Under the pieces are notes generated by a model. The model made no database searches, was not told the DNA's origin, and saw only the letters and a program-made list of their open reading frames with translations. A DNA stretch of 64,000 nucleotides, taken from an uncultured Alphaproteobacteria bacterium (GTDB taxonomy: Bacteria > Pseudomonadota > Alphaproteobacteria > RF32 > CAG-239). Of the stretch, positions 1 through 64,000 are shown in pieces. How positions within the stretch are numbered: position 1 is the stretch's first letter; each line of letters opens with the position of its first letter. The translations under genes and the position numbers were made by a program. The stretch lies in the NCBI GenBank assembly GCA_944392295.1, contig CALXWE010000008.1, forward strand, positions 12,474-76,473, in the 5' to 3' direction.

Positions 1-189
1 TCCTTGTGATCTGTCGGTTAATTTTTCCATATTCATGTTTTTAATATCCTTTCATATCATTAAATATAGGAAGTGATATTCAAACCTGCAAGGTCGGGAT
101 TTATGTTAAATTATAAAAATATGCTTGCAGGAGAAATGGTTTTTATAGTACAATCATACATTATTATAAATAACCGGCGGAGATTGATT

Positions 190-924
190 ATGAATAAAAA
201 AACTATCGTCGTATTGGGTATAGGCCTACTGGTGTTGGTGTCGGCTTTAATTAGACAGTTGATGTTTAATAAAGTATTTTTATATGCCGGTACCATAGAA
301 ACCACAAAAGTTATGATATCTTCAAAATTAAGCTCTGACATTGTTGAATATAAAGTAGATGAAGGTGATACGGTTACTAAAGGACAGCTTCTTATAGAAT
401 TAAGCTGCGATACCTATAAAGTTGCCGCTCGGCAGATAAATAACGATTATGAACGTGCGGCAGCCTTGGTCAAAAAAGATCATATTTCCAAAGCCGCTTA
501 CGATGTTGCCGAAAAAAATAAACGCGATAATGATTTAAAATTACAGTGGTGTAAAATAACTTCGCCTTTAGATGGCACGGTTATTACCAAATTTAGAGAA
601 AACGGCGAGGTTGTTGCCGCCGGCGAAACATTGATTTCGGTTGCCGATACTTACGATGTTTATGCCTACTTTTATGTTCCGCATAATGAAGTTTACAAAT
701 TAAAAGTCGGGCAAAAAGTTATCGGTATTTTGCCCGAAGATAACAATCGCCGTTTTACGGGGCATATTACCAAAATCAGCGAAGAGGCGGAATTTACGCC
801 CAAAAATGTTCAAACTCGTGAAGAAAGAACGCGTTTGGTATATGGTATAAAAGTAGAGTTTGATAATCCGGATTTAATCTTAAAAGCCGGTATGACCATA
901 GAAAGTTCTTTAAACGATGAATAA
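190..924 (+). CDS. HlyD-family membrane fusion (periplasmic adaptor) protein, YbhG-like, first gene of an ABC-2 exporter operon
   Basis: ATG at 190 (MNKKTIVVLGIGLLVLV N-terminal membrane anchor) lies inside ORF 73..924. Coiled-coil and beta-barrel adaptor-like sequence. Translationally coupled to the downstream ABC ATPase (stop overlaps next start at 917). Confidence 0.75.
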   Translation: MNKKTIVVLGIGLLVLVSALIRQLMFNKVFLYAGTIETTKVMISSKLSSDIVEYKVDEGDTVTKGQLLIELSCDTYKVAARQINNDYERAAALVKKDHISKAAYDVAEKNKRDNDLKLQWCKITSPLDGTVITKFRENGEVVAAGETLISVADTYDVYAYFYVPHNEVYKLKVGQKVIGILPEDNNRRFTGHITKISEEAEFTPKNVQTREERTRLVYGIKVEFDNPDLILKAGMTIESSLNDE

Positions 925-1648
925 CTTTGCCATAGAAGTTAAAGATTTATGTAAAAGGTTTGGCGATATTGAAGCGTTAAATAAAGTTTCTATGAACTTT
1001 CAAACCGGCAAATTGTATGGCATTATCGGACCGGCAGGAGCCGGCAAGACCACGCTTTTTAGAATAATGCTGGGCTTGATGAACAAAGACAGCGGCAATA
1101 TTTGCTATCAATTTAACTCAAAAGATATTACGGTTGATGAGTTTCGCAATTATACGGCATATATGCCGCAAACACAGAGTTTATACGCTGACTTGTCGGT
1201 AGAAGAACATCTGGAATTTTTCAGGGATTTATATGGTATTTCCGGTCAAGATTATTTGGATAAAAAGCAAGAACTTCTTAAAATGACGCGTCTTGATAAG
1301 TTTTTATCTCGTCCGGCCGGACAATTATCGGGCGGTATGTATAAAAAGTTAGGTTTGATGTGTGCCTTATTAAGATCGCCCAAAGTTATGCTGTTAGATG
1401 AGCCGACCAATGGGGTTGACCCGATAAGCCGTCGAGAATTTTGGGATATGCTGCATATTTCAGTAGAGCAGGGAATTTTAGTTTTAATGACAACAGCCTA
1501 CATGGATGAAGCCGAGCGATGTTCGGAAGTGGTGTTAATGGAAGAAGGGCATGTTTTAGGCAGCGGCGAACCCAAAGAATTATTACAAAAAGCTAACGTT
1601 AAAGATTTTGACGAATTCTTTTTACAAAGAGGAGGCGTCAAAAGATGA
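917..1648 (+). CDS. ABC transporter ATP-binding protein (ABC-2 exporter, first ATPase)
   Basis: Walker A GPAGAGKTT, signature LSGGMYKK, Walker B LLDEPT. Start overlaps the upstream adaptor stop. Confidence 0.9.
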   Translation: MNNFAIEVKDLCKRFGDIEALNKVSMNFQTGKLYGIIGPAGAGKTTLFRIMLGLMNKDSGNICYQFNSKDITVDEFRNYTAYMPQTQSLYADLSVEEHLEFFRDLYGISGQDYLDKKQELLKMTRLDKFLSRPAGQLSGGMYKKLGLMCALLRSPKVMLLDEPTNGVDPISRREFWDMLHISVEQGILVLMTTAYMDEAERCSEVVLMEEGHVLGSGEPKELLQKANVKDFDEFFLQRGGVKR

Positions 1649-2556
1649 GAGATTATATTGTTGAAGTAGAAAATTTATCGGTAAAATTCGGCGATTTTTA
1701 TGCGGTAAAAAATATATCATTTAAGGTAAAAAAAGGCGAAATATTCGGCTTTTTGGGAGCAAACGGTGCTGGAAAAACCACCACTATTCGTGTTTTATGC
1801 GGATTATTACCGGCAAGCAAAGGTAAAGTTATTATAGACGGGGTAGAGTTTGTAAAAGGTAAAGAAAATATCATCAAACAAAAAGTCGGCTATATGTCGC
1901 AACACTTTACCTTATATGATGACTTGTCAATTAAAGAAAATATGGATTTTGCCGCCGGTATTCGTAAGCTTGCCAAAGATGAGTATGAAACTCATCGGCA
2001 AAAATTGCTGGAATTTATAGATTTTAAGCAGGATTTATCAACCGTTGTCAAAGATTTACCTGGAGGTATTAAGCAAGAAATAGCTTTGTGTCAGTCGCTT
2101 TTGCATAACCCGCAACTGGTATTTTTAGATGAGCCGACTGCAGGTGTGGCACCGGCGGCGCGTTACCGTTTTTGGGAGCTTATTCGAACTTTGGCTCATC
2201 AGGGTAAGACCATTTTTGTAACCACTCACTATATGGATGAGGCGGAAAATTGCGGCCGTATAGCCTTAATGCGTTCCGGTGAGCTTATAGAATTGGATTC
2301 GCCGGAGAATTTGAAAGCCAAAACTTTTAAGCGGCAGATGTATAATTTTACTCCCAAGGCAAAAGATTGGCAATTGCCGGATAAAAAAGACTTTGCCATT
2401 TTTGAACCTTACGGGCAACATTATCATGTTTTGTTTAATGATAATGCCGATGAAGAAAAGCTTTTAAAAAAGCTGAGTACAGATTTTGAAATTGAAAAAA
2501 TAAGTCCGTCATTGGAAGATGTTTTTATTCGTGTGGTGGAGGGACAAAACCGATGA
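1645..2556 (+). CDS. ABC transporter ATP-binding protein (second ATPase; YbhF-like function split into two genes)
   Basis: Walker A GANGAGKTT, signature LPGG, Walker B FLDEPT. 4 bp overlap with the previous gene. Confidence 0.9.
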   Translation: MRDYIVEVENLSVKFGDFYAVKNISFKVKKGEIFGFLGANGAGKTTTIRVLCGLLPASKGKVIIDGVEFVKGKENIIKQKVGYMSQHFTLYDDLSIKENMDFAAGIRKLAKDEYETHRQKLLEFIDFKQDLSTVVKDLPGGIKQEIALCQSLLHNPQLVFLDEPTAGVAPAARYRFWELIRTLAHQGKTIFVTTHYMDEAENCGRIALMRSGELIELDSPENLKAKTFKRQMYNFTPKAKDWQLPDKKDFAIFEPYGQHYHVLFNDNADEEKLLKKLSTDFEIEKISPSLEDVFIRVVEGQNR

Positions 2557-3674
2557 AAATGTTTTCTTATACACGAGCCGGAGCGATTTTTAAGAAAGAA
2601 TTCAAGCACATTTTTCGTGATCCTTTTACTTTGATGATGGCACTTTTACTGCCTCTTTTAATTGTATTGATTTTGGGAAATTGCATAGAATTTAATGTTC
2701 AGGAAATAGATTTAGCCTATTGGGACCAAGATAAAACCGAAAGCTCACGCAAATTGGTAGAAACTTTCGGCAGTTCGGATTATTTTCGTCCTTATGAAGT
2801 AACAAATCCGGATAAAGGCTTTGCCGATGTTGTCTCCGAACACGCCAAGGCGATGCTGATTATACCTCCCGAGTTTGAAAAAAATTTTGTAACGGGCCGC
2901 AAGGCAGATGTGCAAATCTTGTTAGACGGTGCAGATAATTCCTCCATTTCGGCCATTAACAATTACCTTAACACCATAAATACCGATGCCGTATATAAAA
3001 TAAAAGATATTCCGCCGGAAGATAATTCATTGTTGAAATTTAAAACACGGTATTTGTTTAACCCGGAATTAAATTCCAAATGGTTTTCTATTCCCGGAAT
3101 TTCGGCGGTAATTATTGCTTTAGTGGCGATTATGTTAACGGCTCTGACCATTTGTAAAGAGTGGGAGCAAGGTTCTATGGAAATGCTGCTTTCTACGCCG
3201 GTAACATCAACGGAAATAATGTTTGGTAAGCTTCTGCCGTATGCGGTTTTAAGCTTTTGCGGATTTATAATTGTATATGTGGCGGCGAGGCTGATTTTCG
3301 GTATACCGTTTGTCGGAAGTTATTTTATTTTAATTTTGGCTACCGTATTGTTTATTTTTGATTATCTGGCATTAGGATTATATGTTTCGGTCATAAGTCA
3401 TGAACAGCAGGTGGCAATTCAATATGCGGCAACGATAGGTTTGCTGCCGACGGCATTATTATCGGGATTTATTTTTCCGATTCAGTATATGCCGCAGATA
3501 TTTCAGTGGGTATCGGCTTTGTTTCCGGCCCGATTTTATATTGAGATATCCCGAGACCAATTTTTAAAAGCCAGTAGTTTTGAAGATTTAATCGTTCCGT
3601 TTACGGCACTTTTTATTCAGGCAGTGGTATTAATGAGTGCCTGTGTTTGGCGTTTTAGGAGGACCTTGGAATGA
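2553..3674 (+). CDS. ABC-2 type transporter permease
   Basis: N-terminal TM helix, a large periplasmic loop, then about five C-terminal TM helices typical of ABC-2 (YbhS/YbhR-like) permeases. Overlapping start and stop with neighbours. Confidence 0.8.
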   Translation: MKMFSYTRAGAIFKKEFKHIFRDPFTLMMALLLPLLIVLILGNCIEFNVQEIDLAYWDQDKTESSRKLVETFGSSDYFRPYEVTNPDKGFADVVSEHAKAMLIIPPEFEKNFVTGRKADVQILLDGADNSSISAINNYLNTINTDAVYKIKDIPPEDNSLLKFKTRYLFNPELNSKWFSIPGISAVIIALVAIMLTALTICKEWEQGSMEMLLSTPVTSTEIMFGKLLPYAVLSFCGFIIVYVAARLIFGIPFVGSYFILILATVLFIFDYLALGLYVSVISHEQQVAIQYAATIGLLPTALLSGFIFPIQYMPQIFQWVSALFPARFYIEISRDQFLKASSFEDLIVPFTALFIQAVVLMSACVWRFRRTLE

Positions 3675-4759
3675 TTTTATTAAGCTTTATAAAAAAAGAG
3701 CTGATAAGCTTATTAAGAGATCCGGTTATGTTGGCCGCCATTTTGATTATGCCGATGGTACAAGTTGTGGTGTTAAGTCAAGCCATTACCATGGAAGCCC
3801 GCAATTTGCATTTGGTGGTAGAGACTAATACCGATGATTATGTGTTAGACCGTATTTACGACCACGCCTTAGGTTCAGGATGGTTTGAGAAAGTTGAGCC
3901 ACTTAAAGAAAGCGCCATGGAAGCGGTACAGTCAGGTAAAGCCGATGTTGCCATAATAGCACCCCCGGGAGGGTTGACTAAATCATTATTAAGAAACGAA
4001 GGAAGACTGCAAATTTTAATTGATGCCACCAATGTACTGAAGGCTCAAAGCATTGAAGGATATTTGCAGGCTATTATCTCTCAGGTTATGCAAGAAGAAA
4101 TGCATATAAAAGTATCACAGCCGATAGTTTTTAATACGCGAATTTTATTTAACCCGCAACTTGATACGCAACATTTTTTAATTCCGGCGATTTTAGCCAT
4201 TTTGGTATTGATGTCGCTTTTAACTTTGATATGTATTTCCTTAACCCGAGAAAAAGAAAAAGGTACGATAGAAACTTTAATTTCGGCACCCATATCCAAA
4301 TATGATATTATTTTCGGTAAAGTTATTCCCTATATTTTGGTAGCACTGGTTAATATGTTTCTTATTCAAAGTATCGGTGTGTTGATGTTTGCCCTACCGT
4401 TTAAGGGTTCATTTTTAATGTTTATGGCCTCGTTTATATGTTTTTGTATTCCGGCAACAGCGACGGCGGTATGGCTTTCTACCTATACGCATACCCAACA
4501 ACAAGCAATGCTTGGTATGATAATTATTTTATTTTTATCCATGATGTTATCGGGAGCCTTATTCCCGATAGAAAATATGCCGTTAGCGTTACAGTATATA
4601 TCTAAGTTAAATCCGCTAACTCATTTTACTTATTTAACCCGCAACATCATCTTAAAAGGGGCGGGATGGAACTACTTTTTTGAACATGCCTCGGTAATGT
4701 TGGGAGTGGGAGTATTTATAGCCTTTTTTGCCATAAAAAGATTTAAGACAACCCTATAG
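3671..4759 (+). CDS. ABC-2 type transporter permease (second paralogous permease)
   Basis: Same architecture as the preceding permease and in operon with it. Confidence 0.8.
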   Translation: MILLSFIKKELISLLRDPVMLAAILIMPMVQVVVLSQAITMEARNLHLVVETNTDDYVLDRIYDHALGSGWFEKVEPLKESAMEAVQSGKADVAIIAPPGGLTKSLLRNEGRLQILIDATNVLKAQSIEGYLQAIISQVMQEEMHIKVSQPIVFNTRILFNPQLDTQHFLIPAILAILVLMSLLTLICISLTREKEKGTIETLISAPISKYDIIFGKVIPYILVALVNMFLIQSIGVLMFALPFKGSFLMFMASFICFCIPATATAVWLSTYTHTQQQAMLGMIIILFLSMMLSGALFPIENMPLALQYISKLNPLTHFTYLTRNIILKGAGWNYFFEHASVMLGVGVFIAFFAIKRFKTTL

Positions 4760-4825
4760 CTGTAAGCTTGCTTGACAAAGTGCAGGTGATTGATTAGTTT
4801 AAATCCGAACAAAAAAGGAAGACAG

Positions 4826-5794
4826 ATGAGAAGATTTTTAGTTAAAGGCTTAATGGTTTTAATTGCTTTACAGATACCGTTTAGTTTTTTTAACTGGCAG
4901 GTAAACAAGCCTTTGCCTATGACAAGCCCGATTGTGGTAGAAATGCCCAGAGGTGGCAATGCCGGAGTGCTGGGGAATAAGTTAAAAGAAGAGGGCGCAG
5001 TAAAATTTCCGTTATTGGTAAAGCTAACTTCACGAGCCTTTGGGTATGATAAAAAATTAAAAGCCGGAGAATATGAATTATTACCCGGAATGTCGTTATT
5101 AGATGTTTTAGAAAAAGTATCATCGGGCAAGGTAGTTTTACACCGCTTAACTTTACCGGAAGGTTTAACCACAAACCAGATGCTTAAGATTATAGAAAAT
5201 AACGAGTTATTGACGGGAACTATAACCGAGCCGATAAAAGAGGGTGAATTATTGCCGGAAACTTACAGCTTTCATAAAGGAGAGAGTCGTAATAATTTTA
5301 TTATTAATGCCAAAAATGCCATGAAAAAGGCTTTAAGTGAGGCATGGGAAGGAAGAGATGAAAACTTACCTCTAGATTCCAAAGAGGAATTATTGATTTT
5401 AGCCTCGATTATTGAAAAAGAAACGGCAGTATCCTCAGAAAGAGGGACGGTAGCATCGGTCTTTATCAACAGGTTGAATAAGGGAATGTTACTACAAACC
5501 GATCCGACGGTAATTTATGCAATTACCTTGGGAAAGGGAGACTTGGGAAGAAGATTAAAGAGAAAAGATTTACAGGTGGAAAGTCCTTATAACACTTATA
5601 AAAACAAGGGGTTGCCGCCGACACCGATTTGCAATCCCGGACTAAAATCGTTACAAGCTGCGGCACATCCTGAAGATACCGATTATTTGTTTTTCGTAGC
5701 TGACGGTAAAGGCGGTCACAATTTTGCCAAGAGCTTAAACGAGCATAATCGCAATGTAAAAGCTTGGGTAAACAGTTTAAGGAAACAAAAATGA
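4826..5794 (+). CDS. mltG: endolytic murein transglycosylase MltG (YceG family)
   Basis: ATG at 4826 preceded by AGGAAG. Single N-terminal TM helix and a YceG-like domain with conserved ETA / YNTY(K) / GLPPTPI motifs. Confidence 0.8.
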   Translation: MRRFLVKGLMVLIALQIPFSFFNWQVNKPLPMTSPIVVEMPRGGNAGVLGNKLKEEGAVKFPLLVKLTSRAFGYDKKLKAGEYELLPGMSLLDVLEKVSSGKVVLHRLTLPEGLTTNQMLKIIENNELLTGTITEPIKEGELLPETYSFHKGESRNNFIINAKNAMKKALSEAWEGRDENLPLDSKEELLILASIIEKETAVSSERGTVASVFINRLNKGMLLQTDPTVIYAITLGKGDLGRRLKRKDLQVESPYNTYKNKGLPPTPICNPGLKSLQAAAHPEDTDYLFFVADGKGGHNFAKSLNEHNRNVKAWVNSLRKQK

Positions 5795-6273
5795 TAAAAA
5801 ACTTTATAAACGAGTTTAAGAAGTTTGCCTTAAGAGGCAATGTAATAGATATGGCGGTAGGTATCATTATAGGAGCCTCATTTGGTAAGATAGCCGATTC
5901 TTTGGTAAAAGATATAATAATGCCGCCGCTGGGCTTGTTGCTAGGCAAGGTAGATTTTAAAAATTGGTTTTTAGTATTGAATGATGGAGTAGTGGAAGGT
6001 CCTTACGCATCATTGGAAGCGGCCCAAAGTGCGGGAGCCATAACCTTAAACATCGGTTTATTTTTAAATACATTGCTAAGTTTTGTTATTGTGGCATTTG
6101 CGGTGTTTGTGTTAATCAAGAGCATCAATACCTTGCAAGATAAGGTACTGGCAGCTGAAAAAAGGGCAGCAGATAAAGAAGAAGCGGCAACAATAAAAGT
6201 TTGCCCGTATTGTTGCAGTGAAATACCGATGCAAGCCACACGCTGCCCGCATTGCACCTCAAAGTTAAAGTAG
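5791..6273 (+). CDS. mscL: large-conductance mechanosensitive channel MscL with a C-terminal CxxC-x-CxxC zinc-ribbon extension
   Basis: MIKNFINEFKKFALRGNVIDMAVGIIIGASFGKI is the canonical MscL N-terminus with two TM helices. An extra C-terminal tail reads CPYCCSEIPMQATRCPHCTSK. Confidence 0.85.
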   Translation: MIKNFINEFKKFALRGNVIDMAVGIIIGASFGKIADSLVKDIIMPPLGLLLGKVDFKNWFLVLNDGVVEGPYASLEAAQSAGAITLNIGLFLNTLLSFVIVAFAVFVLIKSINTLQDKVLAAEKRAADKEEAATIKVCPYCCSEIPMQATRCPHCTSKLK

Positions 6274-6331
6274 GGATTATCATTGAAAATTATAAATGTT
6301 TCTGGTAGTGTATTTCCAAAGGAGATGTGGT

Positions 6332-6904
6332 ATGAAAAAAATTTGTTTGTTTTTATTATTCCTACTAATAACATCTTGCTCGACTATTGATACTTTAGAG
6401 GAAATAGGTGTTGACAATAAAAGATGTATTGGAATTCGTAGATTTAAAGTCCTACAGGCGGTATATCATAATACGGGATTAGCTTTTGAATGTTTTACTC
6501 CTGACTGTAGTGATGCCTATAGAAATAACCTAGATTTTATTTTAGGGGACAAAGTAAGTGAAGATTTATATGATGGTATGATTTACGAAGTTCCTACAGA
6601 TAAATGTGCTGTTAGGGACGGTGTGTTTAAATACGAAACTAAAGATGGGTTACAGAAAACAGTTTCCAAAATTGTTTTTGAGTACAAAAATGATTATCAA
6701 TCAGAAGAAGAACATCAAAAAAGAATTTATAAAGCAAAAGAAGATATAGCTTCAATATGTATTAATAGGTACGAAGATGAAAATTTACCAAAAGATGAAA
6801 AATATTGTACTTGTTACGCAAACAGTTATGTAAATAATAGTGGTGATGCTCAATCAATCAAAAAAGAATGTGGCAAGTTGCCCGATTTTTTACCACATAA
6901 TTAA
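6332..6904 (+). CDS. hypothetical cysteine-rich lipoprotein
   Basis: MKKICLFLLFLLITSC lipobox with LITSC cleavage cysteine. Multiple cysteines downstream. No recognisable family. Confidence 0.5.
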   Translation: MKKICLFLLFLLITSCSTIDTLEEIGVDNKRCIGIRRFKVLQAVYHNTGLAFECFTPDCSDAYRNNLDFILGDKVSEDLYDGMIYEVPTDKCAVRDGVFKYETKDGLQKTVSKIVFEYKNDYQSEEEHQKRIYKAKEDIASICINRYEDENLPKDEKYCTCYANSYVNNSGDAQSIKKECGKLPDFLPHN

Positions 6905-6918
6905 ATTGTTTAAGGGAA

Positions 6919-7425
6919 ATGACGAGTATGGATAAATGGGAAAAATTTTGGAAAAGTGATGAAAATAAAAATTCATTGCCGGATGATTTTTTTAAAAAAA
7001 ATGATGAAAAATACGATTACACTGAAGAAAAGTATGAATATACGAAATCCTTAACTGAAAATGCTATCCAGAGAAACTGGATAACCCCTACACAGTTTTT
7101 GTGTTGTCCTCAAAAAATTAGTAATACACCGTTAAATGATTACCTGAATAATTTACAGATTGATAAAATCTTTTCTAATAATCAATACGGACAATCAAAA
7201 ATAGTTAAGTTTGGAATGTCTAAAGATAAAAAAACAATAGTAGTACAAACCTATACAGAAGGTGGTGTAAAAAATCTATATATTGCTAAAATAACCTTTG
7301 AAAATAATTTGTTTGTGCATACAAATGGTGGTAGTTATTTTTCGGATGAAGGTGCAGAAAAGTATTATACCTTAGCTTTAGGGGAAGAATGGACTGGAGG
7401 AGAGGTTTTAGACGACTATTGCTAA
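6919..7425 (+). CDS. hypothetical protein (no signal peptide)
   Basis: 168 aa ORF with RBS-like GGGAAATGACGAG context. Lies adjacent to the tRNA-Gly locus. No recognisable motifs. Confidence 0.4.
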   Translation: MTSMDKWEKFWKSDENKNSLPDDFFKKNDEKYDYTEEKYEYTKSLTENAIQRNWITPTQFLCCPQKISNTPLNDYLNNLQIDKIFSNNQYGQSKIVKFGMSKDKKTIVVQTYTEGGVKNLYIAKITFENNLFVHTNGGSYFSDEGAEKYYTLALGEEWTGGEVLDDYC

Positions 7426-7426
7426 T

Positions 7427-7462
7427 AAAAAAGACCATTTTCTATGGTCTTTTTTATTGGAG
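7427..7462 (+). terminator. rho-independent terminator hairpin (AAAAGACCATTTTCTATGGTCTTTTTT)
   Basis: Perfect GACCAT/ATGGTC stem followed by a T-run directly after the stop at 7425. A near-identical copy occurs at 7608..7637 next to the tRNA. Confidence 0.55.
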
Positions 7463-7490
7463 CTGGTAAGGGGAACGCTAAGTAAAAACA
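7427..7490. repeat. partial duplicate of the tRNA-Gly 3' end plus its adjacent hairpin
   Basis: aaaagaccattttctatggtcttttttattggagcTggtaaGgggaaCGC at 7427..7476 matches aaaagaccatttttcatggtcttttttattggagcGggtaaCgggaaTCGaacc at 7608..7660. About 36 bp are near-identical, with about 15 bp of degenerate extension into the tRNA acceptor/T arm. Confidence 0.55.
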
Positions 7491-7638
7491 ACCGCTGCTC
7501 CGGTTGTTTTTATCTGCAAGTTCTTTGTAACATCTTAACGAGCCAGGGAAGTATAGAACGACCGCAGCGAGTTTAGATGCCAAAGAGGTATTCCCGTCCG
7601 CAATCAAAAAAAAGACCATTTTTCATGGTCTTTTTTAT

Positions 7639-7712
7639 TGGAGCGGGTAACGGGAATCGAACCCGCATTAAAAGCTTGGGAAGCTCTCATTCTACCATTG
7701 AATTATACCCGC
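7639..7712 (-). tRNA. tRNA-Gly (anticodon CCC)
   Basis: Reverse complement folds as GCGGGTA / TACCCGC acceptor stem, ATTC/GAAT D-stem, AGAGC-TTCCCAA-GCTTT anticodon arm (CCC), GCGGG-TTCGATT-CCCGT T-arm, discriminator U and encoded CCA. Total 74 nt. Confidence 0.85.
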
Positions 7713-7748
7713 AAATATTACCGCAACAGGCAATCTTTACCACGATAT

Positions 7749-9842
7749 TTACGACAATATTCTTACCAATTCAAGCGCTATATCCAATTTATAAACACGT
7801 CCGTTCTGCTCGTTCTTAGGATACATCGGTACTAAATCAAGTGCAAATATGTTGGCTTGCTGATTGATAAATTCGTGTCCGTAGGTTATGACCGGAACAT
7901 TCGATTCTAAATATTTACGTAATTCATCGATTTCTTTGGTCTTGTTTTTAGATGAACCTGAACGTTTCATAAATAATTCCGAATATTCAAAAATAACATA
8001 AACAATACCGGCTAATACCAGAGAGCTGATAAGTTTAATGTATATGCTCATAAACAACACCGCCAGCACAATGAAAATTGCCGCAAAAGTTTTAAGAGCA
8101 TAGCCGGTTATTTTAGATTTATATTTTTTATTCAAGACCCAAATATAAAAGGCGATTGTTAAGGTCGATGAAAACAAAATCAAGCCGGTTTGTAAGGGGT
8201 TGATTCCCAAATAAGCAATGGCAATTTCGGTTAATATAAGCATACCGATACTAAACAACAAATAACCGATGTTAAGTTGTAATGACAACATTTTTAAGGT
8301 AAGCTTGGCACTTTTTTCCATAATATTTTCGGCACGGTTAAATTTAAGCATATTTGCATCATTAGCCGTAATTACCGATTCTTTACCCAAAAACAGATTG
8401 TTAATTACATTTTTTTCAGCTCTGCTTAAAGTTGACATATCATCTGTTTTTTTAATAAGCAAAATTGAACCGTCTTGTTTTTGAATATCAATAATATTCT
8501 TTTTATACATATCAAGTAAAGAGGCGACAAAAGCCGTTTTATCAAATTTTCCTGTCAATAAAAAGCGAGAAATAGGAGCAGTTTGCTTAAATGAAGTTTT
8601 AAGTTTAAGCTTATTTCTTTGCAAATATTTCCAAGACAAGATGTAAGAAATGAGCACGGCGGCAAGTCCGGCAAAAGCAAACAGAATATCGCCGTAATCG
8701 GTAACAAACCAAACAAAACGTCGGCTTGCACCCGGCTCCATAAATACATTTTTATCTAAAGATACCAACAAATACATACCCTCGGCGGGCAATAGCGGAG
8801 TAGTAGAGGCAAAGCCCAAAGCGTTGGTATCTAAAGCGGCAACAACGGCGCGGTTAAAAGACAATCTTTTTGGGTAGCCGATGATTACGTTTTGTGATAA
8901 AAAGTTCTTTCCGTCCGGGATTGAAACTATGGCATTGGCCGAAGTAACAACTAAGTTTAAATAACTTCCCGCCACATCCCAGTAAAATTCGGTAAAGTCA
9001 TCATAATACCAAAGTTTACGGTCGACCAAATAGTTAAACGTATAATTATAAACACCGGGCTGTAAGGAGTATTCTTGTTGGGGCTTTATATAAATATTGT
9101 TGCCGATTTCTTCTAATACATAAGGAACTTGTTTGCCGTTGACGGAAACATTCATAAGCTGAATATCAAGTTTTTTCTCCACGCCGGCTCGCGATTTTGA
9201 AAACTTAGGCAATACTTTAATTAAGCCGTGTTTTAATTTTTGACCGTTGGCAACTACGGTAATATCTTCTCTGACCTGAATCAAGCCGGAAGGTAAAATG
9301 TTAAATGAAGCCAAGAGGTATGGAATATGCTCTTTAGCCGGAGCCAAGATATTTCTTCCGGTAGGCAGCGTAACATTGACGACCGGAATGTTAGGTTGCG
9401 AGAGTTCTTTAACAGCTGCTTGTTGCTTTTCGGGAGCGAGCTCATAAAAGGTAGTAGGAGAAGTAACGGAAGCATCTTCACTTTCGGAGCCGGAAATACG
9501 CTTCATGGCTTGGTCGTAAATTTTTTCAAATGTGGATTTGTTTTGTTCCTGCATTTGGGCAATATATTCGGCGCTGTGCTGTACGCTCATCGCGTCAGAC
9601 TTACTTAAGTCTCCTATATCGGAGATATGGCTCGTTGCAGCGTTTTCAAAACGATTTTTAAAAAAATCGATAACCTCTTCGGTATTTTGAGGGTTGGGCA
9701 TACCTTCGACCTGTGTCGACTGCGATACATACTCAGGCGAAGGTGTCTGAGAAATCTGATTTACTTCCACAATGCGGGCGTGAGCAGTATTTTGCGCCAA
9801 CAGCAATATATTGAAACAAACTGCAAGAAAAAGTTTTTTCAT
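7749..9842 (-). CDS. large membrane protein with signal peptide, big extracytoplasmic domain and a C-terminal multi-TM region (DUF2207-like topology, tentative)
   Basis: Start taken at internal ATG (MKKLFLAVCFNILLLAQNTAHA signal peptide) rather than at the ORF-track start. About 400 aa hydrophilic domain, then four or five TM helices interrupted by a cytoplasmic loop. Confidence 0.4.
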   Translation of the reverse strand: MKKLFLAVCFNILLLAQNTAHARIVEVNQISQTPSPEYVSQSTQVEGMPNPQNTEEVIDFFKNRFENAATSHISDIGDLSKSDAMSVQHSAEYIAQMQEQNKSTFEKIYDQAMKRISGSESEDASVTSPTTFYELAPEKQQAAVKELSQPNIPVVNVTLPTGRNILAPAKEHIPYLLASFNILPSGLIQVREDITVVANGQKLKHGLIKVLPKFSKSRAGVEKKLDIQLMNVSVNGKQVPYVLEEIGNNIYIKPQQEYSLQPGVYNYTFNYLVDRKLWYYDDFTEFYWDVAGSYLNLVVTSANAIVSIPDGKNFLSQNVIIGYPKRLSFNRAVVAALDTNALGFASTTPLLPAEGMYLLVSLDKNVFMEPGASRRFVWFVTDYGDILFAFAGLAAVLISYILSWKYLQRNKLKLKTSFKQTAPISRFLLTGKFDKTAFVASLLDMYKKNIIDIQKQDGSILLIKKTDDMSTLSRAEKNVINNLFLGKESVITANDANMLKFNRAENIMEKSAKLTLKMLSLQLNIGYLLFSIGMLILTEIAIAYLGINPLQTGLILFSSTLTIAFYIWVLNKKYKSKITGYALKTFAAIFIVLAVLFMSIYIKLISSLVLAGIVYVIFEYSELFMKRSGSSKNKTKEIDELRKYLESNVPVITYGHEFINQQANIFALDLVPMYPKNEQNGRVYKLDIALELVRILS

Positions 9843-9935
9843 AAAGAGTATCCTTATGTTAACAAATAAAACATATTTGGTATGATATACCGCATATATT
9901 AAAAGATAATGAAAAATTATAAGGAGAATCATAAA

Positions 9936-10667
9936 ATGAGTAACAAAATCGCAGCAGTAATTTTGGGAGCCGGTAAAGGTACACGTATGAAGTCAGATTT
10001 ACCTAAAGTGATGATGCCGGTGTGCGGAAAATCTATGATAAAACATATTATCGATACATTGGAAGATATGAAAGTAGATGAGATTGTAACGGTTATTTCG
10101 CCCGACGGAGAAATGGTAAAAAAAGAAGTTGCTCCATATAAGACCTGCGTACAAGATAAACAATTAGGTACCGGTCACGCCGTAAAATGCAGCGAAGAGT
10201 TATTAAAAGGTTTTGACGGTGCGGTTATGGTTATTTTCGGCGATACTCCGTTAATCACGAAAGAAACCTTTATGCGTTCGGTAAATAAGGTCAGAGAAGG
10301 TTATGCAGTGGTAGTTTTAGGCTTTAAGCCGGAAGACGCTGCTCGTTACGGACGTTTGAAAATGGACGGTGATGAATTAGTTTCCATTGTTGAATATAAA
10401 GACGCCACCGAAGAAGAACGCAAAATCAATTTTTGCAATTCCGGCTTTATGGCATTTGACGGCAAGTATTTGTTTGAAATTTTAAATAAAATCGGCAATG
10501 AAAATGCCGCCGGTGAGTATTATTTAACAGATGCTATTAAAATTGCCCGTGATATGGGTTTAAAATGCACGGCCTTTGAAGGCGACCCTCAAGAAGTTGC
10601 CAGTGCCAACACTCGTGAAGAATTAGCTTTATTGGAAACTTACGTTAAGAATAAACAGAATGCTTAA
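9936..10667 (+). CDS. glmU: GlmU-like UDP-N-acetylglucosamine pyrophosphorylase, N-terminal uridyltransferase domain only (no LbH acetyltransferase domain)
   Basis: AAVILGAGKGTRMKSDLPKV, QLGTGHAV, GDTPLIT, EYKDAT and EYYLTD are hallmark GlmU/GcaD pyrophosphorylase motifs. The ORF stops after about 245 aa and the next gene is unrelated. Confidence 0.7.
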   Translation: MSNKIAAVILGAGKGTRMKSDLPKVMMPVCGKSMIKHIIDTLEDMKVDEIVTVISPDGEMVKKEVAPYKTCVQDKQLGTGHAVKCSEELLKGFDGAVMVIFGDTPLITKETFMRSVNKVREGYAVVVLGFKPEDAARYGRLKMDGDELVSIVEYKDATEEERKINFCNSGFMAFDGKYLFEILNKIGNENAAGEYYLTDAIKIARDMGLKCTAFEGDPQEVASANTREELALLETYVKNKQNA

Positions 10668-11184
10668 TTTTATAAAAATACATTGGTTTGGACTTATTTT
10701 ATCGGTTGTAGCCGTATTTTACACGGCTGTCTTTGTAATGGTATTTTTATCGCCGCGTCAAGATGAGCTCAAAAGGGGATTTATACCTTGTACCGAAATT
10801 TTGGTACAAGATATGTTTGATTGTAACGGTAAGGCGTGGTGTATGAGCAAAGCCATTGTTAAAAACACCGGCTGTGATACCAAAATCGTTTTGGAAGGTT
10901 TGGGTAATTGGGTTAAAGGCAAACAGTCAACACCATGGGCTAATTATTTGTTTGAGCCACGCATAGATAAAGAAAATAATCAAGACGAGAAACATCCCGA
11001 ACTTGAAGAATTTTACAGAGATAATCGCGATATAAAAGCCGATATGGAAAAGTTAAACAGACAGTGGCAGGAGCTTGAAAAATCATTGCCTAATGATAAA
11101 ATAACTGAAGTTCCCGTCAAAGAACAAGCTGTAAAGGAAAATAAGGAGGAAGTAAAAGATGAGCAAACAGCAAGTAAAGAATAA
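10660..11184 (+). CDS. hypothetical membrane-anchored protein with acidic/lysine-rich C-terminus
   Basis: One N-terminal TM helix (FGLILSVVAVFYTAVFVMVF), four cysteines, coupled start overlapping the glmU stop. Confidence 0.4.
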   Translation: MLNFIKIHWFGLILSVVAVFYTAVFVMVFLSPRQDELKRGFIPCTEILVQDMFDCNGKAWCMSKAIVKNTGCDTKIVLEGLGNWVKGKQSTPWANYLFEPRIDKENNQDEKHPELEEFYRDNRDIKADMEKLNRQWQELEKSLPNDKITEVPVKEQAVKENKEEVKDEQTASKE

Positions 11185-12955
11185 TCTTCCGGCATGGGAT
11201 TTATCGGATTTATATAAAGGCATTGATGATCCTAATATTAACAAAGACTTAGAAACTTATCGTAAAACTACCTTAAGCTTTGCCAAGAAGTATAAAGGTA
11301 AGTTGGGCTCACTAAGTCCTGATGAAGCTTTAAAAATGTTTAAAGTTAAAGAAAAACTGGCAATTTTGGGAGGACGCTTGGGAGGCTTTGCTTATCTTAA
11401 TATGTCAACGCAAATGAAAAACTCCGAAGCCATGCGGTTTTATCAAAATATATCTGAAAAATTGACTGATTATGCCAAGCCAATGGTATTTTTCAGCCTA
11501 GAGTTTAATGCTCTGCCGGAAGCCAAAATCAAAGAATGGCTCAAAGATAAAAAGGTAGCTTTTTACAAACCGTACATTAAACGGATTCGTAAGTATAAAA
11601 AATACGAATTAAGTGAGCCTGTTGAAGAAATTTTGCTTGAAAAATCCATCACCTCATCGGAAGCTTGGGTTCGGTTGTATGAAGAAATTTCATCTCGGTT
11701 AGAGTATCATGTTGACGGCAAAACTTATAACGATGCCGAAATTAGCAAACTTACCTTAGATGCCGATCCTAAAGTTCGTCATGCCGCCGGAGCGGAAATC
11801 AATCGAGTTTATAAGCAAAACTCTCCTTTGTTTACTTTGGTTTATAATATGATTATAAAAGACAAAGCCATAGAAGATGAGAAGAGGGGCTTTGCCAAAC
11901 CTGTTTCGGCTCGTAATTTGGCCGAAGATGTACCGGATAAAGTTGTTGATGCCTTGGCTCAAACCGTAAAAGCCAATTACAAAAATTTGGCACATCGTTT
12001 TTATAAATTAAAAGCTAAATGGTTAGGTGTTAAAAAAATCAGTTATTGGGACCGAAATGCACCGCTGCCGTTTTCATCAGATATTCATTATGAATGGAAT
12101 GATGCGGTTAAAACGGTATTAAACGGTTATTACAATTTTTCGCCCAAACTCGGCAAAATTGCCCAAGACTTTTTTGACCATCCGTGGATAGACGTACCGC
12201 CCCGCGACGGTAAAAGAAGCGGAGCTTATTGCAGTGGACCTTTGGCAACCAAGCATCCGTATTTGTTTTTAAATTTTGTGGGCAAGCAAAACGATGTTTT
12301 GACTTTAGCTCATGAATTAGGTCATGGCTGTCACCATCAACTTCGTACCAAAAACGGAGAGTTAAACGAAACCTCGCGTATGACTACCGAAGAAGTTGCT
12401 TCCGTATTTGGCGAGATGTTGGTTTTTCAAGATATGCTCAAGAACTTGGATGATGATAAAGATAAATTATGCTTAATTGCTTCCAAGGTTGGCGATATGT
12501 TAAATACGGCAGTTCGTCAGATTGCCTTTCACTTTTTTGAAACTCGAGCCCATGAGGAACGTAAATCTGGAGAACTTTCCGAGGAAAGATTAGCCGATAT
12601 CTGGCAAGAAGAAATGGGTGAAAGCTTGGGCGAATATGTAGAAATGGGAGATGATACGCGCTATATATGGTCTATGGTCGGACACTTTTTCTTTTTACCG
12701 TTTTACGTGTATGCTTATTCCTTTGCGGATTGCTTGGTAAATTCACTTTATCAGGTAAAGATGGAAGGAAATGTTGAAAACTTTGCCGATAAGTATTTAA
12801 AACTGCTGTCGCAAACGGCTATCGGTGAATATGAAGACATTTTAAGACCGTTCAATTTAAATCCGAACAACCCGGATTTTTGGCAGAAGGGATTAAACTT
12901 AATTTCATCATATATAGATGAATTGGAACGACTTGATAAAAAGCTTAAGCTGTAA
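11159..12955 (+). CDS. pepF: M3-family oligoendopeptidase F
   Basis: HELGHGCHH zinc-binding HEXXH motif in the right position. About 600 aa, matching PepF size. Confidence 0.8.
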   Translation: MSKQQVKNNLPAWDLSDLYKGIDDPNINKDLETYRKTTLSFAKKYKGKLGSLSPDEALKMFKVKEKLAILGGRLGGFAYLNMSTQMKNSEAMRFYQNISEKLTDYAKPMVFFSLEFNALPEAKIKEWLKDKKVAFYKPYIKRIRKYKKYELSEPVEEILLEKSITSSEAWVRLYEEISSRLEYHVDGKTYNDAEISKLTLDADPKVRHAAGAEINRVYKQNSPLFTLVYNMIIKDKAIEDEKRGFAKPVSARNLAEDVPDKVVDALAQTVKANYKNLAHRFYKLKAKWLGVKKISYWDRNAPLPFSSDIHYEWNDAVKTVLNGYYNFSPKLGKIAQDFFDHPWIDVPPRDGKRSGAYCSGPLATKHPYLFLNFVGKQNDVLTLAHELGHGCHHQLRTKNGELNETSRMTTEEVASVFGEMLVFQDMLKNLDDDKDKLCLIASKVGDMLNTAVRQIAFHFFETRAHEERKSGELSEERLADIWQEEMGESLGEYVEMGDDTRYIWSMVGHFFFLPFYVYAYSFADCLVNSLYQVKMEGNVENFADKYLKLLSQTAIGEYEDILRPFNLNPNNPDFWQKGLNLISSYIDELERLDKKLKL

Positions 12956-12974
12956 AACAAACACCCCGATAAAA

Positions 12975-13005
12975 AACACCCCCGAAAGTTAATTTCGGGG
13001 GTGTT
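12975..13005 (+). terminator. 31 bp palindromic hairpin (AACACCCCCGAAAGTTAATTTCGGGGGTGTT) acting as pepF terminator; member of a dispersed hairpin repeat
   Basis: Perfect 11 bp stem followed by AAAATTTTT. A near-identical copy lies at 14434..14464. Confidence 0.6.
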
Positions 13006-13084
13006 AAAATTTTTAAGCTAATCTTAAAAAAAAGAAAGGAGAGTGTTAAAAAACACTCTCCTTATCTTTATCATCGCTACCAAA

Positions 13085-14233
13085 CTACCAACGATGTTCG
13101 TCAGTAGTATTCTTGAGGTAGTCAACAAAAGCGTTGATGTTGTCTCCGCCTTTGTATTTTCCACCCAAGAAGGTCTGGTAATTCTCCAAATCAGCCCTGA
13201 GCTCACGCTCATAGCTTTCTTTGGAGAAAGCCCCCCTGGCGTGGAGATCGCTGAGGATGAGTTCCAAGACGGCGTCCTTGTGGGATACGCCATAGAGCAT
13301 TTCTGCTCCGTTAGGCCAGCCCATATTGTTGAACTTACGGATAAGCTGAACAAATGTGGACCAGTCGGCATCCTCAACCCCCGGCATCAGGTACCGCTCA
13401 GGATTTTGAGAGGTTGTTTTCCCCTCAAAAGTTACGGTATCCTTTTTGAGTGGCCAGATGGCTGCTGCAACATATCCGAGCATTATTTCGGACAGGCGCC
13501 CGTCAACGACCTCAAGGTCGTCAATAATCGGGCAGTGTGCCAGTACGAAGTTCATCTTCGCATCGGCATACCGGACGTCTTTTGCCTTTAGCAGGAATTC
13601 TGCCAAAACGCGTTTGTCATAAAACGCATTGCCGGAGCAGAGCACAAATGTCACCTCTTTACCTGCCTCTTTAGCGAACTGGTAAAGCTCGTCAAAGTTA
13701 CCGGCGGTATCGGTATCCTGGCACACACGCTCGTTGGCGCGAACGTAACTTCTTGGAGCAAGTTGCTCCAGAAGATTGATGTATGTCTTGTACTCGGCCT
13801 GATACATGATACCAGGCTGATTAAAGACTTCTTCATAGAGGCCTTTATTTCCGCCTAAACCAATAGGCAGAACCGGCAGCAGATCATCTGTCTGCTTGGC
13901 GTAAAATCGCACCATTTCCATGGTACAAAGATGCGCTGTCATAATCCCTGAGAAGCATACGGCAACCGGGTTGACCATATTTTTTGGCAGGTTATACAAG
14001 TCGCATACGCGAGCCTCTGACATTGTCCCTTGAGCGTTGGTGTATTTATACACTTCTCCGGGACGACATCCGCCGACACGTTCAGCCTCTTTAAGAACCT
14101 TTGCCCAATATTCAGGCTCCAGCTCTCGCGGTGCTAAAGCTCCCACGGTCTCATACACCTGACGTCTGCCGTCTGCATTGCAGCGGTAACCATTCTTTTC
14201 CAAAATTGCGATGATTTCTTTGCTTTTGTTCAT
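13085..14233 (-). CDS. hypothetical protein, anomalously GC-rich (likely horizontally acquired)
   Basis: 382 aa intact ORF. Local GC is about 48% against a mid-30s % background, and codon usage is visibly different (CTG, GGC, CCG rich). Own hairpin terminator at 13037..13060. No family recognised from sequence. Confidence 0.5.
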   Translation of the reverse strand: MNKSKEIIAILEKNGYRCNADGRRQVYETVGALAPRELEPEYWAKVLKEAERVGGCRPGEVYKYTNAQGTMSEARVCDLYNLPKNMVNPVAVCFSGIMTAHLCTMEMVRFYAKQTDDLLPVLPIGLGGNKGLYEEVFNQPGIMYQAEYKTYINLLEQLAPRSYVRANERVCQDTDTAGNFDELYQFAKEAGKEVTFVLCSGNAFYDKRVLAEFLLKAKDVRYADAKMNFVLAHCPIIDDLEVVDGRLSEIMLGYVAAAIWPLKKDTVTFEGKTTSQNPERYLMPGVEDADWSTFVQLIRKFNNMGWPNGAEMLYGVSHKDAVLELILSDLHARGAFSKESYERELRADLENYQTFLGGKYKGGDNINAFVDYLKNTTDEHRW

Positions 14234-14433
14234 ACTTTTTCCGGTGTTTATAGAGGGCGTTTCCTTAAGAACTCCGGTACCTCTTATTTAAATTAATAAT
14301 ATTTCAAAATAAAATGTACCAAGGGTCTATATGAAAACACTTCACCCTAAAAAGCAAGAACTTTTTACAATATCTACCCAATAATACATTTACGGCAAAC
14401 ATTATACTGCAATTATCGTTTTTTGTCAATAAC

Positions 14434-14464
14434 AACACCCCAGAAAGTTGATTTCGGGGGTGTT
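14434..14464 (+). repeat. second copy of the 31 bp palindromic hairpin (AACACCCCAGAAAGTTGATTTCGGGGGTGTT)
   Basis: Differs from the 12975 copy at 3 of 31 positions. Same orientation. Lies immediately downstream of the stop of the 14484..14870 gene. Confidence 0.6.
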
Positions 14465-14483
14465 GAGTTTAGCTTTAATAAAG

Positions 14484-14870
14484 TTATTTATTATTTTCGT
14501 TGCACATTTCAGGGTAGAGCCATTCACCGTCTAAAACATTACAACCCTCTTTTACAAAATTAAATTTACAATTTTGAGTTTTGAGGTTGTAAGCTTTCTG
14601 GTTACGCAGGCAAATTGTTTTAACCATATCCTGCGTTATGCAGTTAGCGGTTTTGCAATTTTGGATAATGTCAATTTCTTCATCGGTAAGTTTAATACAG
14701 CCAAAATCTTCACCCCATTTAAAGCAGTCGGTACGACAAGTTTTTTTATCATAATCCCACACGCCGCCGTGGGAGGTACAATACTCTATTTGGTGATTAC
14801 GATACGAAACAAAAAGCACCACAAGTGCCACAACTACGAGCAATTTCCATAACACATGTATTATTTTCAT
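14484..14870 (-). CDS. small secreted cysteine-rich protein (hypothetical)
   Basis: N-terminal hydrophobic signal/anchor LLVVVALVVLFVSY. Ten cysteines within 100 aa. Confidence 0.45.
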   Translation of the reverse strand: MKIIHVLWKLLVVVALVVLFVSYRNHQIEYCTSHGGVWDYDKKTCRTDCFKWGEDFGCIKLTDEEIDIIQNCKTANCITQDMVKTICLRNQKAYNLKTQNCKFNFVKEGCNVLDGEWLYPEMCNENNK

Positions 14871-14897
14871 TACATAACCTTTCGTAACCGATAAATT

Positions 14898-15245
14898 TTA
14901 ACCAAAAGCTTTAAGATATTGAGAAATACTTTGATAGAAGTTATCTTCTGCGGTATCTTGCTCAAGTTGGCTTAAATTTACCTTATCTAAATCTACTACT
15001 TTATCGGCGGCAACCTTGCACACATTGTTTGCCACATCGGCAAAGCCGCCGCTTATAAACCAGCGTTTAATAATTTTGTTGTTACTGTCCATGGTCGCCA
15101 CTAAGCCTAAAGTCAACATCAAAGAAGTCGGAGCTTTATCTTCAATTACCGTTAAAGTACCCTCTGGTACGGGTAGCAAAACTTTAACGACTTTTTCGTC
15201 GGTTACAAGCTGTTCCGGGGTACAAAGTTGTAATTGGACTGACAT
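14898..15245 (-). CDS. atpC: F0F1 ATP synthase subunit epsilon
   Basis: Start at internal MSVQLQLCTPEQ, immediately after the atpD stop. Size and beta-sandwich/helical hairpin pattern typical of epsilon. Last gene of atpHAGDC. Confidence 0.75.
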   Translation of the reverse strand: MSVQLQLCTPEQLVTDEKVVKVLLPVPEGTLTVIEDKAPTSLMLTLGLVATMDSNNKIIKRWFISGGFADVANNVCKVAADKVVDLDKVNLSQLEQDTAEDNFYQSISQYLKAFG

Positions 15246-15246
15246 T

Positions 15247-16713
<1,467 letters not shown>

Positions 16714-16735
16714 TTAATTCTCCTTTTTAAGTGGC

Positions 16736-17656
16736 CTAAAGTGCCTCGGCACCGGAAATAATTTCGGTCAATTCGGTAGTAATTGCCGATTGACGCAAAC
16801 CGTTATATTTTAAGGTTAAAGAGCTTATCATATCTTTAGCGCTGCGGGTTGCATTATCCATAGCTGCCATACGAGCTCCTTGTTCGGAAGCTTGCGAGTT
16901 TGCGATGCTTACAAAAACCATATTCACCACAAGTTTAGGCAGCATTGCTTCCAATAGGCGTATTTTATCAGGTCTATAGTAGTAATAGGCATCACCGATA
17001 TGAGTTAACTTTTTATCTTCTTCGCTAAGTTTCAAGGCTGAAGTTGATAAAGGATAAATCTGCTCGGCAACGATTTCGCGATTCAATGCCGAATGAAATT
17101 TGCTGTAAATAATTTCACAGACATCGCACATTCCCCCGTTGTAGCAATCGGCAATTTTTTTAGCCAAAGCCACAGCACCGTTAAAAGATAAATCTTTGGT
17201 ATCAAGAGCTGGGTTATTTTCAATAACATCGGCCTCAAACTGCTTTTTTATAACGTTAAAAACTTTTTTGCCATAGCAGATAACCCTTACGTTTTTGCCG
17301 GCATCTTTTAACTCTTTAATACGAGTTAAAGCAGCTTTACCGATGTTGTGATTATAACTACCGCATAAGCCGCGGTCTGATGCAAAAACAAACAGCAAAT
17401 AATCTTTAGCATTAGGTTTATCACGCATAAGCTCAGGCAGTATGTATGTAATATTTTTTTCTGCTTCTTCTTCGGCAATCGCCGCCAATAAACGTTTTAC
17501 ATTAACGTTTAAAAGTTGCGAGTAAAAGCAGCTGCGATCCAGTGCCAGCTCAGCCTTACGCAGCTTGGAAGCAGCCACCATCTTCATAGCCGAAGTTATT
17601 TTTTGGGTGGATTTAATGCTTTCCAAGCGATTGCGTAATTCTTTTAATCCTGCCAT
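16736..17656 (-). CDS. atpG: F0F1 ATP synthase subunit gamma
   Basis: Conserved gamma N- and C-terminal helices (ITSAMKMVAASKLRKA ... ELTEIISGAEAL). Confidence 0.9.
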   Translation of the reverse strand: MAGLKELRNRLESIKSTQKITSAMKMVAASKLRKAELALDRSCFYSQLLNVNVKRLLAAIAEEEAEKNITYILPELMRDKPNAKDYLLFVFASDRGLCGSYNHNIGKAALTRIKELKDAGKNVRVICYGKKVFNVIKKQFEADVIENNPALDTKDLSFNGAVALAKKIADCYNGGMCDVCEIIYSKFHSALNREIVAEQIYPLSTSALKLSEEDKKLTHIGDAYYYYRPDKIRLLEAMLPKLVVNMVFVSIANSQASEQGARMAAMDNATRSAKDMISSLTLKYNGLRQSAITTELTEIISGAEAL

Positions 17657-19206
17657 TATGCCGCCTTTTCAGAAGCTGTAAATTCATTTAACTGTTCGGT
17701 ATAAAAAGCCTTCAACTTCTCTTCCAATTCCGGCGAAATTATCTTTTGTTTGGCAATTTCTTCCAGATATTCTGGGTGTTGAGCTTTTAAGGTCTCCAAC
17801 GATTTTTGCTCAAACTTTTTAATATCGCTGATATTAACTTTATCTAAAAAGCCATTAACACCGGAAAAGATGGAAACGACTTCATCTTCAACCGCCATCG
17901 GATGATAAACCGGCTGCTTTAACAGTTCGGTTAATCTGGCGCCTCTGTCCAGCAAGTTTTTGGTAGAAGCATCCAAGTCGGACGAAAATTGCGAGAATGC
18001 CGCCATTTCACGGTACTGAGCCAAATCCAACTTCATACTTCCGGCAACTTGTTTCATAGCTTTAATTTGTGCCGAAGAACCTACACGGCTAACCGAAATA
18101 CCGACATTTACGGCCGGACGAACACCCTGATAGAACAAACCTGTTTCCAAGAATATTTGTCCGTCGGTAATGGAAATAACATTAGTCGGAATATATGCGG
18201 AAACGTCTCCGGCCTGAGTTTCAATAACCGGCAAAGCGGTTAAAGAACCTGCACCTTCTTCATCGTTCATTTTGGCAGCTCGTTCGAGCAAGCGGGAGTG
18301 CAAATAGAACACATCTCCGGGGTAAGCTTCACGCCCCGGCGGACGACGGAGCAACAACGACATCTGACGATAAGCCGTTGCCTGCTTGGAAAGGTCGTCA
18401 TAAAAGATAACGGCATGCATACCGTTGTCGCGGAAATATTCACCCATTGCGCAACCCGAATAAGGAGCAATAAACTGCAGCGGGGCCGCTTCAGAAGCGG
18501 TGGCGGCAACTACGATGGTATAATCCATAGCGCCATAATCTTTTAAGGTTTTAACAACCTGAGCCACCGAAGAACGCTTTTGACCTACCGCAACATAAAT
18601 GCAGTAAAGTTTATCTTTTTCGGATTTAGCAGCATCATTAATTTTTTTCTGATTGATAATGGTATCCAAGATTATGGAAGTTTTTCCGGTTTGTCTGTCG
18701 CCGATAATCAGCTCGCGTTGTCCTCTTCCGATAGGAATTAAGGCATCAATGATTTTTAAACCTGTTTGTACCGGTTCGTGCACGCTGCGGCGTTCAATAA
18801 TGCCCGGAGCTTTAACTTCCGAGTTGCTGAATTGCTTAGCTTTAATTTCACCCAAGCCGTCAATCGGTTCACCTAAGGCATTAACAACACGACCTAAAAG
18901 TTCTTTACCGACCGGAACGCTAACAATTTTATCGGTGCGTTTAACCGTATCGCCCTCTTTAACACTTTCATCTGAGCCGAACAAAACCACGCCGACGCTG
19001 TTTTCTTCCAAGTTTAAGGCCATACCTTTAACGCCGGATTCAAACTCGACCATTTCATTGGATTGGACGTTGTTAAGACCGTAAACCTGAGCGATACCGT
19101 CGCCGACGGATAATACGCGGCCAACCTCGCTCATATCGGTATCGAGCTTATATTGCTCAATTTTTTCTTTTAAGATTGATGAAATTTCGTCAGCTTGTGT
19201 AGACAT
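17656..19206 (-). CDS. atpA: F0F1 ATP synthase subunit alpha
   Basis: GDRQTGKT P-loop; conserved throughout. Confidence 0.97.
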
Positions 19207-19757
19207 TATTTATTACCTTTCATAACCTGTTCAAGGGTTTTGAGTTTTGCGGCGATTGTGTCGTCTATACACACGGAGTTGTAACTGATTTTCAAACCGC
19301 CGATAATTTTCTGGTTAATATCATAGTTAAGAATTATTTTCTGATTTAAAAGTTTTTCCAAACCGCCTTTAAGTTTTTTGCCTTGCTCGGCAGAAAGTTT
19401 TTGTACGCTTTCAACTTCAACTTCCAATATGCCCTGATTTTGATAATAGAGATGAGCAAATTGCTCTAACATGGCAGGTAAATCATTAAAGCGGCGCTTT
19501 GCAGCCACCAGTTCCAAAAAGTTTTTAAAAGTTTCGGAAAGCTGCAGCGACGAAGCAATATCACTTATAATATTTTTTTTCTCTTCGGATTTAAAGACGG
19601 GATTATTTAGTATGTTTAATTGCAGAAGGCTATTATTTGCATCTTGTAATTTTTGGCAGTCTTTCCAGACTTTAGGTAGGGTCTTTTCGGCCAGAGCTGC
19701 CTCTAATAGGGCATTTGCGTAATTGTTTGCGACTTGTATTTTTGAAAGTTTAGCCAT
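19206..19757 (-). CDS. atpH: F0F1 ATP synthase subunit delta (OSCP)
   Basis: 183 aa, first in atpHAGDC order, typical delta length and helical profile. Confidence 0.75.
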
Positions 19758-19798
19758 TTTATTGTTTAACCTACCTAATTACATAACATCAGCCTGTT

Positions 19799-22021
19799 TT
19801 ACATAAAAGAATAAGGGTCGATATCCGTTTCCACTCTTACGGTACTCGGAATATTTACCACTTTCAACCATTTTTTCAATATCACCTGAATGTTTATATT
19901 TCGTAAAGTTTTTAAAAGCAAGCGATATCGATATTTATTTCTCAGCATAAAAATCGGAGCCGGAGCCGGTCCGAGGACGGATACGCCGTTTTCCGTCGGG
20001 GCATATTTTTTAAGCATATAGGCGGTTTTTTCGACCATATCAGGGTTGGCACCCGATACAATCAAAGCGGCAAGTTTTCCGTAAGGCGGGAGTTTTAGGG
20101 TTTTTCGTGATTGCTTTTCAAGCTCCAAAAACTTAGCGCGATTATTTTCGGCCAAAGCTTGTAAAACGGCATTTTCCGGGTATAGAGTTTGAACATATAC
20201 CGTGCCTTTTTTATCACCTCTGCCGGCGCGACCTGCCACTTGTGAAAGGAGCTGAAAGGTTTGTTCGGCGGCTCTTAAATCGCTGCCCATTAAGCCTAAA
20301 TCAGCATCTACGATTCCTACCAAAGTAAGAGCCGGAAAGTGGTGTCCTTTGGCCAGTATTTGCGTACCGATAAGAATATCGATTTGCCGATTTTCCATTC
20401 TGGAGATTACCTCGGATACTTCCTTAAAAGAAGAGGTTGTATCGCTTGATAAAACTTCAACTCTGGCATTAGGAAAGCGTCCTTTAACCTCTTCGGCGAT
20501 TCGCTCAACACCCGGACCGCAGGCGGTTAAGCCGGTTTCGGAACCGCACTCTGGGCAAACTTTTGGAATATCGGTCATATAGCCGCAATGGTGGCATATA
20601 AGTTTTTTTGAGCTACGGTGCTCGGTAAGCCAGGCAGTGCAGTTCGGACATTGGATGCGATGCCCGCAATCGCGGCAGATTAAAAGCGGAGCATAACCCC
20701 GACGGTTTAGAAACAACATAGATTGTTCTTTTTTATTTAAGTTTTCTTGCAAAGCCTGACATAAGCTCGGCGATAACCACGACATTTTGGGCTTTTGAAT
20801 ATTTTCTTCTTGATTATTTGGGGTTAAGGGTTGAACGGTCCACTTTACGGGTTTGTCTTTTTTAAGGTCGATAATTTTAATATCCGGCAGTTGAGCGGCG
20901 GCAAACCGACTGGTTAATTTTACGCAGTCATATTTATTGTTTTCGACGTTATAAATAGTTTCCAAATCGGGTGTGGCGGTCGAAAGGATTATCGGCAGAT
21001 TTTCAAGTTTGGCCCTGACCACGGCCATATCACGAGCCTGATAATTAACCACGTCTTCCTGTTTGAAGGAGTGGTCATGACTTTCATCAACAACAATTAA
21101 TCCTAAATCGGCAAAGGGTAAAAACAGAGCACTGCGGGCACCGACCAAAACCTTGGCCCGATTTTCCGATACGGCTTTCCAGGTTTGAGTGCGTTCGGTG
21201 GTACTGAGCCCCGAATGCCACTTGGCAGGTTTAACGCCAAAGCGCTGTTCGTATCGGTTAAGCCATTGTGTGGTTAAAGAAATTTCCGGCACCAAGATTA
21301 ACACTTGCCGACCTTGCGCTAAAACTTTGGCGGCGGCTTCAAAATAAACCTCGGTTTTGCCCGAACCCGTAACACCGTCCAAGAGTGTTACCGAAAATCC
21401 GCCGTCGCATTTGGCGCATAAGTAATCGGCGGCCTTTTGCTGTTCTTGAGTTAAGGTTACTTTGTTAAAGTGGATTTTAGGCGGTAAAAATTCTTTTTGT
21501 TTTTTTACCGGCAACGGCTCTAACAAGCCGGCATCAATCAGAGTTTTGATAACACTTTGTGAAACTCCGGCGCCCTGAGCGATTTCTGCTCGAGAATAGG
21601 GAGCGTGCTTTAACAAATCAATCACCCGCCAACGAGCATCAGAATTTTTAAGCTTGGCCTCGGCTAAAGTTTTGCCGGTCAAACGGTATAGAAAATTATA
21701 TTTTTCATCTTCAAATGCGCCTTTGGCACACAGCACCATTTTTAATACCAGACCGGTAAAGGCCAGATTATATTGAGCCACCCAATCTACAAACTTAATA
21801 AGTTCGGGCTTGAGGGGGTTGAGAGGCAGATATTGTTCAATAGGTTTAATTTTTTTATCATCTAAGTTGGAGCTTTTACCGATTTTCCAGATAACGCCGA
21901 GTTGTTTTTCCCTGCCGAAGGGCACACGAACAATCTGTCCGATGTGAGCATCATCGGTTGCCAGATAATCAAAAACATCATTAAAGGGCAGGGTAAGCAT
22001 AACCCCGACGATTTTTCCCAT
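19799..22021 (-). CDS. priA: primosomal protein N' (replication restart helicase PriA)
   Basis: Walker A GVTGSGKTEVY, DESHD box, and a Cys4 zinc-binding region CRDCGHRIQCPNC ... CHHCG ... CPECG. Confidence 0.9.
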   Translation of the reverse strand: MGKIVGVMLTLPFNDVFDYLATDDAHIGQIVRVPFGREKQLGVIWKIGKSSNLDDKKIKPIEQYLPLNPLKPELIKFVDWVAQYNLAFTGLVLKMVLCAKGAFEDEKYNFLYRLTGKTLAEAKLKNSDARWRVIDLLKHAPYSRAEIAQGAGVSQSVIKTLIDAGLLEPLPVKKQKEFLPPKIHFNKVTLTQEQQKAADYLCAKCDGGFSVTLLDGVTGSGKTEVYFEAAAKVLAQGRQVLILVPEISLTTQWLNRYEQRFGVKPAKWHSGLSTTERTQTWKAVSENRAKVLVGARSALFLPFADLGLIVVDESHDHSFKQEDVVNYQARDMAVVRAKLENLPIILSTATPDLETIYNVENNKYDCVKLTSRFAAAQLPDIKIIDLKKDKPVKWTVQPLTPNNQEENIQKPKMSWLSPSLCQALQENLNKKEQSMLFLNRRGYAPLLICRDCGHRIQCPNCTAWLTEHRSSKKLICHHCGYMTDIPKVCPECGSETGLTACGPGVERIAEEVKGRFPNARVEVLSSDTTSSFKEVSEVISRMENRQIDILIGTQILAKGHHFPALTLVGIVDADLGLMGSDLRAAEQTFQLLSQVAGRAGRGDKKGTVYVQTLYPENAVLQALAENNRAKFLELEKQSRKTLKLPPYGKLAALIVSGANPDMVEKTAYMLKKYAPTENGVSVLGPAPAPIFMLRNKYRYRLLLKTLRNINIQVILKKWLKVVNIPSTVRVETDIDPYSFM

Positions 22022-22119
22022 ATTATCTCCTTAAAAGCCTAAAAGATAATAGGTTATTTATTTTAAGATTTCCAATAGCAATAGCTTTTTTCCCACAGAT
22101 ATATTCAACAAATTTGGTT

Positions 22120-22160
22120 TCAAAAAAAGTTGACAAACAAGACACAAAAAAGTTGACAAA
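22120..22160 (+). promoter_or_regulatory. duplicated TTGACA -35-like boxes (AAAAAAGTTGACAAA x2) upstream of a membrane-protein gene
   Basis: Direct repeat aaaaaaagttgacaaacaagacacaaaaaagttgacaaag in an intergenic region divergent from priA. Confidence 0.25.
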
Positions 22161-22221
22161 GAAAAAATATTGGTTCATTTTAACAAATGATTATTTATTA
22201 TTTAAAAACTATTACAAACTT

Positions 22222-22689
22222 ATGTTAAAAACTATTGTAAAATCGCTTGTAAAGAGCGTATTGATTGGACTGCTTGTCGGTCTTGTGTTGTGGTTAGTGT
22301 CATGGAATTGGGCATTTACGGTATTTGCCGGAGTTTTTGCCGTGGCGTTAACACTGTTAATCATTTTTTTGATAGCCGTTATTACTCGGCGCAAAGTGCT
22401 GTTATCTCTTACACTGGCAGCATTGGTGATGTTGATTGTCGGGTATGTTATAGGCTTTATCTTGGGTTTTGGTCAGATGTACGAATGTAAAAGCGTCTTT
22501 GCCCAAACCATGATTAATGCCTTAGGCGGGTCGGCTGTTTTGTTATTTGCCGTTACCATTTGGAGCGGTATGGTCGGAATAGTTGCGGATTTGAAAAATT
22601 CGCAACTACGTAAAAAGACGATAAGCAAATGCTTAAGGTGGGTATTTATAATAGCCGTCGGCATATTGTTTCTCGTATTTATAAAATAG
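22222..22689 (+). CDS. hypothetical integral membrane protein (four TM helices)
   Basis: ATG at 22222 chosen rather than the ORF-track start at 22114, which would run through the promoter-like repeats. Highly hydrophobic. Confidence 0.4.
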   Translation: MLKTIVKSLVKSVLIGLLVGLVLWLVSWNWAFTVFAGVFAVALTLLIIFLIAVITRRKVLLSLTLAALVMLIVGYVIGFILGFGQMYECKSVFAQTMINALGGSAVLLFAVTIWSGMVGIVADLKNSQLRKKTISKCLRWVFIIAVGILFLVFIK

Positions 22690-22809
22690 GTCCGAAATTT
22701 CGGGCCTATTGGCTTTTTAAAGATATGTTAATGCTTGCAATTTAAAAAAGTACTCATATTTGTACAGGAAGTAAAAGTACGGCAAACAAAAACTTACGGA
22801 TAAAATAAA

Positions 22810-24732
22810 ATGCATGGACTTCACCCTTTGATAATAGATTTAACTTTAATTGCCATTTATGCGGCAATTACGACATTAATTTTTAAAAAGCTCAAACAAC
22901 CTATGGTATTAGGCTACTTATTGGCGGGTATTTTTGCCGGTCCGTATTTTAATTTTGTGCCCACGGTAACCGACAGAGCCAATTTAACTTTATGGGCAGA
23001 TATCGGGGTCATTTTTTTGTTATTCAGTTTAGGGCTGGAATTTAGTTTCAAAAAGATGATAAGCGTTGGTAAATCGGCGATGATAACGGCAACTTTAAAC
23101 ATTTTTTTGATGTTGTTTGTGGGCTATTACATCGGTCTTTTTCTTAACTGGACAGCCATAGACAGTTTCTTTTTAGGTTCCATGATTTCCATGTCGTCGA
23201 CCACCATTATCATTAAAGCGTTTGATGATTTAAATGTTAAAAAACAAAAATTTACCGACTTAGTATTCGGAGTTTTGGTAATTGAAGACATTATGGGAAT
23301 TTTATTGTTGGTATTGCTTCCGACGGTAGCTCTTGGCAGCGGCATAAACGGCGAGCAACTGGGCTTTGACGTATTAAAGCTGCTGTTATTTTTAGTAATA
23401 TGTTTTGTAACCGGCATTTACTTAATACCGACAATGCTTAAAAAGATTGACAATTTTTTAAACGATGAAATGTTGTTGGTAGTAACGATAGCCTTGTGCT
23501 TAAGTATGGTATGTCTGGCGGTATATTCCGGTTTTTCATCGGCATTAGGGGCGTTTATTATCGGCTCTATTTTATCGGAAACGGGAGCGGTAAAGCGTAT
23601 AGAGGGGGTTATTAAGCCGTTAAAAGATTTTTTCGGCGCGGTCTTTTTTGTAACGGTAGGTATGATGGTAGATCCGTCAATGTTTGTTACGTACGCATAT
23701 CCGATATTTATAATAACCTTGGTGGTATTAATGGGTAAAGTTGCCTTTTCGGTATTTGGCTTTGTGATTTCGGGGCAAAATTTAAAAACGGCGATAAGCA
23801 GTGGCTTTTCTTTAGCGCAAGTCGGCGAGTTTGCCTTTATTATTGCGGCTTTAGGTATGAGCTTGGGAGTAATTGATGGTTTTGTATATCCGATTATCGT
23901 AGCGGTATCGGTCATCACCACTTTTTTAACGCCGATTATGATAAAATCGGCAAGTCGGGTTTATAAGCTGGCAGATAAGTTACTTCCTTTGAGCTGGCAA
24001 GAATACATCAACAATAGTTCGCAATACGGGGTTACGACGGTAACCGAAGAGAAGCTGTGGAAGGCACTATTTAAGAGTTATTTTTTGCGAATGTTTTTAT
24101 TTTCGGCCATATTATATGTGATAATCGCCTTTGTTGACAGAATGGTTCGCCCTTACGCAGCGATGATTTTACCTGATATGCCCAAGCGAATATTTTTAAC
24201 GATGCTTGCGTTTGTGATGATGGCGCCGTTTTTAAAAGCGTTAACGAGTTGGAGTTTTGTTGTGCCCGATTTATTAAACAAGGTACTAATCAAAATGCAT
24301 TTAAGAAAAGCCGTAGACAGCGGTCATGACAAGTGTGAAGGAAATATGCCGATAAACAACGCCTGTGTCCCCTCATCACAAACTTTAATAAGAGAGGTAT
24401 TAAAAGGCGGCAATATTACTGATTTTTTGGCATCCAACCAACGGATTGCACGTATTTATGCCGTGTTGTGGTACGATAGACCTGCCAATCGGCTGCCGCT
24501 GCTGATATTAACCGGCATGAGACTGTTGCTGGCGGCATTTTTCATTGCGACGGCGGTTTACCAGTTTTTGACTGAAAATACCAAAGTCGTAATGATTTTG
24601 TTGGTCTTTTCCGTATGGCTGATTATGCAGTCTAAATGGCTGCTCAACCAGTATTTAAAAATCGAGAACCAGTTTTTAAGCAATTTGCACGGTGAGCCGA
24701 GCGACGATACCGATAGCCGCGACCAAGCTTAG
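22810..24732 (+). CDS. cation:proton antiporter (CPA2 / Na+/H+ exchanger family) with an extra C-terminal membrane domain
   Basis: About 12 TM helices with CPA-like profile (GLEFS, GAFIIGSILSETG). C-terminal 250 aa hydrophobic rather than a KTN domain. Confidence 0.65.
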   Translation: MHGLHPLIIDLTLIAIYAAITTLIFKKLKQPMVLGYLLAGIFAGPYFNFVPTVTDRANLTLWADIGVIFLLFSLGLEFSFKKMISVGKSAMITATLNIFLMLFVGYYIGLFLNWTAIDSFFLGSMISMSSTTIIIKAFDDLNVKKQKFTDLVFGVLVIEDIMGILLLVLLPTVALGSGINGEQLGFDVLKLLLFLVICFVTGIYLIPTMLKKIDNFLNDEMLLVVTIALCLSMVCLAVYSGFSSALGAFIIGSILSETGAVKRIEGVIKPLKDFFGAVFFVTVGMMVDPSMFVTYAYPIFIITLVVLMGKVAFSVFGFVISGQNLKTAISSGFSLAQVGEFAFIIAALGMSLGVIDGFVYPIIVAVSVITTFLTPIMIKSASRVYKLADKLLPLSWQEYINNSSQYGVTTVTEEKLWKALFKSYFLRMFLFSAILYVIIAFVDRMVRPYAAMILPDMPKRIFLTMLAFVMMAPFLKALTSWSFVVPDLLNKVLIKMHLRKAVDSGHDKCEGNMPINNACVPSSQTLIREVLKGGNITDFLASNQRIARIYAVLWYDRPANRLPLLILTGMRLLLAAFFIATAVYQFLTENTKVVMILLVFSVWLIMQSKWLLNQYLKIENQFLSNLHGEPSDDTDSRDQA

Positions 24733-25460
24733 TTCATAAACTTGGTATAAAAAGTATAGTGTATGTAGTACGAAAAGTTTTTTTCGTAGCTGTCAGGGCT
24801 TCCGCAATAGGAGTATATCTCATTTAAGCTGATGGTACGTAAACATCCGGCATAATCATGCATCGTAACATATTGGCAGTTAGAATCTCCATAAATTCTA
24901 CCCACTGAAAAATCCGAATTGGCCGTCCATATTTGCATATAAAATAACTTATCGCTATAGCCTTTGGCAATACTTAGCATATTTACGCATTGTTCATGGG
25001 TGGTAAAGACAAGTTGAAATGTGCAGTAATTAGCATCACACTGCAGTGCCATAACTTTATTATTAAATATGTCATATATCTGATTAGTTTTTTTATTGAG
25101 CATCTCATCAGGGACAATGCCGAGCTTAATTAACATATCTTTGGTCAGCTGCGACTTATCGGAAGAGGGAATGCGCGCGGCAGCCATACAAAGACCATCA
25201 AGAATAGCGGAAATCTGCTGGGTTTGCCGGTTAAGTTTGTACTTGTTCATCGCTTTAGAATATCCGGCAATAGCGCCGACGGAAAGTACGCCGATTATGG
25301 CAAGAACACCGAGCATTTCAACCATGCTTCTTCCGGAAAAAGTCGCATCTACTGGCGATTTTGCTCCTCGTGTACCTTTTGTTGTACACGTCGTTACAAA
25401 ATTGCTGCGTATCTGCAGCTTTTTTCGGAAGAATGACCGCCTCAGTTCATAAAATTTCAT
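24729..25460 (-). CDS. type IV pilin-like protein (prepilin-type class III signal peptide), paralog 1, carrying a 36 aa in-frame insertion in the leader
   Basis: GRSMVEMLGVLAIIGVLSVGAIAGYSKAM: Gly(-1), Glu(+5) and a 20 aa hydrophobic helix typical of pilin N-methylation domains. Cysteine pairs in the variable C-terminal half. Confidence 0.6.
   Translation of the reverse strand: MKFYELRRSFFRKKLQIRSNFVTTCTTKGTRGAKSPVDATFSGRSMVEMLGVLAIIGVLSVGAIAGYSKAMNKYKLNRQTQQISAILDGLCMAAARIPSSDKSQLTKDMLIKLGIVPDEMLNKKTNQIYDIFNNKVMALQCDANYCTFQLVFTTHEQCVNMLSIAKGYSDKLFYMQIWTANSDFSVGRIYGDSNCQYVTMHDYAGCLRTISLNEIYSYCGSPDSYEKNFSYYIHYTFYTKFMN
25326..25433 (-). mobile_element. 108 bp RPE-like miniature palindromic element inserted in-frame in pilin paralog 1
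   Basis: Absent from paralogs 3 and 4 at exactly this point (between ELGRS and MVEML). 15 bp terminal inverted repeats TTCTTCCGAAAAAAG / CTTTTTCCGGAAGAA. Internal CGTGTAC..GTACACG stem. Length is a multiple of 3. Confidence 0.6.
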
Positions 25461-25545
25461 CTAAAAGCCTCCGAGTTTGGGTTGTTAAAGGCATTTAAAC
25501 GAAATCATAAACCGTTTTTTTTTTTTGCAATCAAAAAGAGTCCCG
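25461..25545 (-). promoter_or_regulatory. conserved upstream module of the pilin-like gene family (copy 1) with a 12 nt poly-T/A tract
   Basis: ctaaaagcctccgagtttgggttgttaaaggcatttaaacgaaatcataaaccg-T12-gcaa. The same module is found upstream of all four paralogs. Contains TTGCAA and TATGAT hexamers on the coding strand. Confidence 0.5.
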
Positions 25546-25585
25546 TGTTGAAAAACGAGCTGTGGCAGGCTTTAAAAACAACGAG

Positions 25586-26038
25586 TTAGCGTTTTTGCTT
25601 AAAGAAATCTTTCAAAATTATTGAAGACTGCTCTTCCAAAATACCGTAAGTTACTTGCGGCTTATGGTGGCAGGTCGGCTGATTAAAAAATTGCACACCG
25701 CTTACAACGGCTCCGCCCTTTGCATCAACTGCGCCAAAAATTAAACGGCGGATTCGGGCAAAAGAAATGGCGGCGGCACACATAGTACAGGGTTCTAACG
25801 TAACATATAAATCCAAATTCCAAAGTCGTTTACTGCTAAGCTTTTTGCAAGCCTTATTTATTGCCGTAATTTCGGCGTGGGCAGTTGGGTTATTGCCATG
25901 TTCGGTTTTGTTATAAGCCTTGGCAACAATTTTCCCGGTATCTGGGTCAACAATTACAGCACCTATCGGAACCTCATCTTGAGTATAGGCTTTTTTAGCC
26001 TGTTTTAAGGCAATTTGCATAAAATCTTCGTCGGTCAT
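25586..26038 (-). CDS. tadA: tRNA-specific adenosine deaminase
   Basis: HAEITAI and PCTMCAAAI zinc-binding CDA motifs. Start at internal ATG 26036..26038 (MTDEDFMQIAL); the ORF-track start further upstream is TTG and would add a hydrophobic N-terminus. Confidence 0.85.
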   Translation of the reverse strand: MTDEDFMQIALKQAKKAYTQDEVPIGAVIVDPDTGKIVAKAYNKTEHGNNPTAHAEITAINKACKKLSSKRLWNLDLYVTLEPCTMCAAAISFARIRRLIFGAVDAKGGAVVSGVQFFNQPTCHHKPQVTYGILEEQSSIILKDFFKQKR

Positions 26039-26106
26039 AAATATCCTTTGAGTTTTTAAAAATTTAGAGTATATTACAGCAAAATTTACAATTAGGAAAG
26101 ATAAAA

Positions 26107-26829
26107 ATGGCAGAAAGATTAGCAAAGTTTATGGCGCGTTCGGGAGTGTGCTCCAGAAGAGAGGCGGAAGAGTATATCAAGCAAGAGCGCGTAACCGTAA
26201 ATGGTGAAGTTGTTTCAACGCCGGCATTTAATGTTGAAGGCACGGAAAAAATTTTGTTTGATGGCGAGAAGTTGCCGCAAAAAGATAAAACTCGTCTGTG
26301 GCTTTACCACAAACCGGCAGGTTTAATTACTACCCACAAAGATGAACAAGGACGCGAAACGGTATTTAGTCATCTACCACTCGGTATGCCCAGAGTTATA
26401 AGTGTCGGCAGACTTGATTTAAATTCGGAAGGGTTGCTTTTGCTTACCAACAACGGAGAGCTTTCAAGAGAACTGGAACTGCCGCAAAATGCATGGAGCC
26501 GTCGTTACAGGGTAAGAGTTCACGGTAAAGTTGATAAACAAAAACTGGAGAGTTTGGCTGGAGGTGTCGAGGTCGACGGTATAGCTTATGGTAAGGTTGT
26601 TGCGGTCATAGATTCTCAAAACGGCAGCAATGCATGGCTTACGGTGACTTTAAACGAAGGTAAAAATCGCGAAATTCGTAAATTAATGAAATTTATTGGC
26701 TTGGAGGTAGCTCGTTTAATCAGAGTTTCGTACGGACCGTTTCAACTCGGAAGTTTAAAAAAGGGCGAGGTTCGCGAAGTACCGCAAAAAGTGCTAAAAG
26801 AACAACTGGGCGGAAGATTTAGTTTATGA
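26107..26829 (+). CDS. rRNA pseudouridine synthase (RsuA/RluB family) with N-terminal S4 domain
   Basis: S4-like MARSGVCSRREAEEYIKQERVTVNGEVV followed by LWLYHKP ... GRLDLNSEGLLLLTNNGEL catalytic motif. Confidence 0.8.
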   Translation: MAERLAKFMARSGVCSRREAEEYIKQERVTVNGEVVSTPAFNVEGTEKILFDGEKLPQKDKTRLWLYHKPAGLITTHKDEQGRETVFSHLPLGMPRVISVGRLDLNSEGLLLLTNNGELSRELELPQNAWSRRYRVRVHGKVDKQKLESLAGGVEVDGIAYGKVVAVIDSQNGSNAWLTVTLNEGKNREIRKLMKFIGLEVARLIRVSYGPFQLGSLKKGEVREVPQKVLKEQLGGRFSL

Positions 26830-27371
26830 GAATAATTGCCGGAAAATATCGCGCTAAAAAACTGTTTGCACCGGAAAATAAAGATGTTCGTCCTACTTCC
26901 GACAGAGCCAGAGAAGCGCTTTTTAGTATTATCTATTCACGTATTGGCAGTTTAGATTCATACAAAGTGCTGGATATTTTTGCCGGTACCGGGGCTTTTG
27001 GCTTTGAGGCTTTGTCAAGAGGCGCCTTAAAAGTGTGCTTAATTGATAAAAATGTTAAACTTATCAACAAAAATCTAAGTTTGTTTGCTAAAGATGCGCA
27101 AAGAGTTAAGGTTTTATGTACAGATGCCTTGAATCTGCCTAATAGCTTAGAGAGCTACAATTTGATATTTTCAGATGCTCCTTATGCTCAAGGTCTAAGC
27201 TCTAAGGCGTTAATTGAAGCTGCCGGCAAGGGCTGGATAGCAGATAATGCTTTGTGTTTGGTCGAAACCCGTAAAGACGAAAGTTTAGATTTGCCGGAAA
27301 ATTTTATTTCTCTTGATGCAAGAATGTACGGCTTGGCTAAGGTATGGTTTTATACCTACAAAAAAGATTAG
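26826..27371 (+). CDS. rsmD: 16S rRNA (guanine966-N2)-methyltransferase
   Basis: VLDIFAGTGAFGFEALSRGA SAM-binding motif and DAPY motif. Overlaps the preceding gene by 4 bp. Confidence 0.8.
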   Translation: MRIIAGKYRAKKLFAPENKDVRPTSDRAREALFSIIYSRIGSLDSYKVLDIFAGTGAFGFEALSRGALKVCLIDKNVKLINKNLSLFAKDAQRVKVLCTDALNLPNSLESYNLIFSDAPYAQGLSSKALIEAAGKGWIADNALCLVETRKDESLDLPENFISLDARMYGLAKVWFYTYKKD

Positions 27372-27460
27372 GCTTAAAATTTTTTTGACAAAAATATTGA
27401 TATTTGATTTATAGTGTGGTAAATTTCAAGTAACATTAAGTAAAAAATACGGAGTTTTTT

Positions 27461-29524
27461 ATGGCACGCACTTACCTTAACATCAATACGGTTAATCATA
27501 GTCATCAAAACAACAGCTATGAAAATATTCAGCAAGAGCTTGATAAAAAAGAGCAAGATATTCAAAACAATCTTACACGGATTCGTGAACAGATGCTCAA
27601 CTCCGGTGAGGGTGATGATAGCGCATTAAAAGCCGAAGCGGAAGCGTATCGGGCAAGACTTAGCCAAACATTGGAAGATAAGGAATTTTTAGAAAAATAT
27701 CCTGATACTTTTCCTTATTTATATTCGTTCCGTGAGCATGGAGAAATTGACGATATTTCAGGTAAGTTGACTGAAGTTCTTGATGATGAGCAAGAGATTA
27801 TTACGGAAGCGCAAGATGTTAATCCGAAAGAAGAGCGCTTGGAATTATCTTATGAGCTTGATGGTGTCCCGTTTAGTGTTTCGGTTGATCCGTATGACAA
27901 ACCCGGCGAAGATGATCGTCAATTAAGAGGTCGTATAAGTTTTACCGATAAATCAATTGAAGAGCTAAACGAATCTCGGTTAAAGGCTATTTTAGAATTT
28001 TGTGAGAAGCACGGTTTTTCATCGTATGATATAGATATTCCTATGAAAGACGGAGTTGTCGATTTAGATGAAAAGTTGGCTGAATTAACTAAAAAGGTTC
28101 TGGAAGAGAAAAAACAGCAAGATATTGCAAATCCTGGAGCCGGACCGGAAGATCTTTCCCCTGAGCATTTTAATGTTTTAGAGACACAACTTGATGATTT
28201 AAATTTGGAGGCTGATGGCAAAACTCCAATTAAAAAGGCTAAAAAACCTCAAACTTATGAAGATATTCGTGCTGCGATGATTGAAATGTTTGAGCAGGAT
28301 ATGAAAAAGACCAGAGGTTTAAGCTATTTTGAAAATCGTAAAGGTTTAGACGGTCTGAAAACAGCAGTTTTTAGCATTTATGACAAGCCGGATCCCGACA
28401 ATATGAAAAAAGACGGTATTAAAGATAAGAACGGTATTTATGTACCGACCTATGCCTTTCGTTTTTACTTGGCGCAAGATCCTAAAGACGGACACTACGT
28501 ATTCGGCTATTCAACTCCTGGCGGCAAAAAAATGGATGACACCATGGCCGGCGACTTTTTAGGTATAGTTAAAAAGACCGGAGCGACACACGTTAAATTT
28601 TCATCTTTATCAAGTGTTGATAAAGGCGTATGGATGATGGCGTGTGCTGAAAAAGGGTTAGTTCCGATAGGAATAAGTCTTAATATGGCCAAAGCTAAAA
28701 AGATGGTAGATGCTGCCAAGAATAAATTAAGCTCTGAAGAGTTTAACTTATTTAAAAAACGCTTAGGCGCGCAGATGCTTGAAAATGCCCAAAAGAAGAA
28801 TGCTGATGATAAATACTTCGGCTTACCGAAATCCGAGTACGATTTTATTCAGAATTTGAAGACCGGCTATGAGTTCAGCAACTTCAAGTTTGCCTTTGAA
28901 GACGAGGGAGGTCTATATACGACTACCATGCAAAAGATTAACGAAGGCGCATCAGACAGCAAAGAAGGAGCTGCAACCACGTTCGGAGCCATGAGTGCAT
29001 TAAGAGATGTGTTTGATATTTATATGAAATATCAGCATGAACCGTTTGGTAAATTCCTGCAAGAAGGTACGAGTGGTCGCCGAGAGCTTACCAAAGAAGA
29101 GTTAGATACTTTAAAGATGATTCCTGCTGACAGATCTTTTATGGATTTAACCAAGGAAGACTTTATGGCAATTTACAACACATTGTTGCCTCGTCGAATT
29201 GAGGATGCAAAGCAAGATATTTACAAGGCTTACAGACGCGAGTTGAAACGTAAACCGCAGCGTGCCGACGGTGTTGTTTTAGGTAGCGATTTATTCCCGA
29301 AAGTTAAGGCGGAAGTTAATGGCATTAACATTGCTCTAACGAGAAACGGTATAGATACCTTAACATTACCGAATGAACACAGCGGTTTGGAGTTTGCCCG
29401 TCCTGATTGGCTGCAACCGGGAGCGCAAAATACGCAAACTACGCAGCAAAGTAATACCAATCAATCAACGGCAGGAAATGCTGCAGTTAATGCTCAAGCG
29501 CAGAATGCCGGTAACTCAAGGTAG
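27461..29524 (+). CDS. large acidic hypothetical protein with Q/N/T-rich C-terminal low-complexity tail (lineage-specific; candidate secreted effector)
   Basis: 687 aa, no signal peptide or TM helices. Charged coiled-coil-like N-terminus. C-terminal QNTQTTQQSNTNQSTAGNAAVNAQAQNAGNSR tail. Followed by a strong bidirectional terminator. Confidence 0.5.
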   Translation: MARTYLNINTVNHSHQNNSYENIQQELDKKEQDIQNNLTRIREQMLNSGEGDDSALKAEAEAYRARLSQTLEDKEFLEKYPDTFPYLYSFREHGEIDDISGKLTEVLDDEQEIITEAQDVNPKEERLELSYELDGVPFSVSVDPYDKPGEDDRQLRGRISFTDKSIEELNESRLKAILEFCEKHGFSSYDIDIPMKDGVVDLDEKLAELTKKVLEEKKQQDIANPGAGPEDLSPEHFNVLETQLDDLNLEADGKTPIKKAKKPQTYEDIRAAMIEMFEQDMKKTRGLSYFENRKGLDGLKTAVFSIYDKPDPDNMKKDGIKDKNGIYVPTYAFRFYLAQDPKDGHYVFGYSTPGGKKMDDTMAGDFLGIVKKTGATHVKFSSLSSVDKGVWMMACAEKGLVPIGISLNMAKAKKMVDAAKNKLSSEEFNLFKKRLGAQMLENAQKKNADDKYFGLPKSEYDFIQNLKTGYEFSNFKFAFEDEGGLYTTTMQKINEGASDSKEGAATTFGAMSALRDVFDIYMKYQHEPFGKFLQEGTSGRRELTKEELDTLKMIPADRSFMDLTKEDFMAIYNTLLPRRIEDAKQDIYKAYRRELKRKPQRADGVVLGSDLFPKVKAEVNGINIALTRNGIDTLTLPNEHSGLEFARPDWLQPGAQNTQTTQQSNTNQSTAGNAAVNAQAQNAGNSR

Positions 29525-29547
29525 AGTTATTTAAGATTAAGCAATTA

Positions 29548-29580
29548 AACAAAGCCGCCTTTTAAAAGGCGGCTTTGTTT
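29548..29580. terminator. bidirectional rho-independent terminator (AAACAAAGCCGCCTTTTAAAAGGCGGCTTTGTTT)
   Basis: Perfect 12 bp stem with A/T runs on both sides, sitting between convergent genes. Confidence 0.7.
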
Positions 29581-29588
29581 GGTTTTGA

Positions 29589-30293
29589 TTATTTTTGTAG
29601 CAAAATCATTAATCTTTTAAATCCGTTTTTACAAATAGTTAAAGAATCTGATGTGTCTAATCTAGGGTAAGCTGAATTTGAATTATGAGTTCCTTTGTAT
29701 ATTGCTGTATTGCCATCGTCGGTAAGAAGGCTGGTACTGCTGATATTATCATAATAAAGTTTGGTAACGTTCATCATCTGTATGCAATAGGCAATATTAG
29801 TCTCATTAGATGCAGTAAGATTTTCGTTGATTGTAAAATACATCCTCCGCCAATCGGTTGTATCCTGTATAACTATTTGATTTTCCAAACTGTCAAAAAG
29901 CCTATCTGTGTAGCCGTCTTTCAACATATATTCCGGCACGCTGTCAAGTGTTATAAGGTATGGTATAATATTGTCCGTGTTACTGTTGCCGTTTTTTGGG
30001 GTTTTTGATTGTAGATATTCAAATGATACTGAGAGTAGATAACTTAATTCTTGAGAGCTTTTATTTAATCGATATTTTAGTATTGCCTTAGAGTAGCCGG
30101 AGAGAGCGCCGACCGATAAAACACCGATTATCGCCAATACTCCAAGCATTTCGACCATGCTTCTTCCGGAAAAAGTCGCATCTACTGGCGATTTTGCTCC
30201 TCGTGTACCTTTTGTTGTACACGTCGTTACAAAATTGCTGCGTATCTGCAGCTTTTTTCGGAAGAATGACCGCCCGAGTTCATTAAATTTCAT
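29589..30293 (-). CDS. type IV pilin-like protein, paralog 2, with the same 36 aa in-frame leader insertion
   Basis: N-terminal 70 aa nearly identical to paralog 1. Divergent C-terminal domain. Confidence 0.6.
   Translation of the reverse strand: MKFNELGRSFFRKKLQIRSNFVTTCTTKGTRGAKSPVDATFSGRSMVEMLGVLAIIGVLSVGALSGYSKAILKYRLNKSSQELSYLLSVSFEYLQSKTPKNGNSNTDNIIPYLITLDSVPEYMLKDGYTDRLFDSLENQIVIQDTTDWRRMYFTINENLTASNETNIAYCIQMMNVTKLYYDNISSTSLLTDDGNTAIYKGTHNSNSAYPRLDTSDSLTICKNGFKRLMILLQK
30159..30266 (-). mobile_element. 108 bp RPE-like palindromic element, second copy, in-frame in pilin paralog 2
   Basis: Sequence essentially identical to the 25326..25433 copy, at the same position of the gene. Confidence 0.6.
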
Positions 30294-30375
30294 CTAAAAT
30301 CTCCAAAGTTTGGGTTGTTAAAGGACTTTAAACGAAATCATAAACTGTTTTTTTTTTGCAACTTTAAAAGGAGCC
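30294..30375 (-). promoter_or_regulatory. conserved pilin-family upstream module (copy 2), poly-T tract of 10 nt
   Basis: ctaaaatctccaaagtttgggttgttaaaggactttaaacgaaatcataaactg-T10-gcaactttaaaagga. Confidence 0.5.
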
Positions 30376-30709
30376 GCGTAGATGATGCCTTTTTAAAAGC
30401 TTGTTTTTTACAAGTTGAAAATTGCTTTAAAACAACAGAATATACTTGCAAATTAAAAGAAAATGGTGTAAAAAAATCGCAAATTAAAAGCCTATTATTT
30501 GGTGAATCTGGTCCGAGTTTGGCTTTATGCCTAGGGGTTCGGCCGATTCGGCCGTATTTTTTTGCGTTTGTGAAAATGCTTAAAAATATGTAAAAAACGT
30601 TTTTTATATTAACCTTCTGTTTGCGGGTTTTGGTATTATCGGTTAGTGCCGTAATAATGCCGATAGAATGGCTGCAGAATTATAGCTTAAAGAAAAGGAT
30701 AAAAGTGCA

Positions 30710-39096
<8,387 letters not shown>

Positions 39097-39113
39097 GCTA
39101 AAGCCAAATAACA

Positions 39114-39146
39114 AAAAACCGTGCTTTTTTAAGCACGGTTTTTTGT
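39114..39146 (+). terminator. rho-independent terminator of rpoBC (AAAAAACCGTGCTTTTTTAAGCACGGTTTTTTG)
   Basis: Perfect 9 bp stem followed by a T-run, 18 bp after the rpoC stop. Confidence 0.8.
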
Positions 39147-39189
39147 ATCCCCAAAGCCCTACATTTTAGGGGTTGTTTGAGATAGACAG

Positions 39190-39822
39190 TCAAGGTATTA
39201 AATTGAAATATAACACGCAAGCTTTTTCGGAATAACAAGTATTGCAGATTTGATCAATATCGCTAATCGACATATTTTTTAGGCAATTAACTTTTGAAGT
39301 ACAGTAATTATTACCGTAAAGTATGCCAGTTTTGTTTCCAAAGCCATCGGTTAGATGGACATAATATACATCATTAACAAACTGTCGGGCAATGTTTAAG
39401 ATATTGATGCAAACTTGTTTATTTTCATTATCTATGGTCATATTGCTTCCTGATCCAGAATCGTCTTTTTTTAAGTATGTTGTAAAATGATAATATATAC
39501 CATCATATAATATATCTATAACATTGTTAAAATTATCGTAAATCTTGCTTCCCTTATACGTCATACCGTCTGGAACAAGGTTTAGTTGGTAAAAAATTTT
39601 ATCTAATATATGAGTTTCTTCAGCATAGTTATAATTATGCAAATATTCTCGAAATCGGACACCGTTTGCTATAAGAGTGCTAAAAGCTTCAGCGTGTTTA
39701 TTGAGTTTATATTTAAGCATTGCTTTGGAATAACCCGAGATAGCCCCAACCGATAAAACGCCGATTATTGCCAGCACGCCGAGCATTTCGACCATTGACC
39801 GTCCAAGTTCATAAAATTTCAT
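39190..39822 (-). CDS. type IV pilin-like protein, paralog 3 (short leader, no insertion)
   Basis: MKFYELGRSMVEMLGVLAIIGVLSVGAISGYSKAMLKYKLNK followed by a divergent Cys-rich C-terminus. Confidence 0.6.
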   Translation of the reverse strand: MKFYELGRSMVEMLGVLAIIGVLSVGAISGYSKAMLKYKLNKHAEAFSTLIANGVRFREYLHNYNYAEETHILDKIFYQLNLVPDGMTYKGSKIYDNFNNVIDILYDGIYYHFTTYLKKDDSGSGSNMTIDNENKQVCINILNIARQFVNDVYYVHLTDGFGNKTGILYGNNYCTSKVNCLKNMSISDIDQICNTCYSEKACVLYFNLIP

Positions 39823-39905
39823 CTAAAATCTCCAAAGTTTGGGTTGTTAAAAGACTTTAAACGAAATCATAAACCGTTTTTTTTTTTTGCAACTTTAAAA
39901 GGAAA
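39823..39905 (-). promoter_or_regulatory. conserved pilin-family upstream module (copy 3), poly-T tract of 12 nt
   Basis: Same 80 bp module as the other copies. Confidence 0.5.
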
Positions 39906-39918
39906 AGCCGTGTAAAAC

Positions 39919-40545
39919 TTACCCTGCGCGAACAAAGCCCCAAGAAAATCCAATGCGGCAGTATCCCGATTGTTGACAAGTACGGCAATATTCTTGCATA
40001 TCAGTCAGCTTCAAATCTTTAAGACAATCTCGATTATCGGTACAATATTCATCACCATCGGTTGCCAAAATTGTTCCACCGTCCAATAAAAAGGAGAAAT
40101 GCCATAAAGAGGCGCTGCGCTGTTGCATTAATTTTGCAATATTAAAGCATACATCAATATCTCGTTTAGAAACAACTATGTTCATACTAAAATATGTACC
40201 AACTTGCTCTTTTACGTATTCGACTTTTGTTTGATTGCCGAGGGCATCGTAGATAGAAACGTCATTGTCGGTTCGAATCATTTCATCGGGGATGATGTTC
40301 ATTTTTTTTATCAATGACATAAATTTTCCTGGATCGGTAGATATATTGCCACGGTCACGGCTAAATTCATCGGCGTGAATTAGTAAATTATCCATAATAA
40401 AAGTGATTTGGTCTGCTTGTTTATTAAGTTTATATTTTAACATCGCCTTAGAATATCCGGCAATAGCGCCCACCGATAAAACGCCGATTATCGCTAAGAC
40501 ACCTAACATCTCGACCATAGAACGACCAAGTTCATTACATTTCAT
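39919..40545 (-). CDS. type IV pilin-like protein, paralog 4 (short leader)
   Basis: MKCNELGRSMVEMLGVLAIIGVLSVGAIAGYSKAMLKYKLNK followed by a divergent Cys-rich C-terminus with CxxC. Confidence 0.6.
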   Translation of the reverse strand: MKCNELGRSMVEMLGVLAIIGVLSVGAIAGYSKAMLKYKLNKQADQITFIMDNLLIHADEFSRDRGNISTDPGKFMSLIKKMNIIPDEMIRTDNDVSIYDALGNQTKVEYVKEQVGTYFSMNIVVSKRDIDVCFNIAKLMQQRSASLWHFSFLLDGGTILATDGDEYCTDNRDCLKDLKLTDMQEYCRTCQQSGYCRIGFSWGFVRAG

Positions 40546-40625
40546 CTAAAATCTCCAAAGTTTGGGTTGTTAAAGGGCTTTAAACGAAATCATAAACCGT
40601 TTTTTTTTTTGCAACTTTAAAAGGA
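40546..40625 (-). promoter_or_regulatory. conserved pilin-family upstream module (copy 4), poly-T tract of 11 nt
   Basis: Same module. Confidence 0.5.
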
Positions 40626-40667
40626 AAGCCGCCCCAAGGCAGCTTGTTTTTTATTATAAGTATTTTT

Positions 40668-41984
40668 TTATTGTAAGTATCTAAGGTAAAGGTAAATGCC
40701 GGAGATTAATATACTAACGACCATAACCGGCACGGACCAAATTAAAAACTTGGCAAAGCTTATGGGGTGTCCTTCACGTTGGGCAAGCCCTGCCACAATA
40801 ACGTTGGCCGAAGCTCCGATTAGTGTTCCGTTTCCGCCAAAGCATGCTCCCAAAGATAATGCCCACCATACCGGCATCATGGCTTCTCTGCCGCCCATTG
40901 AAACTTCCATTGATTGCAGCATGGGTATCATGGTAGCCACAAACGGAATATTATCAATGGCAGAAGATAATACCGCCGAAGAACCTAAAATTAGAAATAC
41001 CGTTTTTTCAATATTACCTTCGGTTAATTGTACAAACCATTGTCCGAGTGATTGTAAAATGCCGGTAACTTCCAAGCCTGATACTAAAATAAACAGTCCG
41101 CAGAAAAAGAAAATGGTTGTCCAGTCTACCAAATTAAAAATATTTTCGGTTTTTTCGTCGCGCTCATCATGTTTTTCGCCCCAGGTATAGAGCAATAACA
41201 GTATTGCCGCCCCGAATAAGGCTATTACACCGTTGGCTATGTGAGTGTGCTCGGATGATATAAAGCCTAGTATAACTGCTATTAATACAATCAAAGATTT
41301 ATAAAGTAATTTTTTATCGGTGATGCTGTCTTTTTCATTTATACTCATCACCATGGCTCGATTTCTTTCCGATGTGTTTAGACCGTTTTTCCAAATCAAA
41401 ACAAACATAAGCGTCAAAACAAGCATTACAATCAAGACCAGCGGAGCCAAATTAACAATAAAATCGGTAAAAGAGAGCCCCAAAGACGAACCGATTAAAA
41501 TATTTGGCGGATCGCCGATAAGAGTAGCCGTACCGCCGATATTAGAGGCAAATATTTCTAATATAAGGTAAGGGAAGGGGTTAATTTCCAACTTTCGAGT
41601 AATCTGAAACGTAACCGGCACAATTAACAAAACCGTGGTAACGTTATCTAAAAATGCCGAAAAGAAAGCCGTTACCATAGCTAATACAGCCAAAATACCC
41701 AAAGGGTGGGCTTTAACTTTTTTAGCTCCCCAAATAGCCACAAACTGAAACAAACCTGATTTTTCGGTAATATTAACAATAATCATCATTCCGATGAGTA
41801 AAGATATGGTATTAAAATCGATACCGGCAAAGGCTTGAGCCTGAGTTAATACGCCGCAAAAAATCATTACGGTTGCGGCAAACAGTGCTACAACGGCGCG
41901 ATTAATTTTTTCGGTAAATAATACCGCATAACAAAGCACAACAATTGAAGTTGCAATCCATTTTAAGTCTATACCGAACATCAA
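40668..41984 (-). CDS. ArsB/NhaD-superfamily ion transporter permease (anion or Na+/H+ antiporter type), tandem copy A
   Basis: About 12 TM helices. Conserved DNVTTVLLIVPVT and GDPPNILIGS blocks typical of the CitMHS/ArsB/NhaD fold. Confidence 0.6.
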   Translation of the reverse strand: MMFGIDLKWIATSIVVLCYAVLFTEKINRAVVALFAATVMIFCGVLTQAQAFAGIDFNTISLLIGMMIIVNITEKSGLFQFVAIWGAKKVKAHPLGILAVLAMVTAFFSAFLDNVTTVLLIVPVTFQITRKLEINPFPYLILEIFASNIGGTATLIGDPPNILIGSSLGLSFTDFIVNLAPLVLIVMLVLTLMFVLIWKNGLNTSERNRAMVMSINEKDSITDKKLLYKSLIVLIAVILGFISSEHTHIANGVIALFGAAILLLLYTWGEKHDERDEKTENIFNLVDWTTIFFFCGLFILVSGLEVTGILQSLGQWFVQLTEGNIEKTVFLILGSSAVLSSAIDNIPFVATMIPMLQSMEVSMGGREAMMPVWWALSLGACFGGNGTLIGASANVIVAGLAQREGHPISFAKFLIWSVPVMVVSILISGIYLYLRYLQ

Positions 41985-41991
41985 AAAATCC

Positions 41992-43344
41992 TTACTTTAC
42001 AAAATACATTACATATAAGCATAAGTTTGAAACCATAATTGTTAAAAGCATAACCGGCACGGACCAAATTAAAAAACGCATAAAACTTATGGGGCGTCCT
42101 TCACGTTGAGCAAGTCCTGCCACAATAACGTTGGCCGAAGCGGCAATCAATGAACCATTGCCGCCGAAACAAGCTCCCAAAGATAACGCCCACCATACCG
42201 GCATCATGGCTTCTCTTCCACCCATTGAAACTTCCATCGATTTTATAACAGGTATCATGGTTGCCACAAACGGGATATTATCAATGGCGGCTGAAACAAA
42301 AGCCGAAATCCACAACACAAGAAAAGTGGCTTTTTTAATACTGCCTTGCGTAAGTTCGGTGAGTTTTTCGCCGAGCAAAGATAAAACCCCGACTTGCTCT
42401 AACCCGTACACAATAGAAAACAGTCCGCAAAAGAAGAAAATGGTTGTCCAGTCTACCATAGAAAATATTTCTTCAACTTTACGGTCGCGGTCTTGGTGTC
42501 CATCACCAATCGTATAGAGCAACAATAATACCGACGCTCCGCATAAAGCGATGGTTCCGTTTTGCTGGTGCCAATGCTCTGCGGTTAAAAATCCGCATAT
42601 AACAAGAGCAATTACCGATAATGATTTAAATAATAATTTATAGTCGGTAATACAGTCTTTTTCGTTAATTTGCATAATCAGAGCTTTACTTTCATCGGTT
42701 GCCGTAAGCTTTCTGCCGAAGAATAAATCAAATATAAATACGAGTAACAGCATATTAATAAGCACAATCGGAGCTAAATTAACTACAAAGTCGGTAAAAG
42801 AAAGCCCCAAAGCCGAACCGATTAAAATGTTCGGCGGGTCGCCGATAAGGGTAGCCGTACCGCCGATATTAGAGGCAAATATTTCTAAAATAAGATAAGG
42901 GTAGGGGTTAATTTTTAAGCTGCGGGTAATCTGGAACGTAACCGGCACGATTAACAAAACGGTAGTAACATTATCTAAAAACGCCGAAAAAAAGGCAGTA
43001 ACCAGGGCAAGCATAATCAGAATACCTCGAGGCGAGGCTTTGACTAATTTGGCCGACCATACTGCCACAAACTGAAACAGTCCTGATTTTTCGGAAATGC
43101 CGACAATAACCATCATGCCTATAAGCAGAGCAATAGTATTAAAATCAATACCTGATATAGCGGTTTCTTGAGTTAAGATGCCGGTAAAAATCATAACCGA
43201 AGCGCCGATTAAAGCCACAACCGCTCGGTTAAGTTTTTCGGTAAATAAGATAATATAACTGATAATTAAAATCGCCGATGCCAAAATTTGCGGATTCATA
43301 TTACCAAAAATATTTACGGCTTGTTGAATGTCTTTTATATCCAA
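41992..43344 (-). CDS. ArsB/NhaD-superfamily ion transporter permease, tandem copy B
   Basis: Long identical peptide blocks shared with copy A (e.g. EVSMGGREAMMPVWWALSLGACFGGNG), indicating recent tandem duplication. Confidence 0.6.
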   Translation of the reverse strand: MDIKDIQQAVNIFGNMNPQILASAILIISYIILFTEKLNRAVVALIGASVMIFTGILTQETAISGIDFNTIALLIGMMVIVGISEKSGLFQFVAVWSAKLVKASPRGILIMLALVTAFFSAFLDNVTTVLLIVPVTFQITRSLKINPYPYLILEIFASNIGGTATLIGDPPNILIGSALGLSFTDFVVNLAPIVLINMLLLVFIFDLFFGRKLTATDESKALIMQINEKDCITDYKLLFKSLSVIALVICGFLTAEHWHQQNGTIALCGASVLLLLYTIGDGHQDRDRKVEEIFSMVDWTTIFFFCGLFSIVYGLEQVGVLSLLGEKLTELTQGSIKKATFLVLWISAFVSAAIDNIPFVATMIPVIKSMEVSMGGREAMMPVWWALSLGACFGGNGSLIAASANVIVAGLAQREGRPISFMRFLIWSVPVMLLTIMVSNLCLYVMYFVK

Positions 43345-43530
43345 TCTTAATAACTCCCAATCAAAATACTCTGTAAATATAAAAACAGAAAATTAACAAA
43401 CCCATAAAAAATGAACGCATAATATATATTCGCCATAAAAAGTTTTATAAAGAGGTATGTAAAGTTGCAAGAAAATTTAATTATGCTATAATATATAGCA
43501 TAATATATAAACAACTTAAGGAGAACTGAT

Positions 43531-43794
43531 ATGAAAAAGATATTTTGCTTATTGGTAATATTAGTTTCCGGCATAACGTTTAGTGCGCAGGCCCTAGACC
43601 TTGTAAGTCAGGCTCAAAAGGAGCAGGAAGTTATGAATCGAGTAACATCTGAAGCTGAAGTTAAAAAAGCGCAAGCTAAGGCAGAATTAGAGCAGCGCAA
43701 AGCCGAAGATGCCAAGAAAAAGGCCGAGCTTCGTCGTGAAAGTAAAGAATTTCGGCAAGAAATTTTAAATATGCATGAAAACTTATCAGAGTAA
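43531..43794 (+). CDS. small secreted K/E-rich coiled-coil protein (hypothetical)
   Basis: Signal peptide MKKIFCLLVILVSGITFSAQA followed by a charged helical region. Followed by the hairpin at 43838..43860. Confidence 0.4.
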   Translation: MKKIFCLLVILVSGITFSAQALDLVSQAQKEQEVMNRVTSEAEVKKAQAKAELEQRKAEDAKKKAELRRESKEFRQEILNMHENLSE

Positions 43795-43834
43795 GCCAGT
43801 GGATACTTTGAAAATGAAAAAGAAACCCACCGGC

Positions 43835-44505
43835 TTAGCCGGTGGTTCTTCTTTAACGGGTGTAACCCTAATTGTACCAGCAAACGCCTTAATGGCGTAT
43901 GACGGCCTGACAGAGCGAAGATTACTTGCTACCCGTAAACGGGTCAAAATCCATCGTTAATTGACTTTGTTCCGCGTCTTCTTTAAGTTGATTTCGAATA
44001 TACTCAGTAATTTTTTGAGTATTCTTTCCTGTTGTATCTACATAATATCCACGACACCAAAATTCTCTGTTTCTATATCGGAATTTTGCATTTCCCCACC
44101 GTTCATATATGGCTAAACTACTTTTACCTTTGAGATAGCCCATAACCGAACTTACCGAAAATTTTGGCGGTATCTCTACTAACATATGAATATGATCGGG
44201 ACAAACTTCTGCTTCTATTATGCTTATTCCTTTCCATCGGCATAATTCTCTTAATATTTGACCTATTTCTAGACGACGTCCTCCGTAAAACGCTTTTCTA
44301 CGATATTTAGGGGCGAAGACAACATGATATTTACAATTCCATGTTGTATGTGCTATTGTATGTGTGTTCATAAAAAAACTCCTTTGCTTTTGTTAGACTT
44401 TTGCCAGACCGTCTAACCTTACTTTAGCAAAGGAGTTTTTTTTGTGTAAAGCTGTAAGCTCTTTGGAACTACCGGCCTAGCCGGTAGTTTTCTTGTTACA
44501 AAAAC
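43835..44505 (-). mobile_element. IS200/IS605-family insertion sequence (about 670 bp) bounded by related subterminal hairpins
   Basis: Hairpins ACCCACCGGCTTAGCCGGTGGTT (43838..43860) and AACTACCGGCCTAGCCGGTAGTT (44478..44500) flank a complete Y1 transposase gene. Confidence 0.65.
43922..44371 (-). CDS. tnpA: IS200/IS605-family Y1 (HuH) transposase TnpA
   Basis: 149 aa. HIHMLVEIPP HuH motif and a catalytic Tyr region (RGYYVDT) characteristic of IS200 TnpA. Confidence 0.85.
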   Translation of the reverse strand: MNTHTIAHTTWNCKYHVVFAPKYRRKAFYGGRRLEIGQILRELCRWKGISIIEAEVCPDHIHMLVEIPPKFSVSSVMGYLKGKSSLAIYERWGNAKFRYRNREFWCRGYYVDTTGKNTQKITEYIRNQLKEDAEQSQLTMDFDPFTGSK

Positions 44506-44547
44506 CCTTCTTTTCCGGCGGTTAGCCAAGAAAAGAAGGGTTAAATT

Positions 44548-45198
44548 TTAGAGTTCTCCGTCAGGCACCTGCCATGCCACATAAGTCGGGATTGCTCCGG
44601 ACTTTGCAATCATGGCATTGATGTTTTCTTCCGTAACCTCAAGTCCTGCGGAATTGAGGTCATACTCGGTAACACCACCGTTGATAACCAGACAGGAATC
44701 AATTCCCGCCCGATTAGCTCCCATAATGTCAGTCCTTAAGGTATCGCCTACCATAAGGGCTCTTGACTTTGGAGCCAGATTATCAAGGAGTACCCGATAG
44801 TAAATCTCCGGGTCCGGCTTACCGTAGATAATGGTTTTGCCGCCCATCTGCTGATAAGTTTCAGCAATGAGACCCTGACGAACCACGAACTTGCCTCCTT
44901 CATTAGCCCGCAAATCCGGGTTTGCACAAACGAGAGTGAGCCCGCGGTTGTAGATTGCCTTCAGCTCCGGCAGAAAATCATCAATTTCCAGACGGTCTTC
45001 GTAATTTATCTGCGGAATACCACAGTAGACGAAGTCCGCATGGTCGAGATTTTCCGTAACGGTAAAATCTGAACCCTTAAACATATCCGGAAGTTTATCA
45101 TCCGGGCGTTTAAAGTTCGCTGTACCGAAAACGTACATCCTTGTGCCGGCAATCGGGAAGTTACCGCGAAGTATGTGCTCCATGGTTTTTTTGTACAA
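44548..45198 (-). pseudogene. GC-rich fragment of a HAD-superfamily class IIA hydrolase lacking the N-terminal DxDG catalytic motif
   Basis: Conserved motif III (IIYGKPDP) and motif IV (MVGDTLRTDIMGANRAGIDS) are present, but motifs I and II are absent. Only 25 bp separate it from the upstream gene. GC is clearly above local background. Abuts IS200. Confidence 0.5.
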
Positions 45199-45223
45199 TT
45201 ACTATAAATGTGTGAATTATGAA

Positions 45224-46444
45224 CTACAACTCTTGTTTGTTTTTGCTGCGGATATGAGAGGGGATGCTTTTGGCCTTTTCCTTTATATTGTGCGCTTTTT
45301 CCTTTATATTATGAGCTTTTTCTTTTATTTTATGTGCTTTGTCGGCAATATTGTGTGCTTTATCGGCGATTTTTTGTTTTTTGTCCGATAAATAATTTTT
45401 AAGCCGTTCCAGACGCCGTTGCTCTTTAATTTCATGATAACGCCGTGCCAAATAGGCCTCGTACGAAAATAACACAATTCCCGAGAGTATTAACGGTAAC
45501 AAATAATAGATAATTCTGTAAGCAATCAAAGCGCCAAAGAGCATAGCCTGATTTTCGGCTCCGGGTATGATGTTGGCAAATACTACCTCAAATACTCCAA
45601 GACCTCCCGGAACTTGGCTGTAAACTCCTAAAATTTGCGCAATGATAAAAGCCCCGATAAAAATATGAAACGGCAAATCTATGAAATGAATAAGGGTAAA
45701 GTACAAAACTAGCGATGCCATTAAAATATCAATACTGCCGATAATTATCTGTGCAATCGACATTTTAAATGTCGGAATGGCAAACTTTAACCCTTTAATA
45801 TCAATCGGTTTTTTATAAAACAGGCTGGCTCCTAAATAAATAATTAAACCGATTAAAGATACAAACGCGATTATTACGGTAGTAAGCTTTGATAAAGCTC
45901 CTTCGCCGAAAGCATGGTCAGGGGTTATAACATAACCGATAATTATTAAAAAGAAGCATGCAACCAAATAAGTAAATCCGGAAAACGTTACCATCCGTAC
46001 TATTTCATCGCCATGAATCCGCCAACGGGTATATAAACGGTAGCGAATAGCTCCGCCCGAAACAATGGCGTGTCCGGCGTTATTGCTTACCGCGAAGCCG
46101 ATAAATCCGGCAAACACCCAATGCCAAAAGGGCTGTTTATGTTTAATATATTTTAAGGCTAAAAAGTCATACGAAGACAAAGCTACATAACCGATAAAAG
46201 AGGCAAGACAAGCCAATAGCAAATTTTTGTTCGGAATACTTAAGAGGGCATTTTCTATATCTTCCAAATGGTATTTGGAAAGTTGTTTATAGATCATAAA
46301 TGCAGCCAGAGCAAAAAAGAATAATCCGGCCCACGAAATGATTTTTTTAATTAACCGTTTGGTTTTATACCCCATACCGCCTTTTTGAGTTGAGGGTTGT
46401 TTTTGTTTGTTTTTAAGCAATTTATTCTCCGATTTTTTAAGCAT
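45224..46444 (-). CDS. UPF0104 / lysylphosphatidylglycerol-synthase-TM-like (flippase-like) membrane protein with a heptad-repeat C-terminal tail
   Basis: Eight TM helices with the conserved GG..RYRL segment. C-terminal DKAHNIA/EKAHNIK x5 repeats. Confidence 0.55.
   Translation of the reverse strand: MLKKSENKLLKNKQKQPSTQKGGMGYKTKRLIKKIISWAGLFFFALAAFMIYKQLSKYHLEDIENALLSIPNKNLLLACLASFIGYVALSSYDFLALKYIKHKQPFWHWVFAGFIGFAVSNNAGHAIVSGGAIRYRLYTRWRIHGDEIVRMVTFSGFTYLVACFFLIIIGYVITPDHAFGEGALSKLTTVIIAFVSLIGLIIYLGASLFYKKPIDIKGLKFAIPTFKMSIAQIIIGSIDILMASLVLYFTLIHFIDLPFHIFIGAFIIAQILGVYSQVPGGLGVFEVVFANIIPGAENQAMLFGALIAYRIIYYLLPLILSGIVLFSYEAYLARRYHEIKEQRRLERLKNYLSDKKQKIADKAHNIADKAHKIKEKAHNIKEKAHNIKEKAKSIPSHIRSKNKQEL
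45265..45375. repeat. about five imperfect tandem 21 bp repeats (cctttatattgtgcgctttttc-like) inside the coding tail of the 45224..46444 gene
   Basis: Direct reading of the sequence. The repeats encode (D/E)KAHNI(A/K) heptads. Confidence 0.7.
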
Positions 46445-46469
46445 AACTTTATAACTTTCAAATAATTGC

Positions 46470-47606
46470 TTATTTCATATTTTCATCTATATAACGACGT
46501 ATATTATTACCAAATGTCTGGCGTACATAGGTAGTTAAATCAGATGGCTGAGGTTTAAATTTTTCGGCAGCACTCTGAGCTGATAAAATTTCTTCAATTT
46601 TCAAAGCTTGTTCGAGCATATCACGCTTGGCTGCGGCGTTAGGCGCTCCATATACCGATGCGATGTTATAAAATACGTGTGCTTGCAGCAAATTTTTAGG
46701 ATACATGGTTCCTTGAGCTAAAATATCAGCCAGTTGCATCATTGCATCAATATTTCCCTGATTAGCAGCACCTTCAAAGTAACGTACGGCGTTTCCGTAG
46801 TTTTTGGTAATACCTTGACCGTTCATATACATCAAACCCAAAACGTATTGAGCTTCATCAAGTTGTGCGTTTGAAGCAATTTTCATTAGCTCAACAGCTT
46901 TATGATAATCCTGGGGTAGTTCAAATCCTTTATAATAGGCATATCCCAGCATAAAACGCGCTGTGTTGTTACCTGCTTTTACTGCTTGTTCAAAAAGCTT
47001 TACGGCATCTTTCATATTTTCTTTATTATCACTGCTTAAATAGATAAATGCCAAATTTATGGCTGCATCATCGCTGCCGAGCTCTGCGGCTCTAGCAAAT
47101 AATTGAGCTGCTTTAACGTAATTTTTTTCTGTGCCTATTCCGCTAAAATAAAGACTTCCCAAGTTATTTAGAGCAATTTTATCATTTTGGTTAGCCGCCA
47201 TTTCATAATACTTGAAAGATTTTTTATAATCGCTTTCAACACCGTCGGTACCATATAAATACATATATCCGAGTGAAAGCTGGGCACTTAAATTACCCTC
47301 ATCGGCCTGACGGTGTAATTTTTGCAAAGGTGTTTCCTCAATTCCGTCAGGAGATTGCTTTTCGGTTGCGGCTTCCTGTTTTTCTGGAGCTGCTTTTTTG
47401 ATGAACGAAAAATTTAAAAATGAAAATATGCCTCTGTCATCGGCAACTTGTTTATCGTCTTTTTTAAGTTCTATTTCGCTTTTTTGCGAGTTATCGGCCA
47501 CAATGGGGTTTGTTTCAGTAATACCCGATACCAAATCTACGGTTTGCGCATAAACAGGAAAGCTAAAAACCAATGCCAAGCCCACAAAGATGATATTATT
47601 TTTCAT
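46470..47606 (-). CDS. Sel1-repeat (TPR-like) secreted protein
   Basis: Signal peptide MKNNIIFVGLALVFSFPVYA. At least six Sel1-type repeats with the Y.KA...(A).G...A...LG.(Y) pattern. Confidence 0.75.
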   Translation of the reverse strand: MKNNIIFVGLALVFSFPVYAQTVDLVSGITETNPIVADNSQKSEIELKKDDKQVADDRGIFSFLNFSFIKKAAPEKQEAATEKQSPDGIEETPLQKLHRQADEGNLSAQLSLGYMYLYGTDGVESDYKKSFKYYEMAANQNDKIALNNLGSLYFSGIGTEKNYVKAAQLFARAAELGSDDAAINLAFIYLSSDNKENMKDAVKLFEQAVKAGNNTARFMLGYAYYKGFELPQDYHKAVELMKIASNAQLDEAQYVLGLMYMNGQGITKNYGNAVRYFEGAANQGNIDAMMQLADILAQGTMYPKNLLQAHVFYNIASVYGAPNAAAKRDMLEQALKIEEILSAQSAAEKFKPQPSDLTTYVRQTFGNNIRRYIDENMK

Positions 47607-47745
47607 TTTTAATACCTTTCTTAAACAATTTTAGCAATCTTAAAATAAAAAAAACGTACTTTCAAGGCAAATAATGCAATAATATGATTGTAAATTTTTT
47701 TTAATCTTGTATGTTAAGGCTGAAAAATAAGAAGAGGAAATAAAA

Positions 47746-49557
47746 ATGTTTGCAGAGCCGCCGATTTATACAATGAAAGATGTCTGGTTAAGTTTTGGTC
47801 TTAATCCGCTGTTTACGGGTATTGAAATGTCTGTAAGCCGAGGTGATAAAATATGTCTGGTCGGTCGTAACGGTTCGGGAAAGTCGACACTGTTAAAAAT
47901 TATTTCCGGTCAAATAGAAGCTGAAAAAGCCGAAATTTTTATTCAGCCCGGAACCAAAATTTCGTATATGCCGCAAGAACCTGATTTTAGCGGATATCGG
48001 ACACTGCGTGAGGTTGTGCTCTCGGGGCTGGAAGCTTCAAGTGAAAATCAGGAATATAAAGCCGATATTTTAATTAAACACTTAAACATTTTAGAAAACC
48101 AAGCTCCGACAAATTGTTCCGGGGGAGAATTAAAAAAAGCGGCTTTAGCTAAAGCCTTAATATCCGAACCGGATATTTTGCTCTTAGATGAACCTACCAA
48201 CCACTTGGATATTGCTACCATTGAAAAATTGGAAGAGATTATTGCCAAATTTACGGGAGCGGTTATCGTCATAAGCCATGATAGAATGTTTTTAAATCAT
48301 GTATCACAAAAAACATTCTGGTTGGATAGGGGTGTTTTACATTCAAACAATAAAGGTTTTGCTTTTTTTGATGAATGGCAGGAGCAAATTTTAGAGCAAG
48401 AAATTATCGCCCAAAAATATCTTAACAAAAAAATCGAAGAAGAAACCGAGTGGCTGCACAAGGGTGTAACTGCTCGTCGTAAGCGTAATCAGGGACGTTT
48501 AAGAAGATTGCAGCAATTACGACAGGAACGAAGAGAGCAAATCAAACAAATCGGCTCGGTCAACTTAGAAATAGATGAAGGCGAATTACGTTCCCGTTTG
48601 GTAATTGAGGCTAAGCATATCTATAAATCGTACGGCGATCGCGAATTAGTAAAAGATTTTTCCATCAGAGTATTAAAGGGCAATCGTCTTGGCATTGTCG
48701 GACCTAACGGAGCCGGAAAAACCACTTTAATCAAATTATTAACCAAAAAGATTGAGCCTGACAGCGGTTTTGTACGTATCGGCAAAAACTTGGAAGAAGC
48801 CTATTTTGACCAAAACCGTATAACTCTTGACCCTAAAAAAACTTTATGGAAAACATTGTGCAATGAAGGCGACCATATTTGGGTAAGAGGTCACTGGCGT
48901 CATGTGGTAGCATATCTTAAAGACTTTTTATTTAAGCCCGATCAAGCCCAATGTCCGGTATCATCTTTGTCGGGCGGTGAAAAAAATCGCTTAATGCTGG
49001 CGGTGGCACTGGCAAAGGCTTCTAATTTTTTGGTATTAGATGAACCAACTAATGATTTGGATATGGATACGCTTGATTTATTACAAGAGGTTTTGGATGA
49101 ATATCAAGGTACCATTTTAATAGTAAGCCACGATCGCGACTTTATGGACAAAGTGGCAACATCTTTGCTTTATATGAAGGGCGACGGAAGCATCATTGAA
49201 CATGTCGGCAGTTATACCGAGCTTTTGGAAAAACTTAAAAATAAGCAAGAAAAAGAGGTCAAAAAGGATAAAACTTCCAAACCGGCGGTGGTCGAAGTGC
49301 AAAAGGTTAAAATTCCGACCAAACTAAGTTATAAAGATAAGCGCTTGCTTGAAGTACTACCGCAAGAAATTGCCGAATTGGAAAGTAAAATTTCTCAAAT
49401 TGAACAAACTCTGGCAATTGATGTTGATTTATATACCCGCGACCCTCAAGCATTTGATGAGCTAACTTTGCAGTTGGAAAAAAACAAACAAGCCAAAGAT
49501 GAAAAAGAAAACCTCTGGCTTGAGATACAGATTAAAGCTGATGAAATGGCCGGTTAA
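47746..49557 (+). CDS. uup: ABC-F family ATPase (Uup-like; two tandem ABC domains, no TM domain)
   Basis: Two Walker A sites (GRNGSGKST, GPNGAGKTT), two signatures (CSGGE, LSGGE), an interdomain linker and a C-terminal coiled coil. Confidence 0.85.
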   Translation: MFAEPPIYTMKDVWLSFGLNPLFTGIEMSVSRGDKICLVGRNGSGKSTLLKIISGQIEAEKAEIFIQPGTKISYMPQEPDFSGYRTLREVVLSGLEASSENQEYKADILIKHLNILENQAPTNCSGGELKKAALAKALISEPDILLLDEPTNHLDIATIEKLEEIIAKFTGAVIVISHDRMFLNHVSQKTFWLDRGVLHSNNKGFAFFDEWQEQILEQEIIAQKYLNKKIEEETEWLHKGVTARRKRNQGRLRRLQQLRQERREQIKQIGSVNLEIDEGELRSRLVIEAKHIYKSYGDRELVKDFSIRVLKGNRLGIVGPNGAGKTTLIKLLTKKIEPDSGFVRIGKNLEEAYFDQNRITLDPKKTLWKTLCNEGDHIWVRGHWRHVVAYLKDFLFKPDQAQCPVSSLSGGEKNRLMLAVALAKASNFLVLDEPTNDLDMDTLDLLQEVLDEYQGTILIVSHDRDFMDKVATSLLYMKGDGSIIEHVGSYTELLEKLKNKQEKEVKKDKTSKPAVVEVQKVKIPTKLSYKDKRLLEVLPQEIAELESKISQIEQTLAIDVDLYTRDPQAFDELTLQLEKNKQAKDEKENLWLEIQIKADEMAG

Positions 49558-49559
49558 TT

Positions 49560-52241
49560 TTAACCGGCTATTTTTTTAAGTTCGTAAAGTTTTTCCAAAG
49601 CTTCTTTAGGAGAAAGCTCATCGGGATTTATGTTATCGAGAGCCGTTTCGAGCTCTGAGGCTTTTGTATCTGTCGGTTCATCTGCCGATACCTCGGCAAA
49701 CAAAGGCAGTTCATTTTCCACCGAAGACATTTCTTTGTTTTGCGGGTTATTTTCCAAAGAATGTAAAACCTGCGAAGCCCTTTTTAATACCAGAGGCGGC
49801 AGTCCGGCCAGTTTGGCAACGTGAATACCATATGACCTGTCGGCCGTGCCGTCGATAACCTCGTGCATAAAAATGACTTCACCGTTAAATTCTTTAATTT
49901 TCATACAGTGTAAGGTCAGAGCATTAAGCTTTGAAGCCAGCACGGTAAGTTCATGATAGTGGGTAGCAAACAAAGCTCGACACTTATTAACTTCATGCAA
50001 ATGTTCGACCACTGCCCAAGCAATGGAAAGACCGTCATAAGTAGCGGTTCCTCTTCCGATTTCATCTAAAATAACAAACGAGCGAGGGGTCGACTGATTT
50101 AATATGGCGGCAGTTTCAACCATTTCGACCATAAATGTTGACCGACCGCGAGATAAGTCATCGGAAGCTCCCACGCGGGAAAATACCTTATCGATAATGC
50201 CGATATGAGCAGAAGTACAAGGTACATAAGAGCCGATTTGTGCTAAAATGGCAATAATGGCGTTTTGGCGCAAGAATGTAGATTTACCGGCCATATTCGG
50301 TCCTGTTAAAAGCCAAATGCGATTATTTTCGGCATTAAGTGAACAATCGTTACAAACAAAAGTTCCGTCATGATTTTTAGCTAAAGCGGCTTCAACCACG
50401 GGGTGTCTGCCTTCTTTAATTTCAAAGGCATATGAATCATCTAACACCGGGCGGCAATATTTTTGCTCAACGGCAATGTCGGCGTTGGCGGCTGCTACGT
50501 CAAGTTCGGCCAAAGCGGCAGCGGTTTGTGAAATATCGTCCGATACGCATAAAATATCTTGTACCAAATGTTCGTATATTTCCAGTTCCAGAGCAACGGC
50601 TTTTTCGTTTGCCGAGCTTATTTCTTTTTCCAAATCGTTTAATTCAACGGTAACAAAACGTGAAGCATTAAGCACCGATTGCCGATGAATAAATTCCGGG
50701 TTTTGTAAAACGGAAGTAGCAAACTTGGCAGGTACTTCAATAAAGTAACCCAGTACGTTGTTATAGCGAATTTTCAGGTTGCTGATTCCGGTTTGAGATA
50801 TGTATTTTTGTTCCAGTTGGCTTATTAGTTCTCTGGAGTTTTTTTGCATATTTTTTAATTCATCCAACGCGGGGTGATAACCTTCTTTTATAAAACCTCC
50901 GTCGCGAGCCAAAAGCGGCAGGTCTTCCAAGTCAATCAAAGCATTGCCTAAATTATTAACGATAACGTTAAAATCTCCGAGCTTTTGCAAAACATCGGTT
51001 AAAGCCTTTGGCAGTTCACAAAGCATTTTGTTATATTTTCCGTAGGCGTTAAGCAGATTTTTAATTTTAGGAACAAAAGATAAAGTTATGCCAAGCATTG
51101 CCAAATCTTTAGGTCCGCCTCGACCGACGCTCAAACGAGAAACGGCTCTTTCCAAATCGGCAAAGTTTTTAAAGACATCTCTTAACTGGGTTCTTATTTC
51201 GGGGATATTGATAAAAAAATCAACCAAATCGAGCCGGCGGTTAATTTCTGCAATATCAAGAGACGGATTACTCAACCGATAAGCCAGTAATCTGGCTCCG
51301 GCACCGGTAATCGTGCGGTCGATTGTGCCCAAGAGCGAATTTTTTTTATCGCCGTTTACCGATTCTAAAATTTCCAGACTGCAACGCGTGGCATTATCAA
51401 TTTGCATTGACGAACCTAAATTAAAGGCAATCGGATGTTTAACCCTTGGCATTTTGCCTCTTTGGGTGGTGTTAACATAATCAAGTATCACACCGGCAGC
51501 GGCAACTTCCGATTTTGAAAAATTACCGAAAGCCTCAAGGGTCTGAACTTTAAATACATCTTTAATGTACTGCTCGGCAGTCAAGCTGTTAAAGCGCGCT
51601 TGCGGTAAAATCGTCAATTTTTCGCGGTAAAAATTTAGCACTTCAAATAAAGACGGAGTTTGCAAACATACGTCGGAGACAATAATTTCAACGGGATTTA
51701 TCTTAGATATAAAAGCTTGCAACAAAGTTGCGGCATCGCTTTCCGTATAAACAAGCTGCTGGGTAAAAAAATCTCCCGTAGACAGGTCAAGCCAAGCAAA
51801 TCCAAAATTATTTTGCATTTTGGCACAACATAAAAGGTAGTTGTTTTTGCGAGCGTCCAACAAATTATCTTCGGTTAAAGTACCCGGCGTAACAAGCCGT
51901 ACCACATCGCGTCTAACCACCGATTTTGAGCCGCGTTTTTTAGCTTCTTCGGGGGATTCCATTTGTTCGCAAATTGCAACCTTAAAGCCTTGATGAATAA
52001 GACGAGCCAGATAATTTTCATACGCATGATAAGGCACGCCGCACATCGGAATATTTTCACCTTCGGCTTTACCGCGCTTTGTAAGAGCAATATCCAGTGC
52101 TTTTGAGGCAATTAAAGCATCATCAAAAAACAACTCGTAAAAATCACCCATGCGGTAAAATAATAAATAATCCTTATGGGCTTTTTTTATTTCCATATAT
52201 TGCGCCATTGCCGGCGTTAAATTAGCGTATTCTTTAGTCAT
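49560..52241 (-). CDS. mutS: DNA mismatch repair protein MutS
   Basis: N-terminal mismatch-binding GDFYELF, Walker [17 protein letters not shown] and HY(H)EL motifs. Confidence 0.95.
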
Positions 52242-52345
52242 TGTCTTTATAAGAGCTCACATAATTAAATAAATTTAAACTTCTTGTATGATAAACTTTT
52301 TAGCAAAATAGTCTATAACTTTTTACAAATTATACGGGGCTTTTC

Positions 52346-53764
52346 ATGTGGTTAAAAAAAGTACGACAGTTAGACGTCGAGAGTAATTCCGGTTTTGTTA
52401 CAAGAGTGCTTATTTTATCGCTGCCGTCGGCTTTTATTTTTATTATGCTGGTAGTTTTAAATTTGTTGGAGCCTTATTGGGCATTATTGTCATATGCTTT
52501 AACGGTAATTTTTAACACCATTTTTTTAATGCCCGGAAGCTCGGAATTACAGCAGGTTAAAAATTATATTAATCGCTTAGCCTCAGATTCTGTCGGTGAT
52601 GATTGTCCTGAATTTTCGGAACAAGAAGCCAAAGATATTGCCGCTGCGGTTAATTCCATGCATAAATTTTGGCTGTATAAAACCGATGCACTGGAAGCTC
52701 AAACCATATCCGATACGGCAGTTTTAGATAGCTTGCCCGATCCGATTTTAATGATTGACCGCTCAGGCAATATTTTAGGAGCAAATTTAGCTTCCAGACA
52801 GCTTATAGACAGCAAAATTACCGATAAAAACGTTGAAGATGTTTTTGGTTCAAATAATTTTATCAATGCCGTTAATAAGGTTCTTAAAAAAGAAAGTGCG
52901 GCTGAAAGTTTGGTGTTTTACGCTCAAGGTAATCTAAATAAAAAAATGTATGCTCATATAAAGCAGCTTCCATGGTTTTCCAAAGGGCGTACAGTGGCAG
53001 TTATTTCTTTGTACGATTTGAGTAAAGCCATGACGGTTGAAAAGATGCAGTCTGACTTTGTGGCTAACGCCAGCCATGAGTTAAGAACACCGTTATCGGT
53101 TATTTCCGGTTTTATTGAAACTTTGCAAACCTCAGCCAAACATGATGAAGATGCTCGTGAAACATTTTTAAAAATTATGGCAGATCAAGCCGAATATATG
53201 TCACAACTGATTGAAAATTTATTATCGCTTTCACGGATTGAGTTATCACAAGATAAAGTTCCGAATGAAAAAACCGATGTATGCAAAATTGTTAAAGAGG
53301 TTACCGATGCATTATCGGTTAAAGCGGCGGCGCGTAATATGGATATTGACGTAAACATTGAAGATAAGATACCGACAATTATTGCCGATTCTCAGCAGGT
53401 TAAACAACTTGTTCAAAATTTGGCGGATAATGCCGTTAAATACGGAGTAAGCCCGAGCCGGATAACCATTGACATAAAACAAGTTGCACAAATTCCGCCA
53501 TCCAAAACTTTTAATGTTGCAAAAGGAAAAGCCGTAGCTATATCAGTAAACAATAAGGGACCGAAAATAAGTCCTGAAGATTTAAAAAGATTAACCGAGC
53601 GTTTTTACCGTATGCAGGCGCATAAAGACTTAAACATCAAAGGTACGGGTCTGGGGCTATCTATAGCCAAGCAGATTATCATGCGCCATAAAGGCAACTT
53701 AACGGTTAGCTCAACCGGATATAACGGTACAACATTTACGGTCTATCTGCCTATAAAGTTATAG
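52346..53764 (+). CDS. sensor histidine kinase (two TM helices, PAS-like region, HisKA + HATPase_c)
   Basis: H-box SHELRTPL, N-box, G1/G2 boxes (GTGLGLSI). No response regulator gene adjacent. Confidence 0.8.
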   Translation: MWLKKVRQLDVESNSGFVTRVLILSLPSAFIFIMLVVLNLLEPYWALLSYALTVIFNTIFLMPGSSELQQVKNYINRLASDSVGDDCPEFSEQEAKDIAAAVNSMHKFWLYKTDALEAQTISDTAVLDSLPDPILMIDRSGNILGANLASRQLIDSKITDKNVEDVFGSNNFINAVNKVLKKESAAESLVFYAQGNLNKKMYAHIKQLPWFSKGRTVAVISLYDLSKAMTVEKMQSDFVANASHELRTPLSVISGFIETLQTSAKHDEDARETFLKIMADQAEYMSQLIENLLSLSRIELSQDKVPNEKTDVCKIVKEVTDALSVKAAARNMDIDVNIEDKIPTIIADSQQVKQLVQNLADNAVKYGVSPSRITIDIKQVAQIPPSKTFNVAKGKAVAISVNNKGPKISPEDLKRLTERFYRMQAHKDLNIKGTGLGLSIAKQIIMRHKGNLTVSSTGYNGTTFTVYLPIKL

Positions 53765-53787
53765 ATTAACCATTAAACAGGTGTTTT

Positions 53788-55113
53788 ATGCAAAATGATT
53801 ACAAATCGATTTGGAAAATGAGCTATCCACTCATGATAAGTTTGCTTATTCAGCAATTAATAGGAATTACCGATGTTATTTATTTAGGACGTTTAAGTGA
53901 AGTGGCTTTAGGGGCATCGGCACTGGGCTCTACTTACTTTTTTACCATTTTTATTCTAGCTTTCGGTTTTAGTACTGGTGCGCAAATTATCATGGCTCGC
54001 CGCAACGGAGAAAAAAACTATTCTAAAATAGGTGAAGTATTTTACCAAAGCTGTTCTTTTTTATTTTTTATGGCAATAGGGATTATTGTCTTATCAAAAT
54101 TTTTTACACCTTCTTTTTTACGCCTTATTATTTCGGATAAAGAAATTTATGAAGCAGTTTTAGAATATGTTGATTGGCGTATTTGGGGTTTGATATGTGC
54201 TTCGATAGTCATTCTGATTCGTTCATTTTTTGTAAGTATTACCAACACAGCCATTTTAACGCTTATTTCCGGAGTGATGTTTTGCTCTAACATAGTACTA
54301 AATTATCTATTGATATTTGGACATTGCGGTTTTCCGCGGATGGGTATTGGCGGAGCTGCTTTAGCTTCAGATTTATCAGAGCTTATTACTCTGATGATTT
54401 GTATTGTTTATTTTTGGCGTAAGGTTGATTTAAAAAAGTATGGATTACTGCATTTCATATTTTTAAAATGGCAGTTATTATGCTCCATTTTAAGAGTATC
54501 GGCATGGACCATGTTGCAACAATTTTTTTCCATATTTACATGGTTTTTATTTTTTGTTGCCATTGAACATTTAGGCAAGCAAGAACTGGCAATATCAAAC
54601 ATTTTAAAAAGTACGGCTTCTTTACCGTATGTCGTAATTAACAGTTTTGGTGCGGTAGCTTCATCTTTAACGGCTAATCTTATCGGACAAAAGAAAAGCG
54701 AAGAAGTATTTTCTACCTGCTATCGGATTATAAAGTTATGTAGTGCCATTGTTCTGCCTATACTTTTACTTATGGTTATCGGAGTTTATCCTATACTAAG
54801 AATATACACAAATAACCAATCGCTTATTCCGATGGCCGTAAGTCCCTATATGGTTATGATAGGAAGTTTTCTTACTCTCATTCCGGGCTGGGTGCTTTTC
54901 AGCACGGTATCAGGCACGGGAAATACACGTCCTGCTTTTATAATAGAAATTGCCGCCATGTTATTTTATGTAATACATATTGTTACCGTTATAGTATGGT
55001 TGCATATGCCTTTATCTGTATGTTTGCTTGCTGATTGTGTATACAATACCTGTATTTTAATATTATCGGCGATATACCTTTATTCGGGCAAATGGAAAGG
55101 GAAAAAAGTTTAA
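53788..55113 (+). CDS. MATE-family efflux transporter
   Basis: 12 TM helices. N-terminal IWKMSYPLMISLLIQQLIGITDVIYLGRL typical of NorM/MATE. Confidence 0.8.
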   Translation: MQNDYKSIWKMSYPLMISLLIQQLIGITDVIYLGRLSEVALGASALGSTYFFTIFILAFGFSTGAQIIMARRNGEKNYSKIGEVFYQSCSFLFFMAIGIIVLSKFFTPSFLRLIISDKEIYEAVLEYVDWRIWGLICASIVILIRSFFVSITNTAILTLISGVMFCSNIVLNYLLIFGHCGFPRMGIGGAALASDLSELITLMICIVYFWRKVDLKKYGLLHFIFLKWQLLCSILRVSAWTMLQQFFSIFTWFLFFVAIEHLGKQELAISNILKSTASLPYVVINSFGAVASSLTANLIGQKKSEEVFSTCYRIIKLCSAIVLPILLLMVIGVYPILRIYTNNQSLIPMAVSPYMVMIGSFLTLIPGWVLFSTVSGTGNTRPAFIIEIAAMLFYVIHIVTVIVWLHMPLSVCLLADCVYNTCILILSAIYLYSGKWKGKKV

Positions 55114-56990
55114 TCGGCACTATCGCGTTCAAAGGCTTCTTGTATTGCCTTAAAGGTTAAAATCTGCGGTAAAATAACAAAATCATTGCCGGAGCCCAAA
55201 TATAATACATATAAGGGCACGCCGCTTCGCCCGTATTGTTTAAGAGCCTCGGTTATTGTTTCATCTTGAGCCGTCCAGTCGGCTTTGAATAATGCAATAT
55301 TGTGCTGCTTGGCAAACTGCTTAAATTGTTCGGTATCAAGCGTGGTCTTTTCGTTTAACAAGCAGGTTAAACACCACTTGGCGGTAAAATCAATAAATAC
55401 CGGCTGATTACTGTCAAGCATATTCTGTACTTGCTCTTGGCTGTAATTTTGCCAAATTTCATTGTTGATTTTAAGGGCTTTTTGCTCAGATAACTGATTA
55501 TATAATACCCAAGCCAGCCATATACAGGTTAAAAATACGGGTACGGCTAAAATTTTGTAAAATATTTCCATCCATTTACCGGGTTTAGGCATAATTTTCC
55601 GAATAGCTTTGGGATAAAGTTCAATTAAGGCAAAGGGCAGGGCATAACCTAAGCCTAAACTTAAAAATATCGGGAAATAGGTTGCGGCAGGCTGAAACAA
55701 AGCATACCCAACGGCCAAACCCATAAAAGGTCCAGTGCAGGGGCTTGCGATTAAAACGGCAAAAAATCCTGTTAAAAAGGAGTTTAATTCCGATACGCGA
55801 TTAATTTTATTAAGAGCTTCGGAGCTTAATTTAATTATGCCGAACATCATTAAGCTTATGATTATAAATAAAACAAGCATAGCTCCGACAAACCAAGGCG
55901 ATTGCAGTTGAAAACCCCAGCCCAGATTTTCACCCTGATTACGTAAGGTGTACAAAATTCCTGCAACCAATCCAAAACATAAAACAACCCCCAAAACGTA
56001 TAATAGGGCATTTTGCCAATGATTTTCTTTAGTCGTATTATGAATTAATGAAAGGGCTTTGATGCTTAAAATCGGAAATATGCAAGGCATTAAGTTTAAT
56101 AACAGCCCCCCGGCAAACGCTAACAGTAAGATATACCAAACCGAAATATTGTTACTGCTTTCATATACGTTCATCGGTAAAATGTCGTAAGCCAAAGCCT
56201 TGTTTCCATATACCAAAATACCGCTTTGTGGAATAAAATATTCATCTTCTGCATCAATAAGTATTTCTAACTTGTTGTCTTTGCTTGGTATGGATGTTTG
56301 CAAAGAAGCCGCTGAAAAAATATTTTTTTGTCGCGGAATAAAATAAACATCATCTGTGTTAGGATTAAAGTCAATATCGGGAAATAACAGAGTAAGGTTA
56401 TAATTACGGTTTTCGGCAAATGCCGGTTTGGCGGTTTTAAGCGGAAAAGTTTTTAAGGCCGTTTTATAAGTTTCATGCCACGTGGGTGATATTTCCCTGA
56501 TTGTCTCTTTGCCGGGTATTTCAATTATAAAATCGGCTTGCTCTGGTTCACATATATCTTTGCAGGCGACCCAGCTGATTGTTAAACCTATATTTTCGGT
56601 ATTTTCAGATAAGTTGCTTACGTTTAATTCAAACAAGTAGAAGGCTTCTTTCCCATAGCCGTATTGAGAAATAATATTGCCGAAAATAAACTTTTCGGGA
56701 GTTGAAGAGGTGATTTTTTTAATATCAAAGCCGGTGGGAACGTTCCACTGAAACTCGGTAGGAGTGCCGGCATCTCCGGGATTATCCCAAGAAATGTGCC
56801 AGCCGTTAAACATCTTAAAAGATACTAAAAGTTTCTGTGACTTTACCGAGCTGTCGAGTTTGGTATGTTCTTGATAAATATTAATGCCTACTTTATCGTT
56901 TTGCCAATGAATATACATTGCCGATGATAACTTTACATTTATCATCAGCAATGTACAAACAGCTATGCAAAAGAGGGCAATTTTTCTCAT
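55110..56990 (-). CDS. dsbD: thiol:disulfide interchange protein DsbD (periplasmic N-domain, TM core, C-terminal thioredoxin WCLTC)
   Basis: Signal peptide. Cys in TM1 (CIFPILS). C-terminal FTAKWCLTCLLNE thioredoxin fold. Confidence 0.8.
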   Translation of the reverse strand: MRKIALFCIAVCTLLMINVKLSSAMYIHWQNDKVGINIYQEHTKLDSSVKSQKLLVSFKMFNGWHISWDNPGDAGTPTEFQWNVPTGFDIKKITSSTPEKFIFGNIISQYGYGKEAFYLFELNVSNLSENTENIGLTISWVACKDICEPEQADFIIEIPGKETIREISPTWHETYKTALKTFPLKTAKPAFAENRNYNLTLLFPDIDFNPNTDDVYFIPRQKNIFSAASLQTSIPSKDNKLEILIDAEDEYFIPQSGILVYGNKALAYDILPMNVYESSNNISVWYILLLAFAGGLLLNLMPCIFPILSIKALSLIHNTTKENHWQNALLYVLGVVLCFGLVAGILYTLRNQGENLGWGFQLQSPWFVGAMLVLFIIISLMMFGIIKLSSEALNKINRVSELNSFLTGFFAVLIASPCTGPFMGLAVGYALFQPAATYFPIFLSLGLGYALPFALIELYPKAIRKIMPKPGKWMEIFYKILAVPVFLTCIWLAWVLYNQLSEQKALKINNEIWQNYSQEQVQNMLDSNQPVFIDFTAKWCLTCLLNEKTTLDTEQFKQFAKQHNIALFKADWTAQDETITEALKQYGRSGVPLYVLYLGSGNDFVILPQILTFKAIQEAFERDSAD

Positions 56991-57652
56991 TTGGATTTTT
57001 TATTCGATTTAAGAATTTCTAAGTTATAATAAGCACTGCTGAGCAGTAGCAACGATTTTCCCGACAACAGCAATCCGAAAAAGATGGCAAGCTGCATAAA
57101 AAATGCCGGAAACAAACACATTAAAATCAGGGCAATTGAGCTGTCGGCATTTTGCAAAGTTCCCCACATACAAACATTAGCCTTAGAGGCATTTAATTCT
57201 TTAAAAGATTTTTCCGAAGTAATGGCTAAGCCCAAAAGCGCGGCAACCGAAATTAACAAAGTAACAAGTAAGAAAGCTCCGGCCGCACCGTTATCTTCAT
57301 TATTTGCCAAGATAAATCCGAAAACAAACAAGGCATATGAAGTATAATCGGCAAAGATATCAAAAAAAGCTCCGAAAGGGGTAACCTGTTTTTGTCTTGC
57401 ACAAATACCGTCTAAAATATCGCACAAGCGATTAAGCAGCAAACAAACAAAAGCGCTGAAATAAGCCTCCATGGCCAAAAAATTTAATCCGAGTGCGGCA
57501 AAGATTAATCCTCCCAGAGTTATGAGGTTAGGGCTTACATTATTTTTAGCAAGCCAAGAAGCGGTGTTTCCCAATTGCTTTTCAACTTTACCCCAATAAT
57601 TATTTTGAGTAAATTTTTCAAAAAAACTACTTATCATTTTGCGGTATTCCAT
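56987..57652 (-). CDS. CDP-alcohol phosphatidyltransferase family protein
   Basis: DILDGICARQKQVTPFGAFFDIFADYTSY matches the D-G-x2-A-R-x8-G-x3-D-x3-D signature. Multi-TM protein. Confidence 0.75.
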   Translation of the reverse strand: MEYRKMISSFFEKFTQNNYWGKVEKQLGNTASWLAKNNVSPNLITLGGLIFAALGLNFLAMEAYFSAFVCLLLNRLCDILDGICARQKQVTPFGAFFDIFADYTSYALFVFGFILANNEDNGAAGAFLLVTLLISVAALLGLAITSEKSFKELNASKANVCMWGTLQNADSSIALILMCLFPAFFMQLAIFFGLLLSGKSLLLLSSAYYNLEILKSNKKSK

Positions 57653-57704
57653 TTACTTTCTCCTGTTTAAATTACTCTCAATATGATTATCGTTAGCGTT
57701 AATT

Positions 57705-59510
57705 TCAATTATTATCAAGTCTAAAACTTTTTATTCCCAGCCCGACGCTGACAAAAGATGCTCCCGGAGTATCGGCCTTAAACTCTAAAAGCAGTTTGTT
57801 GTCATCGGTAAGCAGATTGCGATTAAAAGTTAAAGTTTTGGTTATGGGTTGTTTAACATCATACTTAAACGACCATGAAGCAATTTTTTGATTATTGGCA
57901 AAAACTTCAATATTACGCGCAAGGTTAGCCATAAATAAAATTTTAAATTGCATATTAAGCGTAATGGTATCGGCTGTAGTCTGCGGTAAAGTAAAAGATA
58001 AAGTATCAAGCCATAACAAATTAAATTCTTCATCGGAAAAAGAGGCATAAGTTTGTAACATCTCCGGCGTATCTAAAGATGTACCCCATTGCGGATAAGC
58101 ATTATAAAGCGGGGTGAAAGTTTTAACTATGGTGTTAAATTGTTCATAGACTTTTGATGCTTTATGCAGCTCATTATCGAGCTCGGGTCCCAACTTATCA
58201 AGCAAAGTCGGAGAGCTTTCAAATAAGGAGCGCCCGAGACCGAATTTTCCATCGGCAAAATCTACCCCGATAGCCTGTAATATACTGGGCGATAAATCAA
58301 GAGTTGTCCATCTATGGTCATATGCTGTAAGGTTTTTATTTTTAGGATTTAAAATCAAGTTCACTATCTGCCGATTTTTTTCATTTGGGTATAAATTGTT
58401 AAGACCGGTTTTTATATGATCTCCTACTATAACGACGGTAGTATTTTGGTAAAAACTTTGCGACATAATCCATTTAACAAAATCTACCACCATTTTATCG
58501 GCACAGCGAATAACATCTTTTTGGGGATTTTGTGTTGTTAGACACTGATTATCAACAAATAAATTCGGTCCATGATTATCTACGGTCAGCATAGAAAACA
58601 AGAAGGGCTGGTTATTTTTGGCAATTTCAGTGAGTCTGTTCTTTGCCAGACTATATAATATACTGTCTTTAAAGCCCCACTGGCTGCCGCGATTAATTTC
58701 GGGGTCAAGCCCGAACCGTGTTGCAAGCTCATCTTGTCCAACCAAATCTTTCATGCCGTGAGATGAAAAGAAAATGCCGGTACGGCTAAAATCAAGCGTT
58801 GCCCCTTTCATAAAATAGGTGTTATAACCATTTTGCTGCAACACTTGCGGCAAGCAAACCAGGGCCGGCATAAAATTGTTAAACATAGTATAGTTGGTGT
58901 TTTTAATACTTTTATAAGGTACGGCGCAATAGCTGGCAATCATACCGGCGAGGGTATAATCTTGATGTTGCAGCTGGTAAAAATCGTCAAAAGATAAGCC
59001 GTATTTACTAAGCTCAGTTAGACCGGGAAGTAAATTTTCACCTGATAAATTAGCATCGGCATAATTTTTTTCCATAGATTCCATATGAATGATGATTAAA
59101 TTTTGCTTATTTTCTGGAAAATGAAAAGAAATATCTTCAGGGTTAACATATTCTTGTTCATAGAGCTCGGAATATACGTGCTGATTTCTGATATATGATA
59201 CTAAATCAAGCTTAAAGGAGCAGTAAGCCAAGCACAATAAAGAAATAAGCAACAGCCAGCGATAATGCTTAATAACGCATTGCAACAAAAAACAAATAAC
59301 AATTGCCGGTAACAGGGTATATAAAATATATTCATGCATAATCTGTTTGGCGGCCAGATTGTTAGCCTCTACCATGTTGATTAAAATTTGCTCAATACTG
59401 ACGTTACCCCAAATCATATTAGTCCGTATAAGCATAAACAATGCAGCCACGGAAATAAATAAAACAGCAAATACGATTAAATCGGTTATGAAAATTTTTA
59501 ATTTTTGCAT
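57705..59510 (-). CDS. sulfatase-like (alkaline phosphatase superfamily) membrane protein of the LtaS / MdoB / phosphoethanolamine-transferase type
   Basis: About five N-terminal TM helices followed by an extracytoplasmic sulfatase-fold domain (TTVVIVGDH). Overlaps the UDG gene by 13 bp. Confidence 0.6.
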   Translation of the reverse strand: MQKLKIFITDLIVFAVLFISVAALFMLIRTNMIWGNVSIEQILINMVEANNLAAKQIMHEYILYTLLPAIVICFLLQCVIKHYRWLLLISLLCLAYCSFKLDLVSYIRNQHVYSELYEQEYVNPEDISFHFPENKQNLIIIHMESMEKNYADANLSGENLLPGLTELSKYGLSFDDFYQLQHQDYTLAGMIASYCAVPYKSIKNTNYTMFNNFMPALVCLPQVLQQNGYNTYFMKGATLDFSRTGIFFSSHGMKDLVGQDELATRFGLDPEINRGSQWGFKDSILYSLAKNRLTEIAKNNQPFLFSMLTVDNHGPNLFVDNQCLTTQNPQKDVIRCADKMVVDFVKWIMSQSFYQNTTVVIVGDHIKTGLNNLYPNEKNRQIVNLILNPKNKNLTAYDHRWTTLDLSPSILQAIGVDFADGKFGLGRSLFESSPTLLDKLGPELDNELHKASKVYEQFNTIVKTFTPLYNAYPQWGTSLDTPEMLQTYASFSDEEFNLLWLDTLSFTLPQTTADTITLNMQFKILFMANLARNIEVFANNQKIASWSFKYDVKQPITKTLTFNRNLLTDDNKLLLEFKADTPGASFVSVGLGIKSFRLDNN

Positions 59511-60151
59511 TGTTGTTCCAGTATTTTTTGCAAATCGGCAATAATTTTTTCAAACATTTCCTGAGTTAAAACTCCGGTATTAATATTGTATCTTGAGGTA
59601 TGATAAGAGTCGATAAGCAGCAGGTTGTGCTTTTTTAGATTATGTACGGCACCGTGAGCAAATTTAAATTCGGAGAGTTTGTAACCCAAAGTACGCAATA
59701 CCGCCTGATGTGATACGCTGCCCAGAGAGAGAATAATTTTTAAGTTAGGCATATCCGATATTTCGTTTAAGAGGAAGCGCCCGCAATTTTTAGCCTCATC
59801 GGTACATACTTTATTTTGCGGAGGCACGCAGCGTACGGCATTTGTAACTCGTACGTTAATAAGCTCAAAACCGTCATCTTTACGTTTTTGGTAAACCCCT
59901 TTGGCGAAGCCGAATTTTTTAAGCGTCGGGTACAAAACATCACCGGCATAATCGTTGGTAAAAGGTCGGTTAGTTTGGTTGGCGCCGTTAAGTCCGGGAG
60001 CCATACCGACAATTAAGACTTGAGCATCAAGGGAACCGAAAGGTTCGACCGGTCCGTTATAATAAGTCGGAAATTTAGCGATATTTTGCTCACGAAAAGC
60101 AAGCAACCGTGGGCACAAAGCGCAAGATTTATCAGGTGGTGTAAAACTCAT
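59498..60151 (-). CDS. uracil-DNA glycosylase superfamily protein (family 4/5-like, Fe-S cysteines)
   Basis: Start at internal ATG 60149..60151 (MSFTPPDKSCALCPRL) with GAGG RBS. Motif LIVGMAPGLNG...RPFT...AG resembles family 4/5 UDG motif A. Confidence 0.7.
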   Translation of the reverse strand: MSFTPPDKSCALCPRLLAFREQNIAKFPTYYNGPVEPFGSLDAQVLIVGMAPGLNGANQTNRPFTNDYAGDVLYPTLKKFGFAKGVYQKRKDDGFELINVRVTNAVRCVPPQNKVCTDEAKNCGRFLLNEISDMPNLKIILSLGSVSHQAVLRTLGYKLSEFKFAHGAVHNLKKHNLLLIDSYHTSRYNINTGVLTQEMFEKIIADLQKILEQQCKN

Positions 60152-60327
60152 AATTAACCTCATTATTAAAATTATTTTATAGATAGCACAAAAAAAATTA
60201 AGCTGCGACCATTTAAAATAATTTTTCACAGAATATATAACAAGCCAGAGGCGTCAAAGAGCGTCTTGAGGACTACTGATTAAATTAATTACTAAGTAAA
60301 AAACTATTTATAAATAGGAGTTTAGAA

Positions 60328-60897
60328 ATGAAAAAAACATTATTGTTGGCAGGCGTTGCCAGTGTTTTGGCTTTCAATGCCAATGCTTCTGAATATAACT
60401 GGAATTGGATGAAAGACTGGTCTCCGTATGTTGGAGCCGACTATGTATACTCAAAAGGTAAGTTCGGTGGCGAAGCTCGTCATATGAAAGACAGTAACAA
60501 TTCAGGTTCGGTTAACGTTGGTGTAAGAATGTATGACTATCTTGGCTTAGAAGCCTTCTACCAACAATCAGGTGAAAGAAAAGCTCATACTGACGCCGGT
60601 GCTTATAAAAATGAATTTCTGGCATACGGTGTTGATTTGTACGGATATATGCCGATTATGTGCAGCAATTTCAACGTATTGGGTTCTTTAGGTATGGCAA
60701 ATTATCGTGTAAGATTTAAATATCCTACCGATAAATCATTCCATCGTAATCGTATCGGCTACAGAGCCGGTATCGGTATGCAATGGGATTTCACCGAACA
60801 TATGGCAGTAAGAGTTATGGGCCGTTACAGCTACTTAGGTATGGCCGGTCTTGATAACTTACAAGAAGTTACCGTAGGTTTAAGATACACATTCTAG
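60328..60897 (+). CDS. outer-membrane beta-barrel protein (OmpA/OmpW-like small porin family)
   Basis: Signal peptide MKKTLLLAGVASVLAFNANA. Alternating amphipathic strands. C-terminal GLRYTF with terminal Phe. Confidence 0.7.
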   Translation: MKKTLLLAGVASVLAFNANASEYNWNWMKDWSPYVGADYVYSKGKFGGEARHMKDSNNSGSVNVGVRMYDYLGLEAFYQQSGERKAHTDAGAYKNEFLAYGVDLYGYMPIMCSNFNVLGSLGMANYRVRFKYPTDKSFHRNRIGYRAGIGMQWDFTEHMAVRVMGRYSYLGMAGLDNLQEVTVGLRYTF

Positions 60898-60912
60898 TCT
60901 GCAATGTCATTA

Positions 60913-60946
60913 ATAACAATGCCTCATTTACAAATGAGGCATTGTT
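60913..60946 (+). terminator. rho-independent terminator (AATAACAATGCCTCATTTACAAATGAGGCATTGTTATTTTTT)
   Basis: 13 bp perfect stem plus T-run 15 bp after the OMP gene stop. Confidence 0.8.
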
Positions 60947-61015
60947 ATTTTTTGTGTTTACAAAAAGCATAATATTTGTTAATCAGTAAATGTTTAACAT
61001 AATTGATGATTTATA

Positions 61016-62779
61016 ATGTTTGAAAAATTAAAGAATAAAATAAAAAGCACACATTTTGTAGAAAATTACGGGAGGATGCTGCCGTATGTTCGTCCTTACT
61101 TGTTTAGGGCGATTATTGCTGTTCTGATAACCATTCCGATAGGGGCGATGGATGCGGTAATAGCTTGGTCGTTAAAGCCGTATATGGATGTGGTTATGGT
61201 TGAAAAAAGCGCGGTTGCGACATGGTATATTCCGATTCTTATAATTATTTTCAGTTGTTTGCAAAGTGGTTTAAGTTATATGGCAACCTACCTTAATACT
61301 TGGGTTGGTCGAAAAATAGCCAATGACGTAAAACTTGACTTATTTGATAAATTAATGCACTACGATGCCGGATTTTTTGATAAAAAGACATCTGGAGATA
61401 TAATTTTTCGTTTTAACAATGATGTCGATTTAGCTTGCAATGGTTTGCTGTCGAATATGAAATTATTCACAACGCGTTTGTTTTCATCAATTTCTTTAAT
61501 TTTTGTTTTATTTTATAATTCATGGCAGTTAGCAATTATTGCAGTTATTGTATTGCTTGGAGCACTCTATCCGTTGACAACGGTTCGTCGCCGCATTAAT
61601 TCAATTATGAATCAGAGTGTTTTTTCGGGTTCGGCGGTGGTTACCCATTATAATGAGACCTTTAGCGGTAATCGAATTATTTCATCATATAATTTGTACG
61701 ACTACCAACATAATCGTTTTCAAGAGACATTAAAGTCGGTGTTTAAGCTGGGTATGAAAATGGTTCAGCGTACAGGCATTTTATCGCCGTTAATGCATTT
61801 TGTGGTTTCATTAGGTATTGCAGCCGTTATCTGGACGGGTAGTCATTTAATAGTTACTCATCAGATAACTTCGGGTAATTTTGTGTCTTTTATTGCAGCA
61901 TTGATTATGCTTTATAACCCGATAAAAAGTATTGGTAACAATTATAATAATGTACAAATGTCTTTTATGGCCATGGAAAGAGTTTTTGAGCTCATGGAAG
62001 GACTGCCCAAAATTCATGATAACGCGGGTGCCGTGGTTTTAAGATGTGTAAAGCAAGGCATAGAATATAAAGACGTAAGTTTTGAGTATATAAAAGGAAA
62101 GCCGGTATTAAAGCACGTTAATTTAGAGGCTAAGGTCGGACAAACCATAGCCCTGGTAGGTAATTCCGGCGGCGGTAAAACAACGTTGGTTAACTTATTG
62201 CCGCGCTTTTATGATGTTACGTCCGGGCAAATATTAATAGACGGTACCGATATCAGGCATTATACGTTACAATCGCTTCGAGATAACATTTCGGTGGTGT
62301 TTCAGGATAATTTTTTATTTTCGGGAACGATTCGCGAAAACATAATGCTGGGTAACGAAAATGCCACGGAAGAAGATGTTAAAAAAGCCGTAGAGGGGGC
62401 TTGCCTCAGCGAATTTGTAAACAGTTTGGATAAAGGGCTTGATACATATATAGGCGAGCGCGGTGTGTTATTGTCCGGCGGACAAAAGCAGCGCATTGCC
62501 ATTGCTCGCGCGTTTATAAAGAATGCTCCGATTGTTATATTAGACGAGGCAACCTCGGCGCTTGACAATAAATCGGAATTAATAGTTCAGCAAGCCATAG
62601 ACAATTTAATGGCAGACAGGACGGTCTTTGTAATTGCTCACCGATTGTCAACGGTACGCCATGCCGATAAAATCGTGGTTATCAATTATGGGCAAATCGT
62701 TGAAATGGGAACGCATGAAGAGCTTGTAAATAAAGATGACGGTGTTTATGCTTCGCTTTACAAGGCGCAACTTAAATAA
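61016..62779 (+). CDS. ABC exporter fused permease/ATPase (MsbA-like lipid/multidrug exporter)
   Basis: Six TM helices, then Walker A GNSGGGKTT, signature LSGGQKQR, Walker B ILDEATSALD. Confidence 0.85.
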   Translation: MFEKLKNKIKSTHFVENYGRMLPYVRPYLFRAIIAVLITIPIGAMDAVIAWSLKPYMDVVMVEKSAVATWYIPILIIIFSCLQSGLSYMATYLNTWVGRKIANDVKLDLFDKLMHYDAGFFDKKTSGDIIFRFNNDVDLACNGLLSNMKLFTTRLFSSISLIFVLFYNSWQLAIIAVIVLLGALYPLTTVRRRINSIMNQSVFSGSAVVTHYNETFSGNRIISSYNLYDYQHNRFQETLKSVFKLGMKMVQRTGILSPLMHFVVSLGIAAVIWTGSHLIVTHQITSGNFVSFIAALIMLYNPIKSIGNNYNNVQMSFMAMERVFELMEGLPKIHDNAGAVVLRCVKQGIEYKDVSFEYIKGKPVLKHVNLEAKVGQTIALVGNSGGGKTTLVNLLPRFYDVTSGQILIDGTDIRHYTLQSLRDNISVVFQDNFLFSGTIRENIMLGNENATEEDVKKAVEGACLSEFVNSLDKGLDTYIGERGVLLSGGQKQRIAIARAFIKNAPIVILDEATSALDNKSELIVQQAIDNLMADRTVFVIAHRLSTVRHADKIVVINYGQIVEMGTHEELVNKDDGVYASLYKAQLK

Positions 62780-62895
62780 GTAAGTTTCCTAAACTAAATC
62801 TTAACCATAATATATTTAAATACAACCCATATAAGCGAGTCTGTAAGATTCGCTCCGATGAAACAGATAATAAAATAATAACGGTAATAAAGAAA

Positions 62896-63225
62896 ATGAA
62901 CTGGTTATATGACATATTTTCAAAAGCAAAAAGTTCTTCGGGTTTTTTGTTTGTGGTTATTTTAACGTTTATCTATTTTAGCGTTTATGCGGTAAAAGGA
63001 GAACGCGGACTTATGAGGTATATATATTTAACCAGTGAAGTTTCGCAAGCCAAAGAAACAGCCGATAAATATGCCAAAGAAAAAACCGAATGGGAAGAAA
63101 AGGTTAAATTGTTGTCATCTGACAGTTTAGATTTGGATATGTTAGATGAACGGGCGCGTGTAGTGCTTAATATGGTCGGCGAAGATGAGTTCATAATTTT
63201 AGACAATGGAAACATCACAAAATAA
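62896..63225 (+). CDS. ftsB: cell division protein FtsB-like (septum formation initiator family)
   Basis: 109 aa. Single TM (FLFVVILTFIYFSVYAV) then a coiled-coil; same size and architecture as FtsB/DivIC. Confidence 0.6.
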   Translation: MNWLYDIFSKAKSSSGFLFVVILTFIYFSVYAVKGERGLMRYIYLTSEVSQAKETADKYAKEKTEWEEKVKLLSSDSLDLDMLDERARVVLNMVGEDEFIILDNGNITK

Positions 63226-63313
63226 AAAACTTTATTTTTAATAAAATGTTTGTTATATTAATGCGGTTCAAAATGTGTTGATTATTGTAACATATTGAAA
63301 CAATGAGATATTT

Positions 63314-64000
63314 ATGAGAAGGGAAATACGCAAAGTTAAAATAAAAAAGCCCTCAATGGCGCGTTACAGCAGCCGAAAGCCCTTATTTTCCAATAAGGAA
63401 ATAATCTTTCGCAGCGGTGGTCGAGCCAAGGTTTTTAATATATCATCCAAACTGCAGGTGTTTTTACTGGCATTGCTGGTAATAGTTGGTGCCTGGAGTG
63501 CATATTCTTATTATATGTACAATAAGTCTGACCAGATTATTTCATTTAAAGACCGAGAGCTTGATGAAACGCGAAACGCGTATGTTGATTTGATGACCGA
63601 TTTTGTTGCCATACATCGTAACATCAGTTCAATGTTTACGCTGATTGAAGATGAAAAACTGCAAGATGAGCTGAATGTAAATCGCTATAAGCAGCAAGCA
63701 CAAGTGGTTGAAGAAAAAATCAAACGCATAACCGATGCCACCGACTGGGTAGAAGAAGAAACGTTAGAAGAGAAGACTACCTTGCGAGATGCCCTCTTGC
63801 AGAGAGACAGAGCTGTTTCGGAGCGTAATGAGCTTTTAGCAAAAATTGAGGTTTTGGAAGATAGTTTGCAAAAACTTGAAGCTTCGGAAATGGAAATATT
63901 AAATCAGGTATCACGCCTTTCCGAAAAAGAAATGAATAAAATCAAAGATGCTATATCATCGGTTAATAAGTCGATGAAAAAGCAAAACAAATATTTTAAC
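63314..64000 (+). CDS. partial ORF (runs off the window end): membrane-anchored coiled-coil protein, possibly the N-terminus of an EnvC-like M23 peptidase activator
   Basis: ATG at 63314. TM helice VFLLALLVIVGAWSAY, then long heptad coiled-coil. No stop before 64000. Confidence 0.35.
   Translation, partial: MRREIRKVKIKKPSMARYSSRKPLFSNKEIIFRSGGRAKVFNISSKLQVFLLALLVIVGAWSAYSYYMYNKSDQIISFKDRELDETRNAYVDLMTDFVAIHRNISSMFTLIEDEKLQDELNVNRYKQQAQVVEEKIKRITDATDWVEEETLEEKTTLRDALLQRDRAVSERNELLAKIEVLEDSLQKLEASEMEILNQVSRLSEKEMNKIKDAISSVNKSMKKQNKYFN

Follow-up and report, generated by a model that had tools for sequence, protein, structure and literature searches.

A probable foreign one-gene unit at a shared, duplicated intrinsic terminator in an uncultured gut bacterium and its sister species

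Integron cassettes are promoterless genes bordered by attC sites of about 57-141 nt, which are built of R''/L''-L'/R' boxes with extrahelical bases, and they are collected in an array next to intI/attI. Elements of the IS200/IS605 type and their non-autonomous, palindrome-associated derivatives carry both of their end hairpins and make no target duplication; as these ends move with the element, an empty site has none. Sites of the Xer/dif type measure 28 bp and consist of two 11-bp arms around a 6-bp center, resembling the dif site of the chromosome. Site-specific integration is accompanied by duplication of the att site, and its decayed cis-mobilizable remnants are known as CIMEs. The minimal mobile elements (MMEs) of Saunders and Snyder (2002), as quoted in PMC3898611, are defined by exchange solely by homologous recombination of their flanks, and a duplicated target does not belong to this definition.

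The locus described here shares single traits with some of these systems. It is situated in a 64-kb window, i.e., the whole stretch of DNA that was analyzed, and comprises a unit of ~1.42 kb between two direct repeats, consisting of one gene with its own promoter and its own terminator. The native left flank is pepF (11159..12955, + strand), encoding an oligopeptidase F of the M3 family (Pfam Peptidase_M3 and M3_N) and converging on the insert. It is followed by repeat copy 1 (12964..13005), composed of a 31-nt terminator hairpin (12975-13005) and a short A/T tail on the pepF side. The intrinsic terminator belonging to the unit itself (13036..13063, - strand) has a 12-bp stem followed by TCTTTTTTTT (dG -21.4, z -7.4) and is also kept in the sister-species locus L001. 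The gene, here called ORF382 (13085..14233, - strand), is intact and encodes 382 aa, as initially annotated; its product belongs to a small unannotated family with a predicted YdcF/DUF218-like fold. Upstream follow a 5' leader of ~160 nt (14234..14395, - strand) and a sigma-70 promoter of perfect consensus (14401..14429, - strand; TTGACA-17 nt-TATAAT, 12/12 hexamer positions), the latter being kept in every strain as well as in L001, whose -10 hexamer is TATACT. Repeat copy 2 (14423..14464; hairpin 14434-14464 plus tail) acts on the - strand as the predicted terminator for the atp operon together with orf128. The right flank, orf128 (14484..14870, - strand), is the last gene after atpC and encodes a small protein that is rich in Cys and has a hydrophobic segment at its N-terminus.

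According to our reading of the junction, the -35 hexamer spans the end of the repeat, its TTG belonging to the duplicated tail and its ACA to the insert. ORF382 is probably highly expressed. Within the insert, neither a recombinase nor terminal inverted repeats nor the remnant of an element was found. Conservation of the leader between species covers the promoter-proximal two thirds, whereas some strains have the 3' third replaced or deleted; in L023 and L026 the leader is ~44 bp shorter. An interpretation of the leader as a conserved regulatory RNA or riboswitch was rejected, considering that an Rfam search of 14234-14400 gave no match, that the fold z-score is only -2.8, that distant homologues are devoid of the leader, and that some strains have lost the 3' third. 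Rfam matches at 12936-13174 were weak, sub-threshold ones to terminator-containing sRNAs. A seemingly separate gene of 404 aa in L023 and L026 turned out to be ORF382 (95.5% identity), called from an upstream start.

Both 31-nt hairpins were found at their annotated positions and in identical orientation. The copies agree at 29/31 positions, one more than initially counted, and the two mismatches are a stem C>A exchange, by which copy 2 loses one pair as had been noted, and one change in the loop. In the strains L022 and L028 of the same species the stem of copy 2 is perfect, and identity between the copies reaches up to 30/31 in other strains of the window's species. The hairpin is composed of 13-nt arms and a 5-nt loop in the pattern AACACCCCCGAAA-N5-TTTCGGGGGTGTT. 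The repeated stretch is longer than the hairpin, comprising 34 nt in the comparison and, by our reading across species, ~39 nt including the GTT(T)ATTG tail. Using a looser pattern, only two copies were detected within the window, both at the ORF382 locus, and zero matches were obtained in window shuffles. Extension of the search to 185,579 reference genomes retrieved the hairpin pattern in 15 of them with one copy at most in each, i.e., no searched genome holds several copies, and the viral contigs searched contained none. Within the window and the genomes searched, the hairpin is a local terminator, doubled at the ORF382 locus only, and not a dispersed REP/BIME-like repeat. Equally, it is not a generic terminator occurring hundreds of times, an outcome that the initial annotation had named as speaking against an acquired cassette.

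By prediction, the hairpin is an intrinsic terminator that works in both directions and is shared by pepF and the atp operon/orf128, which converge on it. Hairpin 1 lies 20 nt past the pepF stop and hairpin 2 lies 19 nt past the orf128 stop; these positions, the folds, and the compensatory changes described below support the proposal that each hairpin terminates a flanking gene. Copy 1 scored as a terminator on both strands (dG -21.8 and -23.2 kcal/mol). On the + strand it is predicted to terminate pepF; on the - strand, where the hairpin is followed by TTTTTTAT, it would back up the terminator of the ORF382 unit. In copy 2 (dG -18.4), the - strand shows a TTGTTATT tail, and the terminator hairpins overall range from about -18 to -25 kcal/mol with T-tracts present. 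Across relatives, compensatory double changes were observed in 3/13 stem pairs with 96% of cells paired, and 4/5 loop positions vary. The combination of compensatory stem changes and a free loop indicates a structural RNA signal rather than a protein-recognition sequence. More distant relatives have unrelated terminator hairpins at the same place after pepF. In stem-loop, T-tract, position, and conservation of structure over sequence, the hairpins correspond to predicted Rho-independent terminators.

Comparison with two sister species defined an occupied and an empty state of the site. In the window's species (W, 7 contigs) and in sister species L (locus L001), ORF382 is found between two hairpins. 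In the sister species XZ, represented by 12 contigs from independent samples and uniting the X and Z types of orf128 in one species, there is a single complete hairpin, with 70 bp separating orf128 and pepF and no gene between them. The gene orf128 is present in occupied and empty species alike. When occupied and empty sites are aligned, the sequence to the left of copy 1 and that to the right of copy 2 are both found again in the empty site, the breakpoints falling exactly at the repeat. The existence of such a gene-free site with one terminator in a sister species speaks for a clean gain or loss of a gene and not for a new mobile repeat. By its atypical composition and its presence or absence with defined breakpoints, ORF382 is probably a genomic islet. 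Of the initial idea of a horizontally acquired cassette at a dispersed palindromic repeat, the foreign codon usage and the presence/absence unit hold, but the dispersed repeat has to be replaced by a local terminator.

In terms of composition, ORF382 has a GC content of 0.492 (49.2%) and a GC3 of 0.547 (54.7%, versus roughly 0.37), the highest among the 50 ORFs of the window. The initial annotation was right about the elevated GC of this ORF but had set the background too low in the mid-30s, with the window at 39.1% (0.391) and the neighboring genes at 0.36-0.44. Its distinct codon preferences were corroborated, since in an analytic test of synonymous codon usage ORF382 is the most deviant of the 50 ORFs (z = -10.5), followed by the next ORF at -6.0. 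High GC as a consequence of expression bias was rejected: between the codon deviation of ORF382 and that of rpoB, rpoC, atpA, and atpD there is no correlation (r = 0.004), and the z-score test places rpoBC and atpAD on the opposite side. In part, the raised GC3 is a property of the family, as seen in the low-GC locus L073, where the homologue has a GC3 of 0.48 against about 0.34 in its flanks, in a synteny common to L075. Altogether, codon usage points to a foreign origin of ORF382. A donor was not found, and outside W and L even the closest relatives are only 64-66% identical.

Since the split of W and L, ORF382 has been vertically inherited under purifying selection. Between these species its dS is 0.43, in comparison to 0.40 for pepF, 0.48 for atpD, and 0.47 for atpA, and its dN/dS is 0.14. 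Separate acquisitions in W and L were rejected because the dS of the gene matches that of the flanks. The initial annotation would have taken a close homologue with similar GC at the same locus in a relative as an argument against transfer; L001 holds such a homologue with the same GC, but L shares the insertion and XZ lacks the gene.

In our interpretation, ORF382 is probably a foreign one-gene unit located at a shared terminator that has been duplicated on both sides of it in the lineage of W and L. In the host, a low-GC gut bacterium, pepF and the atp operon/orf128 would have converged on a single bidirectional intrinsic terminator. In the lineage leading to W and L, about 1.42 kb of foreign DNA would then have been placed at this terminator, leaving the whole of it (31-nt hairpin plus a T-rich tail of ~8 nt) as a direct repeat on either side of the insert, so that both native neighbors may remain terminated. 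The perfect sigma-70 promoter formed at the junction would drive ORF382. The site in XZ would be undisturbed or precisely restored. For the duplication of the terminator, the most likely route would be that a circular molecule with one copy of the site integrated by a single crossover and then decayed; alternatively, a staggered break at the palindrome could have been filled in. The route is a conjecture, because the insert contains neither recombinase nor terminal inverted repeats nor element remnant. With respect to polarity, we infer gain rather than loss.

The locus was further compared with the known systems in detail. As in integron cassettes, a single gene lies between imperfect palindromes in direct orientation, and one might take the hairpins for sites at which a trans-supplied cassette system recombines (attC-like, Xer/dif, or a non-autonomous, palindrome-associated element moved by the Y1 transposase of the IS200 in this window), with ORF382 being mobile. 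The geometry of one site when empty and two direct sites around a single gene when occupied would fit, the ORF382 family is scattered over five neighborhoods, and an IS200-type Y1 transposase, an enzyme acting on DNA hairpins, is encoded 30 kb away. However, the hairpin of 31 nt is shorter than attC sites and has a perfect stem free of extrahelical bases, hence it is not an attC site; moreover, no intI/integrase, attI, or array was found at the ORF382 locus or among the ORFs scanned, and unlike an integron cassette the unit carries its own strong promoter and terminator. Compared with the general Xer/dif layout, the hairpin has 13-nt arms, a 5-nt loop, a GC-rich sequence, and a T-tail, and in these respects it would differ from a dif site. 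Unlike the empty site expected for IS200/IS605, the one in XZ retains one complete hairpin in 12/12 contigs, and the end hairpins of IS200 differ in sequence. A perfect 13-bp stem with T-tail sits exactly where a terminator is expected, with compensatory stem substitutions and a freely varying loop; other members of the ORF382 family have no flanking repeats, and there is no genome with multiple copies of the hairpin. Taken together, we consider a mobile cassette of this kind most improbable. A parallel is seen in att duplication and CIMEs, where likewise the empty state has one core copy and the occupied state has two of them in direct orientation around the insert, and where a terminator hairpin can belong to the duplicated core, as at a tRNA-Gly site of this window. 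The unit could be the last remnant of a larger element, such as a prophage or genomic island, for which the terminator served as attachment site, with ORF382 as cargo of the 'moron' type that outlasted an internal deletion. Its own promoter and terminator, the atypical composition, direct repeats of att length, a neighboring orf128 with homologues only in phage structural modules, and the classic att duplication with different cargo in a sister species seen in the same window would all agree with such a history. Unlike att integration and CIMEs, the 1.4-kb insert holds a single gene and nothing else between the repeats, no integrase or element gene is present, and the target is not a tRNA gene. 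In addition, relatives of ORF382 were not found in 2.9 million viral contigs, PHROGs, and BFVD, and orf128 lies outside the repeats and is also present in the empty species; a remnant of this type is quite unlikely.

Turning to the polarity of the event, ORF382 might alternatively be native to the genus and have been lost in XZ by slipped-strand or RecA-mediated deletion between the ~39-bp repeats, its high GC3 being a family-intrinsic constraint and not a sign of transfer. W, L, and XZ are about equidistant and their gene trees conflict, atpG joining L with XZ and pepF joining W with L, so that the pattern is explained equally well by a gain in W and L and by the precise loss, in XZ, of everything between the repeats; the atpG tree would even make the occupied state ancestral. 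A native gene would also agree with the equality of dS in ORF382 and flanks, with the raised GC3 of the L073 homologue in conserved synteny, and with the fact that deletion between direct repeats leaves exactly one copy, as observed in XZ. Yet an earlier event duplicating the terminator around the gene would still be required, which shifts the insertion back in time and does not remove it. The direction of the codon deviation is unrelated to the highly expressed genes of the genome, and the block of DUF2207, NTP transferase, orf174, and pepF is kept in 22 more distant relatives (pepF 58-77% identity), of which 22/22 lack ORF382 downstream of pepF. Moreover, within the hairpin none of the differences that distinguish copy 1 from copy 2 is common to W and L, which speaks against a duplication much older than the radiation. 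Two outgroups were discarded for determining polarity, namely the orf128 homologues, which turned out to be phage genes, and the pepF relatives with 58-77% identity, which do not share the pepF-orf128 junction. Overall, we regard a native gene lost in XZ as unlikely. Finally, the ~39-bp duplication of the terminator could be the footprint of an undescribed type of gene insertion that targets intrinsic-terminator hairpins, which appears very unlikely to us. Such an insertion might proceed through staggered cuts at both feet of a cruciform extruded from the DNA, followed by fill-in, or by a trans-acting recombinase on hairpin sites; a promoter-bearing gene would land between convergent genes, each neighbor keeping its own terminator copy, and the scattered ORF382 family would travel as single-gene units.

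The ORF382 unit also invites comparison with the MMEs of Neisseria, with which it has in common a site between conserved genes, a whole-gene cassette present in some lineages, and the absence of any encoded mobility function. Unlike MMEs, the ORF382 insert has a copy of the resident terminator, duplicated over ~39 bp, on either side, and only one cassette type besides the empty state was seen at its site.

Two other elements of the window are of note. At the tRNA-Gly site, where the sister species carries a different cargo, the att-type duplication comprises the terminator and the 3' end of the tRNA and represents a precedent within the same window for an att-type duplication that contains a terminator. 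A true IS200 is located at about 43820-44495 and has hairpins of similar sequence near both ends in the same orientation; the hairpins at 43825 and 44467, considered as a second case, were rejected as such because they are the ends of this element.

On sequence level, the initial statement that the protein has no obvious motif proved correct, as Pfam, NCBIfam, PDB sequences, PADLOC, and PHROGs all gave no match to ORF382, but it needs refinement in view of the predicted structure. The AlphaFold2 model (mean pLDDT 93.3) has E. coli YdcF (3ca8) as best Foldseek match with a probability of 0.99, a TM-score of 0.53 relative to YdcF, and 12% identity. Like YdcF, ORF382 is predicted to be cytoplasmic, with neither signal peptide nor membrane anchor; unlike YdcF, it is ~120 residues longer, with extra helical parts at the N- and C-terminus. 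Pfam DUF218 (PF02698) gave 0 matches to 49 family members even at E = 5, and the distant relatives P0115 and P0116 gave sub-threshold DUF218 matches with E = 0.009 and 0.036. ORF382 contains stretches reminiscent of DUF218 motifs (D-T-D-T-A-G-N and C-S-G-N-x-x-Y-D-K-R) that can be aligned with a distant relative showing such weak matches, and the relation is supported by an hhalign probability of 87%. A YdcF/DUF218-like alpha/beta fold is confidently predicted for ORF382. The DUF218 family includes SanA, ElyC, and YgjQ, with a Thr-His-Glu triad proposed for SanA, and binding of S-adenosylmethionine or a nucleotide is expected of DUF218/YdcF-like proteins (PMC12176290). In the ORF382 family, His232, Glu211, and Arg207 are invariant and Thr194 is nearly invariant. 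Judging by its fold similarity, ORF382 may be an enzyme acting on small molecules and binding a nucleotide or S-adenosylmethionine.

The family of ORF382 is small, consisting of about 80 clusters among 5.8 billion proteins, all of them unannotated, and its members occupy five unrelated neighborhoods. No flanking repeats were found around homologues elsewhere. A viral origin of the gene was rejected, as no relatives were detected in the 2.9 million viral contigs, PHROGs, and BFVD.

The locus provides a clean natural example of how a foreign gene may be added to a compact genome without harm to its neighbors, with a resident bidirectional terminator flanking both sides of the insert and the junction yielding a consensus promoter. 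If the duplication of the terminator should recur at other insertions, this would point to a specific integration mechanism. At the same time, ORF382 draws attention to a family that is very small, lacks annotation, and is maintained by purifying selection in gut bacteria not yet cultured. As enzymes, the DUF218 proteins are still little understood, and a cytoplasmic, DUF218-like member that is predicted to be strongly promoted and varies in presence between species may be a convenient experimental entry point to them.

The 382-aa gene at 13085..14233 (minus strand; ORF382), intact as stated in the initial annotation, lies between two hairpins, both located where they had been reported: copy 1 at 12975-13005 on the pepF side (AACACCCCCGAAAGTTAATTTCGGGGGTGTT) and copy 2 at 14434-14464 on the orf128 side (AACACCCCAGAAAGTTGATTTCGGGGGTGTT). 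The copies are identical at 29 of 31 positions, correcting the 28 originally counted; one of the two differences disrupts a stem pair in copy 2, the other concerns the loop. Shuffled versions of the window gave no hairpin match, and a looser stem pattern recovered these two copies only over the 64 kb. In minus-strand reading order, atpA, atpG, atpD, atpC, and orf128 are followed by hairpin copy 2 (19 nt past the orf128 stop), a perfect promoter (TTGACA-17-TATAAT) beginning 3 nt beyond it, a leader of ~160 nt, ORF382, its own strong terminator (13036-13063, then T8), and hairpin copy 1 (then T6), which on the other strand lies 20 nt past the stop codon of the converging pepF. The duplicated repeat is longer than the hairpin, spanning 34 nt in a repeat search of the window and up to 42 nt in BLAST of copies from different strains; comparison by eye across species gave a common unit of ~39 nt, composed of the hairpin and a GTT(T)ATTG tail. 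From the viewpoint of minus-strand transcription, this unit is the whole terminator, and the repeat end falls inside the -35 hexamer of the ORF382 promoter. Some strains of the window's species (L023, 4388-4530; L026, 1044-1186) have a leader shorter by ~44 bp with its 3' part replaced and differ around the start codon (MEKSKE vs MNKSKE); as a consequence, gene callers lengthen the ORF to 404 aa.

The corresponding empty site is found in a MAG (L017), one of 15 reference genomes matching the hairpin pattern and, with a 95% identical pepF, a close relative. Its pepF stop is followed by one hairpin and then at once by the window sequence downstream of copy 2. Contigs of the window's species (W) and of a sister species without the gene (XZ) were gathered by look-ups with orf128 variants. 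In all seven W contigs spanning the whole unit, the gene sits between two hairpins, and one contig is 100% identical to the window across 8.4 kb; each of 12 XZ contigs from independent samples has one hairpin and an orf128-pepF gap of 70 bp. In a third species (L, locus L001), synteny is kept and the site is occupied by a gene of equally high GC. Hairpin plus insert, with a period of 1459 bp, thus form a genuine presence/absence unit, occupied in W and L and empty in XZ, whose limits coincide exactly with the repeat. The adjacent orf128 (14484-14870, minus strand), placed after atpC, encodes a small protein rich in Cys, with a hydrophobic segment at the N-terminus. Its homologues make up only three clusters within 5.8 billion proteins; those that are distant (47-55% identity) have portal and capsid genes as neighbours on phage-like contigs. 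Between the two orf128 types within XZ, whose flanking genes are <2% diverged, the first ~35 residues are sharply unlike.

The hairpin has the character of the local terminator and not of a dispersed element. Its copies have folding energies of -18 to -25 kcal/mol, and six distinct versions from three species show compensatory double changes in 3 of 13 stem pairs with a loop free to vary. Just past pepF, more distant relatives have ordinary terminator hairpins of unrelated sequence. Among 185,579 reference genomes, only 15 contain the degenerate hairpin pattern, one copy apiece, and it was absent from the viral contigs searched. The initial observation is confirmed; its reading as a foreign-looking cassette bounded by hairpins stands, that as a dispersed repeat does not.

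The GC content of ORF382 (0.492) is high, as noted initially, against a window mean (0.391) that exceeds the proposed mid-30s background; its GC3 of 0.547 is the top value among 50 ORFs. No ORF of the window comes near it in atypical synonymous codon usage (z = -10.5; next -6.0); in this z-score test, rpoB, rpoC, and atpD deviate in the opposite direction. The deviation of ORF382 is uncorrelated with that of the highly expressed set (r = 0.004). ORF382 favours CTC/CTG, GAG, CAG, ATC, and GGG, highly expressed genes TTG/TTA, GAA, CAA, ATT, and GGT. The family occupies five unrelated neighbourhoods. In hosts at 47-48% GC, the homologue resembles its neighbours in composition; at locus L073, which is low in GC, its GC3 is again raised, despite synteny common to L075, so some of the excess GC may be a trait of the family itself. 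The second most atypical codons belong to a HAD-family hydrolase (44548-45183, minus strand; GC 0.486, GC3 0.51, z = -6.0). This gene directly adjoins an IS200 copy and is possibly a further acquisition; no repeat was seen flanking it. Further ORFs with atypical codons (z = -5.4, -3.8, -3.7) lie at 29589-30293 (minus strand) and 22810-25460, their 234-aa and 243-aa products having no Pfam match.

Between W and L, the dS of ORF382 (0.43) falls inside the range of its flanks (pepF 0.40, atpD 0.48, atpA 0.47), indicating that the gene was already present in their common ancestor, and purifying selection acts on it (dN/dS 0.14). No difference specific to copy 1 or copy 2 of the hairpin is common to W and L, which suggests that the terminator duplication does not predate the W/L/XZ radiation by much. 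The three species are roughly equidistant and gene trees conflict; the polarity is either a gain on a short W+L stem or a precise loss in XZ through inter-repeat recombination. Another 22 relatives (pepF 58-77% identical) keep the DUF2207-NTP transferase-orf174-pepF block and lack both the atp junction and a downstream ORF382, showing that ORF382 and pepF are not anciently linked and leaving the event unrooted.

Regarding the route of duplication, the insert lacks both a recombinase and terminal inverted repeats. The hairpins lack the features of integron attC sites and of a dispersed repeat, and IS200/IS605-type behaviour was rejected because the empty site still holds a hairpin. An empty locus with a single site and an occupied one with two in direct orientation fit single-crossover integration of a circle carrying one site copy; staggered breakage at the palindrome feet, then fill-in, would lead to the same arrangement. 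A precedent for integration within the window is tRNA-Gly(CCC) (7639-7712, minus strand), whose 3' end and downstream terminator hairpin are duplicated ~180 bp off (7422-7470 vs 7601-7660). In the sister species, the same repeat pair encloses a 254-aa ORF (L017 1392-2451); the window cargo differs, two low-GC ORFs (6296-6904 and 6919-7425, GC ~0.30, no Pfam match) lying beside the site, which resembles an integration hot spot where elements have decayed. A complete IS200-type element is located at 43818-44495, with a Y1 transposase (43922..44371, minus strand; Pfam Y1_Tnp, E = 6e-38) and two similar end hairpins 642 bp apart (..CCACCGGCTTAGCCGGTGG.. and ..CTACCGGCCTAGCCGGTAG..), distinguished by a compensatory change. 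The nearest named concept to the ORF382 unit is the neisserial minimal mobile element, which has no duplicated target, in contrast to the duplicated terminator here (PMC3898611).

ORF382 had no match in Pfam, NCBIfam, PDB sequences, PADLOC, or PHROG. Its family is tiny, comprising 79 clusters in 5.8 billion proteins, all unnamed, and 36 matches, mostly fragments, among 1.84 billion representatives. A confident AlphaFold2 model (49-sequence input; mean pLDDT 93.3, pTM 0.91) gave E. coli YdcF (3ca8) as the sole convincing PDB match (probability 0.98-0.99; runner-up 0.14). The two remotest sequence relatives, whose alignment with the profile of the family has a probability of 87%, show below-threshold DUF218 matches and form a weak sequence bridge to this fold match. 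Of the four DUF218 proteins of E. coli, YdcF is the cytoplasmic one; it binds S-adenosylmethionine, and its fold is typical of enzymes that use nucleotides; SanA and ElyC are implicated in envelope polymer synthesis, a catalytic triad being proposed for SanA (PMC12176290). We infer ORF382 to be a cytoplasmic small-molecule enzyme of the YdcF/DUF218 superfamily. The closest outside relatives (P0002-P0009, e.g., L002 8001-9347; 64-66% identity) have a C-terminal extension of ~65 residues absent from ORF382. In a distant branch (45-47% identity; L073 4365-8779, L075 4369-8856), represented by two genomes differing in GC, the homologue lies between a 515/516-aa protein without Pfam match and the TrkH potassium transporter, overlapping the trkH start in L073; this arrangement may reflect a functional link. 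The locus represents a well-documented single-gene insertion/deletion, combining an unusual whole-terminator duplication with an unannotated YdcF-like protein.

Follow-up and report, generated by a model that had tools for sequence, protein, structure and literature searches.

A pilin-like gene family of uncultured gut Alphaproteobacteria with a conserved N-terminus, poly-A promoters and hairpin elements in the leader

Four genes on a 64-kb stretch of DNA from an uncultured horse-gut alphaproteobacterium (the whole stretch is called the window here) share an upstream module and an N-terminal protein segment ahead of variable bodies. What kind of protein do they encode, and what has kept their beginnings alike? 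An earlier note on this DNA had placed four ORFs on the minus strand, and all four were located there. A loose pattern scan of the whole window found class-III-like N-termini in these genes only:

24729..25460, minus strand: gene A, predicted pilin-like prepilin of 243 aa; carries a 108-nt leader insertion; mature part ~200 aa with 7 Cys
29589..30293, minus strand: gene B, predicted pilin-like prepilin of 234 aa; carries a 108-nt leader insertion; mature part with only 2 Cys
39190..39822, minus strand: gene C, predicted pilin-like prepilin of 210 aa; short leader, 6 residues ahead of Gly; protein modelled
39919..40545, minus strand: gene D, predicted pilin-like prepilin of 208 aa; short leader

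Members of the family occur singly or in tandem among rpoBC, transporters, tRNA synthetases and similar genes, and each is a separate transcription unit amid housekeeping genes.

The family N-terminus consists of a short basic leader and an invariant segment, Gly followed by RSMVEMLGVLAIIGVLSVGAI.GYSKAM.KYKLNK. The motif singled out in the earlier note, GRSMVEMLGVLAIIGVLSVGA(I/L)(A/S)GYSKA, is present in A, B, C and D, and Gly followed directly by RSMVEMLGVLAIIGVLSVGA occurs in all four genes and in 35 of 35 aligned homologues. The class III architecture that the note had recognised, with Gly at -1, Glu at +5 and a hydrophobic stretch of ~20 residues right behind the short basic leader, is likewise present and invariant across thousands of homologues. 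The opening MKF(Y/N)ELGRS, which had been ascribed to all four proteins, does not describe D (MKCNELGRS) or A (MKFYELRRS). To our knowledge, Arg at +1 does not occur in characterised pilins. This residue would suit ordinary signal-anchored membrane proteins that are never cleaved and in which the G....E pattern is a coincidence. So would the prepilin HMMs that had been proposed as a check, since Pfam N_methyl (PF07963; 13-14.2 bits, cut-off 21.2) and TIGR02532 (10.1-10.5 bits, cut-off 16.3) both stay below threshold, each covered only over the helix part of the model. Nonetheless, we regard this explanation as highly improbable: thousands of members share G-R-S and Glu without exception, an inserted element even restores them, the predicted fold appears to match that of type IVb pilins, and the clade encodes a prepilin peptidase that is linked to the family.

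The bodies had been described as diverging completely after about residue 45. An alignment of the four proteins shows instead that the bodies can be aligned over their full length and share invariant Pro, Asp, Asn and Cys residues. Each variable body forms an alpha-beta globular domain of ~165 residues, usually with three Cys pairs, and six Cys positions are conserved in the family. Paired cysteines near the C-terminus, another feature listed in the earlier note, fit A, C and D, whose mature proteins contain 7, 6 and 6 Cys respectively, but not B, whose 2 Cys lie 51 residues apart. The protein of gene C was modelled with AF2 (pLDDT 85.9, pTM 0.77). Beyond the N-terminus, the whole protein matches the major type IVb pilins CofA and TcpA across ~155 residues; a Foldseek search against the PDB gave no significant match and no pilin. 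When the family profile was compared with PDB sequences, only TcpA and bundlin matched, weakly (E ~0.45), with the N-helix of TcpA aligned in register, and gene A has a weak Pfam match to Bundlin (E 0.012). The mature length of 191-203 aa and the non-Phe residue at +1 (Arg) are type IVb traits, mature pilins of that subclass measuring about 180-200 aa. A pilin-like nature of the four proteins is thereby supported, and on balance A-D are probably members of a lineage-specific, massively expanded type IVb-like pilin family of uncultured gut Alphaproteobacteria. The mature proteins would then serve as alternative subunits, either of a surface filament or of a pilus-like apparatus for display or secretion, and would differ in their exposed domains.

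The closest known proteins are TcpA of Vibrio cholerae, CofA of ETEC CFA/III and the bundlin BfpA, at an identity of only 11-15%. The family differs from them in its Arg at +1 and in its leader. The long leader of type IVb pilins (about 15-30 residues) is absent, and C, D and many homologues have a basic leader of 6-9 residues before Gly; leaders of 30-100+ residues arise solely through inserted elements. Whereas each of those pilins is encoded by one gene at the head of its own assembly operon, the present family comprises dozens of scattered paralogues with their own promoters and no linked machinery found. Dozens of major-pilin-like paralogues per genome are atypical for type IVb systems, and this counts against the type IVb-like reading.

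As the earlier note had stated, no pilus assembly gene lies in the window (Pfam and NCBIfam scans). The note had suggested looking for a prepilin peptidase and for assembly machinery in the rest of the genome, and the two parts of this suggestion fared differently. The 64-kb window holds no peptidase, but a PF01478 gene is found in a relative and is widespread in the clade. On a 4.7-kb contig (L081), a family gene and a PF01478 prepilin peptidase gene (61 bits) lie 2 kb apart. The peptidase has 199 relatives of ~237 aa, some of them named prepilin peptidase under 'Alphaproteobacteria bacterium'; the clade enzyme consists of PF01478 alone, without PilD-type Cys motifs, has no NCBIfam name, and is encoded by a solitary gene among housekeeping genes. 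Judged by its sequence, this is a stand-alone A24 prepilin peptidase, which would cleave after the Gly; that it is a noncanonical enzyme is only hinted at. For the machinery, no T2SSE-type ATPase (PF00437), platform protein (PF00482) or secretin was detected in the window or in the ~0.7 Mb sampled around family and peptidase genes. Scanning ~560 kb of family-gene neighbourhoods for motifs of secretion ATPases, A24 peptidases and secretins returned only FtsK, PriA, UvrB and one true peptidase, and the surroundings of two peptidase relatives and three further family genes contained no machinery.

Such surroundings bear on whether the proteins form filaments at all. They might instead be surface or periplasmic proteins that have a pilin-like signal and fold and use the class III signal for processing and for anchoring or release, comparable to archaeal class-III-signal binding proteins or to the large prepilin-signal families of Planctomycetes, Verrucomicrobia and Elusimicrobia. 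This would be consistent with the lack of an assembly ATPase, platform protein or secretin near any of >100 family genes, with the solitary peptidase gene, with the dozens of paralogues per genome, and with weak NCBIfam matches that include Verru_Chthon cassette protein D and pseudopilin GspH. We nevertheless hold it to be rather unlikely. The match to CofA and TcpA extends over the whole protein, and the N-terminal 34 residues are conserved far beyond the needs of a plain membrane anchor, as would be expected for packing in a filament core or for docking to a machine.

Upstream of the coding regions, a shared module was reported in the earlier note and is indeed there: CGGTTTATGATTTCGTTTAAA has exactly four copies in the window, one before each gene. 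The promoter/5'UTR modules are as follows:

25461..25530, minus strand: module of A, with TTGC, A12 (25515..25526), CGGTT, TATGAT (-10-like), conserved 5'UTR, GGAG and ATG
30294..30361, minus strand: module of B, with a poly-A tract of 10 (30348..30357)
39823..39892, minus strand: module of C, with a poly-A tract of 12 (39877..39888)
40546..40614, minus strand: module of D, with a poly-A tract of 11 (40600..40610)

The note had explained these modules, together with ~130 bp of 5' coding sequence described as almost identical in DNA, by recent duplication or ongoing gene conversion among the paralogues of the genome. For the coding part, neither the identity nor its explanation survives. In the block of 34 codons that starts with MVEML, the copies agree at 27-32 of 34 amino acids but at just 66-81 of 102 bases and 11-20 of 34 third positions; synonymous sites are scrambled. 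Because third positions differ while amino acids match, and because the block is invariant across species with only ~40% identity elsewhere, its conservation reflects selection at the protein level. Duplication or conversion is more at home with other observations: the 53 non-coding nucleotides after the poly-A tract are 51/53 identical among B, C and D (45-46/53 against A), a 108-nt element is identical between A and B over all 108 positions, and gene C orthologues bear swapped 5' modules with the switch point in the conserved block. Promoter identity, however, can be explained equally well by regulatory constraint, and as an account of the shared promoter and 5' coding module this explanation is unlikely.

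Taking the type IVb-like reading further, variation of the repertoire may operate in three layers: the poly-A tract of the promoter, recombination of the bodies, and hairpin elements in the leader. In the first, the tract sits between TTGC(AA) and a TAxxAT hexamer, and the layout TTGC-A(n)-CG..-TAxxAT is kept across species, with at least 7 paralogues carrying the same promoter module in the species of the window. The spacing from the -35-like to the -10-like element is only 13-15 nt, which makes the promoter geometry uncertain. The tract of gene D has 11 A in the window and 12 in two other samples of the same species, and in 4 of ~10 genes the tract is one A longer or shorter from one sample to another, although single-base differences in homopolymers may be caused by assembly noise. 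One-base differences among paralogues and among populations have the layout of slipped-strand on/off switching, and changes in poly-A length may thus turn individual genes on and off. Promoter homopolymers are known from the fim2, fim3 and fimX genes of Bordetella pertussis and the vlp genes of Mycoplasma hyorhinis. There, and apparently here, several paralogous surface-subunit genes are unlinked to assembly genes and a homopolymer in the promoter region varies by single bases. In contrast to those systems, the tract here is a poly-A beside TTGC with an uncertain -35/-10 geometry, switching is predicted from sequence, and the encoded proteins resemble pilins instead of chaperone-usher fimbriae or lipoproteins.

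The second layer is seen at gene C. Its body is 98-100% identical in L003 and L007, as against 73-89% for the adjacent rpoC, and is found behind three different 5' modules. In a lineage that shares the body at 98-100%, rpoC identity is only ~80%. The exchange switches inside the invariant N-terminal block and again after the stop, where one further feature lies:

39111..39146, minus strand: terminator-like hairpin 3' of gene C, in which the 3' switch point of the inter-lineage identity block falls

From these identities, the variable body of gene C has evidently moved between lineages recently, with the invariant N-terminal coding block and the 3' terminator as recombination anchors. In the antigenic variation of Neisseria pilE/pilS, a conserved pilin N-terminus is likewise joined to variable C-terminal parts that are exchanged by homologous recombination, and natural-competence genes are a further likeness (ComEC is found in relatives). 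Unlike pilE/pilS, each copy here is a full gene that includes its own promoter, start codon and N-terminus, silent cassettes are lacking, and the exchange observed links lineages at a single locus and does not run from silent into expressed copies.

The third layer was found in the leaders of A and B, where an insertion of 108 nt (36 codons), unmentioned in the earlier note, splits the start from the GRSMVEML block:

25326..25433, minus strand: hairpin element in the leader of A, 108 nt, in frame, placed after the Ser(+2) codon and before the Met(+3) codon of the original site
30159..30266, minus strand: hairpin element in the leader of B, a copy identical to that of A (108/108)

The element is a near-perfect hairpin (MFE -44.5 kcal/mol, z -7.7), and its 3' arm in A encodes S-G-R-S, re-creating the G|RS site. 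Long leaders are present in 39 of 69 family genes; their median open length is 71 codons in the reading frame of the gene but 13 and 12 codons in the two others. A search with nhmmer detected 24 copies, all oriented as the family gene and located in its leader or just 3' of its stop; this sampling was biased towards family genes. In the sampled sequence the element is not dispersed over unrelated genes or intergenic regions, and none lies elsewhere in the 64-kb window. Its stem is maintained: 93.6% of cells are paired against 79.5% in shuffles, double-change cells number 41 against 15, and the covariation score is 0.405 against 0.151 for shuffled alignments and 0.07-0.14 for slid partners. A hairpin of ~100 nt with several diverged copies and a maintained stem has the form of a palindromic repeat.

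Leader insertions and the preservation of frame are direct observations, and the leader-coding region is a hotspot of REP/MITE-like hairpin elements that are in frame and free of stops. The elements are likely tolerated since the leader is cut off. They could also work in cis as regulatory RNA or DNA structures, for example by braking translation, stabilising mRNA, terminating transcription or signalling recombination, which would account for the compensatory changes in the stem, for the uniform orientation and position of all 24 copies, and for their lack elsewhere in the window. This remains a doubtful possibility, as one and the same gene is found with and without an insert, or with differing inserts, across samples, and many unrelated insert types, some in tandem, share one place, which is typical mobile-repeat behaviour; nor does any Rfam family match the element. 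With respect to its origin, an IS200-like Y1 transposase gene (43922..44371) was considered as mobiliser and set aside, since the hairpins at the ends of that insertion element (CTACCGGCTAGGCCGGTAG and CCACCGGCTAAGCCGGTGG) bear no relation to the 108-nt hairpin. The idea that elements always bear their own G-R-S codons paired with the 5' end was dropped as well (at least 8/10 matches in 9 of 41 long-leader genes against 19 of 205 controls, not significant); such pairing is true for the subfamily of the window, L008 and L003. Nor could short-leader and long-leader genes be told apart by their GRS codon sets.

Rickettsia palindromic elements (RPEs) and other REP/MITE-like repeats also insert in frame into genes. 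The present elements resemble RPEs in form, being ~100-nt palindromes of an alphaproteobacterium that lie in frame within ORFs and add 30-40 residues. They differ in being found almost exclusively with one gene family, where they occupy the leader-coding region or lie just 3' and always share the orientation of the gene, and in that the inserted peptide would leave with the leader, while the subfamily of the window re-creates the cleavage site.

Homologues number at least 7,854 matches at 90% clustering, and there are 5,634 family clusters at 50% identity (E <= 1e-3; 4,015 at E <= 1e-10). A single sample yields 28 mutually distinct family genes. No relatives were found on viral contigs or plasmids, and a single-protein search of genome contigs returned only the source species among the matches listed. 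No Pfam or NCBIfam model matches these thousands of clusters, and NCBIfam has no name for the unannotated ORFs of the window. A literature search found no paper on the motif and nothing relevant on the clade and pili. Elusimicrobia, Planctomycetes and Verrucomicrobia likewise have families of tens to hundreds of paralogues in a genome that combine a prepilin-type N-terminus with diverse C-terminal parts. Those families have a Phe-type +1 and are recognised by TIGR02532 and PF07963; the present family is recognised by neither model, and its globular domain is type IVb-like. The suggestion in the earlier note of a variable surface family is compatible with this size and diversity.

The whole looks like a new surface-variation system in common gut bacteria. 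In its fullest form, which we put forward tentatively, prevalent uncultured gut Alphaproteobacteria would run an undescribed system of dozens of complete type IVb-like pilin genes, with poly-A promoter switching, bodies exchanged within and between species via the invariant block, a dedicated hairpin family homing into the leader (one subfamily with its own G-R-S site), and Arg +1 prepilins processed by a peptidase-only A24 enzyme, the machinery being unlinked and possibly unconventional. The clade is uncultured and common in gut metagenomes of humans (Hadza and other cohorts), horses, ruminants and other animals, and the family has been without any annotation. If its members are pilus subunits, it is probably the main variable surface structure of the clade, and would bear on adhesion, on evasion of immunity (IgA) and of phages, and on DNA uptake. 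It is, moreover, a natural experiment on how far a prepilin leader and its +1 position can vary, on how palindromic repeats survive inside genes, and on how surface-protein alleles can cross species boundaries with a conserved coding block as their portable recombination anchor. A profile built on the invariant 34-residue block would give an annotation to thousands of hypothetical proteins and would also account for the frequent contig breaks in MAGs of this clade.

Between 24000 and 41000, no Rfam family matched at or above its gathering score. This interval contains one further palindrome:

29547..29580, no strand assigned: perfect palindrome of 17+17 nt, between the stop of B and the stop of a convergent 687-aa ORF

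It is likely a bidirectional terminator.

Genes A, B, C and D, the four pilin-like ORFs of the window, belong to an unannotated, very large, lineage-specific family with unusual features: an arginine at position +1 of the mature part, dozens of complete paralogues, a variable poly-A tract in the promoter, in-frame hairpins in the leader (the part before the predicted prepilin cleavage site, Gly-Arg) and exchange of pilin bodies between lineages. The earlier note's observation of four such paralogues was real, yet its description was incomplete. Its coordinates and minus-strand assignment match exactly.

Pilin-like genes of the window
24729..25460, minus strand, pilin-like ORF, gene A
29589..30293, minus strand, pilin-like ORF, gene B
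39190..39822, minus strand, pilin-like ORF, gene C
39919..40545, minus strand, pilin-like ORF, gene D

Each of them carries GRSMVEMLGVLAIIGVLSVGA(I/L)(A/S)GYSKA. In a six-frame scan of the 64-kb window (39% G+C), the GRSMVEMLGVLAIIGVLSVGA N-terminus turned up four times, with no class-III-like N-termini beyond those of A–D; the upstream module CGGTTTATGATTTCGTTTAAA likewise occurs in exactly four copies, one ahead of each gene. Standard prepilin models fell below threshold on the four proteins, with 13–14 bits for Pfam N_methyl (cut-off 21.2) and ∼10 bits for TIGR02532 (cut-off 16.3), while gene A gave a weak Bundlin match. When a family profile made from 35 homologues was searched against PDB sequences, only two matches emerged, TcpA and bundlin; both are type IVb pilins, and both matches were weak (E ∼0.45), with the N-terminal helix of TcpA in register with the profile. 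Arg(+1) is invariant throughout the family. The pilin-like reading is thus supported, and the description that suits A–D best is narrower: a type IVb-like pilin that has Gly at −1, Arg at +1 and Glu at +5. Also listed in the pilin comparison are PilM, from a type IVb cluster of E. coli, and CofB, TcpB, PilS and PilA1.

The window contains no pilus genes, as first reported, and neither it nor the sampled DNA around family and peptidase genes showed an assembly ATPase, platform protein or secretin. A motif scan for machinery across ∼560 kb around family genes gave one true match, an ORF with both A24 active-site motifs on a 4.7-kb contig (L081) that also carries a family gene, groEL and groES. 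Pfam identifies this ORF as Peptidase_A24 (61 bits). Its 199 relatives (∼237 aa, PF01478 only), some of them named prepilin peptidase [Alphaproteobacteria bacterium], have no PilD-type paired cysteine motifs and are solitary genes among housekeeping genes. The earlier note had proposed a search of the rest of the genome for a prepilin peptidase or pilus machinery; of these, the peptidase is encoded in the clade.

A word-indexed search, clustered at 90%, put the family at 7,854 members or more. None of these has a Pfam domain, and the sole name they bear is MAG: hypothetical protein [Alphaproteobacteria bacterium]. An exhaustive profile search, clustered at 50% identity, gave 5,634 clusters at E ≤ 1e-3, 4,015 at E ≤ 1e-10 and 685 at E ≤ 1e-30. 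The window comes from a MAG of the horse gut that bears the label uncultured Alphaproteobacteria bacterium, and its relatives from gut metagenomes, human and ruminant ones among others. Viral contigs of IMG/VR and plasmids of PLSDB yielded no members, and a literature search for the family motif found no paper containing it. A single sample yielded 28 family genes whose variable parts share at most 70% pairwise identity, and the promoter module of A–D precedes at least seven paralogues in the window's species. This conserved 5′ module is a frequent contig break point.

Family genes stand singly or in tandem amid housekeeping genes. In a human-gut relative (L001), genes for Terminase_3, DUF6362 and a repressor-like Peptidase_S24 lie between two family genes (6272..8838), which suggests a prophage remnant beside the pilin-like genes. 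In the window, a plus-strand ORF of 687 aa between A and B (27461..29524) is without a Pfam or NCBIfam match; its product is acidic and rich in Lys, with a C-terminal tail rich in Gln, Asn and Thr. Two tandem paralogous CitMHS/ArsB/Na_sulph_symp-type transporter genes (40668..41984 and 41992..43344, minus strand) lie directly upstream of D. Five further ORFs of 128–382 aa (6296..7425, 10660..11184, 13085..14233, 14484..14870 and 22114..22689) have neither a Pfam or NCBIfam match nor a class-III-like N-terminus.

Gene conversion or recent duplication had been proposed for the window's paralogues from upstream DNA and a 5′ coding block thought near-identical; the C-termini were thought completely divergent. 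For the coding block and the C-termini these descriptions do not hold. In the coding block, conservation is at the protein level: 27–32 of 34 amino acids match but only 11–20 of 34 third positions do, and synonymous sites this scrambled speak against a recent conversion of the block inside the window's genome. Near-identity lies in the 53 non-coding bases past the poly-A tract, of which 51 are identical among B, C and D. The C-terminal parts are alignable and share invariant positions (Pro, Asp, Asn and Cys); the paired C-terminal cysteines ascribed to every gene fail for B, whose mature part has only two cysteines.

Recombination is shown directly by gene C. Over rpoB and rpoC, the species-representative MAG (L003) aligns with the window at 84%; the C body (∼39734..39134) is 98–100% identical between them, against 73–89% in the adjoining rpoC, and another relative (L007) shows the same contrast between the C body and adjacent rpoC. 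The 5′ switch point falls inside the invariant N-terminal block, at approximately codons 14–21, and the 3′ switch point in the terminator region just past the stop. Upstream of the switch, three versions of C carry three distinct 5′ modules: the window version has no leader insert, those of L007 and L008 have a variant hairpin element and a different promoter region, and that of L003 has the leader MRENDRN-DRPTNTG...AVLSGRS. The body identity, the switch points and the swapped 5′ modules therefore identify the invariant block as a recombination anchor between lineages. Upstream of C, L003 has not D but a 773-aa putative surface protein (7242..9563), which is Cys-rich and repeat-containing with a signal peptide. 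ComEC is encoded in relatives L098–L102 (e.g. L099 16547..18595, 682 aa, DUF4131 and Competence domains) and would fit DNA uptake as the route of inter-lineage body exchange.

The promoter module reads, 5′ of each gene, TTGC, A(10–12), CGGTT, TATGAT, a conserved ∼45-nt 5′UTR, GGAG and ATG. Other species share the layout as TTGC-A(9–10)-CGCGAGC-TAAAAT, and in the common form TTGC stands a constant 17 nt from the −10-like hexamer. A or T runs of nine or more number 46 in 558 kb, most being family promoter tracts; they are otherwise rare. In the window the tract has 12 bases in A and C, 11 in D and 10 in B. Samples differ by one A in 4 of ∼10 genes, to which homopolymer assembly error could contribute: 11/12/12 for D, 12/12/12/12/11 for a 247-aa paralogue, 10/10/11/10/10 for the family gene P0044 and 10/9/10 for another gene. 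Slipped-strand phase variation has this layout; switching itself we only infer, because a −35/−10 assignment leaves a spacer of just 13–15 nt and assembly error may account for the length differences. Upstream of the C orthologue in L003 (9780..9800), a 20-base A-tract without the TTGC motif reflects either extreme expansion of the tract or an artefact of assembly.

Among the 69 family genes whose upstream sequence was long enough, 39 have long leaders. The median open length upstream of MVEML is 71 codons in frame but 13 and 12 in the alternative frames, and an in-frame ATG is missing in one or two genes only; the inserts are therefore kept translatable. They are diverse, at times tandem and often strong hairpin formers. 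BLAST of the inserts against all loci placed 855 HSPs in leaders and 72 elsewhere, the latter in 19 places, many just 3′ of a family gene. Removal of the leader by the peptidase would be the simplest explanation of such tolerance, though the hairpins may also have a regulatory role. Between L098 and L100, the gene with variable part LLNALYRHR... has a 63-nt insertion/deletion polymorphism in its leader region, its leader-plus-5′UTR measuring 186 nt in two samples but 249 nt in another.

In-frame insertions in the window
25326..25433, 108-nt insertion in gene A, between MKFxEL(G/R)RS and MVEML
30159..30266, 108-nt insertion in gene B, between MKFxEL(G/R)RS and MVEML

These are the window's only two copies of a near-perfect hairpin (−44.5 kcal/mol, z −7.7) whose insertion separates the Ser(+2) codon from that of Met(+3). 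Since S-G-R-S is encoded by its 3′ arm, the predicted cleavage site between G and RS is re-created and the old G-R-S is left in the leader. As a general rule for inserts, G-R-S re-creation was rejected; it is a property of this element's subfamily. The copies are identical at 108/108 positions amid differing flanking synonymous sites, which points to recent insertion or a short conversion tract. The element has 24 relatives, all in family-gene orientation and in a leader or just beyond a stop. Its stem is kept by compensatory changes: both sides change in 11 of 23 pairs, 93.6% of stem cells are paired (79.5% in shuffles, 34–52% with slid partners) and double-change cells number 41 against 15 expected.

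As mover of the 108-nt element, the window's IS200-like element was considered and rejected, the end hairpins being unrelated.

43830..44490, minus strand, IS200-like element; gene 43922..44371, 149-aa Y1_Tnp transposase (Pfam, 130 bits)

Its flanking hairpins are CTACCGGCTAGGCCGGTAG and CCACCGGCTAAGCCGGTGG, and immediately upstream of the transposase gene is a perfect inverted repeat of 17 nt (44372..44442). Other samples of the species (L004 and L005) have this IS200-like element too.

Follow-up and report, generated by a model that had tools for sequence, protein, structure and literature searches.

Type IVb prepilins carry comparatively long (about 15–30 amino acids), basic leaders, and a Glu at position +5 after a Gly is the canonical register of type IV prepilins. 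The REPs and REPINs are dispersed elements present in tens to hundreds of copies and associated with a RAYT transposase. They are extragenic and bear a GTAG or CGTC tag at one end (PMC3733652). Rickettsia palindromic elements (RPEs) are palindromes of 100–150 bp that lie in frame in protein genes of alphaproteobacterial hosts, contain no stop codons and add a tolerated peptide segment; they are scattered over many genes that are unrelated and mostly of housekeeping function, and the peptide they encode is conserved (PMC10969869). We describe palindromic modules in pilin-like genes that share some features with each of these systems and lack others.

The window, that is, the whole stretch of DNA analysed, comprises 64,000 nucleotides from an uncultured Alphaproteobacteria bacterium (GCA_944392295.1, CALXWE010000008.1:12474-76473) and holds four paralogous pilin-like genes, p1–p4 (Table 1). 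A 108-nt string occurs in it exactly twice with 0 mismatches, where none is expected by chance, both times on the minus strand and inside the open reading frames of p1 and p2. In an alignment of the 5′ regions of the four paralogs, the string lies between CGGTCA (R-S) and ATGGT (M-V) in p1 and p2, with unambiguous edges that cannot be shifted, and the GRS/MVE junction runs uninterrupted, without the module, in p3 and p4. The exact-string count and the alignment bear out the first-pass annotation, which had reported an identical 108-bp segment in the first two paralogs that is missing from the other two. On the coding strand, the module starts with TTCTTCCGAAAAAAG and finishes with CTTTTTCCGGAAGAA-GC, forming an inverted repeat of 15 nt of which 14 positions are complementary, as expected of a MITE. 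No target-site duplication of the kind that accompanies a MITE is present at the module: the filled site reads CGGTCA(108 nt)ATGGT, and the empty sites read CGGTCA/ATGGT and CGTTCT/ATGGT. An internal stem, CGTGTAC...GTACACG, and a stop-free translation of 36 codons, FFRKKLQIRSNFVTTCTTKGTRGAKSPVDATFSGRS, were likewise found as originally claimed, together with the single mismatch in the ends. The claim of palindromy was understated, in that the entire module, rather than its ends and one stem alone, folds into one long imperfect hairpin, with a minimum free energy of −47 kcal/mol as RNA (z = −7.2; 0 of 200 shuffles as stable) and −23.5 kcal/mol when computed as DNA (z = −5.1). The hairpin begins 27 nt downstream of the ATG. 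As an in-frame palindrome of 108 nt and 36 codons in an alphaproteobacterium, this discrete unit within a coding region resembles RPEs in size and placement.

Neither the inverted-repeat motif at 2 mismatches nor an nhmmer profile found further copies in the window beyond these two. The p1 and p2 modules differ at 0 of 108 positions, and their 60-nt flanks are 83% (upstream) and 75% (downstream) identical. Since the module is identical yet the flanks are divergent, the module copies are much younger than the gene duplication, which excludes the earlier suggestion that the element was duplicated with its host gene. In the upstream block of the four paralogs, the ~80 alignment columns preceding the ATG are mostly invariant. 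A role for the poly(A) tract of this block as a promoter spacer was considered and not upheld, as a consensus scan calls no canonical sigma-70 promoter there.

Table 1. Features of the window and module types recognized in the pilin-like gene family
Feature	Position or length	Strand	Evidence or module ends
Type A hairpin module, 108 nt, 36 codons, p1 leader	25326..25433	-	Exact repeat; whole-length hairpin; absent in four conspecific p1 orthologs
Second type A module, identical, p2 leader	30159..30266	-	Exact repeat; paralog alignment; intact at the syntenic p2 locus of contig L003
Putative mosaic (gene-conversion) patch with p1 module: ~47 nt upstream, 108 nt, ~58 nt downstream	25268..25480	-	Mismatch counts against conspecific strains
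Conserved upstream block: ribosome-binding site, 5′ UTR, poly(A) tract	25461..25546	-	Common to all four paralogs
Pilin-like p1, 243 aa, 45-aa predicted leader	24729..25460	-	ORF; weak N_methyl and Bundlin matches; p3 paralog
Pilin-like p2, 234 aa, 45-aa predicted leader	29589..30293	-	ORF; N-terminus; domain scan
Pilin-like p3, short leader MKFYELGRS, empty site 39795/39796	39190..39822	-	Paralog alignment; AlphaFold2 model
Pilin-like p4, short leader MKCNELGRS, empty site 40518/40519	39919..40545	-	Paralog alignment
Type A module	108 nt		TTCTTSCG...CGGAAGAAGY; includes window copy
Type B module	108 nt		GAACGACCG...CGGTCGTTCY
Type C module	129 nt		GAAATTGCG...CGCAATTTC

The four paralogs have the N-terminus ...GRS/MVEMLGVLAIIGVLSVGA in common. 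The predicted cleavage register is G/RSMVEMLGVLAIIGVLSVGAI. It puts Gly at −1 and Glu at +5 and is followed by a hydrophobic helix, the arrangement of a class III signal peptide, in which this helix spans about 20 residues. Residues G7, R8, S9 and E12 are invariant in 42 family sequences. All matches to the Pfam and NCBIfam prepilin models (N_methyl, TIGR02532 and pseudopilin) fall below the cut-offs, and a PDB sequence search with p3 returned nothing at E up to 1. The AlphaFold2 model of p3 (42 sequences; pLDDT 82.8) consists of an N-terminal helix (residues 8–56) packed on a sheet, as in the pilin fold. Its only significant match in the PDB is the type IVb pilin TcpA (8uhf_F; E = 4e-4, probability 1.00, TM 0.52–0.56), and the pilin-like protein accordingly models best on TcpA, as a type IVb pilin. 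Like the type IVb prepilins TcpA and BfpA, these proteins have a leader that ends in Gly, a Glu at position +5 and a hydrophobic helix at the N-terminus, in addition to the TcpA-like modelled fold and a weak Bundlin match. In contrast to these prepilins, the predicted leaders of 45–179 amino acids derive from repeated palindromic DNA. Cleavage after Gly would leave a mature protein beginning RSMVE, in which Arg would occupy +1 in place of Met, Leu, Val or Phe. We know of no described prepilin leader that approaches 45–179 amino acids.

A search with p3 retrieved at least 7,854 clusters (90% identity). Leaders predicted to be shorter than 10 amino acids occur in 30 proteins of a set made up of the best 120 relatives and the ten proteins matched by the six-frame search described below; the rest have leaders of 10–115 amino acids, nearly all ending in G-R-S; long leaders account for ~75% of the best 120. 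The family is variable in its C-terminal domains and conserved in its 5′ blocks, and every gene copy possesses its own ribosome-binding site, start codon and upstream block. One related contig originates from a Hadza human-gut sample.

The distribution of the modules was examined at both the protein and the DNA level. A concatenated six-frame translation queried against 5.8 billion proteins matched 10 clusters, all of them pilin-like and with the segment at the same site and in the same frame (69–97% identity); one of these (P0001) contains three tandem units. No Rickettsia protein was returned, which speaks indirectly against a similarity of the module to the consensus of an RPE family. A degenerate DNA pattern applied to one genome per species (185,579 species) identified 54 loci, of which 53 reside in six MAGs with the title 'uncultured Alphaproteobacteria bacterium' (as many as 18 in one MAG), and the remaining one is a chance match. 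Every pattern match lies directly upstream of MVEMLGVLAIIG or of another module. By BLAST with reference units, module types A, B and C were defined, and all 112 such modules in the six MAGs and in metagenome contigs are gene-oriented, in frame and at most 650 nt upstream of a pilin N-terminus, with 0 of 112 reversed; the loci were gathered via the module or via the pilin genes, and copies elsewhere that had diverged from the search pattern would escape this count. The arrays are mosaics of 0–5 modules per leader, with at least 20 module orders among 59 complete genes, and the predicted leaders range from 7 to 179 amino acids across the family. Hybrid modules combine a type A 5′ arm with a type B 3′ arm, or type C outer stems with a type B core, and one hybrid folds poorly (z = −2.8), with most of the folding advantage gone. 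A second module family (...SGLTRISR...LDTPVKPECD...), unrelated to types A, B and C, also forms hairpins and is also recurrent in pilin leaders. With a more sensitive nhmmer profile, 102 of 108 sites fall in leaders, and six matches at five sites are intergenic. Each of the five intergenic relatives lies just 3′ of a pilin-like gene; three of them, orthologous to one another, directly adjoin the stop codon of an rpoA-like gene. Because of these five sites, confinement of the module superfamily to leaders is not strict. The JGI metagenome collection, scanned twice, gave no match; these zeros probably reflect the collection, the relatives being from ENA assemblies. Full-text literature searches on palindromes within pilin leaders, and on inverted repeats in multigene families of prepilins, yielded nothing relevant and no earlier description of the modules.

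These results divide the initial RPE-like interpretation into two parts. The palindromic, in-frame unit is retained, and the insertion into many unrelated genes is not, since all 112 modules occupy the leaders of one gene family and none is dispersed in other open reading frames. The modules keep to one orientation and one frame, and the six-frame peptide search reached pilin-like proteins only. Unlike RPEs, they are found at one site of one gene family as tandem mosaic arrays, and their peptide is not conserved, lies in a segment predicted to be cleaved and has no similarity to Rickettsia proteins. With REPs, REPINs and BIMEs, the modules share imperfect palindromes of ~100 nt, compensatory arm evolution, the occurrence of several types in mosaic tandem arrays and a comparable hairpin stability. 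They differ from REPs and REPINs in being intragenic, in frame and apparently spread by gene conversion. Their ends, TTCTTCC...GGAAGAA, bear no terminal GTAG or CGTC, and GTAG is confined to a variable internal position (AGTAGATG or AGCAGATG). No RAYT was seen in the 64 kb of the window or in about 0.5 Mb of related loci. The RYYYAAC/GTTRRRY motifs of integron attC sites are not matched by the module ends, and the gene lists of the loci contain no integrase.

The module sequences reveal which of their properties are constrained. The frame in phase with the pilin is open in all 77 distinct modules, for which the chance estimated from shuffled modules is ~0.10, and the other forward frames contain stops in most A, B and C copies. 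The openness of five of the six frames was considered as a sign of selection and rejected, as it holds true of the window subtype only and most other copies have stops. A module adjoining MVEML ends in G-R-S in 54 of 54 cases, compared with 2 of 16 for a module that precedes another module or a spacer; the other internal ends include GRI, GRN, GRG, AIS, TRG and similar triplets. The module lengthens the class III (prepilin-type) leader and re-creates the G-R-S context ahead of MVEML, as had been proposed at the outset. The G-R-S codons themselves differ between type A (GGA AGA AGY) and type B (GGN CGN TCN), and the 5′ arm changes in step (TTCTTCC versus GAACGACC). The outer stems of the three module types differ, each being self-complementary. 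Within type A, 93.6% of the cells are paired, and 49 cells show double changes versus 18 ± 5 in shuffled alignments (0 of 500 reach the observed value) and at most 14 in slid controls. Within type B, 96% are paired, with 20 double-change cells versus 3 ± 1.8. Since both arms co-vary, the hairpin is kept. Variability in type A is 0.109, 0.117 and 0.114 at the three codon positions, without codon periodicity, and one family member (P0022) translates an A-like module in another frame. From these observations, we infer that the constraint acts on DNA or RNA structure rather than on the peptide. The sequences fit a leader that would be translated and then discarded by a predicted cleavage, in which a module must stay open, stay a hairpin and, if last, end in G-R-S, its other encoded content being immaterial. 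The covariation of the arms can also come from template-switch 'self-correction' of quasi-palindromes without selection.

A selected cis-acting mRNA structure would offer one explanation for this constraint. In such a scheme, hairpins just past the start codon of each pilin paralog would govern how stable its mRNA is, how RNase III processes it or how fast it is translated, the number of modules would serve as an expression dial, and the short leaders would be deletion derivatives. The hairpins are strong and covarying, and they start 27 nt past the ATG, just beyond the initiation footprint. Most of the best 120 relatives are long-leadered, and hairpins occur convergently at this position in at least two module families that are unrelated to one another. 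Furthermore, the short leaders carry module-type R-S codons: AGA-AGY in 5 cases and CGN-TCN in 4, corresponding to the type A and type B end sets, and the G-R-S codons of p4 (GGT CGT TCT) are those of a type B module end. On this sequence pattern, the short leaders are compatible with being collapsed modules. However, the same gene differs in module presence between conspecific strains, the number and order of modules are free to vary, and modules that no longer fold, having decayed or become hybrids, are tolerated. A gathering-threshold Rfam scan of the window returned only tRNA and STnc490, with no family matching the module region. We regard a selected mRNA-level function as fairly unlikely. 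The first-pass annotation had itself allowed for an ancestral long leader, with deletion in p3 and p4 in place of insertion. This alternative was borne out in part. Modular long leaders dominate the family and short leaders end in module-type R-S codons; the element is thus particular to these genes, but the polarity at any one gene can go either way.

To compare the p1 and p2 loci among relatives, we conducted a search with the variable C-terminal domains of the two proteins, which recovered a p1 ortholog of 90% identity (P0132) with the short leader MKFNELGRS. Contigs L069–L072 are syntenic with the window from ~18.7 to 31.5 kb, and L073 extends to ~36.2 kb; at 98–99.4% identity over 12 kb, these contigs are, judging from their sequences, conspecific strains. 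In four conspecific strains, the p1 ortholog has no module, the BLAST alignment breaking at window positions 25325 and 25435. Accordingly, the presence or absence of the module varies between conspecific strains as well as between paralogs, the latter as first described. Compared with its conspecific orthologs, the p1 sequence has 7 mismatches over the 47 nt that precede the module; downstream of the module, 18 fall within the first 58 nt and 1 within the 52 nt that follow. Upstream of the 47-nt stretch, p1 matches these strains perfectly except for one mismatch just outside. Against the p2-type allele of L070 and L071, the same region differs at 4 of the 47 nt on the upstream side and at 3 of the first 50 nt on the downstream side. 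The module difference at p1 thus lies within a mosaic patch of ~213 bp that matches the p2-type allele, which points to gene conversion rather than transposition and contradicts, at p1, the proposed independent insertion. The simplest reading of these alignments is that the module came to p1 in a short tract of gene conversion whose p2-like donor lies 4.8 kb away. The resemblance to the p2 allele is the sole ground on which this event would be a gain in the window strain rather than a loss in the other four.

The p2 and p3 loci exhibit further rearrangements. At the p2 locus, the module is intact in the window and in L003; L069 carries a 35-nt deletion from the 3′ arm of the module into the coding region, L070 carries a 64-nt deletion from the module centre into the coding region, and L072 has another gene at this position, with a short leader and R-S codons of the type A kind (AGA AGT). 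The gene body of p3 is found in other samples behind different module-bearing 5′ ends, with protein 100% identical over the aligned part and near-identical DNA, and the 5′-end swap has its breakpoint ~35–40 nt inside the region that codes for the mature protein.

A true non-autonomous transposable element (a MITE, a PATE or an RPE-like unit) moved in trans, for example by an IS200/IS605-type Y1 enzyme, would account for several of these features. Such enzymes act on hairpins and make no target duplication, in agreement with the 15-nt terminal inverted repeats, the whole-length hairpin and the sharp boundaries that lack such a duplication. Module copies at least 97% identical are found between unrelated flanks, with the first mismatch 0–6 nt from the module ends, and an IS200 Y1 transposase is encoded 18 kb away. 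This Y1 protein, at 43922-44371, is the only transposase in the window; it matches the Pfam IS200-like transposase family, and the IS200-associated RNA STnc490 is adjacent. As a parent element, however, this IS200 was rejected, since its hairpin ends are dissimilar to the module and tblastn finds its transposase in none of the other loci (~0.5 Mb). Neither the window nor those loci yielded a parent insertion sequence that shares the module ends, and the insertion sites are not dispersed. Transposition would also demand very strict specificity for the site after the G-R-S codons, with 0 of 112 copies reversed or outside the 5′ ends of the pilin family, and the p1 copy is embedded in a converted patch of ~213 bp instead of forming a clean 108-bp insertion. 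The junctions between adjacent modules are heterogeneous, and the hybrid breakpoints fall inside modules. A scan of viral contigs and BLAST against plasmid and phage collections gave no module match. Taken together, movement by a transposase seems improbable.

Mis-joined reads from paralogous 5′ regions might in principle have created the module or its placement in p1. The comparative sequences are mostly short-read metagenome assemblies, in which paralog repeats of 100–300 bp could give chimeric joins that mimic conversion patches. The paralogs have identical blocks of 40–110 nt around the leader, and many of the related contigs are short and end inside modules. Nevertheless, modules with consistent boundaries recur in dozens of independent assemblies, on long contigs of 50–220 kb, and the window flanks of both p1 and p2 are syntenic with four other strains. 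In addition, mis-assembly would not give rise to covariation or reading-frame rules. We therefore consider an assembly artefact extremely improbable.

In another model, the hairpins themselves would initiate recombination. By analogy with the G-quadruplex upstream of Neisseria pilE, extrusion of a hairpin or cruciform at the 5′ end of each pilin gene would attract a structure-specific nuclease, and the resulting break would start conversion between paralogs in the service of antigenic variation. The conversion patch of p1 is centred on the module, deletions have one end inside a module, and 5′ ends and gene bodies are reshuffled among conspecific strains; the family is also very large and combines variable C-terminal domains with 5′ blocks that are conserved. 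On the other hand, 5′ swaps are also seen in genes that lack a module (p3 itself and the corresponding locus in L003), the genes have no linked nuclease or recombinase, and the conserved flanks alone could account for the recombination. We consider this model unlikely. The Neisseria pilE/pilS system is comparable in its multi-copy pilins with conserved 5′ and variable 3′ parts, its short-tract gene conversion and an adjacent non-B DNA structure. In contrast to Neisseria, each copy here is self-equipped for expression, with no layout of expression site and silent cassettes, and the structure is a hairpin within the coding region rather than a G-quadruplex upstream, its link to conversion being a candidate one. 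A broader proposal holds that the modules are a built-in pilin-variation device, in which the DNA structure in the disposable leader would trigger or channel conversion among dozens of pilin paralogs, as a coding-region counterpart of the pilE G-quadruplex, and/or mRNA hairpins would set the expression of each paralog. We put this proposal forward only tentatively and consider it fairly unlikely.

The explanation that we prefer, and to which we assign about an even chance, is that the palindromic modules reside in the leader, are translated and discarded with it, and are spread and lost by recombination within the pilin family while the hairpin structure is kept. The 108-bp segment would accordingly be a type A member of a set of hairpin modules of 108–129 bp that form the leader-coding region of type IVb-pilin-like genes, probably hosted by a lineage of uncultured human-gut Alphaproteobacteria. 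The ribosome would read through the modules as an extended prepilin leader, and the last module would supply Gly-Arg-Ser ahead of the hydrophobic MVEMLGVLAIIG helix. Because the last module keeps Gly −1 and Glu +5, the whole insert would be removed by the prepilin peptidase and be absent from the mature protein. Modules would move between paralogs via short-tract homologous recombination (gene conversion) rather than random transposition, as the alignments indicate for the p1 copy of the window. On one side, the 5′ UTR and the start of the leader, both conserved, may provide the homology for this exchange; on the other, the conserved codons of the N-terminal helix may do so. Modules may also recombine mutually at shared internal boxes, generating hybrids and new orders, and they may be lost by hairpin-associated deletions, with microhomology-mediated recombination as a further putative route. 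The module would persist as the prepilin leader is expendable.

Under the leader-resident explanation, the maintenance of the hairpin has four candidate causes. Palindromic insertions in yeast form hairpin loops that escape mismatch repair, and a similar escape of hairpin loops in heteroduplex DNA could confer a transmission advantage on the modules. An effect at the mRNA level, on stability or translation, could also preserve the structure. The third candidate is the role of a recombination initiator, and the fourth is the non-selective self-correction of quasi-palindromes.

If true, the leader-resident explanation would mean that repetitive palindromic DNA can shelter safely in a signal or leader peptide that is cleaved off, where in-frame palindromes are free of protein cost. 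Such a shelter would differ from the surface-loop tolerance proposed for RPEs. The explanation would likewise mean that repeats can spread by gene conversion within a multigene family with no transposase, which bears on how 'mobile-looking' repeats are classed. The predicted prepilin leaders of 45–179 amino acids bear on what the prepilin peptidase accepts as substrate, and, should the variation-device proposal hold, they would be the longest prepilin leaders known, at up to about 180 amino acids. For the organisms themselves, the findings would point to type IVb-pilin-like surface proteins that form a very large family, so far unannotated, in uncultured human-gut Alphaproteobacteria, and the rapid reshuffling of 5′ ends and cassettes in this family may represent a candidate antigenic-variation system in a poorly known gut lineage.

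The hairpin module, an in-frame palindromic unit in the leaders of pilin-like genes, coincides with strain-to-strain changes at the orthologs of p2, one of the two window paralogs carrying the 108-nt type A copy. In two conspecific strains, these orthologs contain deletions that reach from inside the module to the opening codons of the mature pilin. The genes called there encode 185 aa (L069) and 111 aa (L070), versus 234 aa for p2, and L070 shares a 2-nt deletion with a further conspecific strain, L071. These shortened orthologs are likely pseudogenes made by deletion at the hairpin. A different change is observed beside rpoC, where strain L003, conspecific with the window (98.9% identity over rpoBC), carries a pilin-like gene body other than that of the paralog p3. 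Its leader also differs from that of p3 and contains a module remnant. The two genes share no more than a block on the promoter side and the initial ~35 nt of mature coding sequence. This difference looks like a cassette-type gene replacement.

Coordinates of the features in the window and in related loci (L-numbers)
Feature	Location	Remark
Deletion in p2 ortholog	L069:~1270-1320	35 nt
Deletion in p2 ortholog	L070:~1259-1330	64 nt
Pilin-like gene at p3-syntenic position	L003:400-1122	compared with window 39190-39822
Second-family module	L065:10001-10160	
Second-family module	L065:16373-16568	
Second-family module	L067:5301-5502	
Intergenic module relative	L059:6767-6870	just 3' of pilin-like gene
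Intergenic module relative	L056:6314-6416	just 3' of pilin-like gene
Intergenic module relative	L035:1206-1308	just 3' of pilin-like gene
Intergenic module relative	L067:6182-6284	just 3' of pilin-like gene
Intergenic module relative	L025:842-937	just 3' of pilin-like gene
IS200-type Y1 transposase gene and STnc490 RNA	window 43922-44489	Pfam, Rfam matches
Poly(A) tract, p1	window 25515-25526	upstream of p1
Poly(A) tract, p2	window 30348-30357	upstream of p2
Poly(A) tracts, p3 and p4		equivalent upstream positions

Other members of the pilin family carry, at the same leader position, modules of an unrelated second hairpin family, whose peptide reads ...SGLTRISR...LDTPVKPECD...GRS. Relatives of the module also occur in intergenic regions; three of them directly adjoin an rpoA-like gene at its stop codon, and partial copies lie upstream. 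The intergenic relatives have inner stems unlike that of type A, with both arms changed and the pairing kept; they may be either orphan leaders or hairpins resembling terminators. The IS200-type element of the window is unrelated to the hairpin modules. Its transposase gene matches Pfam Y1_Tnp (E 6e-38), is preceded by the IS200-associated RNA STnc490 (Rfam, 58.5 bits) and was not found in the other loci. Separately, p4 adjoins two tandem membrane-protein genes (window 40668-41984, 438 aa, and 41992-43344, 450 aa) that are about 80-82% identical at the DNA level.

Every pilin-like gene is preceded by a conserved block containing a poly(A) tract, which on the coding strand lies in the context TTGC-A(n)-CGGTTTATGAT. 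The number of adenines is 12 at p1 and p3, 10 at p2 and 11 at p4, and across the conspecific strains (L069-L072 and L003) it is 9, 10 or 11 at the p2 locus. Although no canonical sigma-70 spacing was called at this tract, these length differences could reflect slipped-strand phase variation.

Follow-up and report, generated by a model that had tools for sequence, protein, structure and literature searches.

Expression switches built on promoter homopolymers are known from several bacteria, and the switch that we propose here would be of this kind, with the vlp genes of Mycoplasma hyorhinis and the fim genes of Bordetella as its closest apparent counterparts. Every vlp paralogue has a poly-A tract in its promoter, and insertion or deletion of A residues can switch each gene independently (Citti & Wise 1995, cited from the summary in PMC10502178). 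In Bordetella pertussis, a C-stretch in the promoters of fim2, fim3 and fimX, 10–15 residues long at fim2 and 13–18 at fim3, sets transcription by spacing the BvgA activator site from the −10 box, and a one-base difference in the fimX tract brings a 3.8-fold change in transcript level (PMC1891110). A promoter homopolymer (A5/A6) is also described at Neisseria meningitidis nspA (PMC6389960), and a T-tract adjoining the promoter of the Helicobacter pylori adhesin gene sabA is length-polymorphic between strains (PMC2715451).

The window analysed here, a 64 kb stretch of DNA from an uncultured alphaproteobacterium, resembles the vlp system in that paralogous genes for putative surface proteins, variable in size and sequence, each carry their own conserved 5′ module with an A tract in the candidate promoter. 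Unlike the clustered vlp genes, which encode mollicute lipoproteins, these genes encode type IVb-pilin-like proteins of a Gram-negative bacterium and are scattered beside housekeeping genes, and their switching is a proposal from sequence. The ON length of vlp is about 17 A residues; the modal length here is 12. As at the Bordetella fim loci, paralogous genes for (here predicted) fimbrial subunits share a conserved promoter element in which a long homopolymer precedes the −10 box, but the homopolymer is poly-A rather than poly-C, it lies between −35-like and −10-like hexamers, no activator was found, and its natural length variation is narrower at most loci.

Promoter spacer tracts also occur at porA, opc and fetA of N. 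meningitidis. The Neisseria loci and ours have in common a homopolymer that lies within or close to the promoter spacer of a gene for an outer-surface protein and differs in length between close isolates, and single-base length changes modulate expression in Neisseria; the Neisseria loci, in contrast, are single genes with no family-wide module, and their tracts differ from ours in composition and length. The sabA tract is likewise a T/A homopolymer of strain-variable length next to the promoter of a surface gene. It lies upstream of the −35 element and not in the spacer, is accompanied by a coding-region repeat, and underlies a 'rheostat' model in which expression is graded and not all-or-none.

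Candidate promoter modules of the pilin-like genes

The four tracts of the original prediction, T12, T10, T12 and T11 in order along the + strand, are all present at the positions listed in Table 1, and they are the only homopolymers of at least 9 nt in the window, in which other A and T runs reach at most 8 nt (GC content 39%). The window contains just four GRSMVEML-type pilin-like genes, each preceded by one module. On the coding (minus) strand each module reads TTGC-A(n)-C(G/A)GTT-TATGAT, 54 nt upstream of the pilin-like ATG, which places the tract between TTGC(AA) and TATGAT as had been predicted. A window search for the 16-mer AAACGAAATCATAAAC returned exactly four mismatch-free occurrences, one in each module, and to that extent the copies are nearly identical; the further claim that they differ only in tract length fails, because the paralogous modules are separated by 2–8 substitutions in the 54 nt from tract to ATG and by 0–6 in the 14 nt upstream.

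Table 1. Positions of tracts, promoter-like elements, genes and hairpins in the window
Feature	Positions	Strand	Remarks
A11 tract, length-variable copy	40600–40610	−	candidate promoter spacer of pilin-like gene 39919–40545
A12 tract	39877–39888	−	candidate promoter spacer of pilin-like gene 39190–39822
A10 tract	30348–30357	−	candidate promoter spacer of gene 29589–30293; followed by CAGTT, not CGGTT
A12 tract	25515–25526	−	candidate promoter spacer of pilin-like gene 24729–25460
−35-like TTGCAA	40609–40614	−	TTGC plus the first two A residues of the tract
−35-like hexamers of the other modules	39887–39892, 30356–30361, 25525–25530	−	equivalents of TTGCAA at 40609–40614
−10-like TATGAT	40589–40594	−	5 nt downstream of the tract
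−10-like hexamers of the other modules	39866–39871, 30337–30342, 25504–25509	−	equivalents of TATGAT at 40589–40594
Pilin-like gene, 208 aa, MKCNEL-G↓RSMVEML...	39919–40545	−	type IVb pilin-like predicted fold
Pilin-like gene, 210 aa	39190–39822	−	tandem, downstream of 39919–40545
Pilin-like gene, 234 aa	29589–30293	−	36-aa in-frame palindromic leader insertion; divergent from rpoB
Pilin-like gene, 243 aa	24729–25460	−	same 36-aa in-frame palindromic leader insertion as 29589–30293
Terminator-like hairpin after CitMHS transporter gene	40626–40645	−	8 pairs, 5 G–C, T-rich tail
Weak terminator-like hairpin after deaminase gene	25542–25559	−	directly upstream of the 25515 module

The hairpin that follows the CitMHS transporter gene abuts the 40600 module, so the first of the two tandem pilin-like genes needs a promoter of its own; a terminator scan found none between this gene and the second. 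The proposed position of the tract in a −35/−10 spacer is strengthened by the hairpins upstream of two modules and by the positions of TTGC and TAnnAT, which are kept in seven species (see below). The spacer length itself is a weaker point. From TTGCAA to TATGAT it is n + 3, that is 13–15 bp, which is shorter than the canonical spacer and than the 16–17 bp found at other promoter-like sites in the window; A14 would give a canonical 17-bp spacer. A consensus promoter scan (16–18-bp spacer) made no call at the pilin modules, because their spacer is only 13–15 bp. The arrangement AAAGTTGCAAG-N16-TATAAT is found upstream of gene 43531 as well.

Two other promoter types were rejected. A sigma-54 promoter with TTGC as its −12 element would call for a GG 12 nt upstream, which none of the species has. 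For a sigma-28 promoter, TAAAGTTG resembles the −35 consensus (TAAAGTTT), but it is not followed by a GCCGATAA-like −10 element, and conservation of the motif does not extend to the P0010 species.

Pilin-like products

All four window genes share the segment G-RSMVE-MLGVLAIIGVLSVGA unchanged; it comprises a G↓xxxxE cleavage motif and, after it, a hydrophobic α-helix, with Arg rather than Phe or Met as the +1 residue. An AlphaFold2 model of the 39919–40545 product (pLDDT 85; helix 8–56) finds its best Foldseek matches in the PDB among TcpA, an ETEC type IVb pilin and CofA (top match TcpA 8uhf_H, E 9e-5, TM 0.54, then 9iuf_A, 1oqv_A and CofA 3s0t_A). The model predicts a pilin fold, with an N-terminal helix on a β-sheet head and C-terminal cysteines (conserved at positions 133, 168, 174, 187, 190 and 196). 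A Pfam scan of the pilin-like proteins, N_methyl included, returned no match, and in an NCBIfam scan the four window proteins scored 10.1–10.5 bits against TIGR02532, below the cutoff of 16.3 bits, with 13.8 bits the best score in a relative. No gene for a prepilin peptidase, an assembly ATPase or a platform protein was found among the window proteins scanned, which represent a minority of the window genes.

The pilin-like family is large (more than 7,600 database matches). Pilin bodies diverge far faster than their flanks, with 87–93% identity between strains versus 99.2–99.4%, and different pilin alleles sit at the same site across strains. Taken with the predicted fold, the gap between body and flank identity points to diversifying selection acting on a structure of the cell surface or of host interaction, and phase control is usual for fast-diverging surface proteins such as pilins. 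The leader insertion of the 24729–25460 gene is missing in other strains.

Tract length among assemblies and species

The original prediction drew its case for slipped-strand length change from the paralogues, a weak argument given that these differ by substitutions too; orthologous copies from near-clonal assemblies are the ones to compare. At the 40600 tract, that comparison bears the claim out. Other assemblies, free of mismatches in the flanks, have 10, 10, 11, 12, 12, 12 and 14 A residues, at contig coverages that are low (1.8–14x, from contig names) and with the qualification that the BRZ_* and ONAT22-1_* assemblies may have been built anew from the same read sets. In four assemblies the tract lies in a contig interior with perfect flanks of 1.8–6.6 kb, and its length is 11 in the window, 12 in BRZ_IN, 10 in BRZ_SR and 14 in SAMEA6814547. 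The window and BRZ_IN align over 6627 nt with no mismatch and one gap, which is the tract itself; the alignments with BRZ_SR (6634 nt, no mismatch, one gap) and SAMEA6814547 (1819 nt, no mismatch, one 3-nt gap) are of the same kind, and tract length is the sole difference over the aligned flanks among the zero-mismatch assemblies. Two scaffolds of a single assembly, SAMEA6814543, overlap at this tract with A10 in one and A12 in the other, which is suggestive of heterogeneity. The A10 alleles were not borrowed from the 30348 paralogue, because they retain CGGTT where that copy has CAGTT, and no paralogue could have donated A11 or A14.

The claim does not extend to the other three tracts, which are near-invariant among the assemblies sampled: A12 in 5/5 at 39877, A10 in 2/2 at 30348 (BRZ_IN included), and A12 in 10/11 assemblies or strains at 25515, where A11 occurs once, on a contig of 2.9x coverage. 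Two further A14 calls (L002 and L055) are probably artefacts, lying at contig ends with corrupted flanks (TTTG or TTG in place of TTGC). Contig breaks at the module were rejected as general evidence of heterogeneity, because a four-copy repeat would break assembly graphs anyway. A search of the literature on the organism and the sample accessions found nothing relevant.

We extended the comparison to loci of seven species-level groups, taking every pilin-like gene for which 90 nt or more upstream was available. In 39/39 genes TTGC, itself invariant, is followed by an uninterrupted A tract of at least 9 nt (A9–A14); both these tracts and those of the window (A10–A12) reach the uninterrupted length of about 8–9 nt or more taken as the threshold for slipped-strand mispairing. 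The −10-like hexamer occurs as TATGAT, TAAAAT, TAGAAT or TAAGAT at the same position, with T1, A2, A5 and T6 invariant and positions 3–4 variable. Around the shared architecture TTTaAAaTTGC-A(n)-(C/T)G(G/A)TT-TAnnAT the flanks diverge, with 21/39 flank columns variable among nine distinct modules versus 0/10 tract columns, and downstream of the hexamer there is no conservation between genera. Relatives of the window's organism were recovered from metagenome assemblies. An exact-pattern scan of genome and metagenome contigs for GTTTATGATTTCGTTTAAA yielded one true relative (L017), and the remaining 26 matches were dismissed as chance.

A12 is a strong mode across species. The one species with a 7-nt segment (CGCGAGC) before TAAAAT has A9 or A10, those with a 5-nt segment have the A12 mode, and TTGC and the hexamer are 17 nt apart with either segment (at A10 and A12, respectively); this compensation implies selection on distance. 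At the level of sequence comparison, the modules show that selection favours a tract free of interruptions and of a particular total length. An A9/A10 polymorphism in the P0010 species was rejected as a sign of fast switching: it follows local phylogeny, the A9 strains clustering together, and therefore suggests one event and not frequent switching.

Readings of the A tract

The reading that we favour, if by no means firmly, is that the poly-A tracts are slippage-prone spacers of sigma-70-type promoters that act as a phase or 'volume-control' switch of the pilin-like paralogues. Each gene would have its own promoter, TTGCAA–spacer–TAnnAT, with an uninterrupted A tract making up most of the spacer. 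Being long enough to slip in replication, the tract would gain or lose A residues, each of which would shift the −35/−10 spacing by whole base pairs and so raise or lower transcription of that one paralogue, heritably and reversibly. In view of the conservation of A12 (or of A10, where the fixed segment has 2 nt more), the modal length would be the functional setting, and lengths of 10, 11, 13 and 14 would be altered-expression variants. Slippage and the promoter-spacer position are supported by the comparisons of assemblies and modules; that RNA polymerase uses the hexamers, that length affects expression, which lengths are ON and that tract length switches the genes ON and OFF, we infer. The interpretation given in the original prediction is thus partly supported.

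It is possible, although we doubt it, that the tract is instead a fixed structural or protein-binding promoter element held at A12, either a rigid A-tract spacer or a spacing device for an activator as with BvgA at Bordetella fim, and that the rare variants are sporadic slippage, neutral or mildly deleterious, with no evolved switch. Near-fixation of A12 across strains and species (10/11 at 25515, 5/5 at 39877 and 5/5 in the P0106 species, with L053, L058 and L059 in addition) suggests that stabilising selection acts on length and that switching is not free, and classical contingency loci are usually more variable than the three near-invariant tracts here. The compensation between tract and fixed segment, the LuxR-type response-regulator gene directly upstream of the L017 pilin gene and the phylogenetic coherence of the P0010 polymorphism also speak for a fixed element. 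Distance alone, however, would allow interrupting substitutions, and the tract is interrupted in none of the 39 genes from seven species. Moreover, one paralogue has four lengths in a clonal background in which nothing else has mutated, so its variants must be frequent and tolerated, and a sequence-specific function of the A tract can coexist with mutability.

We consider it very unlikely that the tracts are biologically constant and that their length differences are technical, arising from Illumina or PCR stutter or from assembly-graph errors in a four-fold repeated module. The low coverage, the several contigs that break in or next to the module, the two A14 calls at corrupted contig ends and the sole A11 at the 25515 locus would all be in keeping with such errors, but the four interior lengths at 40600 span 4 nt within perfect flanks, and A12 tracts just as long, carried by the same contigs, stay unchanged, a point against generic sequencing error; the A10 alleles, moreover, carry the CGGTT of their own locus, and A11 and A14 lack a possible paralogous donor. 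Scarcely credible is a tract outside the promoter, in the 5′ UTR of a transcript starting further upstream or as the T-run of an opposite-strand terminator: a 5-bp stem (AAACG/CGTTT) does precede the T-run on the + strand, but it is too weak for the terminator scan to call and none of the four sites coincides with the end of a + strand gene, on which grounds the terminator was rejected, while the hairpins immediately before two modules belong to upstream minus-strand genes, TAnnAT is conserved in the manner of a −10 element and conservation between genera does not continue downstream of the hexamer.

Taking the tracts as slippage-prone promoter spacers, we offer as a tentative extension a family-wide, selection-maintained A-tract switch on a large, previously uncharacterised type IVb-like pilin family of uncultured alphaproteobacteria, which, together with pilin-cassette replacement between modules and presence or absence of the leader palindrome, could produce combinatorial surface variation. 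If the tracts are switches, an uncultured alphaproteobacterial lineage uses the contingency-locus logic of classical mucosal pathogens, and a large type IVb-like pilin family would be varied by them. They would also offer a practical way to follow surface variation between strains in metagenomes, because tract length is readable directly from sequencing reads, and would mark the pilins out as likely to be under selection by host or phage.

The four tracts and the pilin-like genes

The original prediction of a phase-variation switch placed four T runs upstream of pilin-like paralogs, and all four positions are exact in the sequence. They are the only homopolymeric runs of at least 9 nt in the 64 kb: at a window GC content of 39%, a whole-window census finds every other A or T run to be 8 nt or shorter. 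The 16-mer core of the upstream module occurs four times in the window with zero mismatches, and each of the four pilin-like genes is preceded by a single module, 54 nt before its ATG. On the coding strand, where the tracts are A runs, the module reads TTTTAAAGTTGC-A(n)-C(G/A)GTT-TATGAT-TTCGTTTAAAG...GGAG...ATG. The view that the copies differ in tract length alone was overstated, because, from tract to ATG, the paralogous modules differ by substitution at 2-8 of the 54 positions.

Coordinates of the tracts, genes and neighbouring features (window positions unless a comparison contig is named)
Feature	Position	Strand
T12 tract	25515-25526	+ (as read)
T10 tract	30348-30357	+ (as read)
T12 tract	39877-39888	+ (as read)
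T11 tract	40600-40610	+ (as read)
Pilin-like gene	24729-25460	minus
Pilin-like gene	29589-30293	minus
Pilin-like gene	39190-39822	minus
Pilin-like gene	39919-40545	minus
Palindrome insertion, in gene 24729-25460	25326-25434	
Palindrome insertion, in gene 29589-30293	about 30159-30267	
STnc490 match	44381-44489	minus
LuxR-type response-regulator gene	L017 2975-3595	
Truncated module	L048 about 17910-18000	
Extra A8-A9 tract	L043-L052 about 13809-13828	

The N-terminal sequence G-RSMVEMLGVLAIIGVLS is encoded by exactly four genes of the window, which lie on either side of rpoB and rpoC. A Pfam search of their products gave zero matches, and the prepilin N-terminal models of NCBIfam were matched below threshold only. 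For the 208-aa protein, AlphaFold2 gave a confident model (pLDDT 85) from 34 homologues; the solved structures that match it best are type IVb pilins, namely V. cholerae TcpA, CofA and the type IVb pilin of ETEC. Motif and fold thus justify the name 'pilin-like', albeit without the support of curated sequence models. Database searching at E < 1e-5 gives more than 7,600 matches, so the family is very large.

Judging from alignments between strains (window 24729-25435 against contigs L065-L073, and 39190-40545 against L060), the modules are conserved and the pilin genes between them act as exchangeable cassettes. Identity is 99.2-99.4% in the upstream flanks yet only 87-93% in the pilin bodies, and it drops at about codon 8. 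Sample SAMEA6814545 contains a second strain, in which the same CitMHS transporter gene is followed by pilin alleles of 198 aa and 204 aa.

Two of the paralogs contain a 108-nt near-perfect palindrome, in frame in the leader-peptide coding region, which adds 36 aa between MKFYEL and GRSMVEML. It forms a single long hairpin (RNA minimum free energy -47.7 kcal/mol, z -6.0) and is absent at the same locus in other strains (alleles of 207/208 aa versus 243 aa). Database homologues have the same insertion or different ones at the N-terminus. Rickettsia palindromic elements insert in frame into genes, and the leader palindrome resembles them by analogy. Elsewhere in the window, an Rfam match to STnc490 scores 58.5 bits, just over the gathering score of 56. 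STnc490 is an enterobacterial Hfq-binding sRNA family; such a match is surprising in an alphaproteobacterium and could be a marginal false positive.

Conservation and stability of the tract across species

Homologous loci were gathered from six further species-level groups: L017; L043-L052, the P0010 species, whose RpoC is 92% identical to that of the window; L053, from the window's genus (RpoB and RpoC 98% identical); L054-L057; L058-L059; and L075-L079. All 39 pilin-like genes for which 90 nt or more of upstream sequence is available have an upstream A tract of at least 9 nt, and the core conserved across species is TTTaAAaTTGC-A(n)-(C/T)G(G/A)TT-TAnnAT. The tract is separated from the hexamer by a 7-nt segment in the P0010 species (CGCGAGC-TAAAAT) versus 5 nt elsewhere, and the tract is A9 or A10 versus a modal A12 in species with the 5-nt segment. 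Because the longer segment is paired with the shorter tract, TTGC and the hexamer lie 17 nt apart in both layouts.

In a comparison of nine different modules of the 5-nt type, 21 of the 39 flank columns vary versus 0 of the 10 shared tract columns, and the tract is interrupted in none of the 39 genes. Substitutions in the tract would be expected if distance alone mattered; their absence argues that selection keeps either mutability or an A-tract-specific property.

Most loci look held at a preferred length in the assemblies compared. The tract starting at 39877 is A12 in 5/5 assemblies, that at 30348 is A10 in 2/2, and that at 25515 is A12 in 10 of 11, including strains with a 0.6% flank difference and a 7-13% pilin-allele difference; the lone A11 was read from a contig of 2.9x coverage. 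L053, L058/L059 and all five assemblies of the P0106 species likewise have A12, and the lengths in L054-L057 are 12, 12 and 13. In the P0010 species, both runs of at least 9 nt are length-variable, versus 5 of 203 runs of 5-8 nt, but the A9 alleles are phylogenetically clustered. The main rival to a switch takes the tract for a fixed element, structural or regulator-spacing, whose length variants are incidental; the stable loci and the constant distance would fit this reading, and the variability of one window tract speaks against it. We rate it as less likely than a switch.

Several other features accompany these loci. In L017, a pilin-like gene with an A10 module is directly preceded by a gene for a LuxR-type response regulator (receiver domain plus HTH), which could regulate the module. 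In L048, of the P0010 species, the upstream half of the module continues as far as the tract and is followed by unrelated CTCCGGTTCGTTTAAGAATCGGAG..., with no pilin gene, which suggests a rearrangement with its breakpoint at or beside the tract. An extra tract of similar layout (TTGCG-A9-CAGC-TAGAGT) precedes a 294-aa gene in the P0010 contigs. Palindrome-rich repeats (for example, CCATAAATTTTTTGGACCCCTAGTATTC...CTCATAGGGGTGAC) occur upstream of modules, about 300 nt from the pilin gene in the long intergenic region of L054, L056 and L057 and about 330 nt from it in the intergenic region of L075-L077; they are possibly further small mobile repeats.

Length change at the tract starting at 40600

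The informative test of length change lies in orthologous copies, not paralogs, and exact protein-sequence look-ups found this strain again in several metagenome assemblies. The window aligns with assembly BRZ_IN over 6627 nt with 0 mismatches and a single gap, which is the 40600 tract (11 versus 12 A's). The same holds for BRZ_SR over 6634 nt (11 versus 10 A's) and for SAMEA6814547 over 1819 nt, where the one gap is of 3 nt (11 versus 14 A's). Additional copies have 10, 12 and 12 A's. Contigs from runs ERR4096465, ERR4096468 and ERR4096636 also extend into this part of the genome. Wide variation of the contingency-locus type is thus shown by one paralog in one clonal lineage. In the SAMEA6814543 assembly, one scaffold stops just after TTGC-A10-CGG... 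and another starts at TTGC-A12-CGG...; these share an overlap of about 40 nt and were left unmerged, suggesting that both lengths are present in the sample.

Such differences between assemblies could also be artefacts. About 16 kb spanning the other three modules is 100% identical between assemblies. The A10 alleles carry their own locus marker, CGGTT, rather than the CAGTT found in the A10 paralog; A11 or A14 could have come from no paralog; and the neighbouring gene's A12 tract is never variable on the same contigs. Generic sequencing error or paralog mixing is therefore unlikely, and we regard an artefactual origin as improbable. Separately, A14 readings in contigs L002 and L055, at contig ends with corrupted flanks, were treated as artefacts.

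The module as a candidate switchable promoter

The hexamer downstream of the tract occurs as TATGAT, TAAAAT, TAGAAT or TAAGAT across species. Its T1, A2, A5 and T6 are invariant while the middle varies, the pattern expected of a -10 element, and between genera the sequence farther downstream is unrelated. Terminator-like hairpins of upstream genes directly adjoin two of the window modules. Another window gene is preceded by AAAGTTGCAAG-N16-TATAAT, which makes TTGCAA plausible as a -35 element in this organism. We conclude from these comparisons that the A tract probably makes up most of the spacer in a sigma-70-type promoter. In a TTGCAA-N-TAnnAT reading this spacer has n+3 bp, which gives 13-15 bp for the window modules, short of the 16-17 bp seen at other candidate promoters there, and a consensus promoter scan did not call these sites of the pilin modules; even so, a tract lying outside the promoter is the least probable of the alternatives, and very unlikely given the -10 pattern.

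On balance we favour a slippage-prone A-tract promoter spacer that would give heritable, reversible expression changes of individual pilin paralogs. The spacer would slip paralog by paralog, and each length change would alter expression of that paralog, heritably and reversibly. The modal length, here A12, would be the selected setting and non-modal lengths altered-expression states. As A14 would give a canonical 17-bp spacer, no length is named as maximal.

The defining phenotype of this class of switch is length-dependent reversible expression. At the sequence level, the modules resemble the class in the length of the repeat, in its polymorphism at one locus among clonal genomes and in having a surface protein as target; the comparisons between species make a promoter position probable as well. 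The closest analogues are Mycoplasma hyorhinis vlp, Bordetella pertussis fim2/fim3/fimX, Neisseria nspA and H. pylori sabA (PMC2715451). Every vlp paralog has a promoter poly-A tract, and indels in it switch the gene on or off individually (PMC10502178, citing Citti & Wise 1995). At the fim2, fim3 and fimX promoters, transcription depends on the length of a C-stretch of 10-18 nt, and a 1-nt change at fimX makes a 3.8-fold difference (PMC1891110); for nspA the comparison is A5 versus A6 (PMC6389960).

The mechanism proposed here is a known one and would not surprise a specialist; what would be new is the lineage and the gene family using it. Family-wide tract conservation, length compensation and a clean polymorphism in a clonal background make this a well-founded, directly testable candidate in an uncultured lineage.
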